Source of the DNA: an uncultured Candidatus Saccharibacteria bacterium
Lineage (GTDB): Bacteria; Patescibacteriota; Dojkabacteria; SC72; JAFGCJ01
Reading direction: 5' to 3'
NCBI GenBank assembly: GCA_964508755.1
Contig: CAZDUZ010000001.1
Location: 15,110 to 79,109 of the forward strand
Length of the DNA: 64,000 bases
In this document: positions 1 through 64,000 of the stretch, one piece after another
Layout of the letters: each line of letters opens with the position of its first letter
How positions within the stretch are numbered: position 1 is the first letter of the stretch
Notes under the pieces: model-generated
Databases searched by the model: none
Told to the model about the DNA's origin: nothing
What the model saw: only the letters and a program-made list of their open reading frames with translations
Position numbers and translations under genes: made by a program

Positions 1-74
1 CCAAATACCATATCAAACAGTGCATCCGATAGCACATCGAAAGGTTTATCCAACAGTGCATCTGCGTCTTTCAT
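1..74 (-). CDS. 5' end of a minus-strand ORF running off the window start (ATG at 74; MKDADALLDKPFDV...)
   Basis: Open frame with no stop from 74 to the window edge on the minus strand. No homology is recognisable from 24 aa. Confidence 0.2.
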   Translation of the reverse strand, partial: MKDADALLDKPFDVLSDALFDMVF

Positions 75-120
75 TTCCCGTTTTTTCAATAGACCTTCTG
101 TTAAGTCGGGAAGATTTGTT

Positions 121-2967
121 GTGAAGCTGTGTTTGCTTTTTTTTCTATTAACCGTTTCTTCCGTTGTATTGTATGTTGCCTTTGGTATTTCCTGGTCAGA
201 TCCATATGCTGTAACGGTGTCAAACGTCACGGACCGTTCTGCGACTATTAGCTGGGTTACAAGGGAACCGGTGCGAGGGGTAGTTGCTTATTCAGAATCG
301 CCGAATTTCCTACCTGGTATTTTGACTCGTTTTGGCAAGAATGTGGCTTTTGATGATCGGGATATAATTCATGCGCAAGAACAGACGGTTGCAAAGATAG
401 CTGAGAATGCACAAAACGCAGGATCTGATATCGTTTCCTACGAGGAGATCGCTGAAGATATTACGCTTTCTGAGCTTAGTTCTTTCTATGTCCATCATGT
501 AACCATTAAGAATTTGGATCCTGATAGTACGTATTTTTTTCGAGTTGGAAATGGCAATCGTTTTACTTTCGCGAAGGATGGTTCGTCAGATTTTTCTACA
601 AAAGCTGAATTGGATAACCTATTGGTTCCTAATCCGGCATACGGTTTGGTAAAATTTTGGGGTGATGAGGATAATCCTGTAGATGACGGTATTGCTTACT
701 TACAGCTTTCTGATGGTGTTGAAACATCGGATCTTGCTTCTGCTGTACTAGGTGAGAATGGGTCTTGGTATATCGATGTGAATAGTATTCGTTCTATCAA
801 TGGCGATCTTTTTCTATACGATCGAGAGGGTCGGGATATTAGGGAAATTCTTACAATAGAAGCGAGTATTCAAGGTAGATACGAAGTAGAAATCGATCCA
901 GATAATGATGCACCTGCTCCTGTCGTCATTATTCAAGATCCTGAAATGGAAGAAAATCAGCCTAACGTAAAGCAGCTGTCTCCATCAGTTTCTTTTGTGA
1001 ATAAGAGTTTCTCTTTTCTTCAAGAAGCATTGGCTTTTGACTGTAGTGAAAACCGTGGGTTTCCCTGTTCAAAATGTAAGGGTTGCCATGAAGGATGCAA
1101 TTATGATGCTTCTGGCAATGTAACTGGGTGTGGATATATGGATTACTGCTCTTCAGGTTGTGAGAGATTGCAAGATCCTCCTGGATGTGAATGTGGCTGT
1201 CCATCCGGAACAAAAAGCTGTACCGGAACCGGAATTAAGTGTGAGAATCAAAAGTGTGTTTCTAGCACACCGCCTCCTGCCCAAGAGCCCTCAAACCCAA
1301 ATCAAGGGAGTTGTATCGGAAGCACTAATGCTCCGCCAGTTGCGAATGGTTTTTGCGGACCTGACAGGTCTGGTTGTTATCGTGATGATGGTTCTGGCGA
1401 TTCCTCCTGTGCGTGGCGAGCGTGTAATAATGGAAGCTGGGTGAAGTCTAATGATTGTTGTGGAAAGTGTTCAGCCTCAACTTCAGAAAGAGGGTCTGAT
1501 AATCCATCTGAGGAAAAAACCTGTGAAAGCGAGGGATTATTTACATTCGATGTATCCTCACAATTTTGTGGAAGTCCTCATTTAATTATTCCTATTGGAA
1601 ATGAAGTATGTTGCTCAACAAAACCGGTAGAAAGATCCAATAATTCTGACGGTGAGTCTGAAGAAGAGTCTGAAGAAGAGTCAGGAGAACCGACGTCCTT
1701 CCTTTCCGTGTGTTCTGCAAACCGAAATGAATACAATGATGCAAATTGCAATAATGCCTGTTCTCCTTCACAATGTTTCAAAAAAACGGAAACAAACTAT
1801 ACTTCTGATGGTGGATCAGTGACACGTCATTGTTATATTTGCTTAGAAAACTATTATAATAAATCAAATTGCGACAATGCGTGTGGTGATAATGCTACAT
1901 GCATCTTTGTTGGTGAAGGTATGTACCGATGTCAAGAAGGTTTGTATGATACAAGAGATTGTAATGGTAAATGCCCTGGATTTTGTAAAGAATATAGTGA
2001 AGGTTTTTACTATTGTGAAACGAGCCAAATGGCTTCTGCTGATATTGAAGCAATTCCTGGAGTCCCCGTATCTAATACAGAAAGAGTCTCCTCTTTATAC
2101 AATCAAAGTAATACTAGCAGTCGCAAATTAATTAACACCATCATTCCACCCGTCATAGCTCAAGAGCCTACAAGTTCTTCTCTCATACTTTCACCCACTG
2201 AAGGTTTGTATCTCTTTGATAACAGTGGAGTGTATTGTTCAACAATTCAGACTGTTCAATATTGTTTCGATGTCAGTACGCCTGGTAAAAAAATTCTATA
2301 TATCGACTCGAATTTGAATAGTGCGTTCGATGGAGAAGATTATGATTTAGGTGAATTTTACGGTGAAATCGAGGTTGAATTGTCTGAGAGTACAAATATT
2401 TACAAAGTGAAAAATGGTTACTCCATTCTTGCCTTCAATCTTGCTTCTACAGATCCTGAGCAGATGATGGCTTCTTCTGTACTAAAAAAACTGAATGTAG
2501 ATCATAACGATGCGTTCTTTTCTATTGCGATGTTTGAGGATGGTAGATGGATTGTTGTAGGTAACAGAGATGGTGAACAGTATGGTGGTAATGATTTCAT
2601 GATAATTCCTGGAAAAGGATATCTGGTAAAAGCTAAACAATCGCTAGAGTTTGTGATTTCTGGACGAAAGGTTGTTAGCCCTGTTCCGGTAAGCTTGGTT
2701 ACCGGCTGGAATCTCGTCGCCGTGCATGGGACAGAGAAGGGGTATACCGCATCAAGTCTTATCGATTCAATAGATAGCGTAGAGGGTCTTGACGCAAACA
2801 ATGTAACGATGTGGGATCTATCAACTTCTCGATATAAAGGATTGCAGAAGGAGAAAGATGCGGGTGGAAATATGGAGGTGTATGGATTTGATTTTCCGCT
2901 TGATCCGCTATCTGGATATTTTGTACGAATTGCAAGCGGAAGTGGAGTGTGGGAGCCAGAAGAATGA
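121..2967 (+). CDS. Large membrane-anchored extracellular protein (948 aa). N-terminal TM helix, purple-acid-phosphatase-N / FN3-like domain, long Cys-rich low-complexity middle, conserved ~300-aa C-terminal domain.
   Basis: GTG start then a hydrophobic helix (LLFFLLTVSSVVLYVAFGI). Motifs VSNVTDRSATISWVT ... FYVHHVTIKNLDPDSTYFFRVGNG match the PAP N-terminal/FN3 fold. About 60 Cys occur in CxxC/CxC patterns between aa 300 and 620. The C-terminus is homologous to the next gene. Confidence 0.75.
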   Translation: MKLCLLFFLLTVSSVVLYVAFGISWSDPYAVTVSNVTDRSATISWVTREPVRGVVAYSESPNFLPGILTRFGKNVAFDDRDIIHAQEQTVAKIAENAQNAGSDIVSYEEIAEDITLSELSSFYVHHVTIKNLDPDSTYFFRVGNGNRFTFAKDGSSDFSTKAELDNLLVPNPAYGLVKFWGDEDNPVDDGIAYLQLSDGVETSDLASAVLGENGSWYIDVNSIRSINGDLFLYDREGRDIREILTIEASIQGRYEVEIDPDNDAPAPVVIIQDPEMEENQPNVKQLSPSVSFVNKSFSFLQEALAFDCSENRGFPCSKCKGCHEGCNYDASGNVTGCGYMDYCSSGCERLQDPPGCECGCPSGTKSCTGTGIKCENQKCVSSTPPPAQEPSNPNQGSCIGSTNAPPVANGFCGPDRSGCYRDDGSGDSSCAWRACNNGSWVKSNDCCGKCSASTSERGSDNPSEEKTCESEGLFTFDVSSQFCGSPHLIIPIGNEVCCSTKPVERSNNSDGESEEESEEESGEPTSFLSVCSANRNEYNDANCNNACSPSQCFKKTETNYTSDGGSVTRHCYICLENYYNKSNCDNACGDNATCIFVGEGMYRCQEGLYDTRDCNGKCPGFCKEYSEGFYYCETSQMASADIEAIPGVPVSNTERVSSLYNQSNTSSRKLINTIIPPVIAQEPTSSSLILSPTEGLYLFDNSGVYCSTIQTVQYCFDVSTPGKKILYIDSNLNSAFDGEDYDLGEFYGEIEVELSESTNIYKVKNGYSILAFNLASTDPEQMMASSVLKKLNVDHNDAFFSIAMFEDGRWIVVGNRDGEQYGGNDFMIIPGKGYLVKAKQSLEFVISGRKVVSPVPVSLVTGWNLVAVHGTEKGYTASSLIDSIDSVEGLDANNVTMWDLSTSRYKGLQKEKDAGGNMEVYGFDFPLDPLSGYFVRIASGSGVWEPEE
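2717..2947. repeat. 231-bp segment with 2 mismatches to 6197-6427 (3' ends of the two paralogous surface-protein genes)
   Basis: Direct comparison of the sequence: 2728-2943 equals 6208-6423 exactly (216 bp), flanked by single mismatches. Confidence 0.9.
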
Positions 2968-3081
2968 GAACTACAGCTTTATTTTTCTGAAAAAATACTT
3001 ATGGATGTAAAGAATGGTTATTTTCAGGATATTGAGTGGTAATTCTAACTGTTAATCTTAAATTAATCGGTAATTTTTGCT

Positions 3082-6000
3082 GTGAATAGTCTTGGGCAGG
3101 ATGTTCCAACTTCCTTTGTTGAAGGTTCTATAAAGACAAATGATCGCCTGAAGGCATCGTTTTCACGGTCCAATAATCCTTCTCTAAGCGTCAAGCAAAA
3201 AATTAAGAAGATCATCGAATCGAGGAGGGTAGGTAAAGCACTCCTTGGTTTTTCTTTATTTATTTTCGTCCTTACGCTCGTCTATTCTTATTGGGTTTAC
3301 CAGTCATATCCTTGGTCTGAACCGTATGATATCCGGGTTACAAATGTAACCGGTCGTTCTGCGACGATAAGTTGGGTAACGGATGAAGCTGTCTCGGGTG
3401 TTGTGTCATATAGCACCTCTGATTCCTTTCTTCCGGGGGTGCTTTCACGTTTGACAGGCAGTGTTGCTTTTGATGATAGAGACATTCAGAAAGAGTTGGA
3501 AAAGAAAGCTAAAGAGGCTGTAAACACGGTTATTTCTGGAAGTGATTCTGCAACTTATGAGTATGATGTGACTTCCCAAATGACTCTTAAAGATACCGGG
3601 GCCTTTTATGTTCATCATGTGACAATCAGCAATTTAGAACCTGATACGTCGTATTATTTCCAGGTGGGTAATGGGCTACGTTTTATCAGTCCTTCTGAAG
3701 ATATTGTGGACTACACTGTGGGAAAGGGTAATTCCTTCAATACCTTTGAAGATTTGGATTCTATTCAGACACCAAGCCCGAGTTACGGTGCTGTATTGCA
3801 GGAAACTGGGGAGGTCGTTGTTGATGGATTGGTATTTATGGAAATCGAAGGCAAAAATTCATCTCCCGTATCCACAACTCTTAGTGAAAACGGTACGTGG
3901 TACATAGATTTATCAAACATCAGAAATAGTACTGGAGATGCATTTGTACGTACGGTCGAAGATAATGATTTCGAGAAGGTTTGGATTGAAGCTGGTCCTT
4001 CAGGGCGTGTTTCAACAAGTATCCCAATGACTCTTGACGCACCTGCAGAGGATATCTTTATTCCGTCTGGGGGGAGTCGCAGTGAAGAAGTATATGAATC
4101 TTCATTCGTAAGTTTTATTCGAAAGCTTACCCCACCTGTTCAAGCTGCATCTTGCTTGTGTGAATGTGAAGGTAATCAGAGTGACGGCTACAAAAGTCGT
4201 TGGTGTGGGAGGACACAGGAGCGCATTGCGAAGCAACAATTTGACGATGGATGCTACTGGATAGATGAAGGTTGTAATGCCGTTGCAACCGATCCAGCAA
4301 CTTGTAACAAGTATCAAACCTTTCCTGTCAAAGGAGACAGAATTGGAAACACCTGTGAAGGTGGTCAGGATTCTACTTCCACAGCTCCTCCAACTGGAAC
4401 AACCCCAACTGATACACCAAATGATACTCCTAGTTCTCCTCTGCCACAAGAATCTGCAGACGCCACGAGAGGTTCATGTGGTGGTAGGGCTCATGGATCG
4501 TGTGGTCCAAGTTCACTTGCGTGTTTATCCAAAGCACCTCCTGAGGATTGTTTTTGGGCAATTTGTGACGATGGAGCGTGGAAAAGAATTGAACCAAATA
4601 CTTGCCCTGAGAGTAACGTTGCATCAGATACAGAAGGGAGTGGGGATAGTACAACACCCTCAGGTTCTCAGGCACCTGGTCTTGCTTGTAGAGAGAGGAA
4701 CAGTAGTTGGGTACTTTGCACGAGTCTTCGAGAAGATGAAAGGAGAATTGTATATCGTGATAGTTTAGGGGCTGGTTCTAATGATTGCTGTGTGAAAATT
4801 AATCAACCTGTTGATACGAGCGGAACAACAGATGTCTGTTTTGACCGCTATTATCTTTCCATCTCTTGTGAAAGTGATGAAGCAGACAAAGATAATGTTA
4901 TTGGACTATCAGATCCAAACAACCCCTCTTCATATAAGTGCTGCGGTTTCAAAGCATCGACTCCAGATGATTTAGAAGAATTAAGAAGATCGGAAGCTGA
5001 GAGAGATGAAAGTTTTGCCCAATCGAGGGATGAGCTCTGTCGAAAAGAATTTGATGAAAACACAGTGTCTGAATATAACTCTAGTGCTGATCGAGGAGCG
5101 TCTCGGGGTAATATTTTTCCAGCTGATGGTGGTATTGTAACCTGTTTTTTCAAGATTGGTGTTGTCTCACGCCCTCCTGACATGCAAACCTGTGGGGAGC
5201 AGGGAGAAGGGTATGTATCTTTTTCGGAAGGAAACCAAACCTGCAGTGAGGTAGTTGACGGTATTCGTGATTTCAAAGGTCAATCTTGTTGTAAAAGTTG
5301 CGATAAAGTGAATCCAACACCTCCCGGGTGTACCAGTGTAACCTTAGCTCAAGCTCAAGTTCCTGAAGTAAACCTCATACAACTTTTACAAAATAGTATT
5401 TCTTGTTTTTTCAATTTTCACAAAGTCGCTTACTGTGGAGGAAATCCTTGTAATAACCAGTGTGGATGTACCTGTAAACGATCAGGTGCTGGAGAATGTG
5501 AAACTGACGGTGTAGTTGTAGGACCAGGAGAATTATGTCCAGGAATAAAGCAAAGCAAAATTCCTGAAACGTATACAAAGGAATTTTCATCTTTGTCTCA
5601 ATCTCTTTCCAGTAAAGTTCAGGCTGAATTTGAAGAAAACACAAATGATAAAGAAAACATACTTCTTATCTCTCCTGAAAACGGCATCTTTTCATTTAAT
5701 GAAAAAGGAATATATTGCACGATCATAAATGAAGTTCCCTACTGCTTTGAAATTAATGAAACTGGACCGAAGAGGCTCTATATTGATCGGAATGGTGATA
5801 ATACATTTGACAATGCTGATATTGATCTTGGTTCTCAGGTATTTGAATTAGAGGTTACTCAAGAAGATGAAGTCGATATCTATAACATTGAGCTTGGTTT
5901 TAACTTCATGTCTTTTAGAATTGTGGGAGGAACCGGAGAGGATACTCTTGCATCTACGTTTCTAGAAAACCTGAACAGCCAATATGACAATGCATTCTTC

Positions 6001-6444
6001 TCAATTGCAAAATTTGAGGCAGGACGATGGGTTACGGTTGAATCACGCGGAGGTTCTCAATACGGAAATAATGATTTTCCTATACTACCTGGTCAAGGCT
6101 ATATCCTGAAAGCTACGAAATCATTCGAGATGGCTGTAACCGGAAAAAGAATAATTAGTTCGGTACCTGTATCTTTGGCACCCGGTTGGAACCTCATCGC
6201 CGTGCAGGGGACAGAGAAGGGGTATACCGCATCAAGTCTTATCGATTCAATAGATAGCGTAGAGGGTCTTGACGCAAACAATGTAACGATGTGGGATCTA
6301 TCAACTTCTCGATATAAAGGATTGCAGAAGGAGAAAGATGCGGGTGGAAATATGGAGGTGTATGGATTTGATTTTCCGCTTGATCCGCTATCTGGATATT
6401 TTGTACGAATTGCAAGCGGAAGCGGAACATGGACTCCGGAGTAA
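3082..6444 (+). CDS. Paralog of the preceding gene (1120 aa). TM anchor, PAP-N/FN3-like domain, Cys-rich region, shared C-terminal domain.
   Basis: IRVTNVTGRSATISWVT ... FYVHHVTISNLEPDTSYYFQVGNG parallels gene 121-2967. The C-terminal ~300 aa align throughout and the last 77 codons are nucleotide-identical. The true start is uncertain: GTG 3082 has no obvious SD, and an AGGAGG at 3219 is not followed by a start codon. Confidence 0.75.
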   Translation: MNSLGQDVPTSFVEGSIKTNDRLKASFSRSNNPSLSVKQKIKKIIESRRVGKALLGFSLFIFVLTLVYSYWVYQSYPWSEPYDIRVTNVTGRSATISWVTDEAVSGVVSYSTSDSFLPGVLSRLTGSVAFDDRDIQKELEKKAKEAVNTVISGSDSATYEYDVTSQMTLKDTGAFYVHHVTISNLEPDTSYYFQVGNGLRFISPSEDIVDYTVGKGNSFNTFEDLDSIQTPSPSYGAVLQETGEVVVDGLVFMEIEGKNSSPVSTTLSENGTWYIDLSNIRNSTGDAFVRTVEDNDFEKVWIEAGPSGRVSTSIPMTLDAPAEDIFIPSGGSRSEEVYESSFVSFIRKLTPPVQAASCLCECEGNQSDGYKSRWCGRTQERIAKQQFDDGCYWIDEGCNAVATDPATCNKYQTFPVKGDRIGNTCEGGQDSTSTAPPTGTTPTDTPNDTPSSPLPQESADATRGSCGGRAHGSCGPSSLACLSKAPPEDCFWAICDDGAWKRIEPNTCPESNVASDTEGSGDSTTPSGSQAPGLACRERNSSWVLCTSLREDERRIVYRDSLGAGSNDCCVKINQPVDTSGTTDVCFDRYYLSISCESDEADKDNVIGLSDPNNPSSYKCCGFKASTPDDLEELRRSEAERDESFAQSRDELCRKEFDENTVSEYNSSADRGASRGNIFPADGGIVTCFFKIGVVSRPPDMQTCGEQGEGYVSFSEGNQTCSEVVDGIRDFKGQSCCKSCDKVNPTPPGCTSVTLAQAQVPEVNLIQLLQNSISCFFNFHKVAYCGGNPCNNQCGCTCKRSGAGECETDGVVVGPGELCPGIKQSKIPETYTKEFSSLSQSLSSKVQAEFEENTNDKENILLISPENGIFSFNEKGIYCTIINEVPYCFEINETGPKRLYIDRNGDNTFDNADIDLGSQVFELEVTQEDEVDIYNIELGFNFMSFRIVGGTGEDTLASTFLENLNSQYDNAFFSIAKFEAGRWVTVESRGGSQYGNNDFPILPGQGYILKATKSFEMAVTGKRIISSVPVSLAPGWNLIAVQGTEKGYTASSLIDSIDSVEGLDANNVTMWDLSTSRYKGLQKEKDAGGNMEVYGFDFPLDPLSGYFVRIASGSGTWTPE
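6197..6427. repeat. Second copy of the 231-bp near-identical segment (see 2717-2947)
   Basis: Same comparison; the offset is exactly 3480 bp. Confidence 0.9.
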
Positions 6445-6579
6445 GGATAGGGGTGATGAAGAATTGCTTAGAATACGGTTGGGGTACTGTAGTGTACGGT
6501 ATTTGCGCAAATAGGTATTATCGACTACAATTTCCTTGCTTTTGAGTCTGAAAAGGAGATGTTTTACGTTCTGATATAG

Positions 6580-6653
6580 GGGCCCGTAGCTCAGCTGGCT
6601 AGAGCACCTCAATGGCATTGAGGGGGTCGCGAGTTCAAATCTCGCCGGGTCCA
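6580..6653 (+). tRNA. tRNA-Ala (anticodon GGC)
   Basis: Cloverleaf by eye: acceptor GGGCCCG/CGGGTCC with a G3:U70 wobble, the Ala identity element. D-stem GCTC/GAGC. Anticodon loop ATGGCAT. T-loop TTCAAAT. Discriminator A. Confidence 0.8.
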
Positions 6654-6711
6654 AGGGTATCCAAGAATGTAAAATATTAGTGATGAAAAGCTTTACCTTG
6701 ATTTTTATAAA

Positions 6712-7038
6712 TTGATTAAAAATACTCGAATGGCAAATGATATTACGAACTATATAGGTGTAGTTGCGGCGCGTGAATTTGCTGATCAGGAGAATCTACG
6801 CGTTTTCAAAATGGCTAGAAGAGGAGTAACTAAAGATGACGTTCGTGATTCTATACTTGAATCCTCTGACGAAGAGAAGAGAGACTATGGGATCAGGGAG
6901 ATTGTTGCCTGCGTTATTTTTACGGTAGACGAGTTCGCTCGGGTTGAGAGGCAACTTCCAACGTATGTAGCAGATATTGATGAATTCTATAAAGTCACTT
7001 CTGGCATTCGACCAGAAGGTCACCAACAAATTGCATAG
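6712..7038 (+). CDS. Hypothetical protein (108 aa)
   Basis: ORF in an intergenic slot between tRNA-Ala and the convergent SDR gene. No recognisable motif. Confidence 0.4.
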   Translation: MIKNTRMANDITNYIGVVAAREFADQENLRVFKMARRGVTKDDVRDSILESSDEEKRDYGIREIVACVIFTVDEFARVERQLPTYVADIDEFYKVTSGIRPEGHQQIA

Positions 7039-7069
7039 ATGTCATTATATTGAAATAGCCAATTCATAT

Positions 7070-7858
7070 TTAGAACTCATGCATATCTGCAACTGATTTC
7101 CCTCCATCCACGATGATCGACTGTCCATTGATGTAGGAAGCACCATCGCTTGCGAGAAAACTTACCACACTAGCTATTTCTTCTACTTCACATACTCGTT
7201 TCATCGGGTATTGTTTGGAAATGCTGGCATACCATTCCTCTAGTTCTTTATCTGTCCGATTATTTTGAGAATTTGCTATTCGAACGAATCCCGGGCACAC
7301 AGAATTTGTTCTGATTAAAGGCGCATAATCAAGAGCTAAACTTCTTGTGAGTCCATCTATGGCCGCTTTTGCAACAGAATAGACACAGAAGTTGGGTAGG
7401 GAAGCGAAGCTCGCATAGGAGGATATATTAATGATAGCGCCTCCTCCTGACTTTTGCATAAGAGGGATAGCATATTTTGCACATTTGAAGTAGCCTCCGA
7501 GGTTTGTGTTTAATGTTTTCTCCCATTCATCTTCTGAAATTGAGGTAACGTTCTTTGCCATACCTGCTCCATAGCGAGCCACGCAATTAACGAGGCAGGT
7601 TAGTCCTCCATATGTTTCTTCTGCCTGACTTACTACGGATTGAACGAACGAACTGTCTGTTACATCACCTTGTATGAATAACGCCTTACCTCCATTTTTT
7701 TCAATATTTTCCACTGTCCATGCGCCTGCATCGAGCATATCAACAACAACTACAGAATAGCCGTGTTTTGCAAGATCAATTGAAATGGCACCTCCGATTG
7801 ACGGTCCGCCGTCTTTGTATCCCATAGCACCTCCTGTTACGATTGCTGTCTTATTCAC
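7070..7858 (-). CDS. Short-chain dehydrogenase/reductase (SDR) family oxidoreductase
   Basis: N-terminal TGGAMGYKDG... Rossmann glycine motif and the catalytic YSVAKAAIDGLTRSLA (YxxxK) motif. Length 262 aa is typical. Confidence 0.8.
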   Translation of the reverse strand: MNKTAIVTGGAMGYKDGGPSIGGAISIDLAKHGYSVVVVDMLDAGAWTVENIEKNGGKALFIQGDVTDSSFVQSVVSQAEETYGGLTCLVNCVARYGAGMAKNVTSISEDEWEKTLNTNLGGYFKCAKYAIPLMQKSGGGAIINISSYASFASLPNFCVYSVAKAAIDGLTRSLALDYAPLIRTNSVCPGFVRIANSQNNRTDKELEEWYASISKQYPMKRVCEVEEIASVVSFLASDGASYINGQSIIVDGGKSVADMHEF

Positions 7859-8151
7859 TGCTTGATTAATGAAAAGTTAATACTTCAAGAAGTGTAGAGG
7901 AAAGATTTTTTTAAATCAAATGGAGAGTCGGTGTACGTACTTTTGATGATCTTTAAATTGAAACGGAATCAGGTGTGAGATGTGTGGTGTTAAGGGAGAA
8001 TAGAAATTATCACACAAGTACACCAATCAAAGGCAACGAGGTAGAGCATCAAAAAAATGTTCTTAATATAGCGGACCTGGTCTCCAAATTGGTTAATCGT
8101 ACCAAATATCACCAAAATCCATCTCAGGAATATCTGCCCAATAGAACATTT

Positions 8152-8691
8152 CTATGTCATCACATCCATCTCCCCATGTCGTTCCTTCGACGACATGATT
8201 TTGCAGGTAAGAATCGCCTTCAAGTGTTGTACAATTATCCGTCTCTGTTTCTTGAGGCCAACCTGCTTCATCGTAACCAACTCCTGGACCGACCCAGAAA
8301 CACTAACAAATCCCCCTGTCTCTTCTTGACTGACACCAATTACATACCGTATACCATCAGACTTAAAGGCAACACATGTTTTCGGTGGTGAAGACCAACT
8401 TGATTCGAGATAAGGCTTGAGATACTCTGAATCGCCGCTTCCTTCGAGAAGTTCTTGCATTGATGCCGCAGTTGACTCTCCTAATGTAGTTGGGAACATC
8501 TTATGCTCTGAGTAGAAAGCTGTCATTGCACGTTCCATATTTACCGCAGCAGCTTGCCTTGCAGTGTTTCTTGATTTTCGTGTGGCATATCCAATTCCTG
8601 CGATAGAAACGGCGACAAGAACTGCAAGAATTGCCATTACCACCAGTAATTCAACCAGGGTAAATCCCTTACTGTTTCGTAACAACGACAT
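8152..8691 (-). CDS. Type IV pilin / pseudopilin-like protein with prepilin N-terminal methylation motif
   Basis: N-terminus MSLLRNSKGFTLVELLVVMAILAVLVAV is the class III signal (G|FTLVE) plus hydrophobic helix that defines type IV pilins. Confidence 0.75.
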   Translation of the reverse strand: MSLLRNSKGFTLVELLVVMAILAVLVAVSIAGIGYATRKSRNTARQAAAVNMERAMTAFYSEHKMFPTTLGESTAASMQELLEGSGDSEYLKPYLESSWSSPPKTCVAFKSDGIRYVIGVSQEETGGFVSVSGSVQELVTMKQVGLKKQRRIIVQHLKAILTCKIMSSKERHGEMDVMT

Positions 8692-8894
8692 GCATGTAAC
8701 GCTGACAAATTAGGAAAAGGATGAGTTATTATGACCTCTCGTATACACTTATCCCATTTAATACAATACCTGTTCCAACGTGGATTCGCAATAGCAAAGG
8801 AATGAAGAAATCAGCCCTTATTCGTAGCGGGTGAACGTTTACCAGTTTTAGAAATATCCTTTGAAGTGTATAATATGGGCCACTAATAAATTGT

Positions 8895-9605
8895 TTGCGA
8901 AATTTCAAAATGACGGTAAATGATGAACAGAGTGAGTTTCGAATTGCTTCTGAAAACGAAGCTCTCCGTAAACTACAGGATTGGATGAGTAGATGTGATA
9001 AAAACGAAGGGCCCTCGGTATGTTTTGAAGTTGGTCGTGCCGTGGGTGAGTCGATTGTATCGTTAGGTGAATTTAGAATCGAAGGAGATCTGTCTGAACC
9101 GTGGTGGACTGCACGAAGTTATTTACAAACTATCGAAAATGATATTGTGCCTTCTCTTCTTCATAACGAAGCAGATCTGATGCTTCATAGGCAGTTTGTT
9201 GAAGGTGTTTTGGCGGTCTTTTCTGAAAATGGCGTACCTCAAAGGGTAACGGTGGCTGAGCGGAGAAGAGTGGAACAACCTGTTGATACCCGATGGGTAC
9301 ATACCCAGGCTATGCAATACCGAATCGTTCAAGCTCGCGGGTTTGCAACTGCTCCTACTGTTGAATATGGTGTGGCGGGTGGATATATTCCAGAATTGTT
9401 AGAATTACTAGGGAGTTTTAAGCGTAATCCAGGGATTTCTCGCGAAAGTATTGATACCGTTCGAGAACAACTTGCGCTTGCAAGGGAATACGGACAGAAA
9501 GCGCTTCTTGATGATCGGAACGTTGTTTCCTTCTCCCGGGGAATCGTTGGAGCAGTACACGCATTAAATGTGCGGAAGTTTGGTTATGTTGCAGCTAATA
9601 TCTAA
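8895..9605 (+). CDS. Hypothetical protein (236 aa; more probable ATG start at 8910)
   Basis: Long ORF. The track start is TTG, and the in-frame ATG at 8910 (MTVNDEQ...) is the more plausible start. No motif recognised. Confidence 0.5.
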   Translation: MRNFKMTVNDEQSEFRIASENEALRKLQDWMSRCDKNEGPSVCFEVGRAVGESIVSLGEFRIEGDLSEPWWTARSYLQTIENDIVPSLLHNEADLMLHRQFVEGVLAVFSENGVPQRVTVAERRRVEQPVDTRWVHTQAMQYRIVQARGFATAPTVEYGVAGGYIPELLELLGSFKRNPGISRESIDTVREQLALAREYGQKALLDDRNVVSFSRGIVGAVHALNVRKFGYVAANI

Positions 9606-9610
9606 GCCTT

Positions 9611-10249
9611 TTGTTTATGAGTCCTTTAGTTCCAGGAAACATTCGAGATACTGATTTGTGGGTATATGCTTCTTCAAACGCTCCTGATGAGGAACCTATA
9701 GAAAAGCGTGCAGAAGAGGCCGGACTATCATTAACGGAGGCTCTGTTTGTTTTAGGAGAAAGATCATTTTCTGATGGTTTTCTATTAGAGGAGAGTAAAA
9801 GACGTATGGAATGTTGGGAAATTGAATGGCGGGATATCACCCTTAATGATGCCTATATCCGAGGACTTATGGTTGATGGAATTGAAAGAGGGGTATTAAG
9901 AGTATATCCTGACATGCGGTACTACTATGATAGCTCTGAGTGGGTGTCGGCGGTCAGTGCTACCTTTGAAAAACTACGAAACGAGTTTATAAGTTCTCCA
10001 TACTTCTTTGCCTCACGATTAGGACAAGGACTAGGGAGGTCATTGTTTCAAAAAGGTCGATTAACTCAGAGCGAGGAATCAGAAAGAGCTGTTCACATGA
10101 TGCAAGTAGAACAGTACTTGTGTATGTACTATCGGTTGTTAGAGTATGTCGTGGGAGATGACGATTTGGAGGAAATGTTTGTCTTTGGCTTTTGGACGGA
10201 GATTGATGAACTGCTAGCGTTAAGTTCCGGATGTCATGCCCAGGAATAA
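9611..10249 (+). CDS. Hypothetical protein (212 aa), probably co-transcribed with the preceding gene
   Basis: Starts 5 nt after the stop of 8895-9605. No motif recognised. Confidence 0.5.
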   Translation: MFMSPLVPGNIRDTDLWVYASSNAPDEEPIEKRAEEAGLSLTEALFVLGERSFSDGFLLEESKRRMECWEIEWRDITLNDAYIRGLMVDGIERGVLRVYPDMRYYYDSSEWVSAVSATFEKLRNEFISSPYFFASRLGQGLGRSLFQKGRLTQSEESERAVHMMQVEQYLCMYYRLLEYVVGDDDLEEMFVFGFWTEIDELLALSSGCHAQE

Positions 10250-10338
10250 CCGATTTTTCTTTGCCTGTTTATTGAACATTTTTTCCGACAGGGACATTGG
10301 CACGTGCGTGCTGCTCAATGTCCCCGTCGGGTGGGGGA

Positions 10339-10440
10339 TCAGACGGAGTAATCTTTATCCAAGATTTGGATGAAGGTATATCCGACGAACATGAGTGTGA
10401 GTATCCCCACGACCGCCCCCGCGATCTTCAGCGCCTTCAT
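10339..10440 (-). CDS. Small membrane peptide (33 aa, MKALKIAGAVVGILTLMFVGYTFIQILDKDYSV) with a perfect Shine-Dalgarno; not in the ORF track
   Basis: Minus strand reads AAAGGAGGTGATCAC-ATG (SD 7 nt upstream), then a 33-codon ORF containing a single TM helix. Locally GC-rich codons. Confidence 0.55.
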   Translation of the reverse strand: MKALKIAGAVVGILTLMFVGYTFIQILDKDYSV

Positions 10441-10552
10441 GTGATCACCTCCTTTCGGCACAGAATCGTTGAGCGGCATTCTACTATGGGTTTCGTATGT
10501 GTGTAAATATTGTTATGACGTGGCTTTTATTGCTACTCCGTTCAATCATTTC

Positions 10553-10581
10553 TTTACAACTTCTCATTCTCTCTCTATAAT
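10553..10581 (+). promoter_or_regulatory. Sigma-70-like promoter (-35 TTTACA, 17-nt spacer, -10 TATAAT) driving the leuS leader
   Basis: TTTACA at 10553-10558 and TATAAT at 10576-10581. The predicted TSS falls at about 10588-10589, only 2-3 nt before the leader-peptide ATG, implying a leaderless transcript. Confidence 0.5.
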
Positions 10582-10590
10582 TCCCCCTGT

Positions 10591-10641
10591 ATGACAACCA
10601 GTACATTTTACAGCTTGCTCAGCCTACTACTAGCCCAGTAA
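10591..10641 (+). CDS. Leu-rich leader peptide (MTTSTFYSLLSLLLAQ, 16 aa) of a leuS attenuator
   Basis: ATG at 10591 and stop TAA at 10639-10641. Five Leu in 16 aa, including three consecutive CTA codons. It lies between the promoter and the terminator hairpin. Confidence 0.5.
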   Translation: MTTSTFYSLLSLLLAQ

Positions 10642-10675
10642 ACGGGAGGCTTCTAGCTGTAAGAGTATTGCTATG

Positions 10676-10700
10676 AACCTCCTGAGAAGGAGGTTTTTTG
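10676..10700 (+). terminator. Intrinsic terminator / attenuator hairpin in the leuS 5' leader
   Basis: AACCTCCT-GAGA-AGGAGGTT is a perfect 8-bp stem with a tetraloop, followed by TTTTTTG. The upstream GGAGG at 10645-10649 can pair with the CCTCC of the 5' arm, giving a candidate antiterminator. Confidence 0.55.
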
Positions 10701-10744
10701 TTATCATAGGGCTGTCTGTGAGATGTGGAGAGTTCATCCATCTC

Positions 10745-13204
10745 ATGATGAAATTTTATTTTAAATTAGAACTAACCGTGACACCATACAACCCGAAATC
10801 ATTCGAAAAAAAATGGCAGGATACATGGTATTCCTCTGATGTGTACCATGCTGATGATTTTTCTAAGAAACCCAAATATTATATTCTCAGTGAGTTTCCC
10901 TATACTTCTGGAGATGGGGTGCATATTGGACACTGCAAGACCTATACCATGACCGATGTCATGGCTCGTCATGCCCGTATGAAAGGGAAAAACGTCTTGT
11001 ACCCCATGGGATGGGACGCATTCGGACTCCCAACCGAGAATTATGCAATAAAGACGAAGATTAATCCGAAAATTATAACCAAAGAGAACGTCGCAAATTT
11101 CAAGAGACAAATGCAGATGATGGGATGGTCTTTTGACTGGAGCAGAGAAATTGATACAACACAGCCCGAATATTATAAGTGGACCCAATGGATTTTCTTG
11201 AAGCTTTTTGAGAAAGGTCTTGCATACAAAGAAGAGATGCCGATTAACTGGTGTCCGAAATGCAAAACCGGTCTCGCAAACGAAGAGGTGGTAAACGGAA
11301 AACATGAGCGATGCGGAAGCGGGGTAACAACTAAGAAATTGAATCAATGGATGCTCAAAATTACTGCATATGCAGATCGATTAGCAGATGAACTTGAGGG
11401 TCTTGATTATTCGGAAAGTATTGTCGCAGCTGAGAGAAACTGGATTGGAAGGAAAGAATGGATTGATATCACGTACCCGATTGATGGTTCTGATGAGTCA
11501 ATTATCGTTTCTACCACAAGACCCGATACAAACTTTGGTGCAACCTTTGTCGTATTAGCACCAGAACATCCGGTCTTGAGCAAGGAAAAAGGACTTGTAC
11601 CAGAGCAATATCGTCAATCCGTGGATGAATATATTAGTAAAGCATTGAGTAAGACAGAGGAAGAACGTATTGCGGAAGGTCGAGAAAAAACGGGAGCTTT
11701 TACTGGGATGTATTGTATTAATAGGCTTAACGGAGAGAAACTTCCAATGTATGTTACTGATTTTGTACTCATGACTGTTGGTACCGGTGCAGTAGTTGGT
11801 GTTCCCGGACATGATAAACGTGACTTCGAATTTGCTCAGAAATTCAATCTTCCAGTTGTTCGTGTGGTACGAGGAAAAGATGGAGACGAATCAGACATTA
11901 CTTCTATTGATCAGGTGCAGGAAGAAGAGGGAACGATTATGAATTCAGATTTTCTAAATAATCTGGATATTCACGATGCTACTACAAAAGTGATGGACTA
12001 TTTGGAGGAGAAGGGGTGGGGGAAACGAGTAATTCGGTATCATCTTCGTGATTGGTTGTTTTCACGTCAGCATTACTGGGGTGAACCAATTCCTATCATT
12101 CATTGTGAAAAATGTGGTGCCGTACCAGTTCCCGAAGAGGATTTGCCGGTAGAACTTCCTGATGTCGTTTCGTATGAACCGACAGATACGGGAGAATCAC
12201 CCCTTGCTTCTATTACTGAATGGGTTAACGTGAAGTGCCCGGAATGTGGAGGCGAAGCGAAACGTGAAACTGACACTATGCCTAACTGGGCTGGATCAAG
12301 TTGGTATTACTTGCGTTTCTGTGACCCACATTGTGAAACAGGTATAGCAGACAAGAAAAAACTAGAGTACTGGATGCCGGTCGATTTTTATGATGGAGGA
12401 GCTGAGCATGTAACGCTTCATCTATTATATTCACGATTCTGGCACAAATTTCTTAATGATATTGGTGTGGCTCCCGGAATAGAACCATACAAATCGCGTA
12501 GAAATCACGGGATGCTTCTTGGGGAAGGTGGAACAAAAATGTCGAAATCACTTGGAAACGTCATTAATCCTGATGATTTGGTAGAGCAGTTTGGAACTGA
12601 TGTCGTACGGCTCTACCTAATGTTTGTAGGACCCTATGAAGGTACGAGCGAGTGGAGTGAGCGTGCAATTCAAGGAGTAGACCGCTTCGTGAAGAGATTT
12701 TGGGAGTTTCTTACCCAAAATCTTGAAAATCCAGCAGATTCCTGTGATGAGGATGTGGAGAAAGCAGTTTCCGTTCTTGTTAAAACGATTGACCGCAATA
12801 TACCATCAAGGAGATTCAACACATCGGTTGCAAGCATTATGGAGTTTTACAATAAGACGAAAGACAAGACATTATGTAAGGAGTGTCTTTCGTCGGTTCT
12901 TATTGCGATCGCTCCTTTCATGCCGCATCTTTCTGAAGAATTGTGGAATACCATGGGACATAAAGATTCTATTCATAAAGAGCAGTGGCCTAAGGTTAAG
13001 GAGGTTGCCCGAGATGCCATGGTTGAGATTCCTGTTCAGATAAATGGAAAGATCAGATCGAAAATTACCATACCTGCATCAGCTGTTGAGAAGGCAGTGC
13101 TCGCTGTTGCTCTTGAAGATGAAAAAGTTCAGAAGAACCTTGCAGGCAACGATCCTAAAAAAGCTATCTATGTTCCTGGAAAGATTCTTACCATAGTCGT
13201 ATAA
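10745..13204 (+). CDS. leuS: Leucyl-tRNA synthetase
   Basis: HIGH motif (DGVHIGHCKTY) and KMSKS motif (TKMSKSLGNV). The editing-domain region and anticodon-binding C-terminus are of LeuRS type. The ORF-track start at 10673 would translate the terminator hairpin, so the ATG at 10745 (MMKFYF...) is preferred. Confidence 0.9.
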   Translation: MMKFYFKLELTVTPYNPKSFEKKWQDTWYSSDVYHADDFSKKPKYYILSEFPYTSGDGVHIGHCKTYTMTDVMARHARMKGKNVLYPMGWDAFGLPTENYAIKTKINPKIITKENVANFKRQMQMMGWSFDWSREIDTTQPEYYKWTQWIFLKLFEKGLAYKEEMPINWCPKCKTGLANEEVVNGKHERCGSGVTTKKLNQWMLKITAYADRLADELEGLDYSESIVAAERNWIGRKEWIDITYPIDGSDESIIVSTTRPDTNFGATFVVLAPEHPVLSKEKGLVPEQYRQSVDEYISKALSKTEEERIAEGREKTGAFTGMYCINRLNGEKLPMYVTDFVLMTVGTGAVVGVPGHDKRDFEFAQKFNLPVVRVVRGKDGDESDITSIDQVQEEEGTIMNSDFLNNLDIHDATTKVMDYLEEKGWGKRVIRYHLRDWLFSRQHYWGEPIPIIHCEKCGAVPVPEEDLPVELPDVVSYEPTDTGESPLASITEWVNVKCPECGGEAKRETDTMPNWAGSSWYYLRFCDPHCETGIADKKKLEYWMPVDFYDGGAEHVTLHLLYSRFWHKFLNDIGVAPGIEPYKSRRNHGMLLGEGGTKMSKSLGNVINPDDLVEQFGTDVVRLYLMFVGPYEGTSEWSERAIQGVDRFVKRFWEFLTQNLENPADSCDEDVEKAVSVLVKTIDRNIPSRRFNTSVASIMEFYNKTKDKTLCKECLSSVLIAIAPFMPHLSEELWNTMGHKDSIHKEQWPKVKEVARDAMVEIPVQINGKIRSKITIPASAVEKAVLAVALEDEKVQKNLAGNDPKKAIYVPGKILTIVV

Positions 13205-13267
13205 GAAACTTGTAATGATAGGAAAATCTATGGAATTATGATCATAGCTCCACACCTTTGGTGACTT

Positions 13268-13276
13268 TGCTATAAT
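13268..13276 (+). promoter_or_regulatory. Candidate extended -10 promoter element (TGcTATAAT) upstream of the cyclophilin gene
   Basis: Perfect TATAAT preceded by a TGn motif, 34 nt upstream of the start codon. There is no good -35. Confidence 0.3.
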
Positions 13277-13309
13277 AAAGTTCGAAGATAATCTGTAAAT
13301 TGATTAACA

Positions 13310-14182
13310 ATGGGCGCATTGAATCCAGGAGACTTAATGAAAGACCACAAGGGAGTACTGGTGCCACTTGCTTTGGTTCTAGTAATCGTGCTTGGTATTG
13401 GTGCCTTTTTCGGTGAAGGTGGAGACTATCTTTCTTCCGGCGGTATTGAAAGTGAGAAAAATGAGCAGGAAGAAATTAATGAATCGAAGGAAACCTATTC
13501 ATCTGCTCCCTCAATGCAAATAGATGAAGACGATGATTATATTGCCGTCATTGAAACAAATTTCGGTACGATAGAAGTCGATCTCTTAGAAAAAAACGCT
13601 CCGAAAACAGTAAACAATTTTGTGTTTCTTGCAGAAGATGGGTTCTACGACAACCTTACGTTTCATCGAGTTGTAGAGGGTTTTGTCATTCAAGGGGGTG
13701 ATCCCAAAGGTGATGGAACGGGAAATCCTGGCTATGCATTTGGTGATGAGATCAATCCAGATTCAATCGGTTTAGATACGATATTGGTAAAGCAGGCTGA
13801 TTTTCTTGCAGGTCTATACAGTACATGGAATGCTGCAACAATGGCCTACGCCCCGAATAATCTTCGTGAGCATGCAAATGATACGTTGGCAGACTTTTAT
13901 GAGAATGAGGTTGGATATGATTATGATTATAGTATAAATAGTGTCCGGTTTGCTCCTGGGGTATTAGCTATGGCGAATTCGGGTCCAAATACAAATGGCT
14001 CGCAGTTTTTCATTACCGTCGGAAATTCTGAACCAAGTCAGTTAAATGGGAGACATACCGTATTTGGAAAAGTACTCGATGGAATGGATGTTGTGGATGA
14101 AATAGCTGAAGTTCCCGTGGACAGAAATCAAAAGCCTATTGATACTGTACGTATTGAGTCTATTACCATTGAGAAACGGTAA
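13310..14182 (+). CDS. Cyclophilin-type peptidyl-prolyl cis-trans isomerase with N-terminal membrane anchor and acidic linker
   Basis: [30 protein letters not shown] and GSQFFITV are cyclophilin signature blocks. N-terminal hydrophobic helix [19 protein letters not shown]. Confidence 0.85.
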
Positions 14183-14189
14183 TGCTTCA

Positions 14190-14519
14190 TTAGTCCGCTA
14201 AGGGCATTGGAATGGTAGACAATTCGAGAAGGAGTTCTTCATTATCGTTTTCAGCTTTTCGTACTCTGAATTGATGACTGCATTCTGTGCACTGATATGC
14301 AATTTGTGTATTTCCATTACGAACAAGTAGGCCAACGGGTTTCATGAGACCGTGACACTGAGCGCGCCGATCTCCCGGGTAAATGTCGACATGCTTGGAA
14401 TAGAGACATTGAGGACAATGGTCGGTATAACCGTCACCTTCAATCGAAAATCCACAGTTTTCACAAGCAAATGACTCGATCGTACGTTGAAATTTTTTAG
14501 AAGGGAGTGGCAAATCCAT
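14190..14519 (-). CDS. Zinc-ribbon protein (Cys-rich, possibly RNHCP-like)
   Basis: Two CxxC pairs (CENCG ... HCPQC) and CTECSH. Overlaps the stop of the upstream gene by 1 nt, suggesting an operon. Confidence 0.5.
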   Translation of the reverse strand: MDLPLPSKKFQRTIESFACENCGFSIEGDGYTDHCPQCLYSKHVDIYPGDRRAQCHGLMKPVGLLVRNGNTQIAYQCTECSHQFRVRKAENDNEELLLELSTIPMPLAD

Positions 14520-14911
14520 TAAATGAGCATCGGAAGACCTCTTAATTTTCGATTAATGGGGTCAAGAATCAGACCAAACGTTTCTAAGGTCACTGCACCC
14601 AGTAGAAAAATACCTGGATCACCAAAAACAACAGGAGAGGTTACTTTCTGGCCTTTATACTCAAAGGTTGCTTCACCGACTTGTTTCGTAAGTGTTTGCC
14701 CGTTTGCGAGTGAGAAATCCATTTTGCGTGTGGGAGATATTCCCAGCTTTTGCATAACCGTTTCATCTATAACTGAATAAATCGCACCGCTGTCCACCAA
14801 AAATTTGCGTGAAAACGTTTTCTTTGCATCGAGGGGATTTGAGATCTTGATCGTAATGAACGTAAGTCCCATAACATCATTATAGCATACCCAAGAACCG
14901 ATAGTGTACAT
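14519..14911 (-). CDS. Retropepsin-like (clan AA) aspartic protease
   Basis: FLVDSGA catalytic D-S/T-G-A motif within a 130-aa single-domain protein. Confidence 0.65.
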   Translation of the reverse strand: MYTIGSWVCYNDVMGLTFITIKISNPLDAKKTFSRKFLVDSGAIYSVIDETVMQKLGISPTRKMDFSLANGQTLTKQVGEATFEYKGQKVTSPVVFGDPGIFLLGAVTLETFGLILDPINRKLRGLPMLI

Positions 14912-15002
14912 TCAATTCGGTCTTGTAGGTTATTACTGAAAGAGAAAACTGAATCTTGATTTTTCATACTGTTTTCATCTTGACCAAGTACTATTCAATA
15001 TT

Positions 15003-15686
15003 ATGAATGTGATGCAACATATTGGTAAAAATAAGAAGGTTATGATCCTGATTACGATTGGACTTTGCATGATTCTCGTAAGCGGAGTAGGAATGTATGT
15101 ATTGCGAGACAGTAAAGACAATACTGAATTGACGAATTCTTGGATTAATAGCGAAATCAATATGGTGGAAATCGAGGATGTATCTGGAGATTCGACTTCC
15201 GAAGTGACCAATACCTGTACTGGTCATTGGATTGATGTTTCTGGAAGTGTCGTAAATTCAGGTATTTATTGTCTCGAATCGACAAAAACAATTGCAGATG
15301 CGCTTGATAAAGCGGGAGGTCTTCGCGAAGAAGCTTGCCTTCAGTGGATCGAAAGAAGTCTTAACCGTGCAGAATTGATAACACCTTCAAAGAAACTATA
15401 CATACCCTCAAAAAGTGATAGTGAATGTCTGGAACTGAATATTATATCTACTAATGAAAGTTTGACTTCGCCTGCATCTACTTCCAATAAAGGTATCTGC
15501 TCAAATGGTTTAATAAATATTAACAGTGCTGATGCAACGCTGCTGGATACTTTACCGAATGTCGGACCCTCCCTCGCAGGAAAAATCATCGATGCACGAC
15601 CATATAAGTCACTCAATGATTTAAAAAACATTGGGGGTATTGGAGAAGCAACGTATGGAAAAATTGCTCCTTTGATTTGCCTGTAG
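15003..15686 (+). CDS. comEA: ComEA-like DNA receptor (TM anchor, SLBB-like region, C-terminal tandem helix-hairpin-helix)
   Basis: C-terminus ININSADATLLDTLPNVGPSLAGKIIDARPYKSLNDLKNIGGIGEATYGKI is the ComEA HhH DNA-binding signature. Confidence 0.8.
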   Translation: MNVMQHIGKNKKVMILITIGLCMILVSGVGMYVLRDSKDNTELTNSWINSEINMVEIEDVSGDSTSEVTNTCTGHWIDVSGSVVNSGIYCLESTKTIADALDKAGGLREEACLQWIERSLNRAELITPSKKLYIPSKSDSECLELNIISTNESLTSPASTSNKGICSNGLININSADATLLDTLPNVGPSLAGKIIDARPYKSLNDLKNIGGIGEATYGKIAPLICL

Positions 15687-17227
15687 AGGTGTCTGATGTA
15701 TCAAGTCTTAAATTTATAGATATTCCCCCAATTGTGTTATTTTCGCTTGCTGTTGGTGTTGCCTCGGCATTTGCACGGCCTTATTTTGTGGCTATTCTTC
15801 TCGTTGTTGTCACTCTTTTGTGCATAGTTCTCAAAATGAAGCTGTGGGGGGCTGTGGGAGGGGTTGCGTGCATCTTACTTCGTATGTTGCTCGTAAGTTC
15901 ATATGATATTTCTGATGAACATATATCTCACCACAATGGGAAGTACGGATGCTTTCTGGGATATGTAGGTAGGGAAATAGTGGCAAAAGAATCGTCGGTA
16001 AGAGCTATGGTCGAAGTCAACTACCTCTGTACTCCTGGAAGCAATAAAGTTGACGGGGAAGATTGTGTATCCGCGGCAGGAAAGGTTCTCGTCTGGTTTC
16101 CAAGATATGCCACTATTCGCTATGGAGAATTATGGCATTTTTGCGGTGTTCTGGAGGAGCCTCCGCCAGAAGTAAACGGATTTCCATATGCACAGTATCT
16201 AGAAGAAAAAAACGTGTTTTCGTTGATGTATCGATGTACCGCGGAAAATTATTCAAACCGAAGAGGGAATGCTGTAGATCTTCTTTTCTGGGATATCGGC
16301 GATTTTCTTGGAAACCGTATTGAGCAGAGGCTTCCTGAACCTCACGCATCCCTCATGTCTGGCATGCTTTTTGGTTTTAGATCGGATCAATTTCCTGATT
16401 TTTCGCAGAACCTACAGCGGACAGGAGTCACTCATGTCATCGCAGCTTCTGGTTTTAATGTTTCAATTGTTATGACTTTTATTAATGCACTAACGTCATT
16501 TCTTCCAAGGAAGTCGCGGGTGGCGGTATCCATCGTGAGTGCATGGGCATTCTCTTTGATTGCGGGAGGTAGTATTCCGGTTATTCGTGCTGCATTAATG
16601 TCAACGTACTCTTCGGTTGGTTCGTTAGTTGGATTTACTCCGTCAGCTCGTGTCTCTCTTATGTTTACCGGAGCATTACTCCTATTGGTGAGCCCGGATT
16701 ATATGAGCGATATCAGTTTCCAGCTTTCTTATGCTTCAACTGCAGGGCTTTTATACATACTTCCCGTACTTGAGAGTTTACTGAATAAGTGGTGGAGAAA
16801 TGTTTTTGAAAACGGTTTAGTAACAATTGCAGCAATGATAGCAACAACACCAATAAGTCTGTATCACTTCGGTACATTTTCACTTGTGTCTCTACCAGCG
16901 AATATGCTGATACTTCCTCTTGTTACGCCTTCAATGATCGCGGGAGCAGTCATTTGTGTGATTCCAGGCGGTATGAAAGGCGTTCTTGGTCTAATTTCTT
17001 TGGTGTCCTGGGTGCCTCTCGATATATTTGAGAAGGTTGTAAATTGGCTTTCTGGAGTCGATAACGCGATGGTTGAGGTAGGAAGTCCATCATTTATTAT
17101 GGTCTTGTTGTTCTACTGTGGCGTGGGGTTGTTTCTATTGTGGGTGGATAAGTGGAAGAAGTCTACTTCCTCAATATTTCCAGGAGGTAATTATGCTGAG
17201 TTGCTCGTTGGAAGGGCTTGTTTGTGA
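15677..17227 (+). CDS. comEC: ComEC/Rec2 competence channel, membrane (N-terminal and competence-domain) part
   Basis: Polytopic membrane protein with ComEC-like topology. Followed in another frame by the MBL domain that normally forms the ComEC C-terminus. Confidence 0.65.
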   Translation: MPVEVSDVSSLKFIDIPPIVLFSLAVGVASAFARPYFVAILLVVVTLLCIVLKMKLWGAVGGVACILLRMLLVSSYDISDEHISHHNGKYGCFLGYVGREIVAKESSVRAMVEVNYLCTPGSNKVDGEDCVSAAGKVLVWFPRYATIRYGELWHFCGVLEEPPPEVNGFPYAQYLEEKNVFSLMYRCTAENYSNRRGNAVDLLFWDIGDFLGNRIEQRLPEPHASLMSGMLFGFRSDQFPDFSQNLQRTGVTHVIAASGFNVSIVMTFINALTSFLPRKSRVAVSIVSAWAFSLIAGGSIPVIRAALMSTYSSVGSLVGFTPSARVSLMFTGALLLLVSPDYMSDISFQLSYASTAGLLYILPVLESLLNKWWRNVFENGLVTIAAMIATTPISLYHFGTFSLVSLPANMLILPLVTPSMIAGAVICVIPGGMKGVLGLISLVSWVPLDIFEKVVNWLSGVDNAMVEVGSPSFIMVLLFYCGVGLFLLWVDKWKKSTSSIFPGGNYAELLVGRACL

Positions 17228-18129
17228 GAATCAATTGGTTGAAATCTGTGTTATATGGTTCGGGGCTTCTGATTTGGGTTCTTATTTATCAGACGCCTTT
17301 GATTGTTTCGGGCGCAAAGGTTTCATTCCTTGATGTAGGGCAGGGAGATTCTATACTTATTCGAAGTGGTAAAGGTCAAACGGTTCTTATTGATGGAGGA
17401 CCAGATGTATCGGTAATAACAGAACTTGGAACCGTTCTCCCTGTATGGGAAAGAGAGATCGATATTGTTGTGTTAACTCACGCGCATGATGATCACTTGT
17501 TGGGACTATTCGACGTGCTGAAGCGTTTTTCAGTAAAAGTTGTTATTGTAAGAGAAAAGACGTGCGATAGCAAAGTATGTCATGAATTGCTAATGTTGTG
17601 TAAAGAGCTTGAAATCAAAATCTTAGATCTTGATTCCCTTGAACCTCCGTATCAGATAGTGTTGGATGATCTGTCTCTTTCCTTTTGGTGGTCTAAGAAT
17701 GAAACACTACTCGATAATATAAATAACAGTTCAGTCGTGACTGTTCTTTTTCATGAATCGGGGCGATTTTCTGCGATACTGACAGGAGACTTAGAAGAAG
17801 GCGCTGAATATGAATTAATTAACGCATCTTCATTTTGGTATCAAATTGTTGCTACACATGTCACTCGAAGTTCTTCAAGCTTATTTACTGTGCTGAAAGC
17901 AGGTCATCATTGTTCACGTACCGCTAGTTCTGATGATTTTCTTCGTACGACAAAGCCTCTGTATGTTTTATGCAGTTTGGGAAAGGATAACCGTTTTGGT
18001 CATCCTCACGAAGAGACAATTGAAAGACTTCGAAATACCGAAAGTACTGTATTACGGACTGATCTTGATGGACGGGTAACTTTTTATATAGAAAACGGTA
18101 GGGTTGAAAGGGAGAGATTGGGCAGGTAG
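17218..18129 (+). CDS. comEC: ComEC C-terminal metallo-beta-lactamase domain, encoded as a separate or frameshifted ORF
   Basis: VSFLDVGQGDSILI ... VVLTHAHDDHLLGL is the HxHxDH MBL motif. It overlaps the previous ORF by 10 nt in a different frame. Its only start is TTG 17218 with no correctly spaced SD. Confidence 0.6.
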   Translation: MFVRINWLKSVLYGSGLLIWVLIYQTPLIVSGAKVSFLDVGQGDSILIRSGKGQTVLIDGGPDVSVITELGTVLPVWEREIDIVVLTHAHDDHLLGLFDVLKRFSVKVVIVREKTCDSKVCHELLMLCKELEIKILDLDSLEPPYQIVLDDLSLSFWWSKNETLLDNINNSSVVTVLFHESGRFSAILTGDLEEGAEYELINASSFWYQIVATHVTRSSSSLFTVLKAGHHCSRTASSDDFLRTTKPLYVLCSLGKDNRFGHPHEETIERLRNTESTVLRTDLDGRVTFYIENGRVERERLGR

Positions 18130-18288
18130 GGGGTGAAACTGCAATATCGATAGAATTTCTTTGTACTATTATTACGTTACATTCCCTTCCTATGGTAAAA
18201 TAGCGCGTCGTACGAAAATATGCACTGGCTGTACTGTGAAAGGGTAGTTTGCTTGAGTTTTGGCTTACCTATTGCAAGCTCTTCGTAT

Positions 18289-18361
18289 GCACCTGTAGCT
18301 CAGTGGATAGAGCAACTGCCTTCTAAGCAGTAGGTCGTCGGTTCGAATCCGACCGGGTGCG
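18289..18361 (+). tRNA. tRNA-Arg (anticodon TCT)
   Basis: Cloverleaf: acceptor GCACCTG/CGGGTGC, anticodon stem ACTGC/GCAGT, loop CTTCTAA, T-loop TTCGAAT. Confidence 0.8.
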
Positions 18362-18424
18362 TATGTAAAAAAGGCCTGCTGAATACGGAGTATGTATTGT
18401 TCGTGAGATGCTCAAGTTGCATGT

Positions 18425-18497
18425 GCATCCATAGCTCAACGGATAGAGCACTGGTTTGCGGAACCAGAGGTTAGAGGTTCGAATCCTCTTGGATGCG
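18425..18497 (+). tRNA. tRNA-Arg (anticodon GCG)
   Basis: Close overall resemblance to E. coli tRNA-Arg(ACG), but the anticodon loop is TTGCGGA (stem CTGGT/ACCAG). The ACG isoacceptor is replaced by GCG. Confidence 0.7.
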
Positions 18498-18547
18498 TTT
18501 TTTGATAAACAGTTTCTATCAGAATATTAACGGAGAATGTTGTATTA

Positions 18548-18621
<74 letters not shown>

Positions 18622-18684
18622 TATAATACATTTAGTTTGTGTCGCTTCGTTCATTTTGTTATACTTTTCTTTAGAATAAAAATA

Positions 18685-18940
18685 GATAACGAGTAGAGAA
18701 GTAACTTTCGAATGCTGATTCAGCAACCGGGGATGTTGGAAGCCCGGCAGCTGCGGGAGTGAACGCACTGCTTGTTTGTTTACTAATTTGGATAACACCT
18801 GAAATTGAGTGTGTTATCACAAGAGTGTGTCGTCTGGATTCTTTTTACCATTCAGATGGCAAATTCGGGTGGTACCGCGGGAAGAAGTAGAAAGCTCCCG
18901 TCCCGTTGTCAAATTGTGGCGATGGGGCGGGAGCTTTTTG
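18685..18940 (+). promoter_or_regulatory. T-box riboswitch leader (Arg-specific; specifier CGC) with terminator, upstream of argS
   Basis: AAATTCGGGTGGTACCGCGG at 18861-18880 matches the T-box consensus AATTAGGGTGGTACCGCGG at 18 of 19 positions. AGAGA (K-turn) motif at 18694. Candidate specifier loop GTGAA-CGC-A at 18759-18767. Terminator AGCTCCCGTCCC...GGGGCGGGAGCT plus T-run at 18885-18939. Confidence 0.7.
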
Positions 18941-19005
18941 TATTGATATTTAAAAACTCTCATTTCTTAAACGGCCATATCACTTTAAATTAATGCGCGA
19001 TTGTA

Positions 19006-21612
19006 ATGAAATTCAAGATTAGTCCTGAGTTATTAAGTAAGTATCCGACTGTCTGTGAGTACATAGTTGTTGCACGTGAAGTGAACAACGAGATTGCCGG
19101 TAAGTCTATTGTGGATAGAATGTCTGTTGTGACGCATGAGATAAAGGAAAAAGGTAAGGAGTTGTTGAATAATGAACGGTATTCGCGATGGGAGCGTGTC
19201 TATGAAGAGATGGCTCGTACTGCTTCTTTGAAACCCTCTGATTTCCACGCGTCTCATGTAGCTTTGACAAAACGTGCTTTTTCTGGAAAAGGGCTACCTA
19301 ATATTAATCCTCTTGTCAATTTTTATAACATGTACTCTCTTAAATATGGAGTTCCCTTTGGTGGGGAGGATCTTTCCACTGTATACGGAGATCTTATTCT
19401 TACTGTATCTAAGGGTGGTGACCTTTATAAGGGTATTGGAGAAAGCATTGTCGAAAAGACAAACGCAGGAGAGGTGACTTGGAAAGATGATTACTCAGTA
19501 ACCTGTAGACTGTGGAATTGGAGGCAAAGTGACCGGACGAAAATTACACGAAACAGCAAGGATATTTATTTCATTATTGATGGATTTACAGACCTTCCTG
19601 ATGTCGAGTATGAGAAATTAGTCACTGATTTTTGCCATGAAGTCCAAACGGTATTTGGTGCAAAAGTTGAGTACGGGAAGATCTCCGCGGAATCACCTGA
19701 GTTTGAAGTGAATTATGTTACAAAAAGTGTTTCTGGTATCGATGCAGAGACAGAAATGTCTTCCAAAAGTGCGTCAGGAAAAGCTAAGAATAAAAACACT
19801 GATAAAACAAAGAAAATTCTACAAAGAAAGGCTGCAATGCTGGGATTAAAAGATGGGAGTCATCTTTCAGAGAGAGTCACAGCCATTGTAGATGAAATTA
19901 TTGGGGAACATAATGGTGGTGGATCATCCACCCTGTCATTGTCGCAAAACTCTCCGTTTGGTGATTTTTCAACGACTCTCGCACTGAAGCGTGCATCTGT
20001 ATTGAAAAAATCTCCACAAGAAATTGCTCAGGAAATGGTACAAAAACTGGTATCAGATCCAAAAGGACAGTCGCTTTTTTCGAGTGTAAGTGCGGCACCG
20101 AATGGATTCATTAATCTTACCTTGTTAGATTCAGTACTTGTTGATGAGTTGGTTTCTGCATACAGAAAAAAAGATAGCTTTGGCAACTCTGAAGTAGGGG
20201 AAAACCGGACAATTCTAATTGAAAGTCCTTCCATTAATCCAAATGCCGCCGCGCATATCGGCCATCTTTTAAATCTTTTTATCGGTAGGGCGTTGGGAAG
20301 GTTATTTACGAAGGTTGGATTTGATGTCAAGGTCGATAACCTCATTAATGATCGTGGGATTAAGATTTGTATGGCAATGTGGGGGGTAGCTAATCTCTCA
20401 GAGTCTAGTAATCCTACTGAGGCTGGTTTAAAGCCAGATCAATTTGTCGGGTTATCGTATGTGAAGGCAAAACAGCTTTATAATGAGGATTCTTCAGTGA
20501 AAGAAGAGATTCAGCAGATGCTTCGGGATTGGGAGGAAGGCAAACCTGAGGTGATGGAACTTTGGAAAAAGGTCGTCGGATGGGCCTATGAAGGACATAG
20601 ACTGACATTTGAAAGACTGGATGAGGTAGAGGGTCATCTTTGGCTTGAGAGCGAAATATACAAAGGCGGGAAAGATGTGATTCAGTCATATCTCGGTAAA
20701 GGAGTAATAGAAAAACTACCCGATGGCGCGGTTATTGGACGTTTAGAAGAAAAATATGGAATCCCTGATGTAATTCTTCTGAGGGCCGATGGGACAAGTT
20801 TGTATGAAACGCAGGATATCTACTTGACGATGTTGAAGGTGAAGAAATTCAATCCCTGGAAGGCTATATGGGTTGTCGGTAATGAGCAGATTGCACATTT
20901 TCAGAAGCTTTTCGCACTATTTGAAGCACTCGAAATACTGAACGTGGATAATTTGTATCATATGGGATACGGAATTGTTGTTGATAAAAAGGGAATCAAG
21001 ATAGGGAAAAATGCAGCCGATGCCACCGCAGATACCGTTCTCGATCAGATGCGAGACATGGCGTTGTCGATTATGAAAGAGCGAAAAATTAAAAGAACGT
21101 TGGAAGATGAAGGGGATATTGCTGAAGCTGTGGGACAGGGAGCCCTCAGGTATGCGTTTCTTTCAAAAGATCCCTTTCTTGGCACGGTGTACGATCCTGA
21201 GTCTGCTCTTTCATTTACTGGTAGAAGCGGGCCATATATTATGTATGCCTATACAAGAGCAAAAAACGTGCTAGGAAAGGTATATAAAGATACTGCTCAC
21301 GATGAGGGTAAAGAGGTAGACTCTCTCTTGAGTGAAGATATTTCTTTATCACCTGAAGAGAAATCGCTTGCTCTTTCTATACTGCAGTACCCGGAGATCA
21401 TTCTTTCTGCTGCTAATGCGTATGCTCCAAATGTTGTTGCAGAGTACTTGTACAAACTTGCAAGACAATTCAGCAATTTCTACGAAAAGATGCCTATTGC
21501 TTCGGCAGAAGGAAACGAACGCCATCTGAGAATTCTTCTTACATCTCTTACGAGTACGATTCTCAAGGATGGTTTATCAATCCTAGGAATAAGAACACTT
21601 GAGAATATGTAA
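19006..21612 (+). CDS. argS: Arginyl-tRNA synthetase with an N-terminal B3/4 (PheT-like) domain fusion (868 aa)
   Basis: aa ~1-230 (ISPELLSKYPTVCEYIVVAREVNNE ... ) resemble the B3/4 domain of COG3382/PheT beta. aa ~300-868 contain the ArgRS N-domain, the class I HIGH motif (NAAAHIGHLLN) and a DALR-like anticodon-binding region (GALRYAFLS), ending ...LENM. Confidence 0.8.
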   Translation: MKFKISPELLSKYPTVCEYIVVAREVNNEIAGKSIVDRMSVVTHEIKEKGKELLNNERYSRWERVYEEMARTASLKPSDFHASHVALTKRAFSGKGLPNINPLVNFYNMYSLKYGVPFGGEDLSTVYGDLILTVSKGGDLYKGIGESIVEKTNAGEVTWKDDYSVTCRLWNWRQSDRTKITRNSKDIYFIIDGFTDLPDVEYEKLVTDFCHEVQTVFGAKVEYGKISAESPEFEVNYVTKSVSGIDAETEMSSKSASGKAKNKNTDKTKKILQRKAAMLGLKDGSHLSERVTAIVDEIIGEHNGGGSSTLSLSQNSPFGDFSTTLALKRASVLKKSPQEIAQEMVQKLVSDPKGQSLFSSVSAAPNGFINLTLLDSVLVDELVSAYRKKDSFGNSEVGENRTILIESPSINPNAAAHIGHLLNLFIGRALGRLFTKVGFDVKVDNLINDRGIKICMAMWGVANLSESSNPTEAGLKPDQFVGLSYVKAKQLYNEDSSVKEEIQQMLRDWEEGKPEVMELWKKVVGWAYEGHRLTFERLDEVEGHLWLESEIYKGGKDVIQSYLGKGVIEKLPDGAVIGRLEEKYGIPDVILLRADGTSLYETQDIYLTMLKVKKFNPWKAIWVVGNEQIAHFQKLFALFEALEILNVDNLYHMGYGIVVDKKGIKIGKNAADATADTVLDQMRDMALSIMKERKIKRTLEDEGDIAEAVGQGALRYAFLSKDPFLGTVYDPESALSFTGRSGPYIMYAYTRAKNVLGKVYKDTAHDEGKEVDSLLSEDISLSPEEKSLALSILQYPEIILSAANAYAPNVVAEYLYKLARQFSNFYEKMPIASAEGNERHLRILLTSLTSTILKDGLSILGIRTLENM

Positions 21613-21656
21613 ATTGCTGAACTCGTACATACTGTTCTGATTTGGTAGTATGAGGT

Positions 21657-22727
21657 ATGCGTGGTTTTCTTCGTTGGTCTACAATTATTCCGATGTATTT
21701 AATCATATTTGCTTTTGCTACCTTGATTTCTTGGTCATATGTGTCAACGGGGACAAGTATCTTTGAGGTTGTAGATTATACGATCTCCTCGCTAAATCCA
21801 AATGAGGACGTTTCGGTTGTTCGTTCTGGCATGAATGAAGATGAACAACAGGTTCTTGGAAGTACGGTCGCTTTTCCCTTGAATACGGAATTACCTAGTT
21901 ATACTCCGTCTGAGCTCTTTATCATCTCTAATGGACGAACGGTTGTCATTCCTTCAGGTACGGTATCTCAATTGATTCGGAGTGACTGTAGTGCGTCAGA
22001 AGGGTCTTGTTTGAAGGTACTTCCCTGTGTTGATGTCGATGCAGTAAGTGCATATGTTGCTACCACGTTACTTGGAATTCTCGATAGCGCTCAGCAAAAG
22101 CTAGTTGCACAAAATGAATATGGCAGTTTTTCTTATATTGCAGATGATTATCAGATAAACCGAAAGTTACTTATCTTTGATATTGTTACCGAATTGACCC
22201 TTCAAATAGAGGAATTTCATCGTAGCGTTTGTGTAGATGCAGAAGCATCTCTGGAAGACATTCCTATAAAAAGCAAACCGTTGGAAATAAATGTAAGATC
22301 CATGATTTCAGCTGGAACTGATGGTACATATGCACCTCACTACCTAGAGATTGATGATTCACAGCAAATGCTTTACGTGTGGAAGAATGGTCACATTTCT
22401 AAGGCATACCGTGTTTCAGGATTCTATGATGAATATGCAGTCTCTGGAGTATTTAACATCAAGAATAAAGCAAAAAATGCCTGGTCTCCCATTGCTGAAA
22501 AATGGATGCCATGGTGGATGGCTTTTTACTATGATGGACGACAAGATGCTTGGCTTGGGATTCACGAGCTGGTGTATTGGACTGATAGCAATGGGGTGTA
22601 TCATGAAGAAAGCTCTGACAGCATAGGAAAAAAGAAAAGTGGAGGGTGTGTTCGGCTTGATCGAGGACTGGCACAGGAATTGTATGACGATACTCCGGTA
22701 GGCACACCTGTGCTCATTCATCCTTGA
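21657..22727 (+). CDS. L,D-transpeptidase (YkuD-fold) with N-terminal membrane anchor
   Basis: C-terminal catalytic block LGIHELVYWTDSNGVYHEESSDSIGKKKSGGCVRLD carries the H...S-x-GC-[VI]-R motif of L,D-transpeptidases. Confidence 0.7.
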   Translation: MRGFLRWSTIIPMYLIIFAFATLISWSYVSTGTSIFEVVDYTISSLNPNEDVSVVRSGMNEDEQQVLGSTVAFPLNTELPSYTPSELFIISNGRTVVIPSGTVSQLIRSDCSASEGSCLKVLPCVDVDAVSAYVATTLLGILDSAQQKLVAQNEYGSFSYIADDYQINRKLLIFDIVTELTLQIEEFHRSVCVDAEASLEDIPIKSKPLEINVRSMISAGTDGTYAPHYLEIDDSQQMLYVWKNGHISKAYRVSGFYDEYAVSGVFNIKNKAKNAWSPIAEKWMPWWMAFYYDGRQDAWLGIHELVYWTDSNGVYHEESSDSIGKKKSGGCVRLDRGLAQELYDDTPVGTPVLIHP

Positions 22728-22873
22728 AACGGGTGATTATCGATTAGAATGCAAAAGTTTAGTACCTGAATTACTATGTGAGTGTAAATACTGTTAATGA
22801 TTCTCTAAGTCTTAATGTATAGTGTACAATACTGCAGATCGTACACTCGATCATGGGTGATCGTTAGAATTTT

Positions 22874-22947
22874 CGGGGTATAGCTCAGTTGGCTAGAGCG
22901 CGCGTTTCGGGTACGCGAGGTCGCCAGTTCAAGTCTGGCTACCCCGA
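22874..22947 (+). tRNA. tRNA-Pro (anticodon CGG)
   Basis: C1:G72 first pair, typical of bacterial tRNA-Pro. Anticodon stem CGCGT/ACGCG, loop TTCGGGT with G37, T-loop TTCAAGT, discriminator A. Confidence 0.8.
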
Positions 22948-24262
22948 TAGGTTCATACAAAGCATTCGTCTCTTCCTTCTAATTTCTTCCTTACATGTAA
23001 TTATTAGACACTTGCTGTTTGGTGGGTGAATTACAATAATGTCGTTTTGGAGGGTTTATGTCAGCGTTCTGGCAGTGGTAGTGGTCGCATGCTATGTTAA
23101 GTGTTTATCCTCATTAATGCAAAGCTTGTTAAAGAATGAGTGGAAATGATTTATTGATGCAGTGTAGGGAGTTGCGTTCTCTCGTGTTTGAGGTGGGGCA
23201 AATTTTGTATTTCTGTTTGAGGTTTCGGGTGTTGAGTAGGATAAGAGGATGTGGATGGCCTTTGAAAAAAATAGATCTGTAGAATAGGTGTCCTACTATA
23301 GGTTTTATTCTTACGGATCACGCTCCTTGGGAAGTATATATTCTTGTTCTCAATGTCAGATGATGATGGAAGAAAGAGTCATCGTTTCATTTGAATCACG
23401 AAATGATTTCCCGACGGGTGGCAGGTCGAAGAGATGAGCTTGTATAGTTTTGAACTCAGAATTCTGTCATCGCTCCATCGAGAGTGATTATTTTTTAGTG
23501 GAGGTCATGATTTGAGGTAAAACGGGTAACTTACTCTTGAGATTGCAAGATGTTGTGTTCGGTGATGGGTAAGACCCAGGGGACGTCTGGAAGATTTGTT
23601 TACGGCGGTGGAGGTAATAGAGCTTGTATTTTTACAGAGGAATGTGTCTTCAACGTTCTACGATGTTGTGGGTTACTTTCGTCTTAATTGCTCATCTTGC
23701 GATTGGTATGGTTGGCTTACTGTGTGGTGAAGGTTTACCTTCATAAGTATAAATTCTAGATTTGAGTTGAGACCTATAGGGTGTGGGTGGGAAAACGGCT
23801 TACGTCACTTTGTTCATATTCTATGATTTCTTTACATTAAAACAATAATTGTTAGTTTGACGGGTGGGGTGGGTGATGGGTTTTATGAAGTGACGTTATA
23901 AGGTTCTAATAAAACCATTCATTAGAAGGGATTGTTTTGATGGATATTGAAAATAGTAATCGGTCTCGCTCCGATAGAAACACTACAGGTCCGTGTTCAG
24001 GGCTCACGACTTTACGTACGACTGTCTGTAATTAAGTAGGGGTGCTGTAATAAGAATTGTGGTGGGTAAAAAATGTAAACGATATTGTGTTTTTTGTCAG
24101 AAAATTAGTGAGAATGGTCAAACGAATTGAAAAGTGATTTATAGAAGATGATGATGTGTAGAATAATAATATAGGTTTGAAATATGTGTGAAGAATTCTA
24201 TTATTTTCTGTTCATTTCTATAGGTGGTTGCTTAACGGAGTAAGAATCTTTACAATGGAATT
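22948..24262. other. 1.3-kb ORF-free, GT-skewed region (no ORF of 60 aa or more in six frames) containing G-quadruplex motifs. Candidate large ncRNA or remnant element.
   Basis: The ORF track is empty here, which is unique in this window. Plus-strand composition is dominated by G and T with very few C. GGGTGGGGTGGGTGATGGG lies at 23862-23880. GTTTGAGGT is repeated. It lies between the tRNA-Pro 3' end and the Lon-like gene. Confidence 0.5.
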
Positions 24263-25618
24263 ATGTCAAATGGAATGGATCAGGCAGAGCAGACAAATCA
24301 ATTAGCGGAAGTACTTTTTCTTCTTCGCAAACTTGAGGGTGCTCGCTTGCCTGCAGGTCTTCGTGAAAAGATTGATGTCATGCTCAAGAGACTTCGTAGA
24401 ATGGCCCGACAGGGAATTTCTGCAGGTGAGTACGAAGCGGTAGCAAAATATATCGACTGGTGTATGAATGTTCCGTGGGGAAGATATGTACAGGACAATC
24501 TCGACTTAAATAACGCAAAACAAGTCATGGATATGCATCACTATAGCCATGACAATATTAAGTCGGTCATTTTGGAGTTTTTAGCAATACTTAAGCGAAA
24601 AACCGAGCTTGGTGAAAGCGAGTACAGCTCTCCTGTCCTTGCTTTTGTAGGTGTGCAAGGTTCTGGTAAGACCACGTTAGCTCGAGCAATTGCGGAGGCT
24701 CTTGGAAGGCCATTTTTCAGAATTTCACTTGGTGCGATAGGACATTCTAGCGAGTTACGAGGTTCTCCATCCTCCGATTACTCTGGTCAACCCGGACAAA
24801 TTATTCGATGTTTAGTTAATTCACAGTGTATGAATCCCGTTATACTACTGGATGAGTTTGACAAGGTGAGCGGAGAAGAGTCATTAAGGAAAGATTTCAT
24901 GGCAATTATGCTTGAGATTCTTGATCCTCAACAAAACCGTACATTTAGGGACTGGTACCTTGATTATCCTGTCGATTTGTCAAAGATACTTTTTATTGCT
25001 ACTGCAAATCGTTTTACGACACTGAGCAGAGAATTGCTCGATCGTTTGGAAATTATTGAATTTAGCGATTATCCCATTGATATTAAATATCGGATAGCGA
25101 AAGATTATCTTTTTCCGTTAGTTTTAACGTACGCAGGTTTGAGACCAGAGGAGCTGGTAATTGATGATGAAGTCTGGCCAGACATTGTGAATCGTTTCGG
25201 CCAAGATCAAGGAGTACGAAGACTTGAAAGAAACCTCCAACGGGTAGCAAGGGTTGTCATAAAAGACATTATGACAGGGAAAACAGGTGCCGTACGAATT
25301 GATCGAAGCAACGTTAATCAATATCTTGAACAGGCATTGCCATCAATTGAGGCAATTCGCAATATCGATTATACCCTTGGTCCTGATCAGGGTATCGGTA
25401 GATCCATTAAAACTGCTTCTGTTGTCGATACAACCGGTGGTGTCGCGCACCTTACTGACAGTAATCCTGTCCCGAGTTCTATGGCATCTACGGACCAAAC
25501 ATCCGTTGTCGATTCTAGTGTACCGGTAACAGCAGTCGCAGATACTAGTACCCTCAGTACATTACCAGATCAAACTTCTGTTCAAGATCAAGCAAATCAG
25601 CAACCTCAACCAATCTAA
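24263..25618 (+). CDS. Lon-like AAA+ ATPase lacking both the LON N-domain and the S16 protease domain, with a Ser/Thr/Pro/Gln-rich C-terminal tail
   Basis: LDWCMNVPWGRYVQDNLDLNNAKQVMDMHHYSHDNIKSVILEFLA followed by Walker A GVQGSGKTTLARAIA, ...ILLDEFDKV (Walker B) and sensor/Arg-finger region IATANRF...LLDRLEIIEF match Lon ATPase-module blocks. The ORF ends after ~120 aa of low-complexity tail with no protease Ser-Lys dyad. Confidence 0.7.
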   Translation: MSNGMDQAEQTNQLAEVLFLLRKLEGARLPAGLREKIDVMLKRLRRMARQGISAGEYEAVAKYIDWCMNVPWGRYVQDNLDLNNAKQVMDMHHYSHDNIKSVILEFLAILKRKTELGESEYSSPVLAFVGVQGSGKTTLARAIAEALGRPFFRISLGAIGHSSELRGSPSSDYSGQPGQIIRCLVNSQCMNPVILLDEFDKVSGEESLRKDFMAIMLEILDPQQNRTFRDWYLDYPVDLSKILFIATANRFTTLSRELLDRLEIIEFSDYPIDIKYRIAKDYLFPLVLTYAGLRPEELVIDDEVWPDIVNRFGQDQGVRRLERNLQRVARVVIKDIMTGKTGAVRIDRSNVNQYLEQALPSIEAIRNIDYTLGPDQGIGRSIKTASVVDTTGGVAHLTDSNPVPSSMASTDQTSVVDSSVPVTAVADTSTLSTLPDQTSVQDQANQQPQPI

Positions 25619-25685
25619 TGGCCTTAAGCAAACCAGCAACCTCAACAAATCTAACGGCCTTAAGCAAATCAGCAACCTCAAGTTC
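25591..25685. repeat. 36-bp imperfect tandem repeat (2.6 copies) spanning the stop codon of the Lon-like gene
   Basis: AGCAAATCAGCAACCTCAACCAATCTAATGGCCTTA / AGCAAACCAGCAACCTCAACAAATCTAACGGCCTTA / AGCAAATCAGCAACCTCAAG, with period exactly 36. Confidence 0.8.
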
Positions 25686-25751
25686 TTCCCTTGTAGCATT
25701 GCAATCGTTAACGGTATCCCCGAGGAGAGTTGATTTTGCTATAATCCGTCT

Positions 25752-26090
25752 GTGAATATTGTAACTGGTATTGATATAGTGGATATTGCTGAGTTTCAAG
25801 CTCAACTCGATCGAGGTGGAGAACGCATGGTAAAGAGATGTTTTTTCGATTCAGAACGTGATAATGCTTCTATTGAGCGCCTTGCCGGGACATTTGCAGC
25901 GAAGGAAGCTGTCATCAAAGCATTATCCTTAGGCCATTCTTCGTGGAAAAAGGTTATGGTTAAACATGCGCCTGACGGAAGACCAATTATTCAGTTGTTA
26001 GATGTGCAATGCTTGATAATATCATCGGATGTATCTATCACTCATACTGATTCCGTTGCCGCAGCTCAATTTGTTGCAATTCTTTCATGA
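25752..26090 (+). CDS. acpS: Holo-[acyl-carrier-protein] synthase (4'-phosphopantetheinyl transferase, AcpS type)
   Basis: GIDIVDIAEF ... LAGTFAAKEAVIKAL conserved AcpS blocks. 112 aa. The stop overlaps the next gene's start (ATGA). Confidence 0.75.
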   Translation: MNIVTGIDIVDIAEFQAQLDRGGERMVKRCFFDSERDNASIERLAGTFAAKEAVIKALSLGHSSWKKVMVKHAPDGRPIIQLLDVQCLIISSDVSITHTDSVAAAQFVAILS

Positions 26091-28612
26091 AACGAATGAG
26101 TCCTTTCAACAATCTTTCAGAGTACATTTCTTCATGTGCTTCTTCATTCCCTGACAATACTGTCATGCAGATTCGTCGTGGTTTCACGACAGAAAAGTAC
26201 TCTTATAAAGAGCTTGACCGTTTGATGAGGCAATGTGCTTCATATTTATATAAGACTGGTCTGAGGAAAGGTGACTGTGTATTGATATGGGGTCCAAATA
26301 TGCCAGAGTGGGTAGTGGCGTTATTGGGAGTTCTATCAATTGGTGCCGTTTCGGTGCCTGTCAGTATGCATGCCACCCCTGAAACGGTTGATGAATATCT
26401 CCGACAAACCAATGCGAAATTTCTTCTTCGCTCACGATTTGTAAATGATCGTAAGCGACGTGGCGTCACCGCAATTGATCTCGAAGACGTTATAACATCC
26501 TCACGAAAGTATGAGGAGATGAAGCTGCCGAAGATTAAACCTGATGATGTAGCTGAAATAATGTATACCTCCGGGACCACGGGAGATCCTTCCGGGGTAG
26601 TGCTGAGCCACGGAAATATTCTTGAAGGACTTGAAGGTCTTCGTCTTTTGGTACCTCCTTCCTCTGAATTTCGTTTGCTTTCAATACTTCCGTTAAGTCA
26701 CGCTCTGGAACAGCTTCTTGGATTTTTCACTCTCATACGCTTTGGGGCAACGGTTTACTATGTACCCCGAATAAATCCTGTTGTGATTGTGCGCTCTCTT
26801 AACCGCTACAAAATAACTCATCTCATCGTTGTGCCTGAATTGATCAAGGTGATGTGGAATTCCATTGAACTTCAGGCTCAGCAAAAAGGAGCTCTCTTAA
26901 AGCTGCAAAAAGCATTGAAAATAGCTCCGCATCTCCCAATGTCTCTTCGTCGAGTATTGTTTAAGGATGTTCATAAAGCTTTTGGTGGAAAGCTAAAGCT
27001 TCTTGCCTGTGCAGGAGCTCCACTCGATGTATGGGTAGGGGAGAATTGGGAAAAAATAGGTGTCGTAGTGCTTGAAGGATATGGCTTAACAGAGACAAGT
27101 GCTGCTTTGACGGCGAATCAAATACATGCAAGAAAAATAGGATCCGTAGGAAAGCTTTTACCTGGAGTTGAAGTAAGATTTTCAAAGGATGGTGAGGTCC
27201 TCACTCGGGGTTTGAATGTCACGAAGGGATACTACAAAAATGCAAAGAAGACTAAAGAATCATTTACCTCAGAGGGTTTCTTTAAAACGGGAGATGTCGG
27301 ATATGTAGGTAAGGATGGATTCGTGTATTTAACCGGTAGAAAAAAATTCAAGATTGTTATACCGACAGGAGAAAAAGTATATCCTGAAGATGTTGAGCGT
27401 TCTTTAAATGATCACCCTGCAGTAAAAGAAAGTTGTGTTATAGGTATTAAAAAGGATCGTGGTGAGATTGTGCATGCGGTGCTCATCCTGAAGCGAGATA
27501 TTGATCCTGCAACAGTTATTGCTCAGGTAAATTCTCAGCTTGAGTCTCATCAAACAATTCTTGAGTGGAGCTTGTGGAAAGACGATGATTTTCCCCGTAC
27601 TCGGTCACTAAAAAAAGATAGAAACAGAGTAAAAGAGTATGTGATGGGTACTATTACTTCATCAAGCAGCGACCTACCGCAAGATAGTAAAGCCACTACC
27701 TCCCAACGTGATCCACTAAAGGATATTATCTCTGCTGTTTTTAGTGTTGACGCTCATTCTATAACTGAAAATACCTCTTTAGTGTTTGATCTTCATATGG
27801 ATTCATTACGCCGGATTGCCTTAGTTTCCCTTATTGAAGATGAATTTGGAGTGGTTGTGTCTGAACAAGATCTTGTAGAATCTACAAAAGTGGAAAATGT
27901 CCGAATCCTCATTAAGGAAGGGAAGAAATCGGTTGAAAGTAAAGCGATTCCTTCTTGGCCAACTGCTCCTTTCACCGTAATTATAAGAGATTTGATTCGG
28001 ACATTTCTCTTTTTTCCGATTTCAAGACTCACCCTTGCCCGTATAGAAATTGTGAACAAAGAAGTGGTAAAAAATATGAAAGGACCATCAATTATTGCTT
28101 TTAATCATGTCGGACATTTAGAGCCACTAATGATTATGGTCTCGCTTCGCCGTGCGATTCAGAAAAAACTGTTTACGCTTGCAGATGCAGATGGATTCTA
28201 TCTCTGGATTCGTCGTTTCTTTTTATACTTCTTTGCAGGTGCATTTCCAGTAGAGAAGCATGGTGGGCCTGTTCGTCAGACGCTTGAATTGGCTGCTGAC
28301 CTTTTGGAAGACGGGTGGAGCTTACTTATGTCACCCGAAGGAAATAGAAGTTCTGATGGAAATCTTTTAGAATTCAAACAGGGGACGGGTATGATTGCTG
28401 TTGAAACACGTGTACCTGTTTATCCTGTGAAAGTGAAAGGTTACCGCGAGGCACACGTAAGTCTAAAGAAGGGTATTTTTGACGTTTTTTTTGATTTCGC
28501 AAAGCCAGGTAAAAAAGTTACGCTTGTTTTCGGCGAGCCGATCGTTTTCGACCCCAATACTTCGCACGAACAGGCGACTGAGAAGATTCGTTCCGTGATT
28601 GAGAACTTGTAG
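26087..28612 (+). CDS. Tri-domain acyl-ACP synthetase (AMP-binding) / acyl carrier protein domain / PlsC-type lysophospholipid acyltransferase (Aas-like)
   Basis: AMP-binding motifs (MYTSGTTGDPSGV, GYGLTET, TGD...GRKK), a phosphopantetheine-attachment site LHMDSLRRIALVSL, then the acyltransferase motifs NHVGHLEP and MSPEGNRS. Confidence 0.75.
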   Translation: MKRMSPFNNLSEYISSCASSFPDNTVMQIRRGFTTEKYSYKELDRLMRQCASYLYKTGLRKGDCVLIWGPNMPEWVVALLGVLSIGAVSVPVSMHATPETVDEYLRQTNAKFLLRSRFVNDRKRRGVTAIDLEDVITSSRKYEEMKLPKIKPDDVAEIMYTSGTTGDPSGVVLSHGNILEGLEGLRLLVPPSSEFRLLSILPLSHALEQLLGFFTLIRFGATVYYVPRINPVVIVRSLNRYKITHLIVVPELIKVMWNSIELQAQQKGALLKLQKALKIAPHLPMSLRRVLFKDVHKAFGGKLKLLACAGAPLDVWVGENWEKIGVVVLEGYGLTETSAALTANQIHARKIGSVGKLLPGVEVRFSKDGEVLTRGLNVTKGYYKNAKKTKESFTSEGFFKTGDVGYVGKDGFVYLTGRKKFKIVIPTGEKVYPEDVERSLNDHPAVKESCVIGIKKDRGEIVHAVLILKRDIDPATVIAQVNSQLESHQTILEWSLWKDDDFPRTRSLKKDRNRVKEYVMGTITSSSSDLPQDSKATTSQRDPLKDIISAVFSVDAHSITENTSLVFDLHMDSLRRIALVSLIEDEFGVVVSEQDLVESTKVENVRILIKEGKKSVESKAIPSWPTAPFTVIIRDLIRTFLFFPISRLTLARIEIVNKEVVKNMKGPSIIAFNHVGHLEPLMIMVSLRRAIQKKLFTLADADGFYLWIRRFFLYFFAGAFPVEKHGGPVRQTLELAADLLEDGWSLLMSPEGNRSSDGNLLEFKQGTGMIAVETRVPVYPVKVKGYREAHVSLKKGIFDVFFDFAKPGKKVTLVFGEPIVFDPNTSHEQATEKIRSVIENL

Positions 28613-29348
28613 TATCTGAGGGCGGGTAGGGCATTCCTATAAGAAATACGGTCTGTTTGTTACTGAGATCGGGGATGGATTGATCTTTTTTCCAATCTGA
28701 AACGAGTTTTGTAGTTATGAGTTGCTGATCGGTTGTGAGATTTACCGCAATGGTAACGGCAAGAAATGATGGAAGTGTTGCGATGATGTCACTGAGGAGA
28801 TAATTATTCCTGTATGGTGTTTCGATAATAATATGAGTGACACCCGCTTGACTTACCGTTCTTCCTATAGCGTTAATTGCACCCTTCCTGCCTATGGGGT
28901 CAGCAGGCACGTATCCAATAAAGGTAAACTGTTGTGCATGCAATCCTGATGCCATGAGTGCTAGCATAATCGAAGACGGGCCTACCAGTGGTACGACAGT
29001 AATTCCGTTTAAATGAGCATGAAAAACATAGATACTTCCAGGGTCAGCGACAGCAGGACAACCAGCTTCGCTGAGCATTCCAATCGATACGCCCTTCTTT
29101 AATAGTGCAATCACCTCCTGAATCTCAATAGCACTTGGATTCTTTGTTAAGGGACGCATCTCTATCTTCTGAATAGGGACTGGTAGAGATAATTGTTTTA
29201 GATAAGCGCGAGCTGTTTTGGCGTTTTCAACGAGATACTGTTCCAGTTTACCAATAACGTTTCTGGTTTCATCAGGAATTGATCCAATTGGAGCGTTAAT
29301 TCCTAATGGCACTGGAATGAGATATAAGGTTCCATTTTGAGTTGTCAT
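28518..29348 (-). CDS. rsmI: 16S rRNA 2'-O-methyltransferase RsmI (tetrapyrrole-methylase fold)
   Basis: N-terminus MTTQNGTLYLIPVPLGINAPIGSIPDETRNVI and the later GCPAVADPG block match RsmI. The track start 29381 is probably upstream of the real start at 29348. The C-terminal basic tail overlaps the convergent gene by ~95 nt. Confidence 0.75.
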   Translation of the reverse strand: MTTQNGTLYLIPVPLGINAPIGSIPDETRNVIGKLEQYLVENAKTARAYLKQLSLPVPIQKIEMRPLTKNPSAIEIQEVIALLKKGVSIGMLSEAGCPAVADPGSIYVFHAHLNGITVVPLVGPSSIMLALMASGLHAQQFTFIGYVPADPIGRKGAINAIGRTVSQAGVTHIIIETPYRNNYLLSDIIATLPSFLAVTIAVNLTTDQQLITTKLVSDWKKDQSIPDLSNKQTVFLIGMPYPPSDTTSSQSRNESSQSPVRAKYWGRKRSARRKQA

Positions 29349-29384
29349 ATACATATTATACCCTATGAAAGATGTAAACACTGA

Positions 29385-29425
29385 AAAGGCAATGGTAGAA
29401 AAGGCAATGGTAGAAAAGGCAGACT
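29385..29425. repeat. 15-bp tandem repeat GAAAAGGCAATGGTA x2.5 in the rsmI upstream region
   Basis: Exact direct repetition seen in the sequence. Confidence 0.7.
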
Positions 29426-29481
29426 ATTGTGTAATACGTAGGATAGATGACTGTTTTTTGGTAGAATAGGGCCTAGTTAAA

Positions 29482-29555
29482 GCACCTGTAGCTCAAAAGG
29501 ACAGAGCAGCGCACTCCTAACGCGCAGGTTGCAGGTTCGATTCCTGCCAGGTGCG
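29482..29555 (+). tRNA. tRNA-Arg (anticodon CCT)
   Basis: Acceptor identical to the TCT isoacceptor (GCACCTG/CAGGTGC). Anticodon loop CTCCTAA, as in E. coli argW. Stem GCGCA/CGCGC has one A-C mismatch at 31-39. Confidence 0.65.
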
Positions 29556-29621
29556 TATGAAAGCTTTATTGTCGTCATGGGAAACATCTCTTACTAACCA
29601 ATGGTTACGATAGAACCATGA

Positions 29622-29696
29622 GCTCCCGTAGTTCAATCGGATAGAACGTCGGTTTCCGAAACCGAAGGCTTACAGGTTCGAGTCCTGTCGGGAGCG
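29622..29696 (+). tRNA. tRNA-Arg (anticodon CCG)
   Basis: Acceptor GCTCCCG/CGGGAGC, D-stem GTTC/GAAC, anticodon stem TCGGT/ACCGA, loop TTCCGAA, T-loop TTCGAGT. Confidence 0.75.
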
Positions 29697-29785
29697 TATG
29701 GACAAAAAGTATAATTCTAAAACTTTTCTGCTCAATTTTTTACGCTTTTCCATTCTGCAGACGAGGATTGTCTGACTCCGATTTC

Positions 29786-31474
29786 TTAGAGCTGAGTTGT
29801 GAGGAGACAGAGGGAGGAATCTTCACAGGTATATAGTATTTTCTTTCCTGCAGCATCTGGTGCAAATGAACCTTTTGAAGGCATTTCGGATAATTCGTTG
29901 CTAATCCTGGTCTCGGTATCAATGTACATAAGGGTATCAGTATTTTCATCAAAGGCTTTTGTAAAGAGAAGAACTGTTGAAGCAGGATGCCACATCAGTT
30001 GATGTACCAAAGAGCCTTCATCCTTATTTAGGATTTGGCGTGGACCTTTCGTGTGAAGTGGATCTCTGTCTTCTAATTCAAACCAGAATTCAGAGAAAGA
30101 ATTATCTTTTTCTTTAAAAAGAAATGACGTATGTAGCGGTGAAAATGAATGGAACTGTGGTTCGTCAGCAGAAAAGAATTCGGTGGTATCGGTTTGTAGC
30201 GAGTATAATGCAATATCTTTCGGAGAAAACAGGATGAGGTAGGTATTATCAGGAGTAATACGAATATCAGTTGCATCCTTCAAGATATCAGTAATTGTAT
30301 TTACCTCTTCAATTCTTTCTGTCTTACCTGCTTTCCCTGTGTCTGGTTCTTCGATGGGAAGCGTTGAATCCTCTGATGGAGCTTGGTAGGTAAGTAGTGT
30401 GGTGAGAGGACCGCCTTCTGCACTGGCACGAAGCAGTATGCTTTCACTCTGAGATCGTTTAGTGATGAAGACTGTCCCTACATCGTCTGTTGTCCAGAAG
30501 AAATCAATTAGGTCTGTCGGTATGTCTGTTATTACCGTTTGAGTAAGGGTTGAGGATTGTAATGAACGAAGCTCGTTTCCTCGGGTGAAGAGCAGGTGTT
30601 GGGAGTCGTTGCTCCAGGAAATCAGTTCACTATCAGAAAGCTGTGATAATTCCACCGGAGTTTGTGCAGGTTCGGAGGCGGAAATCAGTTGATAACTTGT
30701 TGTTCTTACGCCATTGATGCTGTCTATTCTTTCCTCAGTGAACAATAAGAGTTCGCCGTTAGGGGACAGATCAAGTTTAAAGGAATATGAACTCTTATCG
30801 GTGAGATCAAATCCAAGTTCTTCCTTCGTGAATTCTGCAATAAGTACTGGGACAGCTTGATTTTCCCAAAATCTTCGACGCAATTGATACGTCCAAATCT
30901 GAAGGGTTGATGGAACAAATGCTGTTTCTGTTCCGGGTTCAATTTGGTTTAGGGTTGAATTTGGTAATGGCTCTGTGTTTCCGTTATTGCTTATTGCCGT
31001 ATTATTCTCAGAGACAAGCACAATGAATGCAGCTTTGGTTCCTGTTTCATTGACACTCATGCTAATTACTTGACTTGATGTACCAGCTTCCGGATCTGTT
31101 GAGATAATAGGGAATAGAGGATCCTTTACGGGTTCTTTTAGAAACAATGTAATGTGATAAGGAATCAATTGTTCTGCTTGAACATTCACCGAGGTAAACC
31201 AGTCGTAATATCCCTCTTTACTGACACGAAGCGTATGAGTTCCTTGTACAAGACCATCAAAGGCTCTTGGAGTTGTTCCTTTATCTACTTCGTCGATGAA
31301 CACGGATGCTCTGCGAGGGGTTGTTTTAATTGAAACAACTCCGGTTCGCTCGATTTCCCCGTCACGGAAGTTAATACGGTATCCCTTGGAAAAAAAGAAG
31401 ATGGCCGCTGTTCCTAGTAGAAGGAGGAGAGGGACCAAAAGAGACTTAATTATTAGTTTTACTTGTTTTTTCAT
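29786..31474 (-). CDS. Secreted/anchored PEGA-domain protein with TolB-like beta-propeller region
   Basis: N-terminal signal/TM (LLVPLLLLLGTAAIFFF). PEGA-like block PRRASVFIDEVDKGTTP...HTLRVSKEGY. The remainder is beta-rich and repeat-like. Confidence 0.5.
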   Translation of the reverse strand: MKKQVKLIIKSLLVPLLLLLGTAAIFFFSKGYRINFRDGEIERTGVVSIKTTPRRASVFIDEVDKGTTPRAFDGLVQGTHTLRVSKEGYYDWFTSVNVQAEQLIPYHITLFLKEPVKDPLFPIISTDPEAGTSSQVISMSVNETGTKAAFIVLVSENNTAISNNGNTEPLPNSTLNQIEPGTETAFVPSTLQIWTYQLRRRFWENQAVPVLIAEFTKEELGFDLTDKSSYSFKLDLSPNGELLLFTEERIDSINGVRTTSYQLISASEPAQTPVELSQLSDSELISWSNDSQHLLFTRGNELRSLQSSTLTQTVITDIPTDLIDFFWTTDDVGTVFITKRSQSESILLRASAEGGPLTTLLTYQAPSEDSTLPIEEPDTGKAGKTERIEEVNTITDILKDATDIRITPDNTYLILFSPKDIALYSLQTDTTEFFSADEPQFHSFSPLHTSFLFKEKDNSFSEFWFELEDRDPLHTKGPRQILNKDEGSLVHQLMWHPASTVLLFTKAFDENTDTLMYIDTETRISNELSEMPSKGSFAPDAAGKKILYTCEDSSLCLLTTQL

Positions 31475-31587
31475 GTGCTTCCCAGTATAGCAGTCAAAAA
31501 AATACGTTTCAAGAAGTAATTTTCAAGAAATATATTCTACTAATGAGATACGAAGCTACGCATGGTGCATTTTGATTTTTGTGTGGT

Positions 31588-31612
31588 TTGACAATGATGC
31601 GGGTGGTATAAT
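31588..31612 (+). promoter_or_regulatory. Candidate promoter (TTGACA ... TGgTATAAT extended -10) placing the TSS at or next to the mreB-like ATG (leaderless)
   Basis: TTGACA at 31588-31593. TGGTATAAT at 31604-31612 with a short 13-nt spacer. The ATG at 31619 is 7 nt after the -10. Confidence 0.35.
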
Positions 31613-31618
31613 CGCCAT

Positions 31619-32620
31619 ATGCTGACAAAAAGAATTGGAATAGATTTAGGGACGGCTAACTCAGTTGTCTTCATCGATAAGCAGGGTGTGGTGCTTGTGG
31701 AGCCAACTGTTGTTGCTCTTAATGCCGACGATTATTCTGTTGTGGCTGTTGGAAGTGAGGCAAAAGCAATGCTTGGGAAGACACCTGAGCATGTTATTGC
31801 CTGCAGACCGCTTAGAAGCGGAGTAATCGCAAGTTACAGAGTTACTGAGGCCTTGCTCAAATATTTCATCAATAAGGTTGTTGGTTTTTCACGTCTTTTC
31901 CGTCCAGAAGTCATGATTAGCGTTCCTGCCGGAATTACCTCTGTAGAGCAGCGTGCGGTAAAGAAAGCTGCATTAGCGGCGGGAGCAGGTAAGGTATGGC
32001 TAATCCCCGAACCTCTTGCAGCAGCAATTGGTGCCGGTCTACCTATACATACCTCTGCAGGAAATATGATCGTAAACATGGGAGGTGGAACAGCTGAGGT
32101 AGCAATAATCTCATTAAACGGTATGGTGGTGTGGAATTCGGTGCGAGTTGCCGGTGATGCGCTTAATGACTCAATTATCTCATACTTAAGAAGAAAACAT
32201 GGTCTTCTTATCGGTGAGCAAACGGCTGAGGATATAAAGCTAAAAATTGGTACCGCTCTTCCGTTAGATAAGGAAGAATCAATGGAAGTACGAGGGAGAG
32301 ATAATTCGAGTGGTCTACCACGGTCCATTACCGTTACTTCAAACGAAACAGCTGAAGCCATGAAAAAACCATTAAATGGCATTATTGCTGCAGTAAAACA
32401 GGTTCTTGAGCAAACTCCTCCTGAATTATCATCAGATGTCATTGATCGGGGAATGGTCTTGAGTGGAGGGACTTCTTTGCTAAGAAATATTGATGGACTA
32501 CTTACAAAAGCAACCGGTGTTCCATCATACGTCGCCGATGATGCTTTGTTTTGTGTCGTCAGAGGTACGGGTGAAGCTCTGAAAAATCTGGACGTATTGC
32601 AACGAAGCTTGGGGACTTGA
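31619..32620 (+). CDS. mreB: MreB/Mbl-family actin-like protein (paralog 1)
   Basis: IGIDLGTANSVVF phosphate-1 motif, LIPEPLAAAIGAGL, MIVNMGGGTAEVAIISL and other MreB blocks along the full length. Confidence 0.85.
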   Translation: MLTKRIGIDLGTANSVVFIDKQGVVLVEPTVVALNADDYSVVAVGSEAKAMLGKTPEHVIACRPLRSGVIASYRVTEALLKYFINKVVGFSRLFRPEVMISVPAGITSVEQRAVKKAALAAGAGKVWLIPEPLAAAIGAGLPIHTSAGNMIVNMGGGTAEVAIISLNGMVVWNSVRVAGDALNDSIISYLRRKHGLLIGEQTAEDIKLKIGTALPLDKEESMEVRGRDNSSGLPRSITVTSNETAEAMKKPLNGIIAAVKQVLEQTPPELSSDVIDRGMVLSGGTSLLRNIDGLLTKATGVPSYVADDALFCVVRGTGEALKNLDVLQRSLGT

Positions 32621-32683
32621 TTCTTTAATAGGTGACTTGGATGAATTCATTTTGGCAGAGATAAATTTGTCTGCTAACTGGGT

Positions 32684-33577
32684 ATGATGACTCTTATTAT
32701 AAGTGCCTGGAAAGAGCCGAAAACGATAGGTAAGGCCGTCTATGAGCTGCTATCTCAAGCCCGAGTACTAAAGGAACCCTCTGAGCTTATTCTTGTATGT
32801 CCCGACCGTGAAACGTATGAAGCGGCAGCAAGAGTTGCTTCAGGGTATCGATCAATTCCATTTATATATATAAAAGATCCGCAAAAAGGTAAGCCATTTG
32901 CCCTCAATTTAGCTTTCAAGAAAGCAAAGGGTAGTATATGGGTGCTAACTGATGGTGATGTATGGATAGATAAAGGTGCTCTGGAAAAACTTATTGAGCC
33001 ATTTACGAGAAGTGACGTGTATGGAGTTACCGGAAGACCTGTATGTCGCAATGAAAGAAATACAATATGGGGTTATTGGGGGCATTTGTTTATGGATGCT
33101 GCACATGAAAAACGTATTCGGACATTGGGGAGGGGTCGATTTTATGCTATGAGTGGTTATTTATCTGCTATTCGGACGTCTCGGATCACTATACCTTCCG
33201 GAGTGCTTGATGACGTATATCTGTCGTGCCTCCTTAATGAAAAAGGTAAAAAAATCTCGTATGCTCCCGGAGCTCGTGTTCTTGTCCGACAGCCTGAAAA
33301 TTGGAAAGACTGGATTTCTCAGAAGGTCCGTTCTGTATCCGGTTATCAGGGTTTGAAGAAAATGTTTCCTCATACAAAAGCCTTTCGAAAAGTAACCGAT
33401 GACCTCGCTTTTGCTTTATTTCCAGTGTTTTACGCAAGGAATCCTCGTGAGTTACTCTGGAGTTTACTTCAATATCCAGTCCGTCTTTGGGTATGGACGC
33501 TTGTCGCTTTACAACGGTTCCGAGGTAAAACCGCTGCAGATTTATGGATTGGAAAACGAATTGAAAGCACTAAGTAG
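32684..33577 (+). CDS. Family-2-like glycosyltransferase
   Basis: Rossmann-like N-terminal region with LTDGDVWID (DxD) and a GT-A style layout. Low specificity. Confidence 0.45.
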   Translation: MMTLIISAWKEPKTIGKAVYELLSQARVLKEPSELILVCPDRETYEAAARVASGYRSIPFIYIKDPQKGKPFALNLAFKKAKGSIWVLTDGDVWIDKGALEKLIEPFTRSDVYGVTGRPVCRNERNTIWGYWGHLFMDAAHEKRIRTLGRGRFYAMSGYLSAIRTSRITIPSGVLDDVYLSCLLNEKGKKISYAPGARVLVRQPENWKDWISQKVRSVSGYQGLKKMFPHTKAFRKVTDDLAFALFPVFYARNPRELLWSLLQYPVRLWVWTLVALQRFRGKTAADLWIGKRIESTK

Positions 33578-33593
33578 AGCGTAGTATAATTTA

Positions 33594-34838
33594 GTGAGAA
33601 ATGTTGCTGAGTATTTCTATCGAAAGCGTTTTTTTAATATTAGAAAGTTGAAGTTTGTTTATTACTTATTACCTTTGCACCCCATGCTTTTTAAAAAAAA
33701 GAAAGAAATGACACATACAGAAGTCGAAAAAATTCTTGCTAAAGTAGCTACACCAATGAGTCTTTATTTAGTACCAGAGAATGAAAAGGCTGAACGGGAT
33801 CGTTTTTTTAAAGATAGTTCGTATAACCCTCAATTTGTTTACAGAAAGTCGAATAAAAATAAAGGGATTTTTGAGCAGATAGATGGATTGCAGGAGATTT
33901 CCGATGTTGATCCTGCTATTTCGAGTTATATTATTCATACCATTGAAAGTAAGCGCGAATCGGTGGCGTTGTTTGACGCAATAGGCAAGGATGATGAATT
34001 TGAGAAACTTTCACGATCGAGATTTGGAGTTCCTTCTCCTTTTTTGTTTCGAAAGGCGTGTCGGATTCTTCGAGGTAATATGAAGGATTTTGCAATTGAG
34101 CCGCGAAACGAACAACTGGCAAATATAATACTTACCTTTGATCAACTTGAACCAATATTCAACAAAGTCTTTCAGTTGCTTCGTCTTGATGGGTGGACTT
34201 TGGAGAAATCTAAGGCAATTGCTTCAAAGGGATTTAGAACGGTGATGAAAACGAGAAGAATAATGGTTGATCCAGAAATTGAGGTGAGTGCTGAGAAACT
34301 AAAGAAAACCATTATTCATGAAGTCGCAACGCACGCTCTTCGAGGGAACAACGGATATGCCACTGGATATGAAGTATTCGGCAAACCAAATCTCCGTGAG
34401 TATCTCGATGACGAGGAAGGTATGGCCATGTTTAATGAAGAGATATTCGGAGTTATGAGGGATATCGATGTAAAAAAACGTGCCGCGTTAGTGTATGCAG
34501 CCTATCTAGCACAATTCGTGTCATTTCGGAGATTATTTGAAGCCTTGTCAGCGGTATATCCAAAAAATACAGCATATGATGTGTGCTTACGTGTTAAACG
34601 CGGAATATCCGATACCTCACGGCCGGGCGGATACTACCGAGATGCATGCTATCTTCGAGGTTATTACAAAGTTGTGAAGAAACTCACTAATGATCCGGTA
34701 ACGTATCAGAATATGTATGCGGGAAAAATTCCGTTATCCCACCTATCGTTGGTTGAGGAGGGTGTAATTCCAAAACCGAGCACCTATCCAACAGAAACAC
34801 AGGTTAAGGAAATCTTTCATATCATCGAAAGTGCTTAA
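33594..34838 (+). CDS. DUF1704 / QEGLA-motif putative metallo-carboxypeptidase (flavohemoglobin expression-modulating family)
   Basis: HEVATHALRG (HExxH) and EEGMAMFNEE (QEGLA-equivalent) blocks. The N-terminal part of the track ORF is probably not translated; a start near MTHTEVEK at ~33709 is more likely. Confidence 0.55.
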   Translation: MRNVAEYFYRKRFFNIRKLKFVYYLLPLHPMLFKKKKEMTHTEVEKILAKVATPMSLYLVPENEKAERDRFFKDSSYNPQFVYRKSNKNKGIFEQIDGLQEISDVDPAISSYIIHTIESKRESVALFDAIGKDDEFEKLSRSRFGVPSPFLFRKACRILRGNMKDFAIEPRNEQLANIILTFDQLEPIFNKVFQLLRLDGWTLEKSKAIASKGFRTVMKTRRIMVDPEIEVSAEKLKKTIIHEVATHALRGNNGYATGYEVFGKPNLREYLDDEEGMAMFNEEIFGVMRDIDVKKRAALVYAAYLAQFVSFRRLFEALSAVYPKNTAYDVCLRVKRGISDTSRPGGYYRDACYLRGYYKVVKKLTNDPVTYQNMYAGKIPLSHLSLVEEGVIPKPSTYPTETQVKEIFHIIESA

Positions 34839-34876
34839 GCGCTTTGAGTAATAACTAATGGTTAACGCATTAATAA

Positions 34877-35830
34877 TTACTTTGAGAGTAATTGCTCAAT
34901 GATATCTGATGCGATAGTGGTTGGAGCTCCTTCGACTTTTGTCTCAAACGCTTTAAATCCAGGATTCATATTAACTTCAAGGATATAGGGCATTTCATTG
35001 CTATAGATGATATCGACAGCGCAATAGTCTGCTTCAAGAAGTTGTGCGGTTTTTATAGCAAGCTCTTTTAACTTTGGCTCAGGGTTGTCGTACAAAGAGT
35101 ATTCTCCGTGACTTACCGTCAAAAAGTTGTCGGTCGCATCTCTCTTCCATCCACTATAGTATTGACCACCGATCATAATCGCACGATAGTCTGTGCCGGT
35201 ATCTAGGAACTTCTGGATCATATATCGTGAGGGTTTAGTAATAAACTCATCTTCAATTTCATCATAGGTCTTACAAGCGGTTTCAAGGTCTTGTGCATTA
35301 TTAACGAGATATACGTTTTTCTTAAGTTTTTCTTTACCATCAATAAGTTGCACTTTATATTCACCTTCTCTGTGTTTGTAAATCAGTGGGAAACCGAGCC
35401 GTGCGAGGATTTCTTTCTTTTCCCAATATTTACCATCGATACAATACGCACTCTCAAGATAGGGGAGACCTGCGTCTGCAAAGTACTGCATTTGCAACAC
35501 TTTGTCATAATGAGCCCACTTCTTCATAAAGGCACTGTTTTGAAGAATGATTCCGTGCTTCTCACAAAAAGCGACTATTGCAAGCTTGAGCATGTATTCA
35601 TATGGTGTCCGGTGTCCTCGTACAATAACATGGGTGTAGGAGTTGAGAGATATGCCATTTACTTCGATAAGCATCTCTTGGTCGGATACTCTCAGAATAA
35701 TATCTGAGTAATGAGCGAGATCGCATGCGATAGATCGTTTATCAAGTTCTTCTTTCAGCCGTTGGACTGCATACTGAGGTTCATTCTTGTTGCCGATTCT
35801 TTTGGCAATATCAATGATCAAGAATTTCAT
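34877..35830 (-). CDS. RimK-type ATP-grasp ligase (alpha-L-glutamate ligase-like)
   Basis: ATP-grasp layout with a C-terminal E..N.NPG-like block YILEVNMNPGFKAF. Its stop overlaps the upstream ATP-grasp gene. Confidence 0.65.
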   Translation of the reverse strand: MKFLIIDIAKRIGNKNEPQYAVQRLKEELDKRSIACDLAHYSDIILRVSDQEMLIEVNGISLNSYTHVIVRGHRTPYEYMLKLAIVAFCEKHGIILQNSAFMKKWAHYDKVLQMQYFADAGLPYLESAYCIDGKYWEKKEILARLGFPLIYKHREGEYKVQLIDGKEKLKKNVYLVNNAQDLETACKTYDEIEDEFITKPSRYMIQKFLDTGTDYRAIMIGGQYYSGWKRDATDNFLTVSHGEYSLYDNPEPKLKELAIKTAQLLEADYCAVDIIYSNEMPYILEVNMNPGFKAFETKVEGAPTTIASDIIEQLLSK

Positions 35831-37512
35831 GAAGGAATCGTAATTAATTTATGTATGAGGTTCTCATTTTGAAGTTGACTAATGGTGTTGGCTATTTTTT
35901 CTTTGTTTGGGTCGTTAGTAATGAAAAGGTCGATTGTGTTAAAGCCAAATCCATTTTCAGATACTTCTTCAATGGTATCGTAGTGAAGAACGATTGTGTT
36001 TAGCGAAGCATTCTTTTTAAGGCACAAAACACCTTCATGAGTCGAAAGTCCTGTTTGGATTACTTCACCTTCAATAGAGTAGGTGCCTTTGTGTAGACTG
36101 CCGATTCGGCCATGTTCAGGGAGCGCTTGCGCTATTGTTTCTCGAATTGTATCTTCATTAATCGATCCAAGAATTACTATCCTATGAGTGCGAGGAGTAT
36201 TTCCCATAAGTGAGGTAATCATTTTTTCATGAACCTCTGGATACTGTTTACCCACAACTGGAAATGTGTTGAGGTACATTTCAGGCATGGTGTTCATTTC
36301 AATGATGCCACCGTTTTCGAGGGTAAGTGGTTTCGTTATATCGACGCATAAAATATCAAGTCCGAGAACGTGTGCATGTATAGAAGAAGCGATAGTCTCA
36401 GCAAGATATCTGATCTGAGGGCACACTTTTTCTGTTACATCTTCTGTTATGCCACCCTGGCTCATACTCGCAACATCGCGGACTCTTACATATGCTCCTT
36501 CTGCAGGAACTTGTTCAAGAGAAAGATCTTGCTTTTCCAACACTTTTTTCAAGTCCTCGTCTATGACAATTGGCTTTAATGTATGGATTGGAAGTCGGAT
36601 ATCGCGGGCAGGATTTGTGTTTTCTTTTTGTATTAACTGCTCTATGGTGCTTTTCCCGTCTCCAATTACTCGTGCTTGCTGTCTGTGTGTTGCAATTTCG
36701 AATTTTCCATCAATAAGAAGAATCCTGTAATCGTTACCTTTGAGTACTCGTTGTACAAGTATTTCCTTTTGCCATGCTGATTTGAGTTCTGGGAATTTCA
36801 TCTCGTGCTCGTAATAATAGTGTATCCGGTCCCATGCGTCCTCGAGCTCTTTAATAGTTTTCATTCCGATTTGAACTCCGTGACCTCCGGTTAAGCCGAC
36901 TGGTTTCATTACCAATGGAAAGCCTAGTTTGTCTGCTATAGCGGGAAGATCTTCCCTCGAAGCAACCGGTGACCAAGCTGCAAGCGGAAGTCCCATCTCC
37001 TCTAAAAATTGGTTGGTAAGAATTTTAGTTTTCTGGGTTTTTTGCGCAAAAGCGGCATCCCCGGAGGATGAAGCTGAGTGAATGAGTTGTTGTTCAGCTC
37101 CAATTCCTATACTGTAATCAAGATTCCATCCTTTTTTTGTCAGAGTACCTTCGTTTACATAGAGCTGAAGTGTTTCGTACCCGAGGTTGTGTGCTGCATC
37201 GAGTAGGGGAATGGTTGTCATTGATCCAAGGATCAGGCGGGCATATTCCATCATCGCGTTTTCAGCCTGCTCATAGGTTTCATTTCCTAAGGCACATAGT
37301 TCTAAATGCTTAGCAAATTCACTGTTTTTCCAGAGATGGGGAATGTTCGTCTGTATCGTTACAACGGTTCCGTTTATAGAATAGGATTTCATAAATACTG
37401 GGTGAAGATCTTTGAATCTATCAATGAGCTTCGTTTCGATTTTTTCTGCCTCGATAGTAACAGAGGTAGAGGTACTCGAGAGGTTACATCCTTGCTGTAC
37501 GGTTATTTTCAT
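35827..37512 (-). CDS. ATP-grasp ligase with cyanophycin-synthetase-N-domain-like core plus an extra N-terminal domain (561 aa)
   Basis: FPLVMKPVGLTGGHGVQIG ... YRILLIDGKFEIATHRQQARVIGDGKSTIEQLI ... IIEMNTMPE parallels the CphA N-terminal ATP-grasp. No Mur-ligase domain. Confidence 0.65.
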   Translation of the reverse strand: MKITVQQGCNLSSTSTSVTIEAEKIETKLIDRFKDLHPVFMKSYSINGTVVTIQTNIPHLWKNSEFAKHLELCALGNETYEQAENAMMEYARLILGSMTTIPLLDAAHNLGYETLQLYVNEGTLTKKGWNLDYSIGIGAEQQLIHSASSSGDAAFAQKTQKTKILTNQFLEEMGLPLAAWSPVASREDLPAIADKLGFPLVMKPVGLTGGHGVQIGMKTIKELEDAWDRIHYYYEHEMKFPELKSAWQKEILVQRVLKGNDYRILLIDGKFEIATHRQQARVIGDGKSTIEQLIQKENTNPARDIRLPIHTLKPIVIDEDLKKVLEKQDLSLEQVPAEGAYVRVRDVASMSQGGITEDVTEKVCPQIRYLAETIASSIHAHVLGLDILCVDITKPLTLENGGIIEMNTMPEMYLNTFPVVGKQYPEVHEKMITSLMGNTPRTHRIVILGSINEDTIRETIAQALPEHGRIGSLHKGTYSIEGEVIQTGLSTHEGVLCLKKNASLNTIVLHYDTIEEVSENGFGFNTIDLFITNDPNKEKIANTISQLQNENLIHKLITIPS

Positions 37513-37515
37513 TTT

Positions 37516-38559
37516 TTAGTTCTTATAATTATCTAAAATATATTGTTGAATTGTAGTACAAATATCAACGACATTCCCCTCGTCAGGCATATAGTGTATG
37601 CGGACACCGGGATTGTGGTTTACTTCATTAACGGCATATCTTTGAGCTGGCGCAGTAATATCTGGTGTAATAAGATCAATTCCTGCGAGAGTGAGCCCGG
37701 TCGCTTTGGTGATATCAATTGCAAGCTTCGTATATTCTGAGTGTATCTCTGATGAACATTCACGAACCGTGCCTCCTGAGGTCATGTTTGCATTTAGCCG
37801 TACCGTGACACGTTCGTTTTCTGTAGGAATCGAATCTGGAGTATAGCCTTTCAGATGGAGTGCTTTTACTGCTTCCTCATCATCTATCTTGATCTGGGGG
37901 CGGTTGACTTGATGATAGCGCTCATTTAAGTTCGATACCAAGTCTCGTATGCTACTTGTGCCATTTCCCACGATATATGGCGCCATTCTTTCAGCTACAG
38001 CTATGACTTTATCCTTAAGAACAAGGATTCTGAAATGTCTACCCTGTATAAATTCTTCTACCAGAACCCGGGAGTTGTTATCGGTCAATGCAGCATCATA
38101 GGCATAGGTAAATGCACGATCGATCTCTTCATCGGTGTGGGGTAGAATGGAAACACCACCGCCACCAAATCCCCTCACGGGTTTTATGACAATGTTTTTC
38201 AGTGTGTGCGCCTTCATGAAATCTTGGATTTCGTCACAAGACTGAACAACCGCTTGGAGAGGGACAGGAAAGCCTTCATCTCTAAGAAATCTGTTACACA
38301 TGTTCTTGTAACTGACCAGTGACATAGCAACGGAATCATTGATGGGGGTAAGTGCTTTATGAATTCGCCAGATCTTTCCGTTTTTTGAGAATTCAGCAAA
38401 AAGGCCTGGAATAAGCATTCGGTAAGAAATTCCTAATTTTGCAGCAGAAACGATATACGCTGCTAATTGAGTGTTGTGGGAATAGGCGAGTGCCTCCTTG
38501 TAGGTAAGCTCTTTCGCCGAGAATGTTTGCGTATTTTCTGGTTTATGAATACTTTTCAC
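37516..38559 (-). CDS. ATP-grasp ligase, cyanophycin-synthetase-N-like (347 aa)
   Basis: GFGGGGVSILP glycine loop, FRILVLKDKVIAVAERMAPYIVGNGTSSIRDLV, VNEVNHNPG block. Confidence 0.65.
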   Translation of the reverse strand: MKSIHKPENTQTFSAKELTYKEALAYSHNTQLAAYIVSAAKLGISYRMLIPGLFAEFSKNGKIWRIHKALTPINDSVAMSLVSYKNMCNRFLRDEGFPVPLQAVVQSCDEIQDFMKAHTLKNIVIKPVRGFGGGGVSILPHTDEEIDRAFTYAYDAALTDNNSRVLVEEFIQGRHFRILVLKDKVIAVAERMAPYIVGNGTSSIRDLVSNLNERYHQVNRPQIKIDDEEAVKALHLKGYTPDSIPTENERVTVRLNANMTSGGTVRECSSEIHSEYTKLAIDITKATGLTLAGIDLITPDITAPAQRYAVNEVNHNPGVRIHYMPDEGNVVDICTTIQQYILDNYKN

Positions 38560-38586
38560 CTTTGCCGTTTATACAAAAAATTTACA

Positions 38587-40104
38587 TTAATGAAGGGAGA
38601 AAGTTCTGCTTGCATCAATGAGAAAGGGTTTTAAATCTCTTCTACCCAGTATCGCGGGGTAGGGAAGATCTTTTCTTCGGCTGACAATCATTTCTGAGTC
38701 TATAGTAAGACCTGAAATTGTGATGGTCGCTGTAATCATCGGACGAATTGAGATGGTATCTTCTTCAATGATGATGACGTTAGTGATAAGAGGGTGTGTA
38801 AGAATTCTCGCTTTGTTTTCCTCAAGGAAACTTTCTGCTTCCTCCCGGGTAGAAAATTCTTTTGGAACTTCGAGATCTCTGAAGTATTCTAAGGCGCTTC
38901 GATATCCTAACTCGCTTGCGAGTGAGGTGGTGATACGTGAACGTATAATGCCGGTATCAACTTGTACTTTCGCTGCGTAATTGAGGGCTCTCTTTCGTTT
39001 TGCTGGATCTGAAGTCTTCTTATTCGACTTTTCTATGGGGATTTTGTGAAATTGAACTTTTTGGACGAGTCCTATGATTTCTCTACCGCTTATTGCTTCA
39101 ATTTCGTCTTCGACTTCTCCTCCAAAAAGGTTTTGAGCTATACGAATACCATGATCAGCATCTTTGATCTTTAGTCCCTTTACTCGTTCCATACGACTCT
39201 TCATACCGCTCATGTTAGCAATTTGAACAGCAAGACCTGCTCGAGCATTGAGTTCTAGTACAATTGGTCCTTTTTCTCTGTCCAATGCGATATCCGCTCC
39301 TAGATATCCAAGTCCGGTAACTTCTTGGCACTTGATAGACATTCGAAGAATATCTTTCCACTGAGGTATTTGAATACCACGCAGAGGTAGGTTGCTATCG
39401 TCAAGTGTTGTTTCAATAATATCGTAAATGTCGGAAATAATTGATGCTCCTCTGCGGTGGATAGCAACGGTAGTAATCCCAGAAGCTATATCAATACCTA
39501 CACCGATACCGCCCGCATGGAGATTTGCTTTTCCTCCAGACTGGTAGGTCGGAAGCCTGAGTTCTGCCATGATCGGAACTTTATTGAACACGATGACACG
39601 GATATCCGGAATACCCTTATAAGAGTAAGGTTTCAAAAGTGGGTGATTAACTATGCGCTCTTCTATGATTGCCGTATCTTTTCTATTACCCATTGAAAAT
39701 TGACCGTCGAGTATTTGTCCTATGTGGCTTTTAATTTCTGTAACACCCATTACACTGCCGTCAGGTTGAATCCATTCAAGACTATTCTTTCGCTTACCGT
39801 AAAAAATGAGGATACCGCTTCCTCCTGTGCCAATATTGGGCTTAAGAGCAAAGCTTTTGGGTAGTTCTTCCCATTTCAAGGTGTTCAGTTGTTTACGGTT
39901 GCGGATAATTTTGTAAATTTCTGCAGTAGGAATTCCGGTTCTAGAAAGTATTTTTTTGCAAAGAATTTTGTCGTCAGCAATTCTTTTGGCACGTGGAGAA
40001 TTGTACGGTCGTACATACACCGCATTTCGCTGATTTATTCCAAGAACTTCTTTACTTCTTTGGAGTGTTGTCAGGAGATTCCCCATGGCGGATAACCTGC
40101 GCAA
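38587..40104 (-). CDS. alpha-L-glutamate-ligase-like ATP-grasp fused to a C-terminal DUF785 retropepsin-like (putative ATP-dependent zinc protease) domain
   Basis: N-terminus LGINQRNAVYVRPYNSPRAKRIADDKILCKKIL ... ALKPNIGTGGSGILI matches the RimK-related E-ligase family. The C-terminal ~140 aa (IRPMITATITISGLTIDSEMIVSRRKDLPYPAILGRRDL) resemble DUF785. Confidence 0.65.
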   Translation of the reverse strand: MRRLSAMGNLLTTLQRSKEVLGINQRNAVYVRPYNSPRAKRIADDKILCKKILSRTGIPTAEIYKIIRNRKQLNTLKWEELPKSFALKPNIGTGGSGILIFYGKRKNSLEWIQPDGSVMGVTEIKSHIGQILDGQFSMGNRKDTAIIEERIVNHPLLKPYSYKGIPDIRVIVFNKVPIMAELRLPTYQSGGKANLHAGGIGVGIDIASGITTVAIHRRGASIISDIYDIIETTLDDSNLPLRGIQIPQWKDILRMSIKCQEVTGLGYLGADIALDREKGPIVLELNARAGLAVQIANMSGMKSRMERVKGLKIKDADHGIRIAQNLFGGEVEDEIEAISGREIIGLVQKVQFHKIPIEKSNKKTSDPAKRKRALNYAAKVQVDTGIIRSRITTSLASELGYRSALEYFRDLEVPKEFSTREEAESFLEENKARILTHPLITNVIIIEEDTISIRPMITATITISGLTIDSEMIVSRRKDLPYPAILGRRDLKPFLIDASRTFSLH

Positions 40105-40732
40105 ATCTTAAAAATTCTGTCCATCTAAGGCCTGAATACTGACCTACAAGGACATTAACAAGGATCAAGAACGGAATGATCCAAAGGTTATTGATAAAGA
40201 AGTTGTGGGTTACTTCCCATCGCATGAGGCTCCAGCCGAGACAGGAAATTAATATTGTCTCTCCGGTAAGTCGAGCAGCTGTCATAAGATCTTTTTTGAT
40301 ATATGTCGCGACAAATCGATCAGCGACAGAAATGATCATTGCAAGGGGTAGAAAAGATATGGCAGTAAAATCCAGATACTTATTATCGACAGGAAGAAAA
40401 GATGTACCAATGATAAAGGCAAAGACTGCAATCGATATTGCGGTGTATACAATTGAAAGCCTTGAAAGATAGTGCAGTTGAAATTTACGCAGAATGTTTC
40501 TGATAATCCAGGATACGATTACTACCAGTAATGCTATAGAAATTCCCTGAATAAAACCCATGTAGTAAAAGGCAAAAGCGAGTATCATCGACGCGTAAAG
40601 TCCGAAAGTCTTGATTCCAGTAACATACCTGGAAAAGGCAGTAAGTGTGACCAATAGAGGGATAAAGGTAAGGACGAGGAGAATGTCTTCGGTGACACCT
40701 CTCTCCATGAGCCAAGATGTTAGATCAGGCAT
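40052..40732 (-). CDS. 7-TM membrane protein (7TM module of the type found with RimK-like ligase systems; no transglutaminase domain)
   Basis: Seven hydrophobic helices across 226 aa. First gene of the minus-strand ATP-grasp operon; overlaps the next gene by ~50 nt. Confidence 0.5.
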   Translation of the reverse strand: MPDLTSWLMERGVTEDILLVLTFIPLLVTLTAFSRYVTGIKTFGLYASMILAFAFYYMGFIQGISIALLVVIVSWIIRNILRKFQLHYLSRLSIVYTAISIAVFAFIIGTSFLPVDNKYLDFTAISFLPLAMIISVADRFVATYIKKDLMTAARLTGETILISCLGWSLMRWEVTHNFFINNLWIIPFLILVNVLVGQYSGLRWTEFLRFAQVIRHGESPDNTPKK

Positions 40733-40963
40733 GTCCCGAGGTGTTCAATTTATCTCGAGTTCATAATAAAAAACGACGAGCAATTATACAATATCTCGTA
40801 GGTATTAATCCAGTGTTTTCGCTGTTATCACTTCATTAATTCGTAATCCTGGCATGGAGTTTTTAAAAGGTTATGTGTAGGGGAGGGGAGAATAAGGCCT
40901 CTGCAACAACTAATGTTTAGCCTATTACATAGATATTTCCCAAAAGCCAGTTAAATAACCTAC

Positions 40964-41002
40964 TAAAAAAGCCACCGACACAATACATTGCATCGCGTGG
41001 CT
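40964..41002 (-). terminator. Rho-independent terminator downstream of rplL
   Basis: On the minus strand: AGCCACG...CGTGGCT hairpin followed by TTTTTT, immediately after the rplL stop. Confidence 0.55.
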
Positions 41003-41022
41003 CTTTGTTTGCTTAAGAACAA

Positions 41023-41427
41023 TTACTGAAGTTCTACGGTAGCACCGGCCTCTTCAAGCTTTGCCTTCATTGCTTCTGCGTCTTCCTTCTTCACGTTCTC
41101 TTTGACTGTCTTAGGAGCGCCTTCGACTAGGTCTTTGGCTTCCTTGAGTCCAAGTTCGGTCAATTCGCGCACAACCTTGATCACATTGATCTTCTGGTCG
41201 CCACCAGCGGTAAGTACCACGTTGAATGAACTCTTTTCTTCAACAGGTTCACCAGCTGCAGGAGCTGCTGCTGCGACAGCTACAGGAGCTGCTGCGCTTA
41301 CACCAAACTTCTCTTCCATCGCTTTTACGAGATCGGCGACTTCGAGGACGGTCATTTTCTCAATAGCATCGAGCACTTTTTGTGCTTCAGCTGAGAGTTT
41401 CACTTCGGAAGATGTTTCATCTGCCAT
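41023..41427 (-). CDS. rplL: 50S ribosomal protein L7/L12
   Basis: Ala-rich hinge ([16 protein letters not shown]) and C-terminal domain [34 protein letters not shown]. Confidence 0.9.
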
Positions 41428-41465
41428 CTGTGTTGTAGATATAATTTAAATGAATGAACCTTATT

Positions 41466-42014
41466 CTATACTGCTTGCGCAGGCGCTGCAGAAGATGATT
41501 TCTTCTTTTGCACCTCTGCAAGTGCATAGACAAGGTTTCGAACAGTTCCGTTAATAACACGGGCAAATCCTGAAAGCGGAGATTGCATAGATCCCATCAT
41601 TTGGGCAAGCAGTACTTCTCTTGAAGGAATTTCTGCAAGCTGATTGATCTTAGAAGCATCTTCCACATTTCCAAAAAGGATACCGTACCGAGTTTCCATG
41701 GTATTGTGTTTCTTCTGCATCTCCTTGAGTGCTTTCGCTGCAGTTGTCGGATCATCTCCACAGACTATAATTCCTGCTTGTTCGGTAAGTTCCTGAAGTA
41801 CGGTGGGTTGTTCTGTTTCCTGTGCGGCAATCTTAAACAAGGTGTTCTTGATAATCATAAACTTGTGCTGACCTTCTTTAAGAAGCTTTTTAAGTTCGTC
41901 GATTTGTGTCGTCCCAACTTTCGCGGTATTGACGAGAATATAGTTTGGCTTCTCCTTTAAGAGCTCTTGATACTTGGTCAGAAGCTGTTTCTTCTGTACT
42001 TTTGTTTTTGACAT
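41466..42014 (-). CDS. rplJ: 50S ribosomal protein L10
   Basis: Position between rplA and rplL. Length and composition fit L10. Confidence 0.8.
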   Translation of the reverse strand: MSKTKVQKKQLLTKYQELLKEKPNYILVNTAKVGTTQIDELKKLLKEGQHKFMIIKNTLFKIAAQETEQPTVLQELTEQAGIIVCGDDPTTAAKALKEMQKKHNTMETRYGILFGNVEDASKINQLAEIPSREVLLAQMMGSMQSPLSGFARVINGTVRNLVYALAEVQKKKSSSAAPAQAV

Positions 42015-42229
42015 ACGAGTCCTCTAAATAATGTAAATCTTGATTGGTTTGAAAAAACTTGCTACCTCGGCCGTCCAACATACTCTTCATCTACCGGCTG
42101 TCTTTGGTAACGTGCAGGATAATAGGGTAAATAGGGGAGGAAGTCAAGAAAAGACAGCTAAATGACATAACTTGGGCATAATTGACTAATGGCACAGGTA
42201 ACTTGACTCCTAAACCTGACTCCCGTAGT

Positions 42230-42922
42230 TTATTCCACTAACCCTTCTGTCTCAACTTTGACACCAGCTCCCATCGTAACGGATACTGCTGCTGTTTTGA
42301 GTAGAATTGCCATCGGTTTTCCAACGGTATCCGAGACGGTGGTTAGTACTGTTTTCACATTTTCGACAATTTTTTCATCGGCTGTGTCAACTTTCCCGAC
42401 CACGGTATGGACTCCACCGGATTCATCGCAAGCCCATTTAGCCTTACCTTTTTTGAATTCTCCAATTGCCTTTTCGAAATCTTCAACAAGGGTGCCTGTT
42501 TTTGGGTTTGGCATGAGCCCCTTAGGGCCGAGCTCTTTACCGAGAACTGCAATTTGAGCCATAACGGAAGGGGATGCGAGGGCAACATCGAAATCCATCC
42601 ATCCGCCTTTGATCTTTTTCACAAGATCTTCTAGCCCGGCTTCGACCGCACCTGCTGATTTTGCTGAGTCGATCTTTTCCTTTTCACAAAAAACTATGAT
42701 TTTGGTCTCTTTAACACTGACAGGGTGGGGAAGAGTAAGGGATCCTTTTACTGATTTAGCCTCTTTATCTTTGGGAAGGGTCATCGAAATATGAAGTTCT
42801 ACGCTTCCAGGAAACGATGAATACGATGTAGCCTTCGCCTTCTTAATCGCTTCGATGAGCGGGTATTTCTTATCGTCAACATTTTTTACTGCGGACGTAT
42901 ATTTTTTTCCACGGTGTGCCAT
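42230..42922 (-). CDS. rplA: 50S ribosomal protein L1
   Basis: Conserved L1 blocks (GKKY..., LGPKGLMPNPKTGT, GKVDTADEKIVENV) in the canonical rplK-rplA order. Confidence 0.9.
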   Translation of the reverse strand: MAHRGKKYTSAVKNVDDKKYPLIEAIKKAKATSYSSFPGSVELHISMTLPKDKEAKSVKGSLTLPHPVSVKETKIIVFCEKEKIDSAKSAGAVEAGLEDLVKKIKGGWMDFDVALASPSVMAQIAVLGKELGPKGLMPNPKTGTLVEDFEKAIGEFKKGKAKWACDESGGVHTVVGKVDTADEKIVENVKTVLTTVSDTVGKPMAILLKTAAVSVTMGAGVKVETEGLVE

Positions 42923-42950
42923 ATAAGTGAATAAACAAAAATAAAACGAA

Positions 42951-43367
42951 TTACTCTATACCCATTTGACGGGCGGTACCTTTGATGATCTTTTTAGCCT
43001 TCTCGATATCATCGGTATTAAGGTCAGTCATTTTCGCCTCTGCAATCCGCGTAAGCTGATCATCTTTAAGTTTTCCAACTTTGTCGAGGTTAGGTCTACC
43101 GGAACCCCTTTTGATGTTGAGTTCACGGCGAATTAACTCGCTAACGGGGGGAGTCTTGGTGATGAAATCAAAGGAACGGTCTTCATAAATGGTAAGAACA
43201 ACGGGTGTAATTACACCTCGGCCTTCCTTTGTTTTTTCATTAAACTGATCACAAAAGCCTTTGATATCAATTCCATGCTGGCTTAATGCAGGACCAATTG
43301 GAGGAGCCGGCGAAGCTGAACCTGCTGGAATTTGGAGTTTTACTTTTGCTTTAATTTCTTTTGCCAT
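42951..43367 (-). CDS. rplK: 50S ribosomal protein L11
   Basis: VKLQIPAGSASPAPPIGPALSQHGIDIKGFC is the L11 signature. Confidence 0.9.
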   Translation of the reverse strand: MAKEIKAKVKLQIPAGSASPAPPIGPALSQHGIDIKGFCDQFNEKTKEGRGVITPVVLTIYEDRSFDFITKTPPVSELIRRELNIKRGSGRPNLDKVGKLKDDQLTRIAEAKMTDLNTDDIEKAKKIIKGTARQMGIE

Positions 43368-43444
43368 AGTGACTCAATTGTAAGTAAGTTAAACAATGTG
43401 TTTCGGTATCTGTGAGGCGTCAGAACCAATATAATAGTTACTTT

Positions 43445-44011
43445 TTAGAGTTTTTTAACTTGATTGAACGATAACTCCACGGGTGTCTCTCGTCCGAAAA
43501 TGGAGATTAGAATTTTCACTTTTCCTTTTGTTTCATCGATTTCGTTCACACTGCCGACGAAGTCTACAAAAGCGCCGTCAATAATCTTAACGGCATCGTT
43601 AATATTAAATGACGCTTGGAATGCAGGCTGCTCAATTTCCATAAACCTCATAATTGCCTGAACCTCTTCTTCAGGTAAAGGACGTGGGTTCTTGGATGTT
43701 CTGACGAATCCTGCAACACCTTCAACATTGGTGACGATTTCCCAGGTATCTTTGTCGAGAATCATCTTTAGTAAGACGTATCCTGGATAAATACGTTCTT
43801 CGGTGACTTTTTGTTTACCTTCTTTAACAACAATCTTTTTCTGAACAGGTACGAGCACGTCGGTAATAACTTTCTCTAGTCCGGAAGCCGTCACACGCTG
43901 TTTAATAGCGTCTGCTACTTTTTGTTCGTGTCCCGACTGCGTGCTGATAACGAACCATTTTGGTTCTTCTTTCTGGTGTTTGACTGTCGATTCGTCAGTA
44001 ATAACTGGCAT
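43445..44011 (-). CDS. nusG: Transcription termination/antitermination factor NusG
   Basis: NGN domain (WFVISTQSGHEQKV) and C-terminal KOW (VKIIDGAFVDFVGSVNEIDETKGKVKILISIFGRETPVEL). Confidence 0.9.
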   Translation of the reverse strand: MPVITDESTVKHQKEEPKWFVISTQSGHEQKVADAIKQRVTASGLEKVITDVLVPVQKKIVVKEGKQKVTEERIYPGYVLLKMILDKDTWEIVTNVEGVAGFVRTSKNPRPLPEEEVQAIMRFMEIEQPAFQASFNINDAVKIIDGAFVDFVGSVNEIDETKGKVKILISIFGRETPVELSFNQVKKL

Positions 44012-44033
44012 GGCTGCTTCTTATATTAAGCTA

Positions 44034-44228
44034 TTAAGAAATAATAAACCGGGATCGAAGTTCAAACAAGAATGCATCGATTCCCAAAATAACGAGCGTG
44101 ATTATAGCAGAAATTACAATTACGAATAGTGCAAGGCTGATGGTGGTCTTGAGTGTAGGCCACTTTACGAGCTTGTACTCTCCAAGAACTTCTTTAACTG
44201 CTTTAATTGCTTTAGAAAAAACGTTCAT
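44034..44228 (-). CDS. secE: Preprotein translocase subunit SecE
   Basis: 64 aa. KVKWPTLKTTISLALFVIVISAIITLVILGID is the SecE C-terminal TM. Canonical position upstream of nusG. Confidence 0.85.
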   Translation of the reverse strand: MNVFSKAIKAVKEVLGEYKLVKWPTLKTTISLALFVIVISAIITLVILGIDAFLFELRSRFIIS

Positions 44229-44265
44229 CTTGATTGTATATTGTATGCATTAACCTAGAGCCTGG

Positions 44266-44337
44266 CAGGCCCGCCAGGAATCGAACCTGGAACAAGGGTT
44301 TTGGAGACCCCCGTATTGCCAATTATACTACGGGCCC
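44266..44337 (-). tRNA. tRNA-Trp (anticodon CCA); CCA tail encoded at 44263-44265
   Basis: Reverse complement folds as a cloverleaf: anticodon loop CTCCAAA, T-arm CCAGGTTCGATTCCTGG, acceptor GGGCCCG/CGGGCCT. Confidence 0.8.
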
Positions 44338-44401
44338 TCTCTGCCGGGGAGCTTATGTCCTGCGCCACAGAGAAATATATCCAAACACCCTCTGTAGGGC
44401 A

Positions 44402-44569
44402 CTATTTAAGCTTGGTTTCGGCATGCGCGGTATGTTTTTTACATGTAGCGCAATACTTGCTTGCTCCCAGCTTGTCCTGCACCGATTTACTTTTATAAAC
44501 GGTGTAGTTCTTATTTTTGCAGACCTCGCAGCGCAATGCAATGATTACGCGGGTATCTTTTTGAGCCAT
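44402..44569 (-). CDS. rpmG: 50S ribosomal protein L33
   Basis: 55 aa: MAQKDTRVIIALRCEVCKNKNYTVYKSKSVQDKLGASKYCATCKKHTAHAETKLK, a C4 zinc ribbon of L33. Absent from the ORF track because it is short. Confidence 0.85.
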   Translation of the reverse strand: MAQKDTRVIIALRCEVCKNKNYTVYKSKSVQDKLGASKYCATCKKHTAHAETKLK

Positions 44570-44721
44570 CGTTAAGAAATAGTGAGATTACTCAAGAAAT
44601 GTCGCTGTGGATTATACGGATTTTGGAGTAGGGGGTCAAATGGAATATGTAAGGAGAAAGGAACTCTTGTGTTGAGTGGTTGTTGGTGTGCGTTTTCTTT
44701 TCCGATCTCTTATGAAAATGG

Positions 44722-44794
44722 AGCTGGAACCGGGAATCGAACCCGGGACCTCATCCTTACCATGGATGCGCTCTGCCTGCTGAGCTATTCCAGC
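44722..44794 (-). tRNA. tRNA-Thr (anticodon GGT); CCA encoded at 44719-44721
   Basis: Reverse complement GCTGGAATAGCTCAGCAGGCAGAGCGCATCCATGGTAAGGATG... gives a cloverleaf with anticodon loop ATGGTAA. Confidence 0.75.
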
Positions 44795-44839
44795 TTGTGT
44801 TGTGTCGCTTACATATTAATGTTGTGTCAGTAAGCATTA

Positions 44840-44922
44840 TGCAGGGGACAGGATTTGAACCTGTGAAGGCTTGCGCCGCTGGATTTACAGTCCAGTCCAT
44901 TTGGCCGCTCTGGCACCCCTGC
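44840..44922 (-). tRNA. tRNA-Tyr (anticodon GTA), class II with long variable arm
   Basis: Reverse complement GCAGGGGTGCCAGAGCGGCCAAATGG-ACTGGACTGTAAATCCAG-(long arm)-ACAGGTTCAAATCCTGT-CCCCTGC-A. Confidence 0.8.
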
Positions 44923-45145
44923 CTATTTCGAGGGTAATTGTAAGCTGTTTTTGAACGAAATGGAAGAAGTTGCGCTATAGTGTTGGACAGTTGTTTCTTA
45001 TAGGGTTGTTTGTGTATGCGCTATGGGTTTCAATCTTTCGTAAATTCCTCATGTTTGACAAGGCGGATCATTATGCTAATTTATATTGTTTAAACACCAA
45101 TGACCTCGCTTAAACAAAAATTAAATTGAATGCAGGTAATTTGCT

Positions 45146-45682
45146 ATGCTTGATACCAATGTGATAACTCAACCTCCAGGGGAATTAGCTTTAGAAAAAC
45201 CAGGAACTATAAGTGCGCGTGAAGCTTATCGTACACCAGGATCTGAAGTGACATCTGCATATAAAGTAATAAGCAATTCTGTAACGGAAACAGGTATTGA
45301 TGCGAGTGATAAATTAGCGGATATTGTGTGTGGAGGGCTTGATAAAGGGCATCGTATTCGAGTTTTAACCGAGCAAGCTTTGTTACGATGTTCCCCTGAT
45401 GATACGCACCAAAATGGTGTAACCATCGTAGCGTATGGAAACGACTGGAGGAATCCGGAACATGTTGCTTTTAAGTATGATCGAGTACGTGATACTAAGT
45501 CGTTCAATCCTCCAAATCCTTTAGGGATGCAGGTAAAAATTAATAAACGGGAATTTTCTCCTGATCAAGTAGTTATTTGGGATCCTCCACTTGAAGCAGA
45601 ACGTTGGGCTGATTCACATCGACTCTTAAGAAAAGATTCTACGACAGGAAGAAAATGCGTTGTGATTAGTGAAATGTACTGA
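45146..45682 (+). CDS. Hypothetical protein (178 aa) between tRNA genes
   Basis: ORF only. No motif recognised. Confidence 0.4.
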   Translation: MLDTNVITQPPGELALEKPGTISAREAYRTPGSEVTSAYKVISNSVTETGIDASDKLADIVCGGLDKGHRIRVLTEQALLRCSPDDTHQNGVTIVAYGNDWRNPEHVAFKYDRVRDTKSFNPPNPLGMQVKINKREFSPDQVVIWDPPLEAERWADSHRLLRKDSTTGRKCVVISEMY

Positions 45683-45714
45683 AAAAGGGGAAGAACGCAA
45701 TTCTAGTTTCGAAA

Positions 45715-45786
45715 AGCTGGAGGTGGGAGTCGGACCCACGACCCACGGTTTACAAAACCGTTGCTCTGCCACTGAGCTACTCCAGC
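45715..45786 (-). tRNA. tRNA-Thr (anticodon TGT) with atypical T-loop (TCCGACT)
   Basis: Reverse complement GCTGGAGTAGCTCAGTGGCAGAGCAACGGTTTTGTAAACCGT... has a good acceptor, D-arm and anticodon arm. The T-loop deviates from TTCGAAT at two positions. Confidence 0.55.
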
Positions 45787-46301
45787 GTATATTTTTCATT
45801 GACCCAAACCATATGCAATCTCTGGTTCTCTCCTTACGTGTTTTCCCTGTGTGCCGAATTATAGTATATCAGCTTGATATAGTGAAACAATAATCCCTGC
45901 TTTGTCTACAGTTACAGGGAATAATCAACAAAAAGCCCCACAACATAGGCGGAGAAGCGTATGACCTGTCCGGAAGAACAGGTGGGGAACCTCGCCTCTA
46001 GCCCACGGGCCAGAAGTATATGGAACCCCTGATGAACAGTAACGGGTCATCAGTCTCCTCCTGCACAGAATTGTGAGGCATTACAATTGTAGGTCAACGG
46101 AAGGGGTGGTGCAAGATCTGCCTAGTTTTAAACAATGGTTCAATTTTGACACAACATATCAAGATTATTTTATTCTGTCATTTGTAGATAGGGGTACAGT
46201 TAAAGAAGAATTATAAAAAAGGGAGCTCCTCGGTAAAAGTCAATTACAATGTATGCAAATTACACCGCATACAAATGTATAGATACGAACTAAAAAAAGT
46301 A
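45787..46301. other. 515-bp ORF-free intergenic region rich in local hairpins (candidate small structured RNA)
   Basis: No ORF of 60 aa or more. Hairpins CTGATGA-N11-TCATCAG (~46027-46052) and ACCTGT-CCGGAAGA-ACAGGT (~45966-45985). CACAGAATTGTG and TACAATTGTA palindromes. Confidence 0.3.
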
Positions 46302-46982
46302 CTAACCTATTAATATGGTAAGTATCGTATTCATCGAGGTAGAGAGAAACCGTTGAACAATAATACTTAACGGAGAAAAAGGAAGGAAAATTGCAAGAAG
46401 AATAAAAATTCCGAAGTTTTCAAGTTTTTCCCAATAATATCTCACCGATGCGGGAAGAAACGCACGTACTATTTTGTGACCGTCAAGTGGAGGGACGGGA
46501 AGCAGATTAAAAACAGCAAGGGTGACATTTACCATGATAAATGTTACTGCTAGTGTAACGACATACATCATTTCCGTGGAGATTTCTTCCACTGAAGAGG
46601 GAAGGGGAAGAAAGAGCCTAAAGAGAATAGCTGAAATACCTGCGGTGATAAGGTTAGACAATGGTCCGGCAAATGCTGAAATTGCGGTTCCCCTCACCGG
46701 GTTCTCGAAATTATATTCATTAATTGGGACAGGTTTGCTCCAACCAAATCGGGCGATTACCATCATGAGTGCTCCGATAGGATCGATATGAGCAATTGGA
46801 TTAAGGGTCATCCGACCGCTTGCCTTTGCAGTTGCATCTCCCAAACGAAAAGCCGCGTAGGCATGAGCGTATTCATGTATTGTTGAAGCTATTAAGATTG
46901 ATGGGATTGCAAAGAGAATCCACAGCATTTGATTGTCCATGTTTTTTCTGATAATATTCAGCCGAGTTTTTGAATTGTACAC
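46302..46982 (-). CDS. M50-family (SpoIVFB/site-2-protease-like) membrane zinc metalloprotease
   Basis: HEYAHAYAA (HExxH) in a TM helix and NLLPVPPLDGHKIV (LDG motif). The start may be an internal Met, e.g. MDNQMLW. Confidence 0.7.
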   Translation of the reverse strand: MYNSKTRLNIIRKNMDNQMLWILFAIPSILIASTIHEYAHAYAAFRLGDATAKASGRMTLNPIAHIDPIGALMMVIARFGWSKPVPINEYNFENPVRGTAISAFAGPLSNLITAGISAILFRLFLPLPSSVEEISTEMMYVVTLAVTFIMVNVTLAVFNLLPVPPLDGHKIVRAFLPASVRYYWEKLENFGIFILLAIFLPFSPLSIIVQRFLSTSMNTILTILIG

Positions 46983-46995
46983 TATCTTTCTTTCA

Positions 46996-47208
46996 ATGGC
47001 TAAAGTCTGTGTGAAATGTGAAAAATCAACAATTGCGGGGCAAAGAACTCGTCATCATCATGCAACGGGTTGGTTGTACCGTGCGCCTCGATCCAAACGG
47101 ACATTCAAACCCAATCTTCGCTCAGCAAAGATTGATATTGACGGCAAGACGCAGAAAGTCACTCTTTGTATGAAGTGCTATAAAGCGATCATGACCAAGG
47201 TTTCGTAG
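46996..47208 (+). CDS. rpmB: 50S ribosomal protein L28
   Basis: MAKVCVKCEKSTIAGQRTRHHHATGWLYRAPRSKRTFKPNLRSAKI... matches the L28 pattern (C..C...R.H...T.R.F.PNL). The real start is the ATG at 46996, not the track start 46933. Confidence 0.8.
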   Translation: MAKVCVKCEKSTIAGQRTRHHHATGWLYRAPRSKRTFKPNLRSAKIDIDGKTQKVTLCMKCYKAIMTKVS

Positions 47209-47327
47209 GTTACATAGTTATTGAACTTTCCCTTTTTTTATATTCTCTCTTTCCCTTTCCTTTATACCTAGAAATACCTCGATTTTTTCTAGAGTTATCA
47301 AAAGGGAAATGATACAATGCCCATGCC

Positions 47328-48377
47328 ATGTTCAACTCATTTTGGAATGCTGTCACATTAGATGTTGGTATCGATTTAGGTACTGCGAATACCCTCGTTT
47401 CTGTTGTGGGTAAGGGGATTATGATAAATGAGCCATCGGTTGTCGCTGTTCGTAAGAAAACCAAAGAAGTTTTGGCTGTCGGGAATGAAGCTCGTCAGAT
47501 GATTGGACGCACACCGGCAAGTGTTATTGCCATCCGTCCATTGAAGAATGGAGTAATCACTGATTTCGATACCACTCAGGCAATGATTCGCTATTTCATC
47601 GAGCGGGTGCATGATTTATCTGCGAAATTCCTAAAAATTCCACGTCCAAGAGTTGCTATCGGTGTACCTTCTTCCGTGACTGAAGTCGAAAGGCAGGCTG
47701 TGGTAGATGCTGCTCGAGGAGCTGGTGCTCGAAAAGTCTATCTGGTAGAGGAAACAATTGCCGGAGCGGTTGGAGTAGGGCTTCCGATCGAAGATGCAAG
47801 CGGAAGTATGATTGTAGATATTGGTGGAGGAACGACTGATATTGCGGTGATTTCGCTTGGAGGGATTGTTGTTGACAAAACGATTAGTGTTGCAGGAGAT
47901 GAGATGGATCTTGATATTCTGAATTACGTTAAGCATAAGTATAATCTTCTCGTAGGAGAGAGGAGCGCGGAAGAAGTAAAAATTGCTATTGGTTCCGCCT
48001 CTGCACCTAAGGAAGAAAAATCGGTAGTTCTTCAAGGTCGGGATCTAGTGACCGGTCTTCCTAAATCCATTGAGATTTCCTCGGTTGAGGCAAGAGAGGC
48101 ACTTATGAATACGCTCAATCAAATTACCGAGGCAATTCGCGACGCGGTGGAGGAAACTCCTCCCGAGTTATTGGCAGATTTGTCGAGTTCCGGGGTAATC
48201 GTTGCTGGGGGTGGTGCGCTTCTCTATGGTATTGATAAATTCTTGAAAGACCGATTAAAGCTTCCTGTCATTATTGCTGACGATCCAATGACCGCGGTCG
48301 CGAGAGGTACTGCGAAAATGCTTGAAAGACCAGACTTATTAAGTAAGTCAGAGGCAAGTTGGGAGGACATGCTTTAG
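47328..48377 (+). CDS. mreB: MreB rod-shape protein (paralog 2, adjacent to mreCD)
   Basis: VGIDLGTANTLVSV, AVIRPLKNGVI, VVDIGGGTTDIAVISLGGIV, LSSSGVIVAGGGALLYGID blocks. Confidence 0.9.
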   Translation: MFNSFWNAVTLDVGIDLGTANTLVSVVGKGIMINEPSVVAVRKKTKEVLAVGNEARQMIGRTPASVIAIRPLKNGVITDFDTTQAMIRYFIERVHDLSAKFLKIPRPRVAIGVPSSVTEVERQAVVDAARGAGARKVYLVEETIAGAVGVGLPIEDASGSMIVDIGGGTTDIAVISLGGIVVDKTISVAGDEMDLDILNYVKHKYNLLVGERSAEEVKIAIGSASAPKEEKSVVLQGRDLVTGLPKSIEISSVEAREALMNTLNQITEAIRDAVEETPPELLADLSSSGVIVAGGGALLYGIDKFLKDRLKLPVIIADDPMTAVARGTAKMLERPDLLSKSEASWEDML

Positions 48378-48533
48378 AATCGAAAGGGTTGGACATTGTT
48401 ATTTGTAGTACCGGAACTCAAAACATTTGATAATTAGATTGATTTCAAGTATAAGTCAAAGTAAGGATACGATGCGTGCAGAATTAGATATACTGCCGTT
48501 CTACCTATCTTTACTGTAACTCGTACACGGCAC

Positions 48534-49337
48534 ATGGATGTTGAAAGTCTTAGAAAAAATGGAACAATTGTCATCGTTGGACTTGTAATAAGTTTGTTTT
48601 CAATGCTTGCTTACGGATTAGGATGGTTTACACCTATCTACGCTTCGGGGAATTTTATTCTTCGTCCTATGGCGTATTGGGGACGAGAATTGATCAAAGG
48701 TGTAGAAAATACGGCTCAAACGGTTGGTCAAATATCCCTTCTTAGTAAGGAGAATGCTAAGATGAAAAATCAAGTTGCTCAATTAACTGCAGAACTGGGT
48801 GTGCTTCGAGAGGTGAAGGATGAAAATGATCAGCTTCGCTCGCAGTTAGGTATACCCCTCACCAAGGATTGGCAGCTTGTCAAAGCAATAGTTCTTGGTA
48901 GTGATACGTATGGAATTGCTGAATATGTCATTATTGATAGTGGCTCTAGTGATGGTGTATCTGTCGGAGACCCGGTGATTATTGGCGATATTCTTGTTGG
49001 GGAAGTGAGGGAGGTTCAAGACTCAATTTCCAAAGTACGGCTGGTTTCAAATACAGAAAGTAATATCTATGCAATTGATCAGAACACAAATGCCAAGGGT
49101 TTGGTGAGAGGGTCTTTGCAAGGAATTGTGATGGAAGAGATACTTGAAAGCGAAGCTGTTGAAGTAGGCGACATTGTGGTTACGTGGGAAGATGAAATGC
49201 CTGGTAAGCTGGTTATTGGTAGTGTTTCACGGATTGAAAATGTTCCCACATCTTCTACTAAAAAAGCGTATATTGATCCAGGATTTAACATTGAGGATAT
49301 TACTCATGTCTTTGTTGTTACGGGAGGGTTATCATGA
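48534..49337 (+). CDS. mreC: Rod shape-determining protein MreC
   Basis: N-terminal TM, coiled-coil (LSKENAKMKNQVAQLTAELGVLRE) and beta-barrel region, immediately after mreB. Confidence 0.75.
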   Translation: MDVESLRKNGTIVIVGLVISLFSMLAYGLGWFTPIYASGNFILRPMAYWGRELIKGVENTAQTVGQISLLSKENAKMKNQVAQLTAELGVLREVKDENDQLRSQLGIPLTKDWQLVKAIVLGSDTYGIAEYVIIDSGSSDGVSVGDPVIIGDILVGEVREVQDSISKVRLVSNTESNIYAIDQNTNAKGLVRGSLQGIVMEEILESEAVEVGDIVVTWEDEMPGKLVIGSVSRIENVPTSSTKKAYIDPGFNIEDITHVFVVTGGLS

Positions 49338-49822
49338 AAGATATTCTAAGGGTATTACTTCTTGCATTAGGTATTGTTTTATTAGAGTATGCGTTGTCTG
49401 AGGTGCAGAGTTTGAGACTATTATGGGTAGGAGCGTTGATATATGCGGGTATCGGTCGTTTCGGTCTTTCAGTCGTCTTGTCGCTTGTGGGAGGTTTGCT
49501 TCTGGATTCATTATTTCTTAATCATGCCGGTGCGACAAGTTTCAGTGCACTTATCGGAGTTCTGGTGTATGTAATTGCACACTCATTCGGTCTTACCGTA
49601 AAAGAGTGGCAAAAGATTATTGCCATAGCTTTAGCTGTTATCATGAGCATGATTACAGAATTTGTCCTGCGTTACTTACTCGGTGAATCAGTTGTAGGGC
49701 CTACGAATGTGATGTTTTGGGTACGGGTGGTTAGTGTAAATACTGCGTTGAGTGTTATCGGAATTCTGGTTGCGGACTCATTTGAACGTGCAGCGTCGTT
49801 ACGAAAGCAGGTAAAATTATAA
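49334..49822 (+). CDS. mreD: Rod shape-determining protein MreD
   Basis: 162-aa polytopic membrane protein overlapping the mreC stop (ATGA), in the canonical mreBCD order. Confidence 0.65.
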   Translation: MKDILRVLLLALGIVLLEYALSEVQSLRLLWVGALIYAGIGRFGLSVVLSLVGGLLLDSLFLNHAGATSFSALIGVLVYVIAHSFGLTVKEWQKIIAIALAVIMSMITEFVLRYLLGESVVGPTNVMFWVRVVSVNTALSVIGILVADSFERAASLRKQVKL

Positions 49823-49832
49823 CGTTCAGAAT

Positions 49833-51788
49833 ATGACTGGAAAAAAAGTGACACTTACAAAGAAATTGAACGGTGTTCCTCTACAAAATCCTATTCGGAG
49901 TAAAAAAACTGTGTCTTCCAGAAGTAACTGGAAGGACATTGGCATGGTTTCCGGTTATTCAATTGAACGAAAAGATACAGAAGAAGTCAGAATGTGGCAG
50001 ACAATGTTTGTTTTTATTTTCGCAGGTCTTCTTTTCGTTCTATTGGGTATGCAGGTTATAAATTTACAAGTTGTTGAGGGGAGAGATTTTGCCCAACGTT
50101 CAACGATGAACAGAATCGCAGAGATTGAAATGGAGGCAGACCGGGGAGTGATTTATGATAGAAATGGAGAGAAACTTGCGACAAATGTGCCATCATTTAA
50201 TGTCATCTTAAATCCAAGCGGGATGGAGTATGAAGAAGTGCTGGCGAGTTTAACTAATATAAGCGGAATATTAGAATTACCAACAGGTGATCTTGTAAAC
50301 GTGTATGAACAAGTTATAGAAAGAGACCCGCTTCAAAAGAGAATACTGATTGCACAGGATATTGATAGAGATCGTATTCTAGAAATTAGATCTCATACGG
50401 ATGAGTTGGCAGGAATTGAAGTGGAGTATTCTTCAAAGAGAAATTATCTTTATGGGCCAGTCTTTTCTCATATCCTTGGATATACCGGTCTTGCTAGTGA
50501 GGACCAGATCGAAGAGCGTAGTAATATTGCACTTGGAGATATTGTCGGGCAAGAAGGTATTGAATATCAGTACGATGAGATATTGCAGGGTGATAAAGGA
50601 AAGAAAATCGTTGAAATTGATGCGCAAATGAATATTGTAAATGAGTTTTCAAATGATGGTACTGCTCCGGTTCCTGGAGATAGCTTACATTTGACAATAG
50701 ATGCCGCTGCCCAGAAAAAGATGTACGAACTGCTTGTGGCAGGTATAGAGAAATACAAAGCAAGTGGAGGTGCAGCAATCGTTGAAGATGTGCATACCGG
50801 TGAACTCATCGTTGCTCTGAGTGCTCCCAGTTATGATAACAATCTTTTTATCGGAGGAATTTCTCAGAGTGAGTATGAATCTGTTGCTCCTCATTTATTC
50901 AATCGTTTTATTGGTGCTCAAGTTCCACCTGGTTCAATGTTTAAAACTATAGTTGCTGCGGCAGCCCTACAGGAAGGTGCGATAACAAAAGACACGGTAT
51001 TTGTCAGTACCGGTGTGATGTATTTTGGTCCAGGCTATCCATTTCAGGAATACCATCAACACGCCTATGGCGCATTAAATCTCATTGGCGGACTTGCTAA
51101 ATCTAGTAATATTTATTTTTGTAAGACAATGCTCGAACTTGGCATTGATCGATTTGTTCCTTATGCTGAATTTTTTGGAATTGGCTCTCAAACCGGAATA
51201 GACTTACCTGGAGAAGGGACGGGTCGTGTTCCATCACCTGAAAATAAAATTGCGCTTGCTGAAACAAGCCCGTGGCTTGATCCGATTTGGTATCCTGAAG
51301 GTGATACGTGCAATTCCTCCATTGGCCAGGGAATCACCACTGTTACTCCGCTTCAAGCGTCAAACTGGGCTGCAACAATTGCAAACGGAGGAAAGGTGTT
51401 GAAGCCACAATTGGTTTATCAGTGGGTTTCACCTGACGGTAATGAACGTAAAATCGAGCCTGTGGTGGTGAGGGAGGGTAAGGTAAGTGATGCAAACTTG
51501 GCTTTGGTTCGCGAAGGAATGAGAAATAGTGCTTCAGGGCCAATGAGTGTTATTTTCCCTTTGAGAAACACAAAAATTACAGTGGCGGCAAAAACAGGGA
51601 CTGCAGAGTTTGGTATAAAGGATGAAAAAGGTTCTTACACGAAAACACATGCATGGGTAATGGGCTTCTTTCCTTATGAAAGCCCCAAGTATAGTTTTAC
51701 TGTCTTCCTAGAAGGTGGGGGAGAAAGCTACAATTCTGCAACTATTGCGGCTGATTTTATTAATTGGTGGGCGGATAACAAGAAGTGA
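49833..51788 (+). CDS. mrdA: Penicillin-binding protein 2 (elongasome transpeptidase)
   Basis: SxxK (PGSMFKTIV), SxN (KSSNIYF) and KTG (AKTGTAEF) transpeptidase motifs. TM anchor. Position after mreD. Confidence 0.85.
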   Translation: MTGKKVTLTKKLNGVPLQNPIRSKKTVSSRSNWKDIGMVSGYSIERKDTEEVRMWQTMFVFIFAGLLFVLLGMQVINLQVVEGRDFAQRSTMNRIAEIEMEADRGVIYDRNGEKLATNVPSFNVILNPSGMEYEEVLASLTNISGILELPTGDLVNVYEQVIERDPLQKRILIAQDIDRDRILEIRSHTDELAGIEVEYSSKRNYLYGPVFSHILGYTGLASEDQIEERSNIALGDIVGQEGIEYQYDEILQGDKGKKIVEIDAQMNIVNEFSNDGTAPVPGDSLHLTIDAAAQKKMYELLVAGIEKYKASGGAAIVEDVHTGELIVALSAPSYDNNLFIGGISQSEYESVAPHLFNRFIGAQVPPGSMFKTIVAAAALQEGAITKDTVFVSTGVMYFGPGYPFQEYHQHAYGALNLIGGLAKSSNIYFCKTMLELGIDRFVPYAEFFGIGSQTGIDLPGEGTGRVPSPENKIALAETSPWLDPIWYPEGDTCNSSIGQGITTVTPLQASNWAATIANGGKVLKPQLVYQWVSPDGNERKIEPVVVREGKVSDANLALVREGMRNSASGPMSVIFPLRNTKITVAAKTGTAEFGIKDEKGSYTKTHAWVMGFFPYESPKYSFTVFLEGGGESYNSATIAADFINWWADNKK

Positions 51789-51902
51789 ATGAGGGTGAAA
51801 TTGGAATAGGGAGGTGTAAATAAATAACTAGCCTCTCTTTCTGTAATTCTAAAGCAGCTATTTCCTTTTTTTAATGGTAAGTTCATCTTTCTCTTGTAAC
51901 CT

Positions 51903-53048
51903 TTGTGGGTGGAAGATCTTCTTTTATGGCTGTATTCACAAAAAGGAATTGGATCTAAGAAAATTATTAATTTCTTTTCGAAGCACGAAACGGGGAATGT
52001 ATTGTATGACAGAATTTCTCCATTATTACGCGAATGCGGTTTACCTACGACAAATGCTCATACCTATCGAGAAGAGATAAAGAAGTTACGTGCTGAGATT
52101 ACAAAAAGGGGCTGTGCGATGGTTCCATTCTGGGACTCAACGTATCCTTTTCTTTTGTCGCAAATTCCTGATAAACCGGCATGCCTCTTTGTAAAAAAAC
52201 ATTATTTCAGTACACTTCTTCCGAAGTATACGGTTGCGATAGTCGGAACGAGAAGAATGTCTGGTTATGGAGAACGTATTATTAATAGTATTGTGAACGA
52301 ATTGTGTGATTATCCAATCGGGATTGTAAGTGGTCTTGCATATGGAGTGGATGCCGCTGTCCATAGAGCGGTGGTAAGAAATCCTGACAATAAAGCTCTA
52401 CCCATTGGAATATTGCCGGGAGGCCCACTACAAGGTTATCCTTCTGGTTGTACGGATGTGTATGAAAGCTTGCTTGAGAAAGGGCAGATACTGTGGGAAT
52501 TTCTCCCTGGAACACCATTACGGAAAGAGCTCTTTGCCTGTAGAAACAGACTAATCGCTGGGCTTTCTAATGCCACTATCGTTATTGAGAGTGATACTGT
52601 CGGTGGATCGATGATTACCGCCTCATGTGCCCTTGATTACAATCGTGATGTTGGTGCTGTTCCTGGAGATGTTTTTCGGAGTATGAGTAGGGGGACAAAT
52701 GAGTTAATAAAGGAAGGGGCAGCAGTAATCAGTAGCGCTACAGATATTCTTTCTCTGCTCTATGGTGTTCAAAAAGATGGTGTTCAGAAATCTCAGAAAA
52801 TCAGTCGGAAAGAAGACTCGGATTCGCGCTATTCAGAAATTATAAGCACATTATCTGGTATTTCTGCCGAATGTGCTCGTTCAATAACCGAGCATGTAAA
52901 TGGAGAAGGTTTGACCGTAGAAAACTTTGCCGAAGTAACAGGAATGCGCATAGAGTCTGCGCGCGCCGTCTTGACAAGGTTGGAAGTTAAAGGTATTTTG
53001 AGGCGCAATATTGCCGGAAAAATAATTTGGGGAGAGTCAATCTCGTGA
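51903..53048 (+). CDS. dprA: DNA-processing protein A (DprA/Smf)
   Basis: Rossmann-like DprA core VAIVGTRRMSGYGERIINSIVNELCDYPIGIVSGLAYGVDAAVHRAVV and a C-terminal winged-helix-like region. Confidence 0.8.
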   Translation: MWVEDLLLWLYSQKGIGSKKIINFFSKHETGNVLYDRISPLLRECGLPTTNAHTYREEIKKLRAEITKRGCAMVPFWDSTYPFLLSQIPDKPACLFVKKHYFSTLLPKYTVAIVGTRRMSGYGERIINSIVNELCDYPIGIVSGLAYGVDAAVHRAVVRNPDNKALPIGILPGGPLQGYPSGCTDVYESLLEKGQILWEFLPGTPLRKELFACRNRLIAGLSNATIVIESDTVGGSMITASCALDYNRDVGAVPGDVFRSMSRGTNELIKEGAAVISSATDILSLLYGVQKDGVQKSQKISRKEDSDSRYSEIISTLSGISAECARSITEHVNGEGLTVENFAEVTGMRIESARAVLTRLEVKGILRRNIAGKIIWGESIS

Positions 53049-55192
53049 AACTTGTAGTCGTAGAGTCGCCATCAAAGGCAAAAACAATAGGTAGATATCT
53101 TGGTTCTGACTTTGTCGTTAAAGCGACCATGGGACATGTGAAGGATCTTCCGAAAAGCACACTGGCTGTCGATACAGAGAAAAATTACAAAGTTGATTAT
53201 GAAGTGATTCACGGCAAGAAAAAAGTTATCACTGAACTCAAGAAAAATCTTCCTAAAAACGAGAATGATGTGTATTTAGCGCTTGATCCTGATCGAGAAG
53301 GAGAGGCAATTGCCGCGCATGTTGCAGAAGAGTTGAAACTTAAACACCCTCGTAGAATCGTTTTTCATGAAGTAACCGAAAAGGCAATCCAAGAAGCTCT
53401 TCATAATCCTAGAGAGGTAAACGCAGATTTGGTTGATGCGCAGAAAGCTCGCCGAGTGCTTGATCGATTAGTCGGTTACAAACTCTCCGGGCTTTTATGG
53501 AAGAAAATCTGGTATGGTCTTTCTGCTGGAAGGGTGCAGTCGGTTGCTACACGTCTTATTGTTGAGCGAGAACGGGAACGTCTATCGTTTGTGCCGAAAG
53601 AGTTTTGGGAAGTCCAAGCACATCTTCTCAATCCAGACAAGAAAGAAATTGTTGCGTCTCTCTCTAAGAAAAACGGTAAAAAGTATGTACCAGTCTCTGC
53701 TGAAGAGGTAGATGCACTTAAAAAAGAGTTACAGTCCTCAAGTTGGTCTGTAACTGATGTCGATAATCAGGAAAAAACTAGGCATCCGCTCCCTCCATTT
53801 ACTACGGCCACCCTTCAGCAAACAGCTAACAGTTTTTTGGGATATAGCGCATCTACCACAATGAAGACAGCGCAGCAACTGTATCAAGGAGTTAAGGTGA
53901 GCGGTAGAGGACAGCTTGGTCTTATTACCTATATGCGTACTGATTCAACAGCTCTTTCAGATCAAGCGGTTGAATCGATCCGTAAGGAAATTAAAAGCAA
54001 CTATGGTGAACAGTATCTTCCTGCAAAGCCCATCTTTTACAAAACAAAAAGCCGTTTGGCGCAGGAAGCTCACGAAGCAATTCGTCCGACTGAAGTCAGT
54101 CTACATCCCGATAGTGTAAAAAGCTCTCTTTCCGATCAGCAGTATAAATTGTATAAACTGATTTGGAATCGCGCGGTAGCCTGTCAGATGAATCCAATGA
54201 GATACACCGAAAGTATAGTTGGTATTGAAGCTATTCCAGGATCCAAGACCGTTTATTTATTTACGTTAATGGGGCGCTCCATTATTTTTGATGGATTTGC
54301 AAAAGTACTAGGCACATGGCTCATTAAAGACGAAGGCATGCAGGAGATCGATGTTCTTCATGTCGGAGATTCACTTGATTGTAGGAGTATTGAAGCACTT
54401 CAGAAATTTACTAAGCCTAAGGCGCGATACACAGAAGCAACGCTCATCAAGGCGCTTGAAAAACGAGGCATTGGACGGCCATCCACCTATGCCACCATTA
54501 TTTCTACTATTCAAGGGAGGACGTATGTGGCTCGTGATGGCAGGTATCTCTATCCTACGGATGTCGGTATGGTTGTGAGTGATTTTCTTGTTTCCCATTT
54601 CCCTTTGATTGTGGATTACGATTTTACCTCTCAGGTAGAACAGGATCTTGATGATGTTGCACAGGGTGAGAAAAAGTGGATACCGGTCGTGGACGATGTG
54701 TATGCTCCTTTTGAAAAAACTCTTAAGGATAAAGAGAAGTCTGTGAAGAAAGAAGATGTAGTCATTCTTAACGAATCAGATGTTCCCTGTCCTGTTTGTA
54801 AAGGGAAAATGGTGGAGCGTCTGGGGAGGGAAGGTACATTCCTTAGCTGTGCGAATTTCCCTTCATGTAAAGGAATGCTTGGAATGGATGGGAAGACACT
54901 GGAGGAGGCTTTCGACAGCAATCGTTATCTGAAAGCTGAAGTATGTTCGAAGTGTTCAGGAAAGATGGTGCTTAAGCGCGGACGTTACGGCCAGTTTTGG
55001 GCATGTGAGAACTATCCGACTTGCAAGGAAACGCTTCCACTACTTCTCAAAGAAGTCTGTCCTGAATGCGGAAAACCATTAGTCGAAAGAAAAGGTAAGT
55101 GGGGACGGATGTTTACAGGTTGTAGCGGTTATCCTTCTTGTTCGTACATTAAGAAGGAAGCATCTGAACAAAAGGTGAAGTCGAGAAACTAA
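53027..55192 (+). CDS. topA: DNA topoisomerase I (probable GTG start at 53045, overlapping the dprA stop as GTGA)
   Basis: Toprim N-terminus KLVVVESPSKAKTIGRYLG. Active-site region GLITYMRTDS containing the catalytic Tyr. Four C-terminal Cys4 zinc ribbons. Confidence 0.9.
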   Translation: MGRVNLVKLVVVESPSKAKTIGRYLGSDFVVKATMGHVKDLPKSTLAVDTEKNYKVDYEVIHGKKKVITELKKNLPKNENDVYLALDPDREGEAIAAHVAEELKLKHPRRIVFHEVTEKAIQEALHNPREVNADLVDAQKARRVLDRLVGYKLSGLLWKKIWYGLSAGRVQSVATRLIVERERERLSFVPKEFWEVQAHLLNPDKKEIVASLSKKNGKKYVPVSAEEVDALKKELQSSSWSVTDVDNQEKTRHPLPPFTTATLQQTANSFLGYSASTTMKTAQQLYQGVKVSGRGQLGLITYMRTDSTALSDQAVESIRKEIKSNYGEQYLPAKPIFYKTKSRLAQEAHEAIRPTEVSLHPDSVKSSLSDQQYKLYKLIWNRAVACQMNPMRYTESIVGIEAIPGSKTVYLFTLMGRSIIFDGFAKVLGTWLIKDEGMQEIDVLHVGDSLDCRSIEALQKFTKPKARYTEATLIKALEKRGIGRPSTYATIISTIQGRTYVARDGRYLYPTDVGMVVSDFLVSHFPLIVDYDFTSQVEQDLDDVAQGEKKWIPVVDDVYAPFEKTLKDKEKSVKKEDVVILNESDVPCPVCKGKMVERLGREGTFLSCANFPSCKGMLGMDGKTLEEAFDSNRYLKAEVCSKCSGKMVLKRGRYGQFWACENYPTCKETLPLLLKEVCPECGKPLVERKGKWGRMFTGCSGYPSCSYIKKEASEQKVKSRN

Positions 55193-55355
55193 CAACTTCT
55201 TCAACGCATTTCCACGAGTTTATTAATGATAGTATTTCTCTTGTTAATTCCTGCATGATTTTTTCTTCTGTTGATAAAGCAGGATAGACATCTGTTACAT
55301 TTCTAACTGTCTTTCGTTATACTGATAGTATCCAATTTTATCTCTCAACTTACTT

Positions 55356-56837
55356 ATGGAACAGAAATCAGAAAATTCTTCTCAACCCTCAGCTAATAAG
55401 CCTGTTTCACGAAAAGCTTTTTCAATACCACACTGGATTAAGCTTGCTGTAATTGCCCTTGCAATGGTTTTACCGGTTTTTGTGGTTTCGATGATTCTCT
55501 TAGTAAAAACCCAGGAACGGCAACAACTTATATATGATATGTCTTTAAAGACAGAGTATAACCTGGGGGGAGCGGTCAAACAGATGGCTCCGTCATTGAA
55601 TGCGATTAGTTCCGAAAGTGATTTTTACGACAGATATAATGAAGAGGTTGAATCAGAATATGGGTATTCGTTATCTCCATCGGTTCTTGCAGATTATGTT
55701 GAAAATACAAATCTTATCTCAACAAAAGGTTCAGTAATCATCCGGATTGATCAGGTTAAGCGAGGATTGCGGTATGAACCTGCGTATTCCACAGCGTTTG
55801 TGGCGACCTATGTTCTAAAAAATACTCTTGATACTGAAGCAGCAGTCGAATTTGAATTTCCGTTTCCTGCAGATATGCTAAATAAGGAAATAAATAATGC
55901 ATTGCTTCTTGTTGATGGGGTTGAACAGGAAAAGTCAGTAAAAGTAATAGAGAGCGTTACGCAAGAACAGATTGTACCTAGTACGGATCCTTCTTACGAT
56001 TACAACTGGTCAGTACCATATTATCCTGAAAATACAGCGAAAAGTGGGCTTTTCTGGGAGGGTACGATTCCAGCTCAGGGACAGCGGGAAATTGAAGTGA
56101 GGTATAACACCGTTGGTCTTGGCAACTTCAGTTATGCCGGCATGGAAAATCCTGAAGGCTCGCAAGATCTGTCATTCTCTGTAAAAATCATCGGTAGTAG
56201 AAAGTACGATAATCTCGGAAGCTTAACTATTGATTCAAGAGAGTATATCCAAGAGGGTGAACAAACCGGCGTAATTCTAAACTGGACTAAGCCGGACTTG
56301 TTTTCAGCTCCACACATTGAGGTATCTGTTGCACCCCGAGTAAATCCCTCTGAACATTTATCCGAAATATATGTAATTATGGTACCTCTCTATTTCGCGT
56401 TTGCGAGTGCAGTGATACTGATGGTTTCACTTCTTAAGAAGCAGTTTGGTGGAGTAGATATGGTTTTACTTGCTTCGCTGTTTACGATATTTTTCCCGTT
56501 GCTTCATTATCTGGTTAGCTTCAATATAGATCCAAGTGCAGATGTATTAGCCAACTATGAAGGAGTGGTCAATTTCTCTATGCCACTGTATGGTGCCTTT
56601 GCTATTGCGCTTGGTGTCATCGGGTCATTGATGGTTTATCTGTTGGGTCGTGTTAGTGGGTGGTCTTTTTCACTCGGGGTGGGTTTGCCATTGATTATTG
56701 TCTTTATGGCTTTCTTCCCGCTTGCCATGACACTGCCTGAATACAAATACCTCCTTGCGTTAATTGGGGTAGTTGCGATTCTTGGAGTTGTTGTCCAAAT
56801 GAGGGCAACGAGGAAAATTGTCCGTTCGATAGAGTAA
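55356..56837 (+). CDS. Hypothetical membrane protein (N-terminal TM, ~300-aa extracytoplasmic domain, C-terminal polytopic region; CreD-like topology)
   Basis: Hydropathy pattern only. Confidence 0.5.
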   Translation: MEQKSENSSQPSANKPVSRKAFSIPHWIKLAVIALAMVLPVFVVSMILLVKTQERQQLIYDMSLKTEYNLGGAVKQMAPSLNAISSESDFYDRYNEEVESEYGYSLSPSVLADYVENTNLISTKGSVIIRIDQVKRGLRYEPAYSTAFVATYVLKNTLDTEAAVEFEFPFPADMLNKEINNALLLVDGVEQEKSVKVIESVTQEQIVPSTDPSYDYNWSVPYYPENTAKSGLFWEGTIPAQGQREIEVRYNTVGLGNFSYAGMENPEGSQDLSFSVKIIGSRKYDNLGSLTIDSREYIQEGEQTGVILNWTKPDLFSAPHIEVSVAPRVNPSEHLSEIYVIMVPLYFAFASAVILMVSLLKKQFGGVDMVLLASLFTIFFPLLHYLVSFNIDPSADVLANYEGVVNFSMPLYGAFAIALGVIGSLMVYLLGRVSGWSFSLGVGLPLIIVFMAFFPLAMTLPEYKYLLALIGVVAILGVVVQMRATRKIVRSIE

Positions 56838-56946
56838 GCAGAGTCTTGTAAGACTGGAGGGAGTAAACTTCTGGAGCGTTTGAAACAAAGCAGGCTGAAT
56901 ATCAGCCTGCTTTTCTTTATGTTTTTTTCATGTTGGTAAATTAGTA

Positions 56947-57639
56947 TTGTTCACTATGAAGGAGTCGAGTAATGAAAGCGCGTTAGATAATAATTTACCC
57001 CGGGAAAAACTAAAGCGTTTGGGGATAGGAGGTTTGAGTGACACCGATCTTATCGCTGTATTGCTTGGATCGGGTATTGAGGGAAAGGGTATAAAAAAGC
57101 TATCTCGCTCTGTATCCTATTATATGCATTCACACCTTAAAGAAATGTCCTCCAAAAATCTAGAGGGTGGTGTTACCCATTCAATGACACTTATTCCCGA
57201 ATGGAGGAAACTCATCGCTATAAAGGGAGTGGGGGAAGTGAAAGCGATGCAGATCCAATGCGCACTCGAACTTGGTAGAAGATTCTTTGCGAAAACGAAC
57301 ACTGAAGCAAGAATAATTCGAAGTCGAAGTGATGTCTTATCACTTTGTTCGTATCTGAAAAAGATGCGTCAGGAACATGTTGTTGTTATTGCTTTGAACG
57401 CACGGAATGAAGTCATTGCTAAGAAAACTGTAGCGATAGGTTCTCTAAATAAGGCAGTTGTAGAGCCCCGAGATATTCTTGGATGGGCTCTTGTCCAGTA
57501 TGCCTCAGGTATAGTACTGGTACATAATCATCCTTCAGGAAGCACAGAGCCAAGTAGTGCGGATCTTACTTTTACCGACAAAATACGGAAAGCCTCGGAA
57601 CTCCTTGGGGTCAACTTCATTGATCACGTGATTGTTTAG
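56947..57639 (+). CDS. radC: RadC-like JAB-domain protein
   Basis: HhH N-terminus and JAMM motif LVHNHPSGSTEPSSAD. Confidence 0.8.
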   Translation: MFTMKESSNESALDNNLPREKLKRLGIGGLSDTDLIAVLLGSGIEGKGIKKLSRSVSYYMHSHLKEMSSKNLEGGVTHSMTLIPEWRKLIAIKGVGEVKAMQIQCALELGRRFFAKTNTEARIIRSRSDVLSLCSYLKKMRQEHVVVIALNARNEVIAKKTVAIGSLNKAVVEPRDILGWALVQYASGIVLVHNHPSGSTEPSSADLTFTDKIRKASELLGVNFIDHVIV

Positions 57640-58273
57640 CAGGGATAAAGGGGTATTTTTCTTTCAATTTCGAGATGTTGCCTTTTTCGATGAGATCCTT
57701 TTCTACATTATTTTTCTCTTTTTTTGCACCCATAATTTTCTTAGCTTTGTGCCATCTGCTTTTTTCAATATCTATCTCACGATCCAGTTCTTGGAATGTT
57801 AACTGACAGAAACGTTCTCCAGGATAGATTCGTACCGGTTGCTCATTCTTGTTTTCTATGGGAACGATTAAATTACCTTCATATCCTGCATCAACAATAC
57901 CTGTCAGGTCGATTGATAATCCCTTTCTGTTAAGAGAGGATCGAGGGTAGAGAATTGCCATTACATTGGTGGGCATGGTAATGCGTTCGAGAACGGTTGC
58001 TACAACAAGTTCGTTTGGAAGTAACTCGAAATATTGTCCTTCCTTCAGTTCGACCGGATAGGTGGACTGAGGGTCATCAAGGGTAGACATGTTGATTTTT
58101 ATAGCTTCTCGACCGTTTCTAGTCATTGTCCAGGCACGTGGTACCATAAATGTATATCCAAGTCGTAGATCTATTGAGTGAGGGCGAAGCTGAAACTGAT
58201 CAAGAACTGGATCAAAGGACAATTTTCCGTCTAAAAGATATTGTTCAAGTGAAGTTCGTGAAAGAATTCCCAT
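57617..58273 (-). CDS. dcd: dCTP deaminase (dUTPase superfamily) with ~30-aa C-terminal extension
   Basis: MGILSRTSLEQYLLDGKLSFDP ... SIDLRLG conserved N-terminus and beta-jellyroll motifs. Confidence 0.75.
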   Translation of the reverse strand: MGILSRTSLEQYLLDGKLSFDPVLDQFQLRPHSIDLRLGYTFMVPRAWTMTRNGREAIKINMSTLDDPQSTYPVELKEGQYFELLPNELVVATVLERITMPTNVMAILYPRSSLNRKGLSIDLTGIVDAGYEGNLIVPIENKNEQPVRIYPGERFCQLTFQELDREIDIEKSRWHKAKKIMGAKKEKNNVEKDLIEKGNISKLKEKYPFIPAKQSRDQ

Positions 58274-58279
58274 AGTGTA

Positions 58280-58804
58280 TTAGTAAGAAATTGAATAGTG
58301 GTAGTGAACAACCCCCGATGGGTCGTGGTTTACCTCCTTAAGATTCAGACGAAAATCGTTTGGAATATCATCGATAAAACGAATCCCCCTGCTAGAGAGA
58401 AGAGGAACAACGGTTACTAATAACTGGTTAATCATTCTTGAGGATAGAAATTGCGTAAATACTTCGCTTCCGCCTGCAATGAGACAAGAGCTGAAGCCTT
58501 TATGTTCAAGGCTTTCAATTACTTCTTGAGGGGAACCGCTGGTGAAATGGAGTTGTTTGGGCAGATCTGAAAGCTTCTTTCCGTTCGTTAGTACAACGGT
58601 AAGACGGTCGGGTAATGCAATTCCTCTTAGTTCCGTTTCAAAGGTCCTTCTTCCCACGACGACGACACCGCTACTTCGGGATAGAAGGTTAAACGTTGAT
58701 GTTTCAAATAATGAGGTCGGGAAAAGTCCATTATATTTTCTGAATCGGTCTCTTTGTACTAGGTGTCCGTTTGCGGTAACAACAGCTATTGCGGTGACAT
58801 TCAT
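58280..58804 (-). CDS. Dihydrofolate-reductase-fold protein (RibD C-terminal-like)
   Basis: IAVVTANGHL... GRRTFE ... LIAGGSEVF pattern of the DHFR/RibD-C fold. Confidence 0.55.
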   Translation of the reverse strand: MNVTAIAVVTANGHLVQRDRFRKYNGLFPTSLFETSTFNLLSRSSGVVVVGRRTFETELRGIALPDRLTVVLTNGKKLSDLPKQLHFTSGSPQEVIESLEHKGFSSCLIAGGSEVFTQFLSSRMINQLLVTVVPLLSSRGIRFIDDIPNDFRLNLKEVNHDPSGVVHYHYSISY

Positions 58805-59053
58805 AAACGTTTAATATTACTTATTAACCACGTTCTCACTCAGAAAACAAATGATACTTACTGAGCGGTTGCATCTTATCGTGAGAAGCCTTTCAGTGCA
58901 AGATGTACTGCTGAGTGTTCTTGCAACAGATGTACATAAATGGTAGTATCGCCACGATATTATTTTACTACTCACGCCCCGGCGGCCTTCTTGTTTTCGA
59001 CGGGATCGTATCCTTCGAAGATATTCGCGGGCGGGTGTGCAAAGGAGGATCTT

Positions 59054-60421
59054 ATGGCAACTGTATCTACTCGTTCTGAGGGTTCGGCTTCTAAGAAAGC
59101 TGTAACTACAACTGTTTCTACAAAGGCGCCTTCTGTGAAGGAACCGGTGTCTGCTGAGAAATCAGTCGCAAAAAAACAGGTATCTTCGGTAGAAGCTCCA
59201 TCGAAGAAGCAATCTGTCGTTCGTCCAGAGGTGTCGAAATCTGAAGAAAAAAAGGTTTCTGCATCACCAATGAGACAACAATCGAATAAACCGACATCCA
59301 GTCATGTATCAAAAGGTCATTCAACGAATGTACCACCAAAAGAAGAACCAATTTCAATTGATGTGAAGATGCCTTCACTTCAACAAATGCTGGAAGCTGG
59401 AGCGCATTTTGGTCACAAAGTAAGTCGATGGAATCCTGCAATGAAGCCTTACATTTTTGATGTACGTGCAGGGATGCATGTTATCGATCTTACCAAGACA
59501 CTTGGAATGCTTGAAGACGCAGTTAATGCATTAGCCCGGGTGGCGCGGAAGGGGAATATCCTTCTTGTGGGTACCAAGGGACAGGCTGCAACAATTATTA
59601 AGAATGCAGGTATTGACCATGGTGCATTTTTTATCAGCAGACGATGGCCCGGAGGGTTGCTTACAAACTTTAAGACTGTTCACCGTAGTGTTCGGCGTCT
59701 TATGGAGTTGGAAGAAAATCTTGCGTACGGACGTGGATATGAGACAAAGCGTGAGCGTCTCGTGCTTGAGCGTGAACGTGAACGATTATCAGTCTTGTAT
59801 GAGGGTATCCTTTTCATGGATTCACTTCCTTCAGCTATTGTAGTGGTAGACACAAAGGTTGAGAAAAATGCCATTAAAGAGGCTAAGAAGAAAGGGATTC
59901 CTGTGTTTGCTATTGTGGATACCAATTGTGATCCTCGTTTGGTCGAGTATCCAATTCCCGGTAATGAAGATGCAATCAAGTCAATTGATCTATTTATTGG
60001 AATTCTTGTCCAGGCTTTCACGAGCACAAATACCAGTGCCCGTCTGATTGGACAAAGAAATGACTTTCGTACTCGGGTAGAATTAATTAGTCGTGAACGT
60101 GAAACTGAAGAAGAGCGGAAGCGTAAAGAACGTGAAATTGAAGTAGCACGTCTTAAAGCTATGAAGGAAGGTAAAACCGTCGATATGCCAAATCAGGAAG
60201 AAGCACGTACGGGAGAAAGTAAAGTTGTTCGAGTTGTAAGACAGGAAGAGCAGACCGAACAACAAAGTCAGCGTACGACCGTTCGTGTTTCACAGGAAAG
60301 TCGTTCAACACCGACACGTTCTCAGAAGCCGGCAACGAAAGTTGCTTCTCCCAAGAAGGAAACGGTAAAAAAGAATGTGACTAAGAAAAAAACAATTAAG
60401 AAAACAGCCGTAAAGAAATAG
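59054..60421 (+). CDS. rpsB: 30S ribosomal protein S2 with ~107-aa N-terminal and ~110-aa C-terminal low-complexity extensions
   Basis: Strong SD AAGGAGGA 6 nt before ATG 59054. The S2 core runs MLEAGAHFGHKVSRWNPAMKPYIF ... to VDTNCDP. The N-extension is Ser/Lys/Val-rich and the C-extension Lys/Glu/Arg-rich. Confidence 0.85.
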   Translation: MATVSTRSEGSASKKAVTTTVSTKAPSVKEPVSAEKSVAKKQVSSVEAPSKKQSVVRPEVSKSEEKKVSASPMRQQSNKPTSSHVSKGHSTNVPPKEEPISIDVKMPSLQQMLEAGAHFGHKVSRWNPAMKPYIFDVRAGMHVIDLTKTLGMLEDAVNALARVARKGNILLVGTKGQAATIIKNAGIDHGAFFISRRWPGGLLTNFKTVHRSVRRLMELEENLAYGRGYETKRERLVLERERERLSVLYEGILFMDSLPSAIVVVDTKVEKNAIKEAKKKGIPVFAIVDTNCDPRLVEYPIPGNEDAIKSIDLFIGILVQAFTSTNTSARLIGQRNDFRTRVELISRERETEEERKRKEREIEVARLKAMKEGKTVDMPNQEEARTGESKVVRVVRQEEQTEQQSQRTTVRVSQESRSTPTRSQKPATKVASPKKETVKKNVTKKKTIKKTAVKK

Positions 60422-60490
60422 TTGAGATCTCGAACAACGGTGTTCATGGGTACTCAAGCAGCCAAATAAACTGTAAAAAAAACAACAAAA

Positions 60491-61084
60491 ATGATTAGTT
60501 TCGATGAAGTTAAAAAATTGCGAGCTCAAACGGGGGCGGGTATTAATCTGTGTAAAGAAGCTCTAGAATCTTCCGGTGGAGATATGGAAAAAGCTCTCGA
60601 TTATATCCGTAAAAAAGGATCTTTGAAGGCAGAAAAACGTGCTGACCGTGAAACTTCTCAGGGGGTGATTGGATACTATTTGCATGGTGTTGATCATAGA
60701 GTCGCAGCACTGGTTGAGCTTAACTGCGAAACTGATTTTGTAGCCCGAAATGAGTCATTTAGAGAATTGGCACATGAACTTGCCATGCAGGTTGCTGCAA
60801 TGAAACCTCAATACGTTGACCGTAACTCTGTTCCTGCAGAAGTTCTCGAAAAGGAAAAACAATTATTCCGCGAATCTGACGAACTGAAAGGAAAGCCTGA
60901 AGAAATGATGGATAAGATTCTTACCGGTAAGCTCGAAAAGTTCTACTCTGAAAGTTGTCTCATGGATCAGGCTTACTTTAAAGATGAATCAATGAAGATT
61001 TCTGACTTGGTGAACGGAGCAATCGCCACAATCGGTGAAAAAATTGTGGTTTCACGCATTTACAGGATGGAAGTTGGCGGTTAG
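60491..61084 (+). CDS. tsf: Elongation factor Ts (short form, 197 aa)
   Basis: UBA-like N-terminus VKKLRAQTGAGINLCKEALESSGGDMEKALDYIRKKG and a single core domain. Confidence 0.85.
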   Translation: MISFDEVKKLRAQTGAGINLCKEALESSGGDMEKALDYIRKKGSLKAEKRADRETSQGVIGYYLHGVDHRVAALVELNCETDFVARNESFRELAHELAMQVAAMKPQYVDRNSVPAEVLEKEKQLFRESDELKGKPEEMMDKILTGKLEKFYSESCLMDQAYFKDESMKISDLVNGAIATIGEKIVVSRIYRMEVGG

Positions 61085-61140
61085 AATAGAAGTAGAACTT
61101 TCGGACCCTTTGTCGGGTAATTAATTGATCTACTTCATTC

Positions 61141-61689
61141 ATGAACCTTTCTGATGGAATTTCTAGTATGCAGTCAGCTGTCACCGGTCTACGCGAAGCG
61201 TTAGGTAGAATTCGAGCGGGAAGGGCAAATCCTGAAATGATCGAAGGCGTTCATATCGACGTGTATGGTTCGAAAATGCCTATTGCTCATGTGGCAACAA
61301 TATCGACTCCAGATCCACGCACAATAGTCATTCAGCCATGGGATGAGTCAAATATAAAACCTCTAGAGAAGGCTATTCTTGCTTCTGATCTTGGTCTAAA
61401 TCCTGTTGTTGACGGCAAGATTATCCGTCTTTCGATACCTCTTCCTACTGAAGAACTTCGAACCGAGTATGTGAAAACGATGAAAGGTGAAGTTGAGGAA
61501 ACAAAAGTGGCCATACGGGGAATGCGTCATAAGATGATGGATGCATTGGAGGAAGAGGAAAAGGCTGGTGGCGTTTCTGCAGATGATATCAAACGTCAGA
61601 AAGACCAGGTAGAGAATGAAGTAAAAAAGATTATGGAAGAAATTGAAGAAATTGAAGAGGCTAAAGAGAAGGAGTTAATGACGGTGTAG
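61141..61689 (+). CDS. frr: Ribosome recycling factor
   Basis: LREALGRIRAGRANPEMIEGVHIDVYG... and DGKIIRLSIPLPTEELR conserved RRF blocks. Confidence 0.85.
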   Translation: MNLSDGISSMQSAVTGLREALGRIRAGRANPEMIEGVHIDVYGSKMPIAHVATISTPDPRTIVIQPWDESNIKPLEKAILASDLGLNPVVDGKIIRLSIPLPTEELRTEYVKTMKGEVEETKVAIRGMRHKMMDALEEEEKAGGVSADDIKRQKDQVENEVKKIMEEIEEIEEAKEKELMTV

Positions 61690-61773
61690 AATAGTAGTAT
61701 ACCTGTCTGTCTTTTCTTGGTTGTATTCAATAGAATGTTAATGACACTTTGACGTAACTTTAACGCGAAGAAC

Positions 61774-63021
61774 ATGCTTTCGATAATTACAACGATAATA
61801 CTGTTCCTTCTCATTATTTCGCTTATTGTCGTAGTACATGAATTTGGTCATTACATAGCGGCTCGGATTACCGGTATGGAGATTGAAGAGTTTGCTGTCG
61901 GTATGGGACCGGTTCTCTGGCAGCGTAAACACAGTAAATCAAAGGTTATTGCTCGATTCTTGGATTTTGTGGTGAGACTTTTATCGAGAGGGGCCTATGG
62001 GGGATCATCATCGAAAAATGGAAAGCCTCGAATAGATACTGCTTATATGATCAAACTGTTTCCTATTGGTGGATATGTAAGGATTTTAGGTGAGGAGGAG
62101 GAGAATTTATCTGAAGGAAGCTTCAGCGAGAAATCGGTGAGGGCACGTATACTGGTTGCAGTTGCCGGTGTTTTTATGAATATTCTCCTTGGCGCGTTTT
62201 TCTTTTACCTTGTCCTCTTTGCAAAAGGATTTGTTTATGACGGTTTACCATACTATGAAGGTTTCAAGCCTTTCTTTGGTGAACAGGAGATCAAATATGC
62301 GTATCCGGTGACGGTTATGAATGCTGTTGAAGACTCTCCTGCAAAAGATGCAGGTTTTGAAGGTGGGTGGGAGATCCTTACTGTAGACGGTGTAATGGTA
62401 GAAAATACGCAAGAATTACGAAATGAATTAGAAGGTAAAGAGAATCAGGAGATTACTATTGGAGTGAATACACCAGAGGAAGGTGAAATGGATGTTCTGG
62501 TAACTGTTTCTGATGAGGCGACGATTGGCGTTGAATTGGCGCAGGACTTGCAAGTGCTTTCGATTTCATATACGGGAGTTCAGAAAATCTTTGCTGGTTT
62601 CTTGCATGGGGCAAATATGTTAAAGGCAAATGTATATATTCTTGGACAGCTCATCGGGCAATCAGTAGAAGAAGGGTCTGTTGATCCGGTTGCTCAATCG
62701 GTCGCAGGACCGGTAGGTCTCGTGGCTATCATTGATATAGTGAAAAAATATGGTGGCATTGTAGGACTTCTGGATCTAATCGGTTTATTCAATGTCGCAC
62801 TGGTGATGATGAACATGCTGCCGTTTCCTGCTCTTGACGGAGGTCATGTAGCTTTTCTTGCTCTAGAAGGAATTCGTGGACGTCCGGTTAACAAAAAACT
62901 GCAACAGGCGCTCTTTACTGGAGGAATGATCATTCTTCTGCTCTTTATGGTGGTGGTTTCTGCCAAGGATGTGTTCCAGTTTGGAATATGGGATGGCATT
63001 AAAGGATTATTCGGAGGATAG
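61774..63021 (+). CDS. rseP: RseP-like M50 site-2 protease with PDZ domain
   Basis: HEFGHYIAAR (HExxH) in TM1, a central PDZ-like region, and C-terminal NMLPFPALDGGH (LDG). Confidence 0.8.
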   Translation: MLSIITTIILFLLIISLIVVVHEFGHYIAARITGMEIEEFAVGMGPVLWQRKHSKSKVIARFLDFVVRLLSRGAYGGSSSKNGKPRIDTAYMIKLFPIGGYVRILGEEEENLSEGSFSEKSVRARILVAVAGVFMNILLGAFFFYLVLFAKGFVYDGLPYYEGFKPFFGEQEIKYAYPVTVMNAVEDSPAKDAGFEGGWEILTVDGVMVENTQELRNELEGKENQEITIGVNTPEEGEMDVLVTVSDEATIGVELAQDLQVLSISYTGVQKIFAGFLHGANMLKANVYILGQLIGQSVEEGSVDPVAQSVAGPVGLVAIIDIVKKYGGIVGLLDLIGLFNVALVMMNMLPFPALDGGHVAFLALEGIRGRPVNKKLQQALFTGGMIILLLFMVVVSAKDVFQFGIWDGIKGLFGG

Positions 63022-63135
63022 TAGATATTTCGCATCTCCTACGCGAAAGGGGTACGAGTTCTCTTTGACAGCATGTTCCTACGTGGTGTAGGATGAAATT
63101 CAAACAGAAGTGTGTAATTTTGTAAACGCTGCTCA

Positions 63136-64000
63136 GTGGCTATCAAAATAAATAAAGCGGTTCTCGTTGTCGGTATTCTCCTCGTTTTTGTGGGTGTTTT
63201 AGGCGCTGCAGGCTTTGTAATTTGGCGTCTGAATCAGCCCGATGATGTTACTCCGGGAGAGTCGGAGGCGGGAGTTTGTATACCCCCTGCTGGAAAAATC
63301 GGGGATGATGGAGGTGGGGGATGTTGTGGATCCTATTCTGGAACTGATGGAGGTGTGGCTTGTACTGGTGATAGTGGGGGATGTCGTGATTGGGAAGTAT
63401 GCGATGTAAGCAACGGAGCGTGTGCGAGCGGTACTAGTTGTCGTGAAGCAAGTTGTCGGGCGGATGGTGGGGCTTGTACTGGTAATTCTCAATGTTGTAG
63501 TGGTAATTGTAGCGGAGGAACATGTCAGGGTGGGTCAGCTTGCAAGAGAGACGGGGATGCGTGTAGTAGTGCAGGAGAGTGTTGTAGTAACACCTGCACT
63601 GGAGGAATCTGTTCAGCTGCTCCAAGGACCTGTGATGCTGGTAACACCGGGTGGTGTGGGACTGATACAGGGGCTGATGGAAAGTGTAGCTGTTCTAACT
63701 TTAATGAACCAAAGTGTCATGTCCACGCTGGAAGTGGATGCGCATGGATTGATGGAGCCTGCACGTGCAATTCAGGAGAAGAAACAGGGGGATGCGTCAT
63801 TACGGGTTCGGCATCAAGTTTTACCTGTGATAAGGGTCCGTGCAAAGTTTCTGTAGCTGCTTGTTATACTGCTACTGCAAACCGAAGTGAATGTGAGTCA
63901 CGGGCGAATGAGGGTGTGGGATGTGCTACCTCAACTATTACTCTATCTGAAGGACAATCATATTCTCTAACTCCTCCAGGCAGTTGTGGTATTTATCAAC
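63136..64000 (+). CDS. Cys-rich secreted/anchored protein with tandem C-x6-CC-x3-C-x3-C (knottin-like) modules; 3'-partial, runs off the window
   Basis: Frame 1 is open from GTG 63136 to the window end and is not in the ORF track. N-terminal TM AVLVVGILLVFVGVLGAAGFVIW. Then units such as GGACTGNSQCCSGNCSGGTC and GDACSSAGECCSNTCTGGIC. Confidence 0.6.
   Translation, partial: MAIKINKAVLVVGILLVFVGVLGAAGFVIWRLNQPDDVTPGESEAGVCIPPAGKIGDDGGGGCCGSYSGTDGGVACTGDSGGCRDWEVCDVSNGACASGTSCREASCRADGGACTGNSQCCSGNCSGGTCQGGSACKRDGDACSSAGECCSNTCTGGICSAAPRTCDAGNTGWCGTDTGADGKCSCSNFNEPKCHVHAGSGCAWIDGACTCNSGEETGGCVITGSASSFTCDKGPCKVSVAACYTATANRSECESRANEGVGCATSTITLSEGQSYSLTPPGSCGIYQ

Follow-up and report, generated by a model that had tools for sequence, protein, structure and literature searches.

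The window examined here, i.e., the whole stretch of 64,000 nt (64 kb) that was analysed, carries mostly plus-strand genes of Patescibacteria-type content, and the top matches of its proteins are annotated as Dojkabacteria, Saccharibacteria or Patescibacteria. Roughly in its first half, a tract devoid of genes separates a tRNA gene from a gene encoding a Lon-like ATPase, in the following arrangement:

21657-22727, plus strand: gene for a YkuD-domain L,D-transpeptidase (Pfam YkuD), the left syntenic anchor
22873-22948, plus strand: tRNA-Pro(CGG) (ARAGORN, Rfam), the left boundary of the tract
22949-24217, no strand assigned: orphan non-coding tract, G+T-rich on the plus strand, with no ORF, homologue, structure or repeat signal
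23862-23880, plus strand: canonical G-quadruplex (G4) motif, GGGTGGGGTGGGTGATGGG, judged incidental
24218-24262, plus strand: conserved promoter-like block (CTATAGGTG.GTTGCTT, 17 nt, TACAAT, GGAATT, ATG) that aligns with three relatives (L004, L006 and L007)
24263-25618, plus strand: gene for a Lon-like AAA+ ATPase (Pfam AAA and Lon_lid), the right syntenic anchor

The initial annotation had described an ORF-free region of 1.3 kb beginning at the 3' end of a tRNA, and both observations hold: the tRNA-Pro(CGG) ends at position 22948, and with ATG, GTG or TTG accepted as starts neither strand has an open frame of at least 60 aa in the interval 22960-24263, the longest in the tract (22949-24262) being of 56 aa. 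No other such gap in the 64 kb comes near this length, the runner-up gaps without a 60-codon open frame measuring 408 nt or less. The dominance of G and T and the poverty in C attributed to the plus strand were likewise confirmed, with base contents of A.266, C.123, G.259 and T.353 and skews of +0.357 (GC) and -0.141 (AT). Among all 1314-nt windows of the 64 kb, the tract has the maximum G+T (0.612, +3.4 sd), the highest GC skew and the lowest C content, while its GC (38% vs. about 42% in the window and in the genome) is close to that of the other intergenic DNA within the window. Of the features described here, none goes beyond chance except the composition and the gap length.

Two other regions of the window are worth mentioning with regard to composition. 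A nearly equal skew was observed at 62.3-63.7 kb (G+T 0.606, GC skew 0.345), in DNA coding for a Cys/Gly-rich, secreted protein; the open frame at 63118-63999, which runs off the end of the window, encodes such a protein with an N-terminal hydrophobic segment and has no Pfam matches. Skew of this magnitude therefore also arises in coding DNA here. The 423 nt upstream of the LeuRS gene (10250-10672) have a negative GC skew and the highest GC of the intergenic regions (0.46), in a ranking that excludes the gap at 63022-64000 (GC 0.49), in reality a coding frame; no Rfam family matched these 423 nt at the gathering score.

The four closest relatives (L004, L006, L007 and L008) are syntenic with the window. 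In L004 a B3_4-fused ArgRS gene, the YkuD gene, tRNA-Pro(CGG), seven genes occupying the slot and the Lon-like gene follow one another, and both sides of the slot are collinear with the window. The seven genes encode an M20 peptidase, a DUF1295 protein, an archease, two small ORFs, RtcB and, on the minus strand, a membrane protein; downstream of the Lon-like gene lie those for a 4'-phosphopantetheinyl transferase (ACPS) and an AMP-binding/PP-binding/acyltransferase fusion, two tRNA-Arg, PEGA and MreB. The order in L006 is like that of L004, except that LigT stands where L004 has the small ORFs. In both genomes the YkuD gene likewise precedes the tRNA-Pro(CGG), which is 99-100% identical to that of the window and has the equivalent syntenic position. 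The slot between this tRNA and the Lon-like gene thus contains about 5.8 kb of genes in L004 and L006, and 1.3 kb of gene-free DNA in the window. None of the slot genes of the relatives was found anywhere in the 64 kb, including the archease(-LigT)-RtcB RNA-repair cassette (L004 4635-7004; L006 2393-4806). In L007 and L008 a homologous minus-strand membrane-protein gene stands directly upstream of the Lon-like gene, so that the two genes are divergent in four out of four closest relatives and the former is missing in the window. The copies of the gene are located as follows:

L004 7011-7865, minus strand: membrane-anchored protein
L006 4863-5813, minus strand: membrane-anchored protein
L008 2631-3716, minus strand: membrane-anchored protein
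L007 3-623, minus strand: membrane-anchored protein, cut by the contig end

The protein, conserved but uncharacterised, combines a low-complexity N-terminus with a single transmembrane segment, a linker of acidic character and, at the C-terminus, a conserved domain of about 190 aa; its three complete copies (L004, L006, L008) have no precomputed Pfam match. Neighbour-joining of the Lon-like proteins groups the window with L004 and L006, and L007 and L008 fall outside this group. Since the window is nested among genomes carrying the genes, the gene block, or at least the membrane-protein gene, was ancestral and has been lost in the lineage of the window.

The Lon-like gene had been noted for lacking an N-terminal domain, which is correct, as the protein consists of an AAA domain and a Lon lid with neither N-domain nor protease domain. 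This architecture is nonetheless the norm of a conserved Patescibacteria family of 369-458 aa, and the gene is accordingly intact and not truncated by the tract; full-length homologues with the same architecture share 74-83% identity in the best BLASTP local alignments, and 76-87% when the 369 ungapped columns of the tree alignment are compared. The protein of the window also has a Ser/Thr/Gln/Pro-rich C-terminal tail. Genes for ACPS and for the AMP-binding/carrier-protein/acyltransferase fusion follow the Lon-like gene in the window (24263-28612) and in L004, L005, L006 and L008, and a TP_methylase gene on the opposite strand follows it in L007.

Similarity to the relatives ends within about 3 nt past the 3' end of tRNA-Pro and returns about 45 nt before the Lon-like ATG, at the promoter-like block, where TACAAT lies about 17-19 nt after GTTGC across the aligned genomes and no consensus RNA structure was found. 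The block can be read as a weak -35 element (TTGCTT), a 17-nt spacer and a TACAAT -10 element, with transcription predicted to start at or next to the ATG, and the Lon-like mRNA may be leaderless. As the block abuts the start codon, the operon would not need the upstream tract as a leader, and a long 5' leader of the Lon-like gene appears unlikely.

All six frames of the tract resemble random sequence. Over about 437 codons each, the frames contain 30, 29 and 30 stops on the plus strand and 25, 23 and 22 on the minus strand, against about 32 and 25, respectively, expected by hand calculation from the base composition. The period-3 power ranges from 0.27 to 1.41, as compared to a mean of 4.1 (minimum 1.43) in coding DNA and 0.94 in shuffled sequences. 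Codon usage was scored for ten ORFs of 30-56 aa: not one reached the 95th percentile of spurious ORFs, and most scored lower than the 5th percentile of real genes. When the six frames were searched against Pfam and against 5.8 billion proteins, no family and no protein was retrieved at E<=10. Genes for small proteins were rejected as an explanation, their codon scores being low and the ORFs being absent from the 5.8-billion set and uncalled on the indexed contigs. A recent frameshifted pseudogene, of either the syntenic genes or paralogues within the window, was equally rejected, given that there is no remnant, no depletion of stops and no 3-periodicity.

Searches at the nucleotide level and for remnants were in line with these results. 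Neither blastn, tblastx and tblastn with the slot genes of the relatives nor a profile HMM built from the membrane protein matched the tract. No paralogues of the window proteins were found in it, the rest of the 64 kb has no second copy of it, and phage and plasmid collections gave no blastn match. Exact-pattern searches, which are of low sensitivity, gave no match to the tract in viral contigs and a single one in metagenome contigs (L013), a chance match with no other similarity to the window. A search of genome contigs yielded only relatives at 66-69% identity whose upstream genes are different, and no copy of the tract from within the species or from a close relative was retrieved; the same species, recognised through the window proteins, is represented by Logan contigs of only 1-2 kb, none of which spans the tract. 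Exact identity of the ACPS or YkuD protein shows the species to be present in the runs SRR10812147, SRR10812146 and SRR23829994. The missing similarity has to be read against the divergence of the neutral sites. Between the window and L004, four-fold degenerate sites in codons whose residue is identical agree in 27.1% of cases, where 24.6% is expected from base frequencies. Neutral sites are therefore saturated and old decayed DNA would be unrecognisable, so that a lack of similarity is expected in either case and is uninformative.

Based on the above, we consider with moderate confidence that in this lineage genes were lost or replaced in a variable slot adjacent to a tRNA and that the tract is the scar they left, decaying neutrally; the promoter block at its 3' edge is conserved and its G4 motif would be incidental. 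The ancestral block between tRNA-Pro(CGG) and the Lon-like gene would have been lost or replaced in the lineage of the window, and the leftover DNA would have remained unconstrained long enough for reading frames and homology to vanish completely, with its composition relaxing toward the mutational bias of the leading strand, with which the flanking genes are co-oriented. Such a bias would consist in the loss of C to T, making the plus strand G+T-rich and C-poor, and selection would have been retained only on the last 45 nt, the promoter and start region of the Lon-like/ACPS/acyl-ligase operon. The interval from 22949 to about 24217 would then be a spacer that is non-functional or at most weakly functional. 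The tract may be either what is left of the ancestral genes after shrinkage and scrambling or unrelated DNA that replaced them.

The composition gives partial support to the neutrality of the tract and to a mutational cause of its skew. The GC skew is positive throughout the window and the genes are mostly on the plus strand, consistent with a leading strand. When four-fold sites are expressed as plus-strand bases, C and T are.137 and.383 in plus-strand genes and.124 and.332 in minus-strand genes. The C (.123) and T (.353) of the tract match these values, hence its poverty in C and richness in T are those of unconstrained sites on this strand. Its G (.259), on the other hand, is higher than in any of the neutral proxies (.18-.23), and averaging the four-fold sites gives skews of about +0.22 for GC and -0.08 for AT (hand-derived), which the tract surpasses by a factor of about 1.6-1.8. 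The excess of G and the stronger skews imply that the composition is explained only in part, which counts against the tract being a relic. The excess may possibly reflect an incomplete relaxation from a more GC-rich ancestor (relatives have a GC of 47-51%), an additional transcription-associated C-to-T bias downstream of the tRNA, or weak selection. The size of the tract also counts against a relic, as the other intergenic gaps in the 64 kb are of about 0.5 kb or less and a neutral tract of 1.3 kb is unusual in a compact genome, where deletion bias should remove it.

The position of the tract raises the question of whether foreign DNA, either an integrative element or horizontally acquired non-coding sequence, entered next to tRNA-Pro, displaced the ancestral block and then decayed. 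The 3' end of a tRNA gene is a classic integration site, the tract does not resemble the genes that occupied the slot ancestrally, and the slot contents do vary among the relatives (the M20 peptidase is confined to L004, LigT to L006, and L008 differs in the genes upstream). The dissimilarity to the ancestral genes nevertheless tells little when neutral sites are saturated, and the hallmarks of integration are missing. The 3' end of the tRNA is not directly repeated at lengths of 12-29 nt with up to 2-3 mismatches: when 3 mismatches are allowed, the 29-nt 3' end has no occurrence outside the tRNA, and 3' ends of 12-16 nt, allowing up to 2 mismatches, are absent from 22949-26000. The six frames contain no integrase, transposase or other protein remnant, terminal inverted repeats do not go beyond chance, and the phage and plasmid collections gave no match. 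An integrated element proper was rejected for the absence of an att repeat, an integrase and phage or plasmid similarity, and of the decayed integrated element proposed in the initial annotation only the decay stands, in a generic sense, while its integration found no support. Overall, we regard a decayed foreign insert as unlikely.

A different possibility is that the tract is a lineage-specific, G+U-rich non-coding RNA (ncRNA) of the plus strand, transcribed by read-through from tRNA-Pro or from a promoter of its own and acting as a platform for binding proteins or RNA, possibly through a G-quadruplex. The canonical G4 motif announced at 23862-23880 is indeed present, and a G4 appears in only 1.3% of mononucleotide shuffles of the tract; another one occurs in the window at 18101-18133. 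The tract is also the only long gene-free one that persists in this compact genome, it has the same orientation as the flanking tRNA and operon, its strand asymmetry is the most extreme of the window with G beyond the neutral proxies, and the plus strand carries, at 23469-23498, a terminator-like hairpin with a T-run.

Against this, the tract is missing from all four closest relatives (4/4), which have genes in the slot, it has no homologue in any of the collections searched, and no Rfam family was recovered even at E<=10. Rfam returned only tRNAs at the gathering score over the whole window, and at E<=10 on 22700-24400 it returned the tRNA and three chance-level matches far below the gathering score. 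Known families (GOLLD, ROOL, OLE, raiA, HEARO, group I/II introns, rRNA, RNase P, tmRNA) were consequently rejected as below the gathering threshold, and the first five, which had been named as the models to look for, did not match at the gathering score or at E<=10. Fold z-scores against dinucleotide shuffles, calculated in sixteen 150-nt windows, averaged -0.44 on the plus strand and -0.02 on the minus strand, with a minimum of -1.75 and no window below -2. The hairpin segment around the G4 reached a z of -1.82, which is not significant, and a structured RNA was rejected on thermodynamic grounds since the tract gives no fold-energy signal. The low folding energies of the plus strand are due to G-U pairing in G+T-rich sequence. 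Moreover, promoter-like sites are not enriched in the tract (6 vs. 4.3 expected), and a GC of 38%, below the genome average of 42%, is the opposite of what is typical for structured RNAs in AT-rich genomes. The large ncRNA suggested at the outset was in conclusion not upheld by the Rfam results, by the fold z-scores or by the GC content. A plus-strand ncRNA appears improbable to us, and it survives mainly on the persistence of 1.3 kb without genes in a compact genome and on the unexplained excess of G. Its bolder version would be an RNA of about 1.2 kb, specific to the lineage, G+U-rich and of low structure, with a possible G-quadruplex, running in the direction of tRNA-Pro in a slot from which RtcB-archease was lost, and representing a new lncRNA class of very narrow taxonomic range among bacteria; this seems very improbable.

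The G4 motif and the short GT-rich words can be interpreted as by-products of a G-rich sequence. Of the repeats that had been pointed out, words of the GTTTGAGGT type do exist, this one twice (at 23186 and 23215) and TTTGAGGT additionally at 23511, yet their number is within that of shuffled sequences: no top k-mer count exceeds the 95th percentile of the dinucleotide-shuffle maximum, and the over-represented words GGTGGG, TTTGAGGT and ATGATTT were rejected because they fall within the maximum-count distribution of the shuffles. Neither direct, tandem nor dispersed repeat families were found in the tract, and inverted repeats do not go beyond chance. TIGR arrays of Patescibacteria and phages are made of 36-nt tandem units with conserved repeat positions and have an adjacent Tas gene with a Nop domain (PMC12045711). 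The autocorrelation of the tract is within chance and its column information at period 36 has a z of -0.66; a CRISPR or TIGR array was thus rejected for lack of repeats and of periodicity, the flanking genes being neither Cas nor Nop-domain genes.

A replication-associated region, also put forward in the initial annotation, did not withstand analysis. The cumulative GC skew rises monotonically through 20-30 kb with no change of sign, leaving no ori/ter switch in the tract. DnaA boxes do not form a cluster, with one 1-mismatch box in the tract (23105) and 22 in the window against 19 expected, and neither dnaA nor dnaN is a neighbour; an origin or terminus of replication was rejected on these bases. 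With ordinary genes in the slot of the relatives and no conservation of the tract, the more exciting readings of the region are refuted, and the interpretation given initially is supported in part, two of its three options failing the tests.

An artefact of assembly was also considered, in which the metagenome-assembled contig would contain a chimeric or wrongly joined segment. An independent Logan contig of the same species that carries the YkuD gene (L012) stops about 176 nt after the YkuD stop codon, which by arithmetic rather than alignment corresponds to about position 22903 of the window, inside tRNA-Pro, and no independent contig spanning the tract was recovered. Short Logan contigs, however, break everywhere and not specifically at the tract, whose GC is moreover close to that of the other intergenic DNA of the window. 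Both flanks match the order and orientation of the relatives, so that two precise false joins would be needed, and we find an artefact scarcely credible.

Host-restricted bacteria, among them Mycobacterium leprae, Rickettsia and Sodalis, offer known examples of gene-loss scars and of pseudogene remnants at a late stage. The tract resembles the scars of reduced genomes in being free of genes where the relatives hold functional ones, with flanking synteny intact, and in having neither reading frame nor periodicity and a composition that would have relaxed toward the mutational bias. It differs from them in that no remaining similarity to the lost genes can be demonstrated, its derivation resting on position, and the organism is of Patescibacteria type with an otherwise very compact genome. 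With tRNA-adjacent islands and prophage remnants the tract shares a location immediately 3' of a tRNA and a slot whose content varies among relatives, but it lacks an att duplication, a remnant of an integrase and similarity to phages or plasmids, and the slot of the relatives is occupied by housekeeping-type genes instead of being an empty site. Large bacterial ncRNAs (GOLLD, ROOL, OLE, HEARO, raiA) measure about 0.5-1 kb or more, and some of them adjoin tRNA genes. The tract is in a similar size class and likewise gene-free; in contrast to them it shows no covariance-model match, structure signal, enrichment in GC or homologues in relatives.

If the tract is indeed a scar of gene loss, the finding is an ordinary one: an RtcB-archease cassette, a peptidase and a membrane protein would have been lost at a variable slot next to a tRNA, and very compact genomes could still hold about 1 kb of apparently dead DNA. 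For genome scans it would also call for caution, since an unconstrained leading, co-transcribed strand would show just this combination, a strong G+T skew with a single G4 motif and no ORFs, which would not be evidence of an RNA gene. The tract would acquire greater importance only if its transcription or conservation were demonstrated.

A last observation concerns the left flank. The ArgRS gene upstream of the YkuD gene (19006-21612, 868 aa) encodes an N-terminal B3_4 domain, as found in the PheRS beta subunit, and this fusion is kept in L004. The genes for tRNA-Arg TCT, GCG and TCG are directly upstream of it (region 18288-21612) and those for CCT and CCG 8 kb downstream (29482-29696), so that all five tRNA-Arg genes of the window (5/5) cluster around ArgRS.

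Follow-up and report, generated by a model that had tools for sequence, protein, structure and literature searches.

In Lon, a textbook example, a single chain joins an ATPase to a protease. The window considered here, by which we mean the whole 64-kb stretch of DNA that was analysed (64,000 nucleotides), contains a gene whose product resembles Lon but lacks the protease, and whose stop codon lies inside a tandem repeat. This locus raises two questions: what such a protein might be, a degenerate Lon, a standalone unfoldase and a pseudogene having all been suggested in the preliminary description, and whether the repeat makes the C-terminus of the protein variable.

The segments that define the architecture of the protein are as follows.

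24263..25618, + strand: coding sequence of a protease-less LonA-type AAA+ ATPase, with an ATG start and 451 aa plus stop (from the ORF, Pfam and Lon structures)
24263..24610, + strand: N-terminal helical bundle, residues 1-116, equivalent to LonA residues ~243-340, the helices before the ATPase core
25133..25282, + strand: Lon-type (alpha-helical) lid subdomain, residues 291-340, Pfam PF22667 Lon_lid (E 9.7e-10)

The ORF previously placed at 24263 is borne out, and its product is 100% identical to a database protein (P0001). Pfam assigns AAA to residues 127-268 (E 1e-20) and Lon_lid to residues 291-340, together with weaker generic P-loop models, and nothing else; Lon_C (PF05362) and LON_substr_bdg (PF02190), whose absence this search had been proposed to check, have no match in the 451-aa protein. 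The NCBIfam model TIGR00763 (lon) is aligned only at model positions 258-569 of 795, and the score of 299.5 bits does not reach the equivalog cut-off of 608.05. Residues 14-356 match solved Lon structures (E about 1e-66), and the Lon chain alignments begin at Lon residue ~243-250. The AlphaFold2 model is confident over residues ~10-370, with helices at 7-25, 31-49, 57-69, 82-92 and 97-116 in the N-terminal bundle, and falls below pLDDT 50 at residues 377-447; when it is compared with the PDB by Foldseek, the top matches are all Lon AAA+ modules (TM about 0.65-0.69). Pfam, TIGR00763, the PDB matches, AlphaFold2 and Foldseek thus agree with the original description of a Lon-type AAA+ protein without the LON N-domain and without the S16 protease.

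Compared with LonA (TIGR00763, MEROPS S16), the protein shares the helical bundle, the alpha/beta ATPase domain and the Lon lid, at ~36-43% identity to bacterial Lons over ~340 residues, and keeps Walker A and B, sensor 1, the arginine finger, sensor 2 and the LDPEQN...F.D.Y.D.P.DLS segment. It differs in having neither the LON N-domain nor the Ser-Lys protease domain, in the change of pore-loop-1 HRRTY to SPSSD(Y), and in the addition of a disordered C-terminal tail.

An intact protease domain behind a frameshift had been named from the start as a finding that would overturn this description. The E. coli Lon_C probe used to look for it was validated with Pfam (E 7e-88) and recovers 110 of the 150 database Lon relatives, and an E. 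coli LON-N probe of approximate sequence recovers 83 of the 150. With the Lon_C probe, tblastn gave no match in any frame of the 64-kb window or of 92 related loci (+/-10 kb), even at E<=10; with the LON-N probe, it gave noise only, in the window and the 92 loci, up to E<=10. A hidden protease or N-domain was therefore rejected.

The same architecture recurs in relatives. All 203 unique homologues, from Dojkabacteria, WWE3 and other Patescibacteria, are protease-less. The best 120 database homologues, which are named "AAA family ATPase" and come from Candidatus Dojkabacteria, WWE3 and Patescibacteria, are 235-616 aa long and consist of AAA and Lon_lid alone. The 92 related loci (80 from metagenomes and 12 others) all have ORFs of 295-485 aa that end directly after the lid, the smallest of these being shortened by contig ends. 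Identity of the 451-aa protein to the 92 loci and 120 database proteins ranges from 39 to 87%. Lon_lid was found in 32/32 aligned members, and Lon_C and LON_substr_bdg in 0/32. An exhaustive HMMER search gave ~17 representative clusters (at 50% identity) of short proteins without a protease, with scores above or among those of canonical Lons, and a contig search using the single protein as the query gave three close relatives only. The hallmarks of the family, a core of ~330-425 aa (helical bundle, AAA and Lon_lid) and a GxQGxGKT Walker A, are present in the protein, and Gln132 and Trp305 are invariant across the family. Judged by these sequence comparisons, the protein belongs to a widespread, conserved family of stand-alone LonA-derived ATPases in the tiny bacteria of the candidate phyla radiation (CPR, Patescibacteria). 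Literature searches turned up no account of Lon-type ATPases without a protease as a family in CPR bacteria, and the family is apparently new to the literature; NCBI annotates its members as "AAA family ATPase" and JGI as "ATP-dependent Lon protease".

Among the four closest orthologues, core pN is 0.10-0.12 (about 0.11) and pS is 0.83-0.96, with synonymous sites saturated; judging from these rates, purifying selection on the core is strong. A 1.3-kb ORF-free stretch lies upstream of the gene and the contig is metagenome-assembled, as might be expected of a decaying Lon pseudogene or of a repeat produced by the assembly, but either is hardly credible: the architecture is family-wide, the catalytic residues are invariant, core pN is far below saturated pS, and there are no remnants of an N-domain or a protease. 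As to the repeat, its copies differ at 3/36 positions, which argues against an exact duplication made by the assembler, and the 92-bp array is shorter than a typical read. The pseudogene or degenerate Lon suggested initially is effectively refuted by these comparisons, and it is near-certain that the product of 24263..25618 is a functional member of the protease-less Lon-type ATPase family.

The following sites bear on its activity, with residue counts taken over the 203 unique homologue sequences.

24650..24673, + strand: Walker A GVQGSGKT, residues 130-137 (Lys136 in 202/203)
24758..24796, + strand: pore-loop-1 segment RGSPSSDYSGQPG, residues 166-178 (Lon counterpart RGHRRTYIGAMPG, from an ungapped HMMER alignment)
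24839..24856, + strand: Walker B VILLDE, residues 193-198 (Asp-Glu in 203/203)
25007-25009, + strand: sensor-1 Asn249 (203/203)
25043..25045, + strand: arginine finger Arg261 in LLDRLE (203/203)
25217-25219, + strand: sensor-2 Arg319 (201/203)

The set of residues typical of ring-type AAA+ proteins (Walker A and B, sensor 1, arginine finger and sensor 2) is complete in the protein. The Gln132 of Walker A is specific to the family, Lon having Pro at this position (GVQG vs GPPG). In AAA+ proteins, the arginine finger works in trans, completing the site of the adjacent subunit. ATP hydrolysis by a ring-shaped oligomer of the protein is almost certain, since the residues for ATP binding and hydrolysis and the arginine finger are near-invariant.

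The pore loop presents a different picture. Asp172 aligns with the Lon tyrosine that, as Tyr397 of MtaLonA, is the substrate-gripping tyrosine of pore loop 1 (PMC8503904), and Tyr173 lies one position on. Across the 203 homologues, this column contains F39, Y10, N30, E28, D25, S21 and others; it is aromatic in 49/203 sequences family-wide (about a quarter) and in 0/70 of the clade with at least 55% identity, in which Asn, Asp, Ser, His or Glu replaces the tyrosine. Because the tyrosine is unconserved and is missing from 70/70 clade members, a classical threading unfoldase seems doubtful. Some threading activity may nevertheless exist in the family, since about a quarter of it is aromatic at the canonical position and Tyr173 is adjacent to it here, where this residue might contact the substrate. 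The "standalone unfoldase" suggested previously is thus borne out as to its intact ATPase site, but the replaced pore-loop-1 tyrosine speaks against the unfolding part.

The genomic context was characterised by the following elements.

24177..24204, + strand: promoter-like site TTGAAA-16-TATTAT, about 59 nt 5' of the start codon, with 10/12 consensus matches
25737..25745, + strand: extended -10 box TGCTATAAT, 6 nt 5' of the acpS GTG start (25752)
25752..26090, + strand: acpS (holo-ACP synthase), Pfam ACPS (E 8e-13)

Promoter-like sites are not more numerous in the region than expected from shuffles, and the one at 24177..24204 is a pattern match only. The spacing of the -10 box is kept in two relatives (L001, TGATATAAT-6 nt-GTG; L011, TGCTATAAT-6 nt-GTG), and we infer that the box may be the acpS promoter, with a leaderless mRNA. 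In the window, the surroundings of the ATPase gene comprise a tRNA-Pro gene, the upstream 1.3-kb ORF-free stretch and, downstream, acpS, an arrangement that differs from the common ones in the family; acpS is a neighbour in the closest relatives only, with synteny in L001, L002 and L011. No remnants of the genes found upstream in relatives (M20 peptidase, DUF1295, archease, RtcB or a membrane protein) and no Rfam family were detected in the ORF-free stretch. Elsewhere in the family, ~35 loci have the operon-like order rpsO-pnp-(zinc-ribbon membrane protein)-AAA-udg-rnj and ~25 loci the operon-like order glyA-thyX-dcd-sufS-AAA. Both arrays are housekeeping, nucleic-acid-related contexts; gene order conserved in streamlined CPR genomes may, however, reflect inheritance rather than function.

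ClpX pairs with ClpP and HslU with HslV, in each case an ATPase with a separately encoded peptidase, and the present ATPase might similarly act in trans with a separate S16 or other peptidase, or stack as an additional ATPase tier on the ring of a canonical Lon. The family has kept the full ATPase machinery, and in P0121, P0122, P0123 and P0126 two or three Lon-type AAA+ modules stand in tandem, followed by a single Lon_C, so stacked Lon-type ATPase modules do exist in nature. We nevertheless consider such a partnership quite unlikely: Lon_C is absent within +/-10 kb of the 92 loci and from the 64-kb window, the recurrent neighbours include no peptidase gene, and the tyrosine of pore loop 1 that threads the substrate is unconserved. 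ClpX and HslU (HCLR clade) resemble the family in being single-ring AAA+ ATPases without a covalently attached protease; they have aromatic pore loops and dedicated partner peptidases, often encoded alongside, whereas the family here has no partner at the 92 loci or in the window and no conserved pore-loop tyrosine. The multi-AAA Lons (P0121-P0129) also have Lon-type AAA+ and lid modules that do not directly precede a protease domain, but there the additional modules belong to a single polypeptide with Lon_C at its end, whereas the 451-aa protein is a single free module.

An anti-phage defence ATPase was considered as well and rejected, since PADLOC (e.g. IetA, DolB) gave no specific defence match but only weak, partial matches to generic P-loop proteins (best E 4.8e-8); no defence partners were seen in the family neighbourhoods.

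Beyond the lid, the 3' end of the gene comprises three segments.

25334..25378, + strand: clade-specific motif ALPSIEAIRNIDYTL, residues 358-372, directly past the usual family end point
25391..25615, + strand: disordered, low-complexity, hypervariable tail, residues 377-451 (pLDDT below 50 at 377-447)
25590..25681, + strand: 36-bp tandem repeat, two full copies and a 20-bp partial copy (TRF and repeat finder)

The motif is conserved as [AVK]LP[SN][IV][ED]x[IV]Rx[IK]D[YF]T in members with at least 55% identity, is missing from distant members, and includes a short helix at residues 362-366 in the AlphaFold2 model. The tail is of low complexity, as noted before, with a composition rich in S/T/V/D/A/P. 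Among the four closest orthologues, its pN is 0.47-0.63 vs a pS of 0.64-0.82; in 120 homologues, tails are 0 to 264 residues long, those of P0034 and P0066 containing peptide tandem repeats. The C-terminal ~75 residues form a fast-evolving extension, predicted to be intrinsically disordered, that is peculiar to the Dojkabacteria-like clade, and such tails probably lengthen and shorten through replication slippage.

The repeat spanning the stop codon, initially given as 25591-25685, is confirmed with slightly different limits: TRF reports 2.6 copies of a 36-bp unit at 25590-25681 with 92% matches and a score of 163, which is the window maximum. The 36-mer occurs 2 times within 3 mismatches against 0.00 expected from shuffles, and its 18-mer core 3 times against 0.06. 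The stop TAA (25616-25618) and the 9 codons before it lie in copy 1, and every full copy contains two frame-0 TAA codons, the unit reading ...ATC TAA YGG CCT TAA. It had been supposed that a change in copy number would extend or alter the C-terminus. This does not hold, since gain or loss of whole units keeps the first stop in place and the two in-frame TAA codons of each unit prevent copy-number change from lengthening the protein. Unequal exchange would at most alter residue 450 (Pro450/Gln), because the coding parts of the copies differ by one synonymous and one Pro/Gln change. It is near-certain that the repeat is silent for the protein.

The repeat was found nowhere else in the window and in none of the fetched related loci, and is missing from the orthologous L001, L011 and L012. 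Other genes of the family have only weak, unrelated short repeats close to their 3' ends. The 36-bp repeat seems to be a by-product of slippage in the fast-evolving low-complexity tail, in which one duplication would have included the stop codon by chance; because the duplicated unit contained the stop codon, the extra copies fall outside the ORF, and they are probably functionless.

Two other interpretations of the repeat deserve attention. It might be a functional element, either as a series of binding sites, 60-150 nt ahead of the acpS promoter, or as part of a small antisense gene. The repeat does adjoin the conserved extended -10 box on its upstream side, and the minus strand is open through it, as an 83-aa ORF (25805..25554) that reads EVADLLKAVRFV repeats. 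This is highly improbable, however, as the repeat is not kept in L001, L011 and L012 though the -10 box is conserved, the window has no other instance of it, and the antisense ORF overlaps both flanking genes; the latter was rejected as a gene for want of a Pfam match.

Alternatively, the tail might have been cut by a frameshift, real or due to a sequencing error, in an ancestor whose reading continued across the repeat in the +2 frame to give SKSATSTNLMAL SKPATSTNLTAL SKSATSSSS..., up to a TGA overlapping the acpS start codon. The +2 frame is open from ~25549 to 25755, ending in GTGA at the acpS start, and its product is a 12-residue repeat, rich in Ser/Thr and similar to the tail in composition; moreover, in L001 just 24 nt separate the end of the gene from acpS. 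We regard this as very unlikely all the same. The unit is A/C-rich and has plus-strand stops in frame 0 only, so that the +1 frame is open across the repeat too and the openness of the +2 frame is not significant. The closest relative, L011, also has a spacer of ~120 nt before acpS, the +2 product has negligible similarity to the C-termini of relatives, and what L001 has in common near 25730-25750 is the non-coding TATAAT box of acpS. With both other plus-strand frames open and the likeness to L001 reduced to the acpS -10 box, the frameshift-extended tail was dropped as the main reading.

Our preferred reading combines a functional family member, a silent repeat and a mechanism of remodeller type, and we give this package as a whole a probability of about 0.7. 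The helical bundle, ATPase core and lid are retained from Lon, and the substrate-binding N-domain and the S16 domain have been lost family-wide. The role of a processive unfoldase feeding a protease chamber would have been abandoned, an ATP-driven remodeller or regulatory ATPase being more likely; taken by itself, the choice of a remodeller rather than an unfoldase has about even odds. Our best guess for the protein is a ring-forming, ATP-driven remodeller or regulator that is not a protease. A more specific and, in our estimate, unlikely proposal is that CPR bacteria reinvented the Lon motor without proteolysis or the gripping tyrosine. It could then work with the membrane zinc-ribbon protein on nucleic-acid housekeeping enzymes, with uracil-DNA glycosylase and thymidylate-pathway genes or the operon-linked PNPase and RNase J RNA-decay genes as the targets, or provide a protease from another locus with an additional, detachable ATPase tier; the Dojkabacteria tail would serve as a tether or client-recruiting arm.

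A Lon-family protein missing one of the two activities of Lon has a precedent in LonC (e.g. of Meiothermus taiwanensis), which is described as lacking ATP-powered unfolding and ATPase activity but retaining the protease (PMC3391209, PMC13069640). By these descriptions, LonC is a mirror image of the 451-aa protein, in which the ATPase is retained and the protease is gone.

For the protein, the tandem repeat, which at first suggested a contingency locus, is irrelevant. A widespread family with an intact Lon ATPase site, no protease, no N-domain and, in the present clade, no gripping tyrosine raises the question of what the Lon motor does alone, and would constitute a natural separation-of-function experiment. 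Furthermore, given the JGI/IMG label "ATP-dependent Lon protease", metabolic and proteostasis reconstructions of CPR bacteria may count a protease that members of this family do not have.

The preliminary description placed here a Lon-type AAA+ module that has neither the LON N-domain nor the S16 protease domain, and the domain searches bear this out. In Pfam, the window protein matches AAA (residues 127-268), Lon_lid (291-340) and weaker generic P-loop models; Lon_C (PF05362) and LON_substr_bdg (PF02190) are both missing. TIGR00763, the NCBIfam Lon equivalog, matches through its middle only (model positions 258-569 of 795), and the score of 299.5 bits is below the cut-off of 608. Residues 14-356 align with solved Lon structures (E about 1e-66), beginning at about Lon residue 243, in the helices N-terminal to the ATPase core. 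An AlphaFold2 model calculated from an alignment of 32 family sequences is confident over residues ~10-370 and has pLDDT <50 over 377-447; the PDB entries that it matches best are all AAA+ modules of Lon.

Features of the window (L001 and L011 are fetched loci with relatives)
18288-18621, 19006-21612, 29482-29696: tRNA-Arg/argS regions
22950-24262: 1.3-kb ORF-free stretch (all frames; longest ORF <=75 codons)
24263-25618, + strand: protease-less Lon-type AAA+ CDS, 451 aa (ORF call)
25590-25681: tandem repeat, 36-bp unit x 2.6 copies, 92% matches (TRF)
25737-25754 (L001 ~11378-11404; L011 ~7390-7410): extended -10 box TGnTATAAT, to acpS start

The same architecture is found throughout a family. 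The best 120 database homologues (235-616 aa, typically ~370) all contain AAA and Lon_lid only; those with a name are called 'AAA family ATPase' and come from Candidatus Dojkabacteria, WWE3 or Patescibacteria. A metagenome scan with the family alignment yielded 80 further loci, which together with 12 fetched otherwise make 92; each contains an ORF, 295-485 aa long (contig ends cut off the shortest ones), that stops a few residues past the lid. Lon_C and the N-domain are absent in 32 of 32 aligned family members. When 1.84 billion representatives were searched exhaustively with HMMER, about 17 clusters (50% identity) of short proteins without a protease ranked above or amid the canonical ~800-aa Lons. 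No family-specific model was found in Pfam or NCBIfam, and a literature search did not find a paper specific to this family.

Among the 203 unique family sequences, the Walker B Asp-Glu, sensor-1 Asn and arginine finger are invariant, while the Walker A Lys is kept in 202 and the sensor-2 Arg in 201. Across the window gene and the three orthologues closest to it, the core diverges by 0.10-0.12 at non-synonymous sites and by 0.83-0.96, a saturated level, at synonymous sites. The family-wide architecture, the near-invariant catalytic residues and the low core divergence contradict the earlier suggestion of a pseudogene; the window gene is a member of a conserved family. The arginine finger of AAA+ proteins generally acts at the ATP site of the adjacent subunit, and its invariance argues that the window protein and its family are probably ring oligomers.

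A concealed protease domain was sought with a Lon_C probe (an E. coli sequence, checked in Pfam as PF05362, E 7e-88). This probe, which detected 110 of 150 database relatives among the matches listed, found nothing at E<=1e-3 within the 64-kb window or the 92 loci (about 1.1 Mb), and at E<=10 the Lon_C and N-domain probes gave noise alone in both. None of the large window ORFs is related to Lon; they encode LeuRS, PBP2, topoisomerase I, surface proteins and a fusion of acyl-ACP-synthetase and acyltransferase. Separately, the database proteins P0121-P0129 (~900-1700 aa) contain two or three Lon-type AAA+/lid modules in tandem and, after these, just one Lon_C (Pfam), a multi-tier architecture of which we know no report.

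In MtaLonA, pore-loop-1 Tyr397 and pore-loop-2 Trp431 contact the substrate, and degradation needs both (PMC8503904). Pore loop 1 aligns without gaps (Lon RGHRRTYIGAMPG, window protein RGSPSSDYSGQPG), so that the equivalent of Tyr397 is Asp172, with Tyr173 one position on. In the whole family this column contains F39, Y10, N30, E28, D25, S21 and others, and it is aromatic in 0 of the 70 members at least 55% identical to the window protein. Trp never occupies the Trp431 column across the family; we give this little weight because E. coli Lon presumably also has no Trp there. In addition, S/P/S-type residues stand in place of Lon's basic HRR, and the residue preceding the conserved Pro-Gly is mostly Glu. 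We infer that the family's conserved activity is probably not processive threading.

The tail past the lid ranges from 0 to 264 residues (median 18) across family homologues. Tails rich in Q, S, T, P and N occur mainly in the Dojkabacteria-like clade, where a conserved ~15-residue motif (ALPSIEAIRNIDYT in the window protein) precedes them. In some tails a short peptide is repeated in tandem (QSQQEVQYT x 2.5 in homologue P0034, DLKTSPxLN x 2 in P0066). Tail non-synonymous divergence between the window gene and its closest orthologues nears the synonymous level.

The tandem repeat described as crossing the stop codon does so: the stop (25616-25618) lies inside copy 1 of the strongest TRF array of the window, whose 36-bp unit is unique within the window and far above shuffle expectation. 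The proposal that copy-number change would extend or alter the C-terminus does not hold. The gene frame reads ANQQPQPI*WP*ANQQPQQI*RP*ANQQPQVLPL*, with two stops per unit, and copy 2 departs from copy 1 at three sites (a synonymous change, a Pro/Gln change and a change past the stop); gain, loss or exchange of units therefore cannot lengthen the protein, and on this reading frame at most residue 450 would be altered. The A/C-rich unit is open in both other plus frames and one minus frame, so the open +2 frame is no evidence of a frameshift, and we regard that reading as improbable. The repeat is missing at L001 (24-nt spacer to acpS), L011 (119-nt spacer of unrelated sequence) and L012. The array is most simply explained by slippage in this lineage: a duplication between two direct repeats of 20 bp, at the 3' end of a tail prone to such events, and neutral for the protein. 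Elsewhere in the window, a tandem repeat with perfect 15-bp units (GAAAAGGCAATGGTA x 2.6, 29383-29421) lies right beside the point where the minus-strand ORF 28518-29381 starts, ahead of tRNA-Arg(CCT).

The TGnTATAAT box lies exactly 6 nt 5' of the acpS GTG in three genomes (window, L001, L011), which suggests a promoter of a leaderless acpS mRNA. The acpS stop overlaps the next start (ATGA, 26087-26090), that of an 841-aa protein (26087-28612) with AMP-binding (acyl-ACP-synthetase-like), phosphopantetheine-attachment and acyltransferase domains; this fusion gene is conserved among the closest relatives, and with acpS it looks like a compact lipid-scavenging module.

The window order, argS-ykuD-tRNA-Pro-1.3 kb ORF-free stretch-AAA-acpS-acyl-ACP-synthetase fusion, is common to the closest relatives only, which have five or six genes (M20 peptidase, DUF1295, archease, RtcB, divergent membrane protein) in place of the ORF-free stretch. 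That stretch is rich in T and very poor in C (12% C; GC skew +0.33 to +0.46); it matched nothing in Rfam, resembled none of the fetched loci and showed no remnants of the relatives' genes. Around argS, the arginyl-tRNA synthetase gene, five Arg isoacceptor genes are clustered, TCT, GCG and TCG immediately 5' and CCT and CCG 8 kb 3'; a relative's orthologous product has an N-terminal B3_4 domain (Pfam).

Other family members lie in recurrent, tightly packed arrays.

Recurrent arrays (AAA, family counterpart of the window gene)
About 35 loci: rpsO-pnp-(zinc-ribbon/TM protein)-AAA-udg-rnj-ftsK
About 25 loci: folD-glyA-thyX-dcd-sufS-AAA, then a convergent small gene and a VirB4-like ATPase
About 10 loci: yidC-jag-rplY-AAA

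In the rpsO-pnp array the AAA gene is bordered by overlaps or 1-3 nt gaps. No peptidase gene recurs among the family-locus neighbours. These arrays are of housekeeping character, tilted to nucleic-acid metabolism; gene order is a weak pointer to function in streamlined genomes. At about 21 loci (including L023, L045, L046, L054, L057, L062, L073 and L077), a gene just 5' of the ATPase gene, often overlapping it, encodes a protein with an N-terminal CxxC...CxxC zinc ribbon and one transmembrane segment, as judged by eye, and a family-4 uracil-DNA glycosylase gene lies 1-3 nt 3'. Both products are candidate functional partners of the Lon-like ATPase.

The working module of the window protein is the ATPase module of LonA. 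However, three LonA-defining features fail (N-domain, protease domain, equivalog score), so classing it as a Lon protease would be wrong; the LonA pore tyrosine is also missing. LonC reportedly is without ATPase activity and keeps protease function, the mirror image of the window protein, and the likeness to ClpX and HslU is limited to being free-standing. JGI/IMG labels some protease-less members 'ATP-dependent Lon protease', against 'AAA family ATPase' at NCBI; surveys of genomes that rely on the JGI label would thus over-count Lon proteases in CPR bacteria.

Follow-up and report, generated by a model that had tools for sequence, protein, structure and literature searches.

A conserved Dojkabacteria locus of four ATP-grasp ligases, two peptidases and a 7TM protein as a candidate expanded Rlo/RimK-type system for making and trimming an acidic peptide

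What four ATP-grasp amidoligases, two peptidases and a small membrane protein might make together is the question raised by a compact locus in the window, the whole stretch of 64,000 nucleotides that was analysed. The host was placed in Patescibacteria, Dojkabacteria/WS6, in keeping with an earlier note, written from the sequence, that had assumed a reduced-genome organism. All six open reading frames of that note were present at the same positions, and their domain identities hold; the features are listed below.

40733..41022, minus strand: 290-nt intergenic region between rplL and the 7TM gene (terminator scan and sequence reading)
40052..40732, minus strand: minimal RloB-like 7-TM membrane protein, 226 aa, first gene of the operon (7TM_transglut PF14402; NF052267, RloB)
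39127..40086, minus strand: RloC-like ATP-grasp ligase domain, aa 1 to ~320 of a 499-aa fusion, starting at the ATG at 40086
38587..38982, minus strand: retropepsin-like (DUF785/RloA/RimB-type) aspartic peptidase domain, aa 369-499, C-terminus of the fusion
37516..38559, minus strand: Cph1, stand-alone ATP-grasp ligase of the cyanophycin-synthetase G-domain type, 347 aa (TIGR02068, PDB 7lgm)
35827..37512, minus strand: Cph2, CphA2-like three-domain ligase, 561 aa (AF2 model, Foldseek, profile alignment)
37117-37512, minus strand: N domain of Cph2, ~aa 1-132
36193-37116, minus strand: G (ATP-grasp) domain of Cph2, ~aa 133-440
35827-36192, minus strand: vestigial M (Mur-ligase-like) subdomain of Cph2, ~aa 441-561, without P-loop
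34877..35830, minus strand: divergent RimK-like ATP-grasp ligase, 317 aa, last gene of the operon (PF08443, TIGR00768, PDB 5zct)
33594..34838, plus strand: MATCAP/TMCP-family (DUF1704, QEGLA-type) metallocarboxypeptidase (PF08014, TIGR02421, alignment with MATCAP 7z5g)
31619..32620, plus strand: mreB paralog (PF06723-type protein), transcribed towards the MATCAP gene, an associated neighbour of uncertain membership

The minus-strand operon runs from the RloB-like 7TM gene through the RloC-like/retropepsin fusion, Cph1 and Cph2 to the RimK-like gene, and is followed by the MATCAP/DUF1704 gene. The overlaps of stops and starts that had been claimed along the operon were found at two of its four junctions, 7TM/RloC (35 nt) and Cph2/RimK-like (4 nt, ATGA); at the remaining two, 27 nt (RloC fusion/Cph1) and 3 nt (Cph1/Cph2) lie between the genes. 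The DUF1704 gene, previously taken to be divergent and upstream, lies downstream and converges with the operon, tail to tail, across a 38-nt spacer (34839-34876). At the other end, the terminator scan revealed a terminator-like hairpin 3' of rplL (40976-40995), and an extended -10-like TGTATAAT is located at 40783-40790 between rplL and the 7TM gene; the scan gave no -35 match in 40733..41022. Judged from the sequence, this region is probably the operon promoter region.

Comparison of about 80 Dojkabacteria species representatives revealed that the order L10-L12-7TM-RloCA-Cph1-Cph2-RimKl, with the MATCAP gene convergent at its end, was kept in essentially every locus of sufficient length (80 loci, 35-65% amino-acid identity; median intergenic gaps -14, 8, 9, 2 and 0 nt), an arrangement far beyond chance, and the operon structure was kept class-wide. 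The same six components recurred in another order in the divergent lineage L087/L088, and partly in L086. Other lineages carried smaller single operons, 7TM-RloC(+retropepsin-like)-MATCAP(-RimK), and the minimal 7TM-RloC-MATCAP triad formed a co-directional operon in other metagenomic lineages (seen in L083-L085).

The earlier note had described the locus as an expanded TIGR02291-type ATP-grasp/7TM_transglut/QEGLA-DUF1704 neighbourhood with four ligases, two of the cyanophycin-synthetase G-domain type, and the analysis bore this out; the profiles gave no assignment to Ddl, GshB or biotin carboxylase. The ATP-grasp K, D-x-R and E-x-N(S) residues were kept in all four ligases (75-177 orthologs). 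Since Cph1 and Cph2 share just 25% identity and the RimK-like and RloC ligases are not BLAST-similar, the four are distinct enzymes, not recent duplicates. Cph1 matched TIGR02068 at E 1e-63 over model positions 165-471 (215 bits, cut-off 850) and the CphA1 structure PDB 7lgm at E 1.7e-41, with its K, R and E-x-N motifs conserved in 75 orthologs. The RimK-like protein matched PF08443 (E 1.5e-14), TIGR00768 (79 bits, under the cut-off of 143) and the RimK structure PDB 5zct (E 9e-8); K152, D214, R216, D273 and E285 were invariant in 76 orthologs, and the Mg-ligand N287 was S in 65 of them and N only in the window's clade.

Foldseek analysis of the AF2 model of Cph2 (pLDDT 90.9) gave 7ta5, CphA2 of G. 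citriformis, as the top match over the full length (E 8e-44, TM 0.76/0.74), and full-length relatives formed only about 10 clusters among 1.84 billion representatives. The claim that a Mur-ligase domain is missing from the locus was half right: Cph2 has the CphA2 architecture with a truncated M domain, and its profile alignment extends into the M domain of CphA1, where ILGSINEDT stands opposite TGTNGKTT and the P-loop is lost. The Cx19HxxEH motif was not found in Cph2.

The retropepsin domain is preceded by a disordered K/R-rich linker, contains a helical insertion of about 45 aa and, being without a signal peptide, is cytoplasmic. Its DTG was kept in ~90% of orthologs; the catalytic Asp was Asn in 16 of 177, as well as in the L083 homolog, so that some lineages can do without its hydrolytic activity. 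The MATCAP protein matched PF08014 (E 1.8e-22, 80 bits, cut-off 27) and TIGR02421 (E 2.7e-26, 93 bits against a cut-off of 339), and aligned with human MATCAP 7z5g (E 8e-16) through HE(V/I)xTH, EEG(M/L)A and KRGxxDTSxPG. The motif reported before as HExxH/QEGLA is in fact HExxxH (HEVATH) plus EEGMA, and HExxTH and EEG were present in all 63 orthologs. Translation probably begins at M31 or M39 (33684 or 33708); its orthologs have lengths of 376-390 aa, and 33561-33590 holds a promoter-like site. As evidence, the basic pI seen for both the RloC domain and MATCAP is weak, CPR proteomes being Lys-rich.

The 7TM protein matched PF14402 with 62 bits (cut-off 25, E 6e-17) and aligned to the RloB model at positions 311-507 only; the transglutaminase domain is therefore absent. 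Hydropathy and the positive-inside rule predicted an N-out/C-in topology, with conserved basic residues (63 orthologs) on cytoplasmic loops. No signal peptide or TM segment was found in any ligase or in MATCAP, and all soluble parts of the system are cytoplasmic.

The view that the core triad is functionally uncharacterised is outdated, since the retropepsin/7TM/ATP-grasp core is the rlo operon of P. aeruginosa, studied genetically and structurally in 2025 (PMC12239564), and MATCAP relatives are known carboxypeptidases/deglutamylases that cut Tyr/Glu from C-termini and make polyglutamate chains shorter (PMC10499314). RloA and RimB cut stretches of at least 8 Glu, deletions of rloB/rloC suppress the loss of RloA proteases, and rlo affects hypo-osmotic tolerance and cell shape in P. 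aeruginosa (PMC12239564); in Photobacterium at low salinity, a QEGLA gene, the adjacent 'GshB' and RimK were induced 27-52-fold (PMC10308900). With moderate confidence, we read the locus as an expanded, cytoplasm-facing Rlo/RimK-type 'ligase plus peptidase' system, fixed throughout the class Dojkabacteria, by which a Glu/Asp-rich peptide would be made and trimmed at the membrane; by analogy with characterised relatives at 20-30% identity, the product is most likely acidic. The chemistry and roles that we infer are as follows. Each of the four non-redundant amidoligases would convert a terminal carboxylate to its acyl-phosphate and couple an amino acid to it, and their joint product would be a non-ribosomal hetero-peptide chain, most likely rich in Glu/Asp, free or primed on an acceptor. 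Cph2 would contribute a polymer-holding N domain and, with its vestigial M domain, a dimerisation scaffold, and probably pairs with its G-only paralog Cph1. The two hydrolases would limit or recycle the chain, the retropepsin domain as an endopeptidase on acidic stretches and the MATCAP-like metallocarboxypeptidase by trimming C-terminal residues, and the minimal RloB-like protein may anchor these enzymes at the membrane and/or move the product outward. The physiological role could be envelope, osmotic or cell-shape homeostasis, as P. aeruginosa rlo genetics suggests by analogy.

The same enzymes could instead write and erase the C-terminal tail of a specific protein, as in RimK-S6 or the TTL/TTLL-MATCAP 'tubulin code', with retropepsin and MATCAP removing the added residues and with the MreB paralog, a ribosomal protein or the 7TM protein among the candidate targets, a reading that we consider unlikely. 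ArgX, LysX and RimK, all extenders of protein C-termini, are the structures most similar to the RloC domain, and the sole characterised MATCAP relatives act on protein tails; the cell-shape defects of Pseudomonas rlo mutants would also fit, as would the position of the operon, always after rplJ-rplL. In most Dojkabacteria, MATCAP starts a median of 18 nt after the co-directional mreB paralog, which is distinct from the canonical mreB-mreC-mreD-PBP2 located at 47328-51788; in the window's clade, the two are separated by an inserted glycosyltransferase gene (32684-33577). However, because synteny is generally conserved in the class, the adjacency to rplJL and mreB may be historical; the terminator-like hairpin lies between rplL and the operon, and in the rearranged lineage L087 MATCAP no longer adjoins mreB, which the simple triads do not contain. 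The MreB paralog lacks an acidic C-terminus, and its last residues are not conserved (...SLGT in the window, ...FNRDFRR in most), a conserved acidic tail was not found at the C-termini of the conserved neighbours (MreB paralog, L7/L12, PEGA protein, cluster proteins), and free-polymer synthesis is the only setting in which CphA-type G domains and the CphA N domain are known.

Four ligases that are all unlike one another, each conserved individually, would also suit an assembly line whose product is a short defined peptide or a small peptide-like molecule, such as an osmolyte, a cofactor tail or an envelope precursor (cf. glutathione, NAGGN, F420/folate glutamylation), with one bond per ligase and the peptidases serving turnover. 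The next-best relatives of the CphA-like pair after CphA, GshAB (E 1e-35 to 1e-49) and N-acetylglutaminylglutamine synthetase (E 2e-28 to 4e-43), make di-/tripeptides, RimK-family matches include the cofactor glutamylases MptN and CofF, and the literature ties rlo/QEGLA clusters to osmotic conditions. Yet characterised RloA requires at least 8 consecutive Glu, Cph2 retains the conserved CphA-type N domain, which holds the growing polymer in CphA1, and a 7TM partner and two peptidases are unusual in small-molecule pathways, so that such an assembly line appears quite improbable. A split cyanophycin(-like) synthetase for nitrogen storage, in which Cph2 would polymerise dipeptides such as beta-Asp-Arg, made by another ATP-grasp ligase replacing the missing M activity, and the peptidases would mobilise the store, is very doubtful. 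Cph2 matches CphA2 and CphA1 structures over the full length, the top NCBIfam matches of both Cph proteins are cyanophycin synthetase models, several database records already label orthologs 'cyanophycin synthetase', and in CphA2 the G domain alone polymerises preformed dipeptide (PMC10273328). The scores of the pair, however, lie far under the family cut-offs (213-224 bits against 850-877). The Arg-binding acidic position (StCphA2 D212 / SuCphA1 E215) aligns gap-free to a variable site in Cph2 (K30, E17, T9, N8, Q5, D4; n=79), and the E215 equivalent in Cph1 is T in 64 of 75 orthologs and never acidic, followed by K-R-K; in GcCphA2, mutation to Ala of D197, the equivalent of the residue salt-bridging the Arg guanidinium, abolished activity. 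Since this residue is not conserved in either CphA-like protein, the Cph system is probably not a cyanophycin one, which disfavours the poly-Asp-Arg product hinted at in the earlier note. Cyanophycinase and isoaspartyl dipeptidase were not found in any of the ~80 loci, the hydrolase families of the rlo-type host operon act on acidic peptides, and CphA2 is described as a cyanobacterial enzyme (PMC10206079).

Read as an expanded Rlo/RimK-type system, the locus resembles the P. aeruginosa rlo operon, which encodes the RloA retropepsin, the inactive-transglutaminase-7TM protein RloB and the ATP-grasp RloC (Lormand et al., mBio 2025, PMC12239564), in that a PF14397/TIGR02291-type ATP-grasp, a PF14402 7TM protein and a DUF785 retropepsin with DTG are encoded together, with the 7TM and ATP-grasp genes adjacent. 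Whereas the Pseudomonas retropepsin is secreted with a signal peptide, that of Dojkabacteria is ligase-fused and cytoplasmic; the 7TM protein is without the periplasmic transglutaminase-like domain, the set is enlarged by three ligases and a MATCAP-type carboxypeptidase, and the scores lie under the NCBIfam cut-offs. RloB was reported to be 96% proteobacterial (PMC12239564), whereas the host here is a CPR bacterium of monoderm type. With RimK-RimB (S6 poly-alpha-glutamylation and its retropepsin antagonist, RimB binding or regulating the RimK ligase), the locus shares a cytoplasmic ATP-grasp paired with a cytoplasmic retropepsin, and a RimK-family ligase. However, its RimK-like protein is very divergent (E 9e-8 to RimK; E-x-S in most orthologs), its retropepsin is fused to an RloC-type and not a RimK-type ligase, it has extra membrane and CphA-like parts, and no evidence ties it to ribosomal protein S6.

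Cph2 is like CphA2 (7ta5, 8fxh) in having N, ATP-grasp G and truncated inactive M domains (TM 0.76 over the full length) and an N domain without the HxxEH peptidase site; it differs in its identity of 20-24%, in the non-conserved Arg-binding Asp, and in being non-cyanobacterial and paired with a separate G-only paralog in an rlo-type operon without a nearby cyanophycinase. The genetic coupling of a PF08014 metallocarboxypeptidase (HExxxH, EEG, KRGxxDTSxPG) to ATP-grasp amino-acid ligases recalls the writer/eraser logic of MATCAP/TMCP1-2 and TTL/TTLL, in which tubulin detyrosination/deglutamylation opposes ATP-grasp tyrosination/glutamylation. The Dojkabacteria system, in contrast, is prokaryotic and without tubulin, its ligases belong to the RloC, CphA-G and RimK families and not to TTL, and its MATCAP identity is ~25-30%, in the catalytic core only. 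In 2009, Iyer et al. reportedly predicted by comparative genomics that the proteobacterial neighbourhood of QEGLA (TIGR02421), alpha-L-glutamate-ligase-like (TIGR02291) and 7TM-transglutaminase proteins is a peptide-synthesis system. The family triad is identical here, and minimal triads occur in L083-L085; the Dojkabacteria locus differs from that neighbourhood in its ligase-fused peptidase, in a QEGLA-type gene on the opposite strand, and in the addition of two CphA-type ligases and one RimK-type ligase.

ORF calling revealed six genes in the region 33594-40732, five on the minus strand and one on the plus strand:

40732-40052, minus strand: 7TM protein gene, 226 aa, first of the operon
40086 (ATG)-38587, minus strand: fusion gene (RloC-like ATP-grasp plus retropepsin), 499 aa
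38559-37516, minus strand: Cph1 gene (CphA G-domain-only ligase), 347 aa, after a 27-nt gap
37512-35827, minus strand: Cph2 gene (CphA2-like N-G-M ligase), 561 aa, after a 3-nt gap
35830-34877, minus strand: RimK-like ligase gene, 317 aa
33594-34838, plus strand: DUF1704/MATCAP gene (metallocarboxypeptidase)

The overlapping junctions described in the earlier note were confirmed between the 7TM stop and the fusion start (35 nt) and between Cph2 and the RimK-like gene (4 nt, ATGA), but not at the other two junctions, which are gaps. The DUF1704 gene, described there as divergent and upstream, is separated at its 3' end from the stop of the RimK-like gene by 38 nt and is thus convergent and downstream. 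The minus-strand operon begins past a terminator-like hairpin (40976-40995) downstream of rplL, followed by a 290-nt spacer with TGTATAAT, and a promoter scan placed a TTGAAA-18-TATAAT site at 33561-33590, before the probable DUF1704 start; these promoter and terminator calls occur at or below shuffle expectation or background frequency and are weak pointers only. The DUF1704 ORF, as called and as deposited (P0241), has 414 aa and a GTG start; its orthologs have 376-390 aa and no counterpart of the first ~27 residues. Together with the promoter-like site, this points to a true start at 33684 or 33708 (near M31 or M39), which would make the ORF too long by about 30-38 codons. An Rfam scan detected nothing in or near the locus, and tRNAs elsewhere only.

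Comparison with curated profiles placed the 7TM protein in PF14402 (62 bits), as the earlier note had expected. The N-terminal ATP-grasp of the fusion protein matched PF14397 (220 bits against a cut-off of 31.4) and TIGR02291 (E 3e-82; 276 bits, under the equivalog cut-off of 314), which makes it, as judged from its sequence, a member of the RloC-type family and not a strict equivalog. PF05618 (DUF785) did not match the fusion protein of the window itself, although many of its orthologs carry precomputed PF05618 matches. A profile of the retropepsin domain matched the P. aeruginosa aspartic peptidases 9g59 and 9g58 and the DUF785 protein 2pma (E 1e-5 to 2e-6). Its catalytic Asp, D377 of the DTG motif (window 38947-38958), is kept in 160 of 177 orthologs and replaced by Asn in 16 (for example P0013, P0016 and P0021), and the arginines of the RP and GR motifs are R or K in >90%. 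The minimal-triad homolog at L083:6700-8004 has VNTG, and VDTN is found in L087. The fused domain may therefore persist in some lineages as a pseudo-protease, and with Asn in about 9% of orthologs as well as in a minimal-triad homolog, the domain may partly serve as a binding or dimerisation module. The linker preceding the retropepsin domain (window 38983-39126, aa about 321-368) is Lys/Arg-rich, KSNKKTSDPAKRKRAL, has a pLDDT <50 and is even more basic in orthologs (e.g. KKKKRRKG); it could undergo autoprocessing, or bind polyanions or the membrane. No soluble protein of the locus contains a signal peptide or TM segment.

The RimK-like protein matched PF08443 (E 1.5e-14; 54.5 bits against 21) and PDB 5zct (E 9e-8) but stayed under the cut-off of TIGR00768 (79 bits against 143), and its sequence marks it as a distant RimK relative. 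Ser replaces the Mg-binding Asn of the ATP-grasp E-x-N motif in 65 of 76 RimK-like orthologs (QEISxHPG); the canonical EVN occurs in the clade of the window only, as LEVNMNPG at 34970-34993 of the RimK-like gene (orthologs in loci L002-L082). For the DUF1704 protein, PF08014, now named MATCAP, gave 80 bits against 27, and TIGR02421 gave 93 bits, under its cut-off of 339. The protein aligns with human MATCAP through HE(V/I)xTH, EEG(M/L)A and KRGxxDTSxPG, and the gluzincin-like metal site (HEVATH and EEGMA in the window) is conserved as HExxTH and EEG in all 63 orthologs; the HExxH/QEGLA motif proposed earlier is thus in fact HExxxH with EEG(M/L)A, the literal QEGLA being absent. The ligases are not ordinary Ddl, GshB or biotin carboxylase paralogs, since matches to those models reached 16-33 bits against cut-offs of 243-740, far under the matches to RloC, CphA and RimK models. 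The four ligases bear little resemblance to one another, and the catalytic residues of each are retained. None of the six proteins matched a PADLOC defence-system model at E <= 1e-3. Isoelectric points (9.85 for the RloC domain, 9.3 for MATCAP, variable for Cph1, Cph2 and the RimK-like ligase) were rejected as a proxy for an anionic substrate, being too weak in Lys-rich CPR proteomes.

Cph1 aligned to the cyanophycin synthetase G domain (TIGR02068 positions 165-471; PDB 7lgm, E 2e-41). The closest solved relatives of Cph2 by sequence are two CphA2 structures, 7ta5 (E 2e-42) and 8fxh, and its AF2 model (pLDDT 90.9) superposed over the whole chain on G. citriformis CphA2 7ta5 (Foldseek E 8e-44, TM 0.76/0.74), with CphA2 ranking ahead of CphA1 structures. 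This superposition identifies the extra N-domain recognised in the earlier note as the CphA N domain and the ~120 C-terminal residues as a vestigial Mur-type M subdomain, so that the absence of a Mur-ligase domain, claimed for both CphA-like proteins, applies to Cph1 but not to Cph2. Cph2 shares the N-G-truncated-M architecture of CphA2, with an inactive M domain; in the profile alignment the CphA1 P-loop TGTNGKTT lies opposite ILGSINEDT. The N domain of CphA1 is a cryptic peptidase with the motif Cx19HxxEH (PMC9262961), and the same role was rejected for Cph2, which lacks the motif, as does CphA2. Recent duplication of Cph1 and Cph2 was rejected at 25% identity.

Conservation was analysed through homologs, as exact-sequence look-ups of the window proteins gave no record. 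Relatives of the fusion protein (49-81% identity, all 480-520 aa) belong to Dojkabacteria/WS6 (Patescibacteria), as do the named relatives of Cph2. With one genome scanned for each GTDB species, a Cph2 relative was detected in 109 species, and 80 loci of those species were annotated with the window proteins and compared; the informative titles among them are Dojkabacteria/WS6, and the others are generic (Saccharibacteria, Microgenomates, Patescibacteria or 'bacterium'). Essentially every sufficiently long locus exhibited the same order, L10, L12, 7TM, fusion, Cph1, Cph2 and RimK-like in one direction, MATCAP and the MreB paralog in the opposite direction, then the PEGA protein in the first, at 35-65% protein identity, which bears out the operon structure proposed from the window. 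Median intra-operon gaps were -14, 8, 9 and 2 nt, and the convergent junction measured 0 nt. In an exhaustive HMMER search of 1.84 billion representatives, full-length Cph2-type proteins formed only about ten 50%-identity clusters, and all other matches to Cph2 started at the G domain.

The nearest sister proteins of Cph2 (515-540 aa) come from a divergent lineage with the same six components at 31-49% identity in the order 7TM, fusion, Cph1, an inserted gene, RimK, convergent MATCAP and Cph2-like, and with no mreB adjoining them. Minimal co-directional operons, 7TM-RloC(+retropepsin-like, VNTG)-MATCAP and 7TM-RloC-MATCAP-RimK, were found on other small-genome metagenomic contigs; the locus, with its four distinct ATP-grasp ligases, is an expansion of the ligase/7TM/QEGLA triad, in agreement with the earlier reading. 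That the same components recur together even after rearrangement is the best evidence for a joint function of the six proteins, the convergent MATCAP included. Adjacency to rplJL and the mreB paralog may not be functional, because synteny in Dojkabacteria is generally conserved, and the mreB-paralog adjacency is lost in the rearranged lineage.

Three features flank or resemble the flanks of the locus:

31619-32620, plus strand: mreB paralog, beside the locus
47328-51788, plus strand: canonical mreB with mreC, mreD and a PBP2-type transpeptidase gene
29786-31474, minus strand: membrane-anchored PEGA-domain protein, 562 aa, divergent from the mreB paralog

In most Dojkabacteria the mreB paralog lies a median of 18 nt upstream of the MATCAP gene, in the same direction; the C-terminus of its product varies by clade (...SLGT in the window, ...FNRDFRR in most). 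The PEGA-domain protein keeps its position across Dojkabacteria at only 21-40% identity. Glycosyltransferase genes of differing families occupy different junctions by lineage (GT2 at window 32684-33577, plus strand; WecG/TagA-type at L001:16435-17919; GT4 at L002:14207-16439 and in L011), which hints at a link of the cluster to surface glycopolymers, or may be coincidental. Elsewhere in the window, two adjacent large paralogs (121-2967, 948 aa, and 3082-6444, 1120 aa, both plus strand) have a purple-acid-phosphatase-N/fn3-like N-terminal domain and have in common a possible signal for sorting or anchoring, the C-terminal motif ...IASGSG(V/T)W(E/T)PE(E). An 841-aa protein (26087-28612, plus strand) combines AMP-binding (acyl-activating), phosphopantetheine carrier and acyltransferase domains in an Aas-like lipid re-acylation architecture, and ribosomal protein S2 (58940-60421, plus strand; 493 aa) is extended by about 150 aa at its N-terminus and ends in a Lys-rich tail. 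A type-IV-pilin-like protein (8152-8691, minus strand) was identified by eye in the ORF translation from its N-terminal GFTLVELLVV motif; with ComEC (15677-17227, plus strand) and DprA (51903-53048, plus strand), it makes up a DNA-uptake set typical of CPR bacteria.

To our knowledge, every characterised relative of the four ligases adds an amino acid to a terminal carboxylate through an acyl-phosphate. RimK builds poly-alpha-Glu on S6, LysX and ArgX act with Glu on LysW, the G domain of CphA adds Asp or beta-Asp-Arg onto the polymer C-terminus, and GshAB and NAGGN synthetase also extend a terminal carboxylate in this way. The two hydrolase families of the locus both act on acidic peptides; enzymes of the MATCAP/TMCP group take off a C-terminal Tyr or Glu and trim polyglutamate chains (PMC10499314). 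In Photobacterium at low salinity, a QEGLA gene, the neighbouring 'GshB' and RimK are among the most induced genes (PMC10308900). For the chemistry, product and physiological role of the locus, we infer a system in which four different bond-forming enzymes would operate with two trimming activities and a partner in the membrane. Since the four ligases are dissimilar and each keeps its catalytic residues, a hetero-peptide is favoured over a homopolymer as the product.

A split cyanophycin-like synthetase would accord with the CphA-type architecture of two of the ligases, and the earlier note had hinted at a poly-Asp-Arg product. The arginine of the terminal dipeptide forms a salt bridge with D212 in StCphA2, and mutation of the equivalent GcCphA2 D197 to Ala abolished activity (PMC10273328). 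Gapless profile alignment between the invariant Cph2 anchors D152 and K163 placed D212, and E215 of SuCphA1 (Synechocystis), opposite Cph2 position 158, which among 79 orthologs is K in 30, E in 17, T in 9, N in 8, Q in 5 and D in 4. At the same site Cph1 (position 80) has T in 64 of 75 orthologs and D or E in none; next comes K-R-K, in place of the x-D-K of CphA. The acidic Arg-binding residue is thus conserved in CphA2 and CphA1 but in neither Cph1 nor Cph2; neither an active Arg-adding M domain nor a cyanophycinase gene is present in any locus compared, and Cph2 scored a quarter of the cut-offs of the curated cyanophycin synthetase models (TIGR02068, 213 bits against 850; NF010623, 224 against 877). 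On these sequence grounds, Cph1 and Cph2 are CphA-like in architecture and mechanism and are not filed as cyanophycin synthetases; a split cyanophycin-like synthetase is very improbable. A short defined peptide or osmolyte, a reading to which the low-salinity induction in Photobacterium is relevant, is quite unlikely. A writer and eraser of protein tails, possibly on the co-transcribed MreB paralog, has its models in RimK and MATCAP and is unlikely; when conserved neighbours were compared for a candidate acceptor, no conserved acidic tail was found at the C-termini of the MreB paralog, L7/L12, the PEGA protein, the 7TM protein, the ligases or MATCAP. The only acidic tail in the window is on the unrelated large protein at 121-2967.

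The locus could also make a hitherto undescribed biopolymer or tail through a split synthetase composed entirely of ATP-grasp enzymes, an idea we put forward tentatively and consider unlikely: a CphA2-like scaffold, a G-only partner and RloC- and RimK-type ligases would add different residues in turn, and the product, a defined acidic hetero-peptide, would be passed to the membrane or envelope, or written on a protein of the cytoskeleton or envelope (the co-transcribed MreB paralog, for example), and edited by the fused retropepsin and MATCAP. If so, the system would have its eukaryotic equivalent in the ligase/MATCAP 'tail code', which may have evolved from it, and would also be a new relative of cyanophycin. 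Should the product be a new poly-amino acid or protein-tail modification, it would represent a new class of non-ribosomal peptide chemistry and a prokaryotic precedent for tail editing by ligase and carboxypeptidase.

The core of the system, in the form of rlo, RimK-RimB and QEGLA neighbourhoods, is already known. The searchable literature yielded no description of a class-wide four-ligase version, of an enzyme of CphA2 architecture outside cyanobacteria in an rlo-type operon with a G-only paralog, of a ligase-retropepsin fusion or a minimal RloB, or of bacterial MATCAP homologs that are consistently linked to ATP-grasp ligases at the genetic level, and a literature search for Dojkabacteria ATP-grasp or Patescibacteria cyanophycin found no relevant paper. 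Every sampled lineage of Dojkabacteria keeps this ~7-kb cluster despite genomes of ~1 Mb, which argues for an important function in organisms with a little-known envelope biology. The locus joins three lines of recent work that had stood apart: on the rlo stress-tolerance operon, on CphA2-type polymerases, which had been regarded as cyanobacterial, and on the carboxypeptidases of the MATCAP/TMCP group, for which the tubulin code is the only known setting. Its interest lies mainly in this link between cyanophycin-, RimK- and MATCAP-type enzymology and in a possibly tractable route to the elusive Rlo product, which the Dojkabacteria version could reveal; it may be easier to reconstitute in E. 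coli or in vitro, because its soluble parts are all cytoplasmic and its membrane partner is minimal.

The rlo system of P. aeruginosa contributes to hypo-osmotic tolerance, cell shape and antibiotic tolerance. Hypo-osmotic conditions kill a triple RloA protease mutant unless rloB or rloC is lost as well, so that the ligase and the 7TM protein act before the protease in the same pathway; RloA and RimB cleave runs of at least 8 Glu (PMC12239564). Whereas RloB consists of a periplasmic inactive transglutaminase domain and seven TM helices, the locus encodes the 7TM half alone, which aligned only at positions 311-507 of the RloB model NF052267 (42 bits against a cut-off of 900); hydropathy and charge distribution predict an N-out/C-in topology with conserved basic residues on the cytoplasmic loops. 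The retropepsin domain shares its fold and DTG motif with RloA, but RloA is secreted with a signal peptide, whereas the domain of the locus is fused C-terminally to a cytoplasmic ligase. This fusion suggests that cleavage would take place in the cytoplasm, as with RimK-RimB and unlike the periplasmic RloA.
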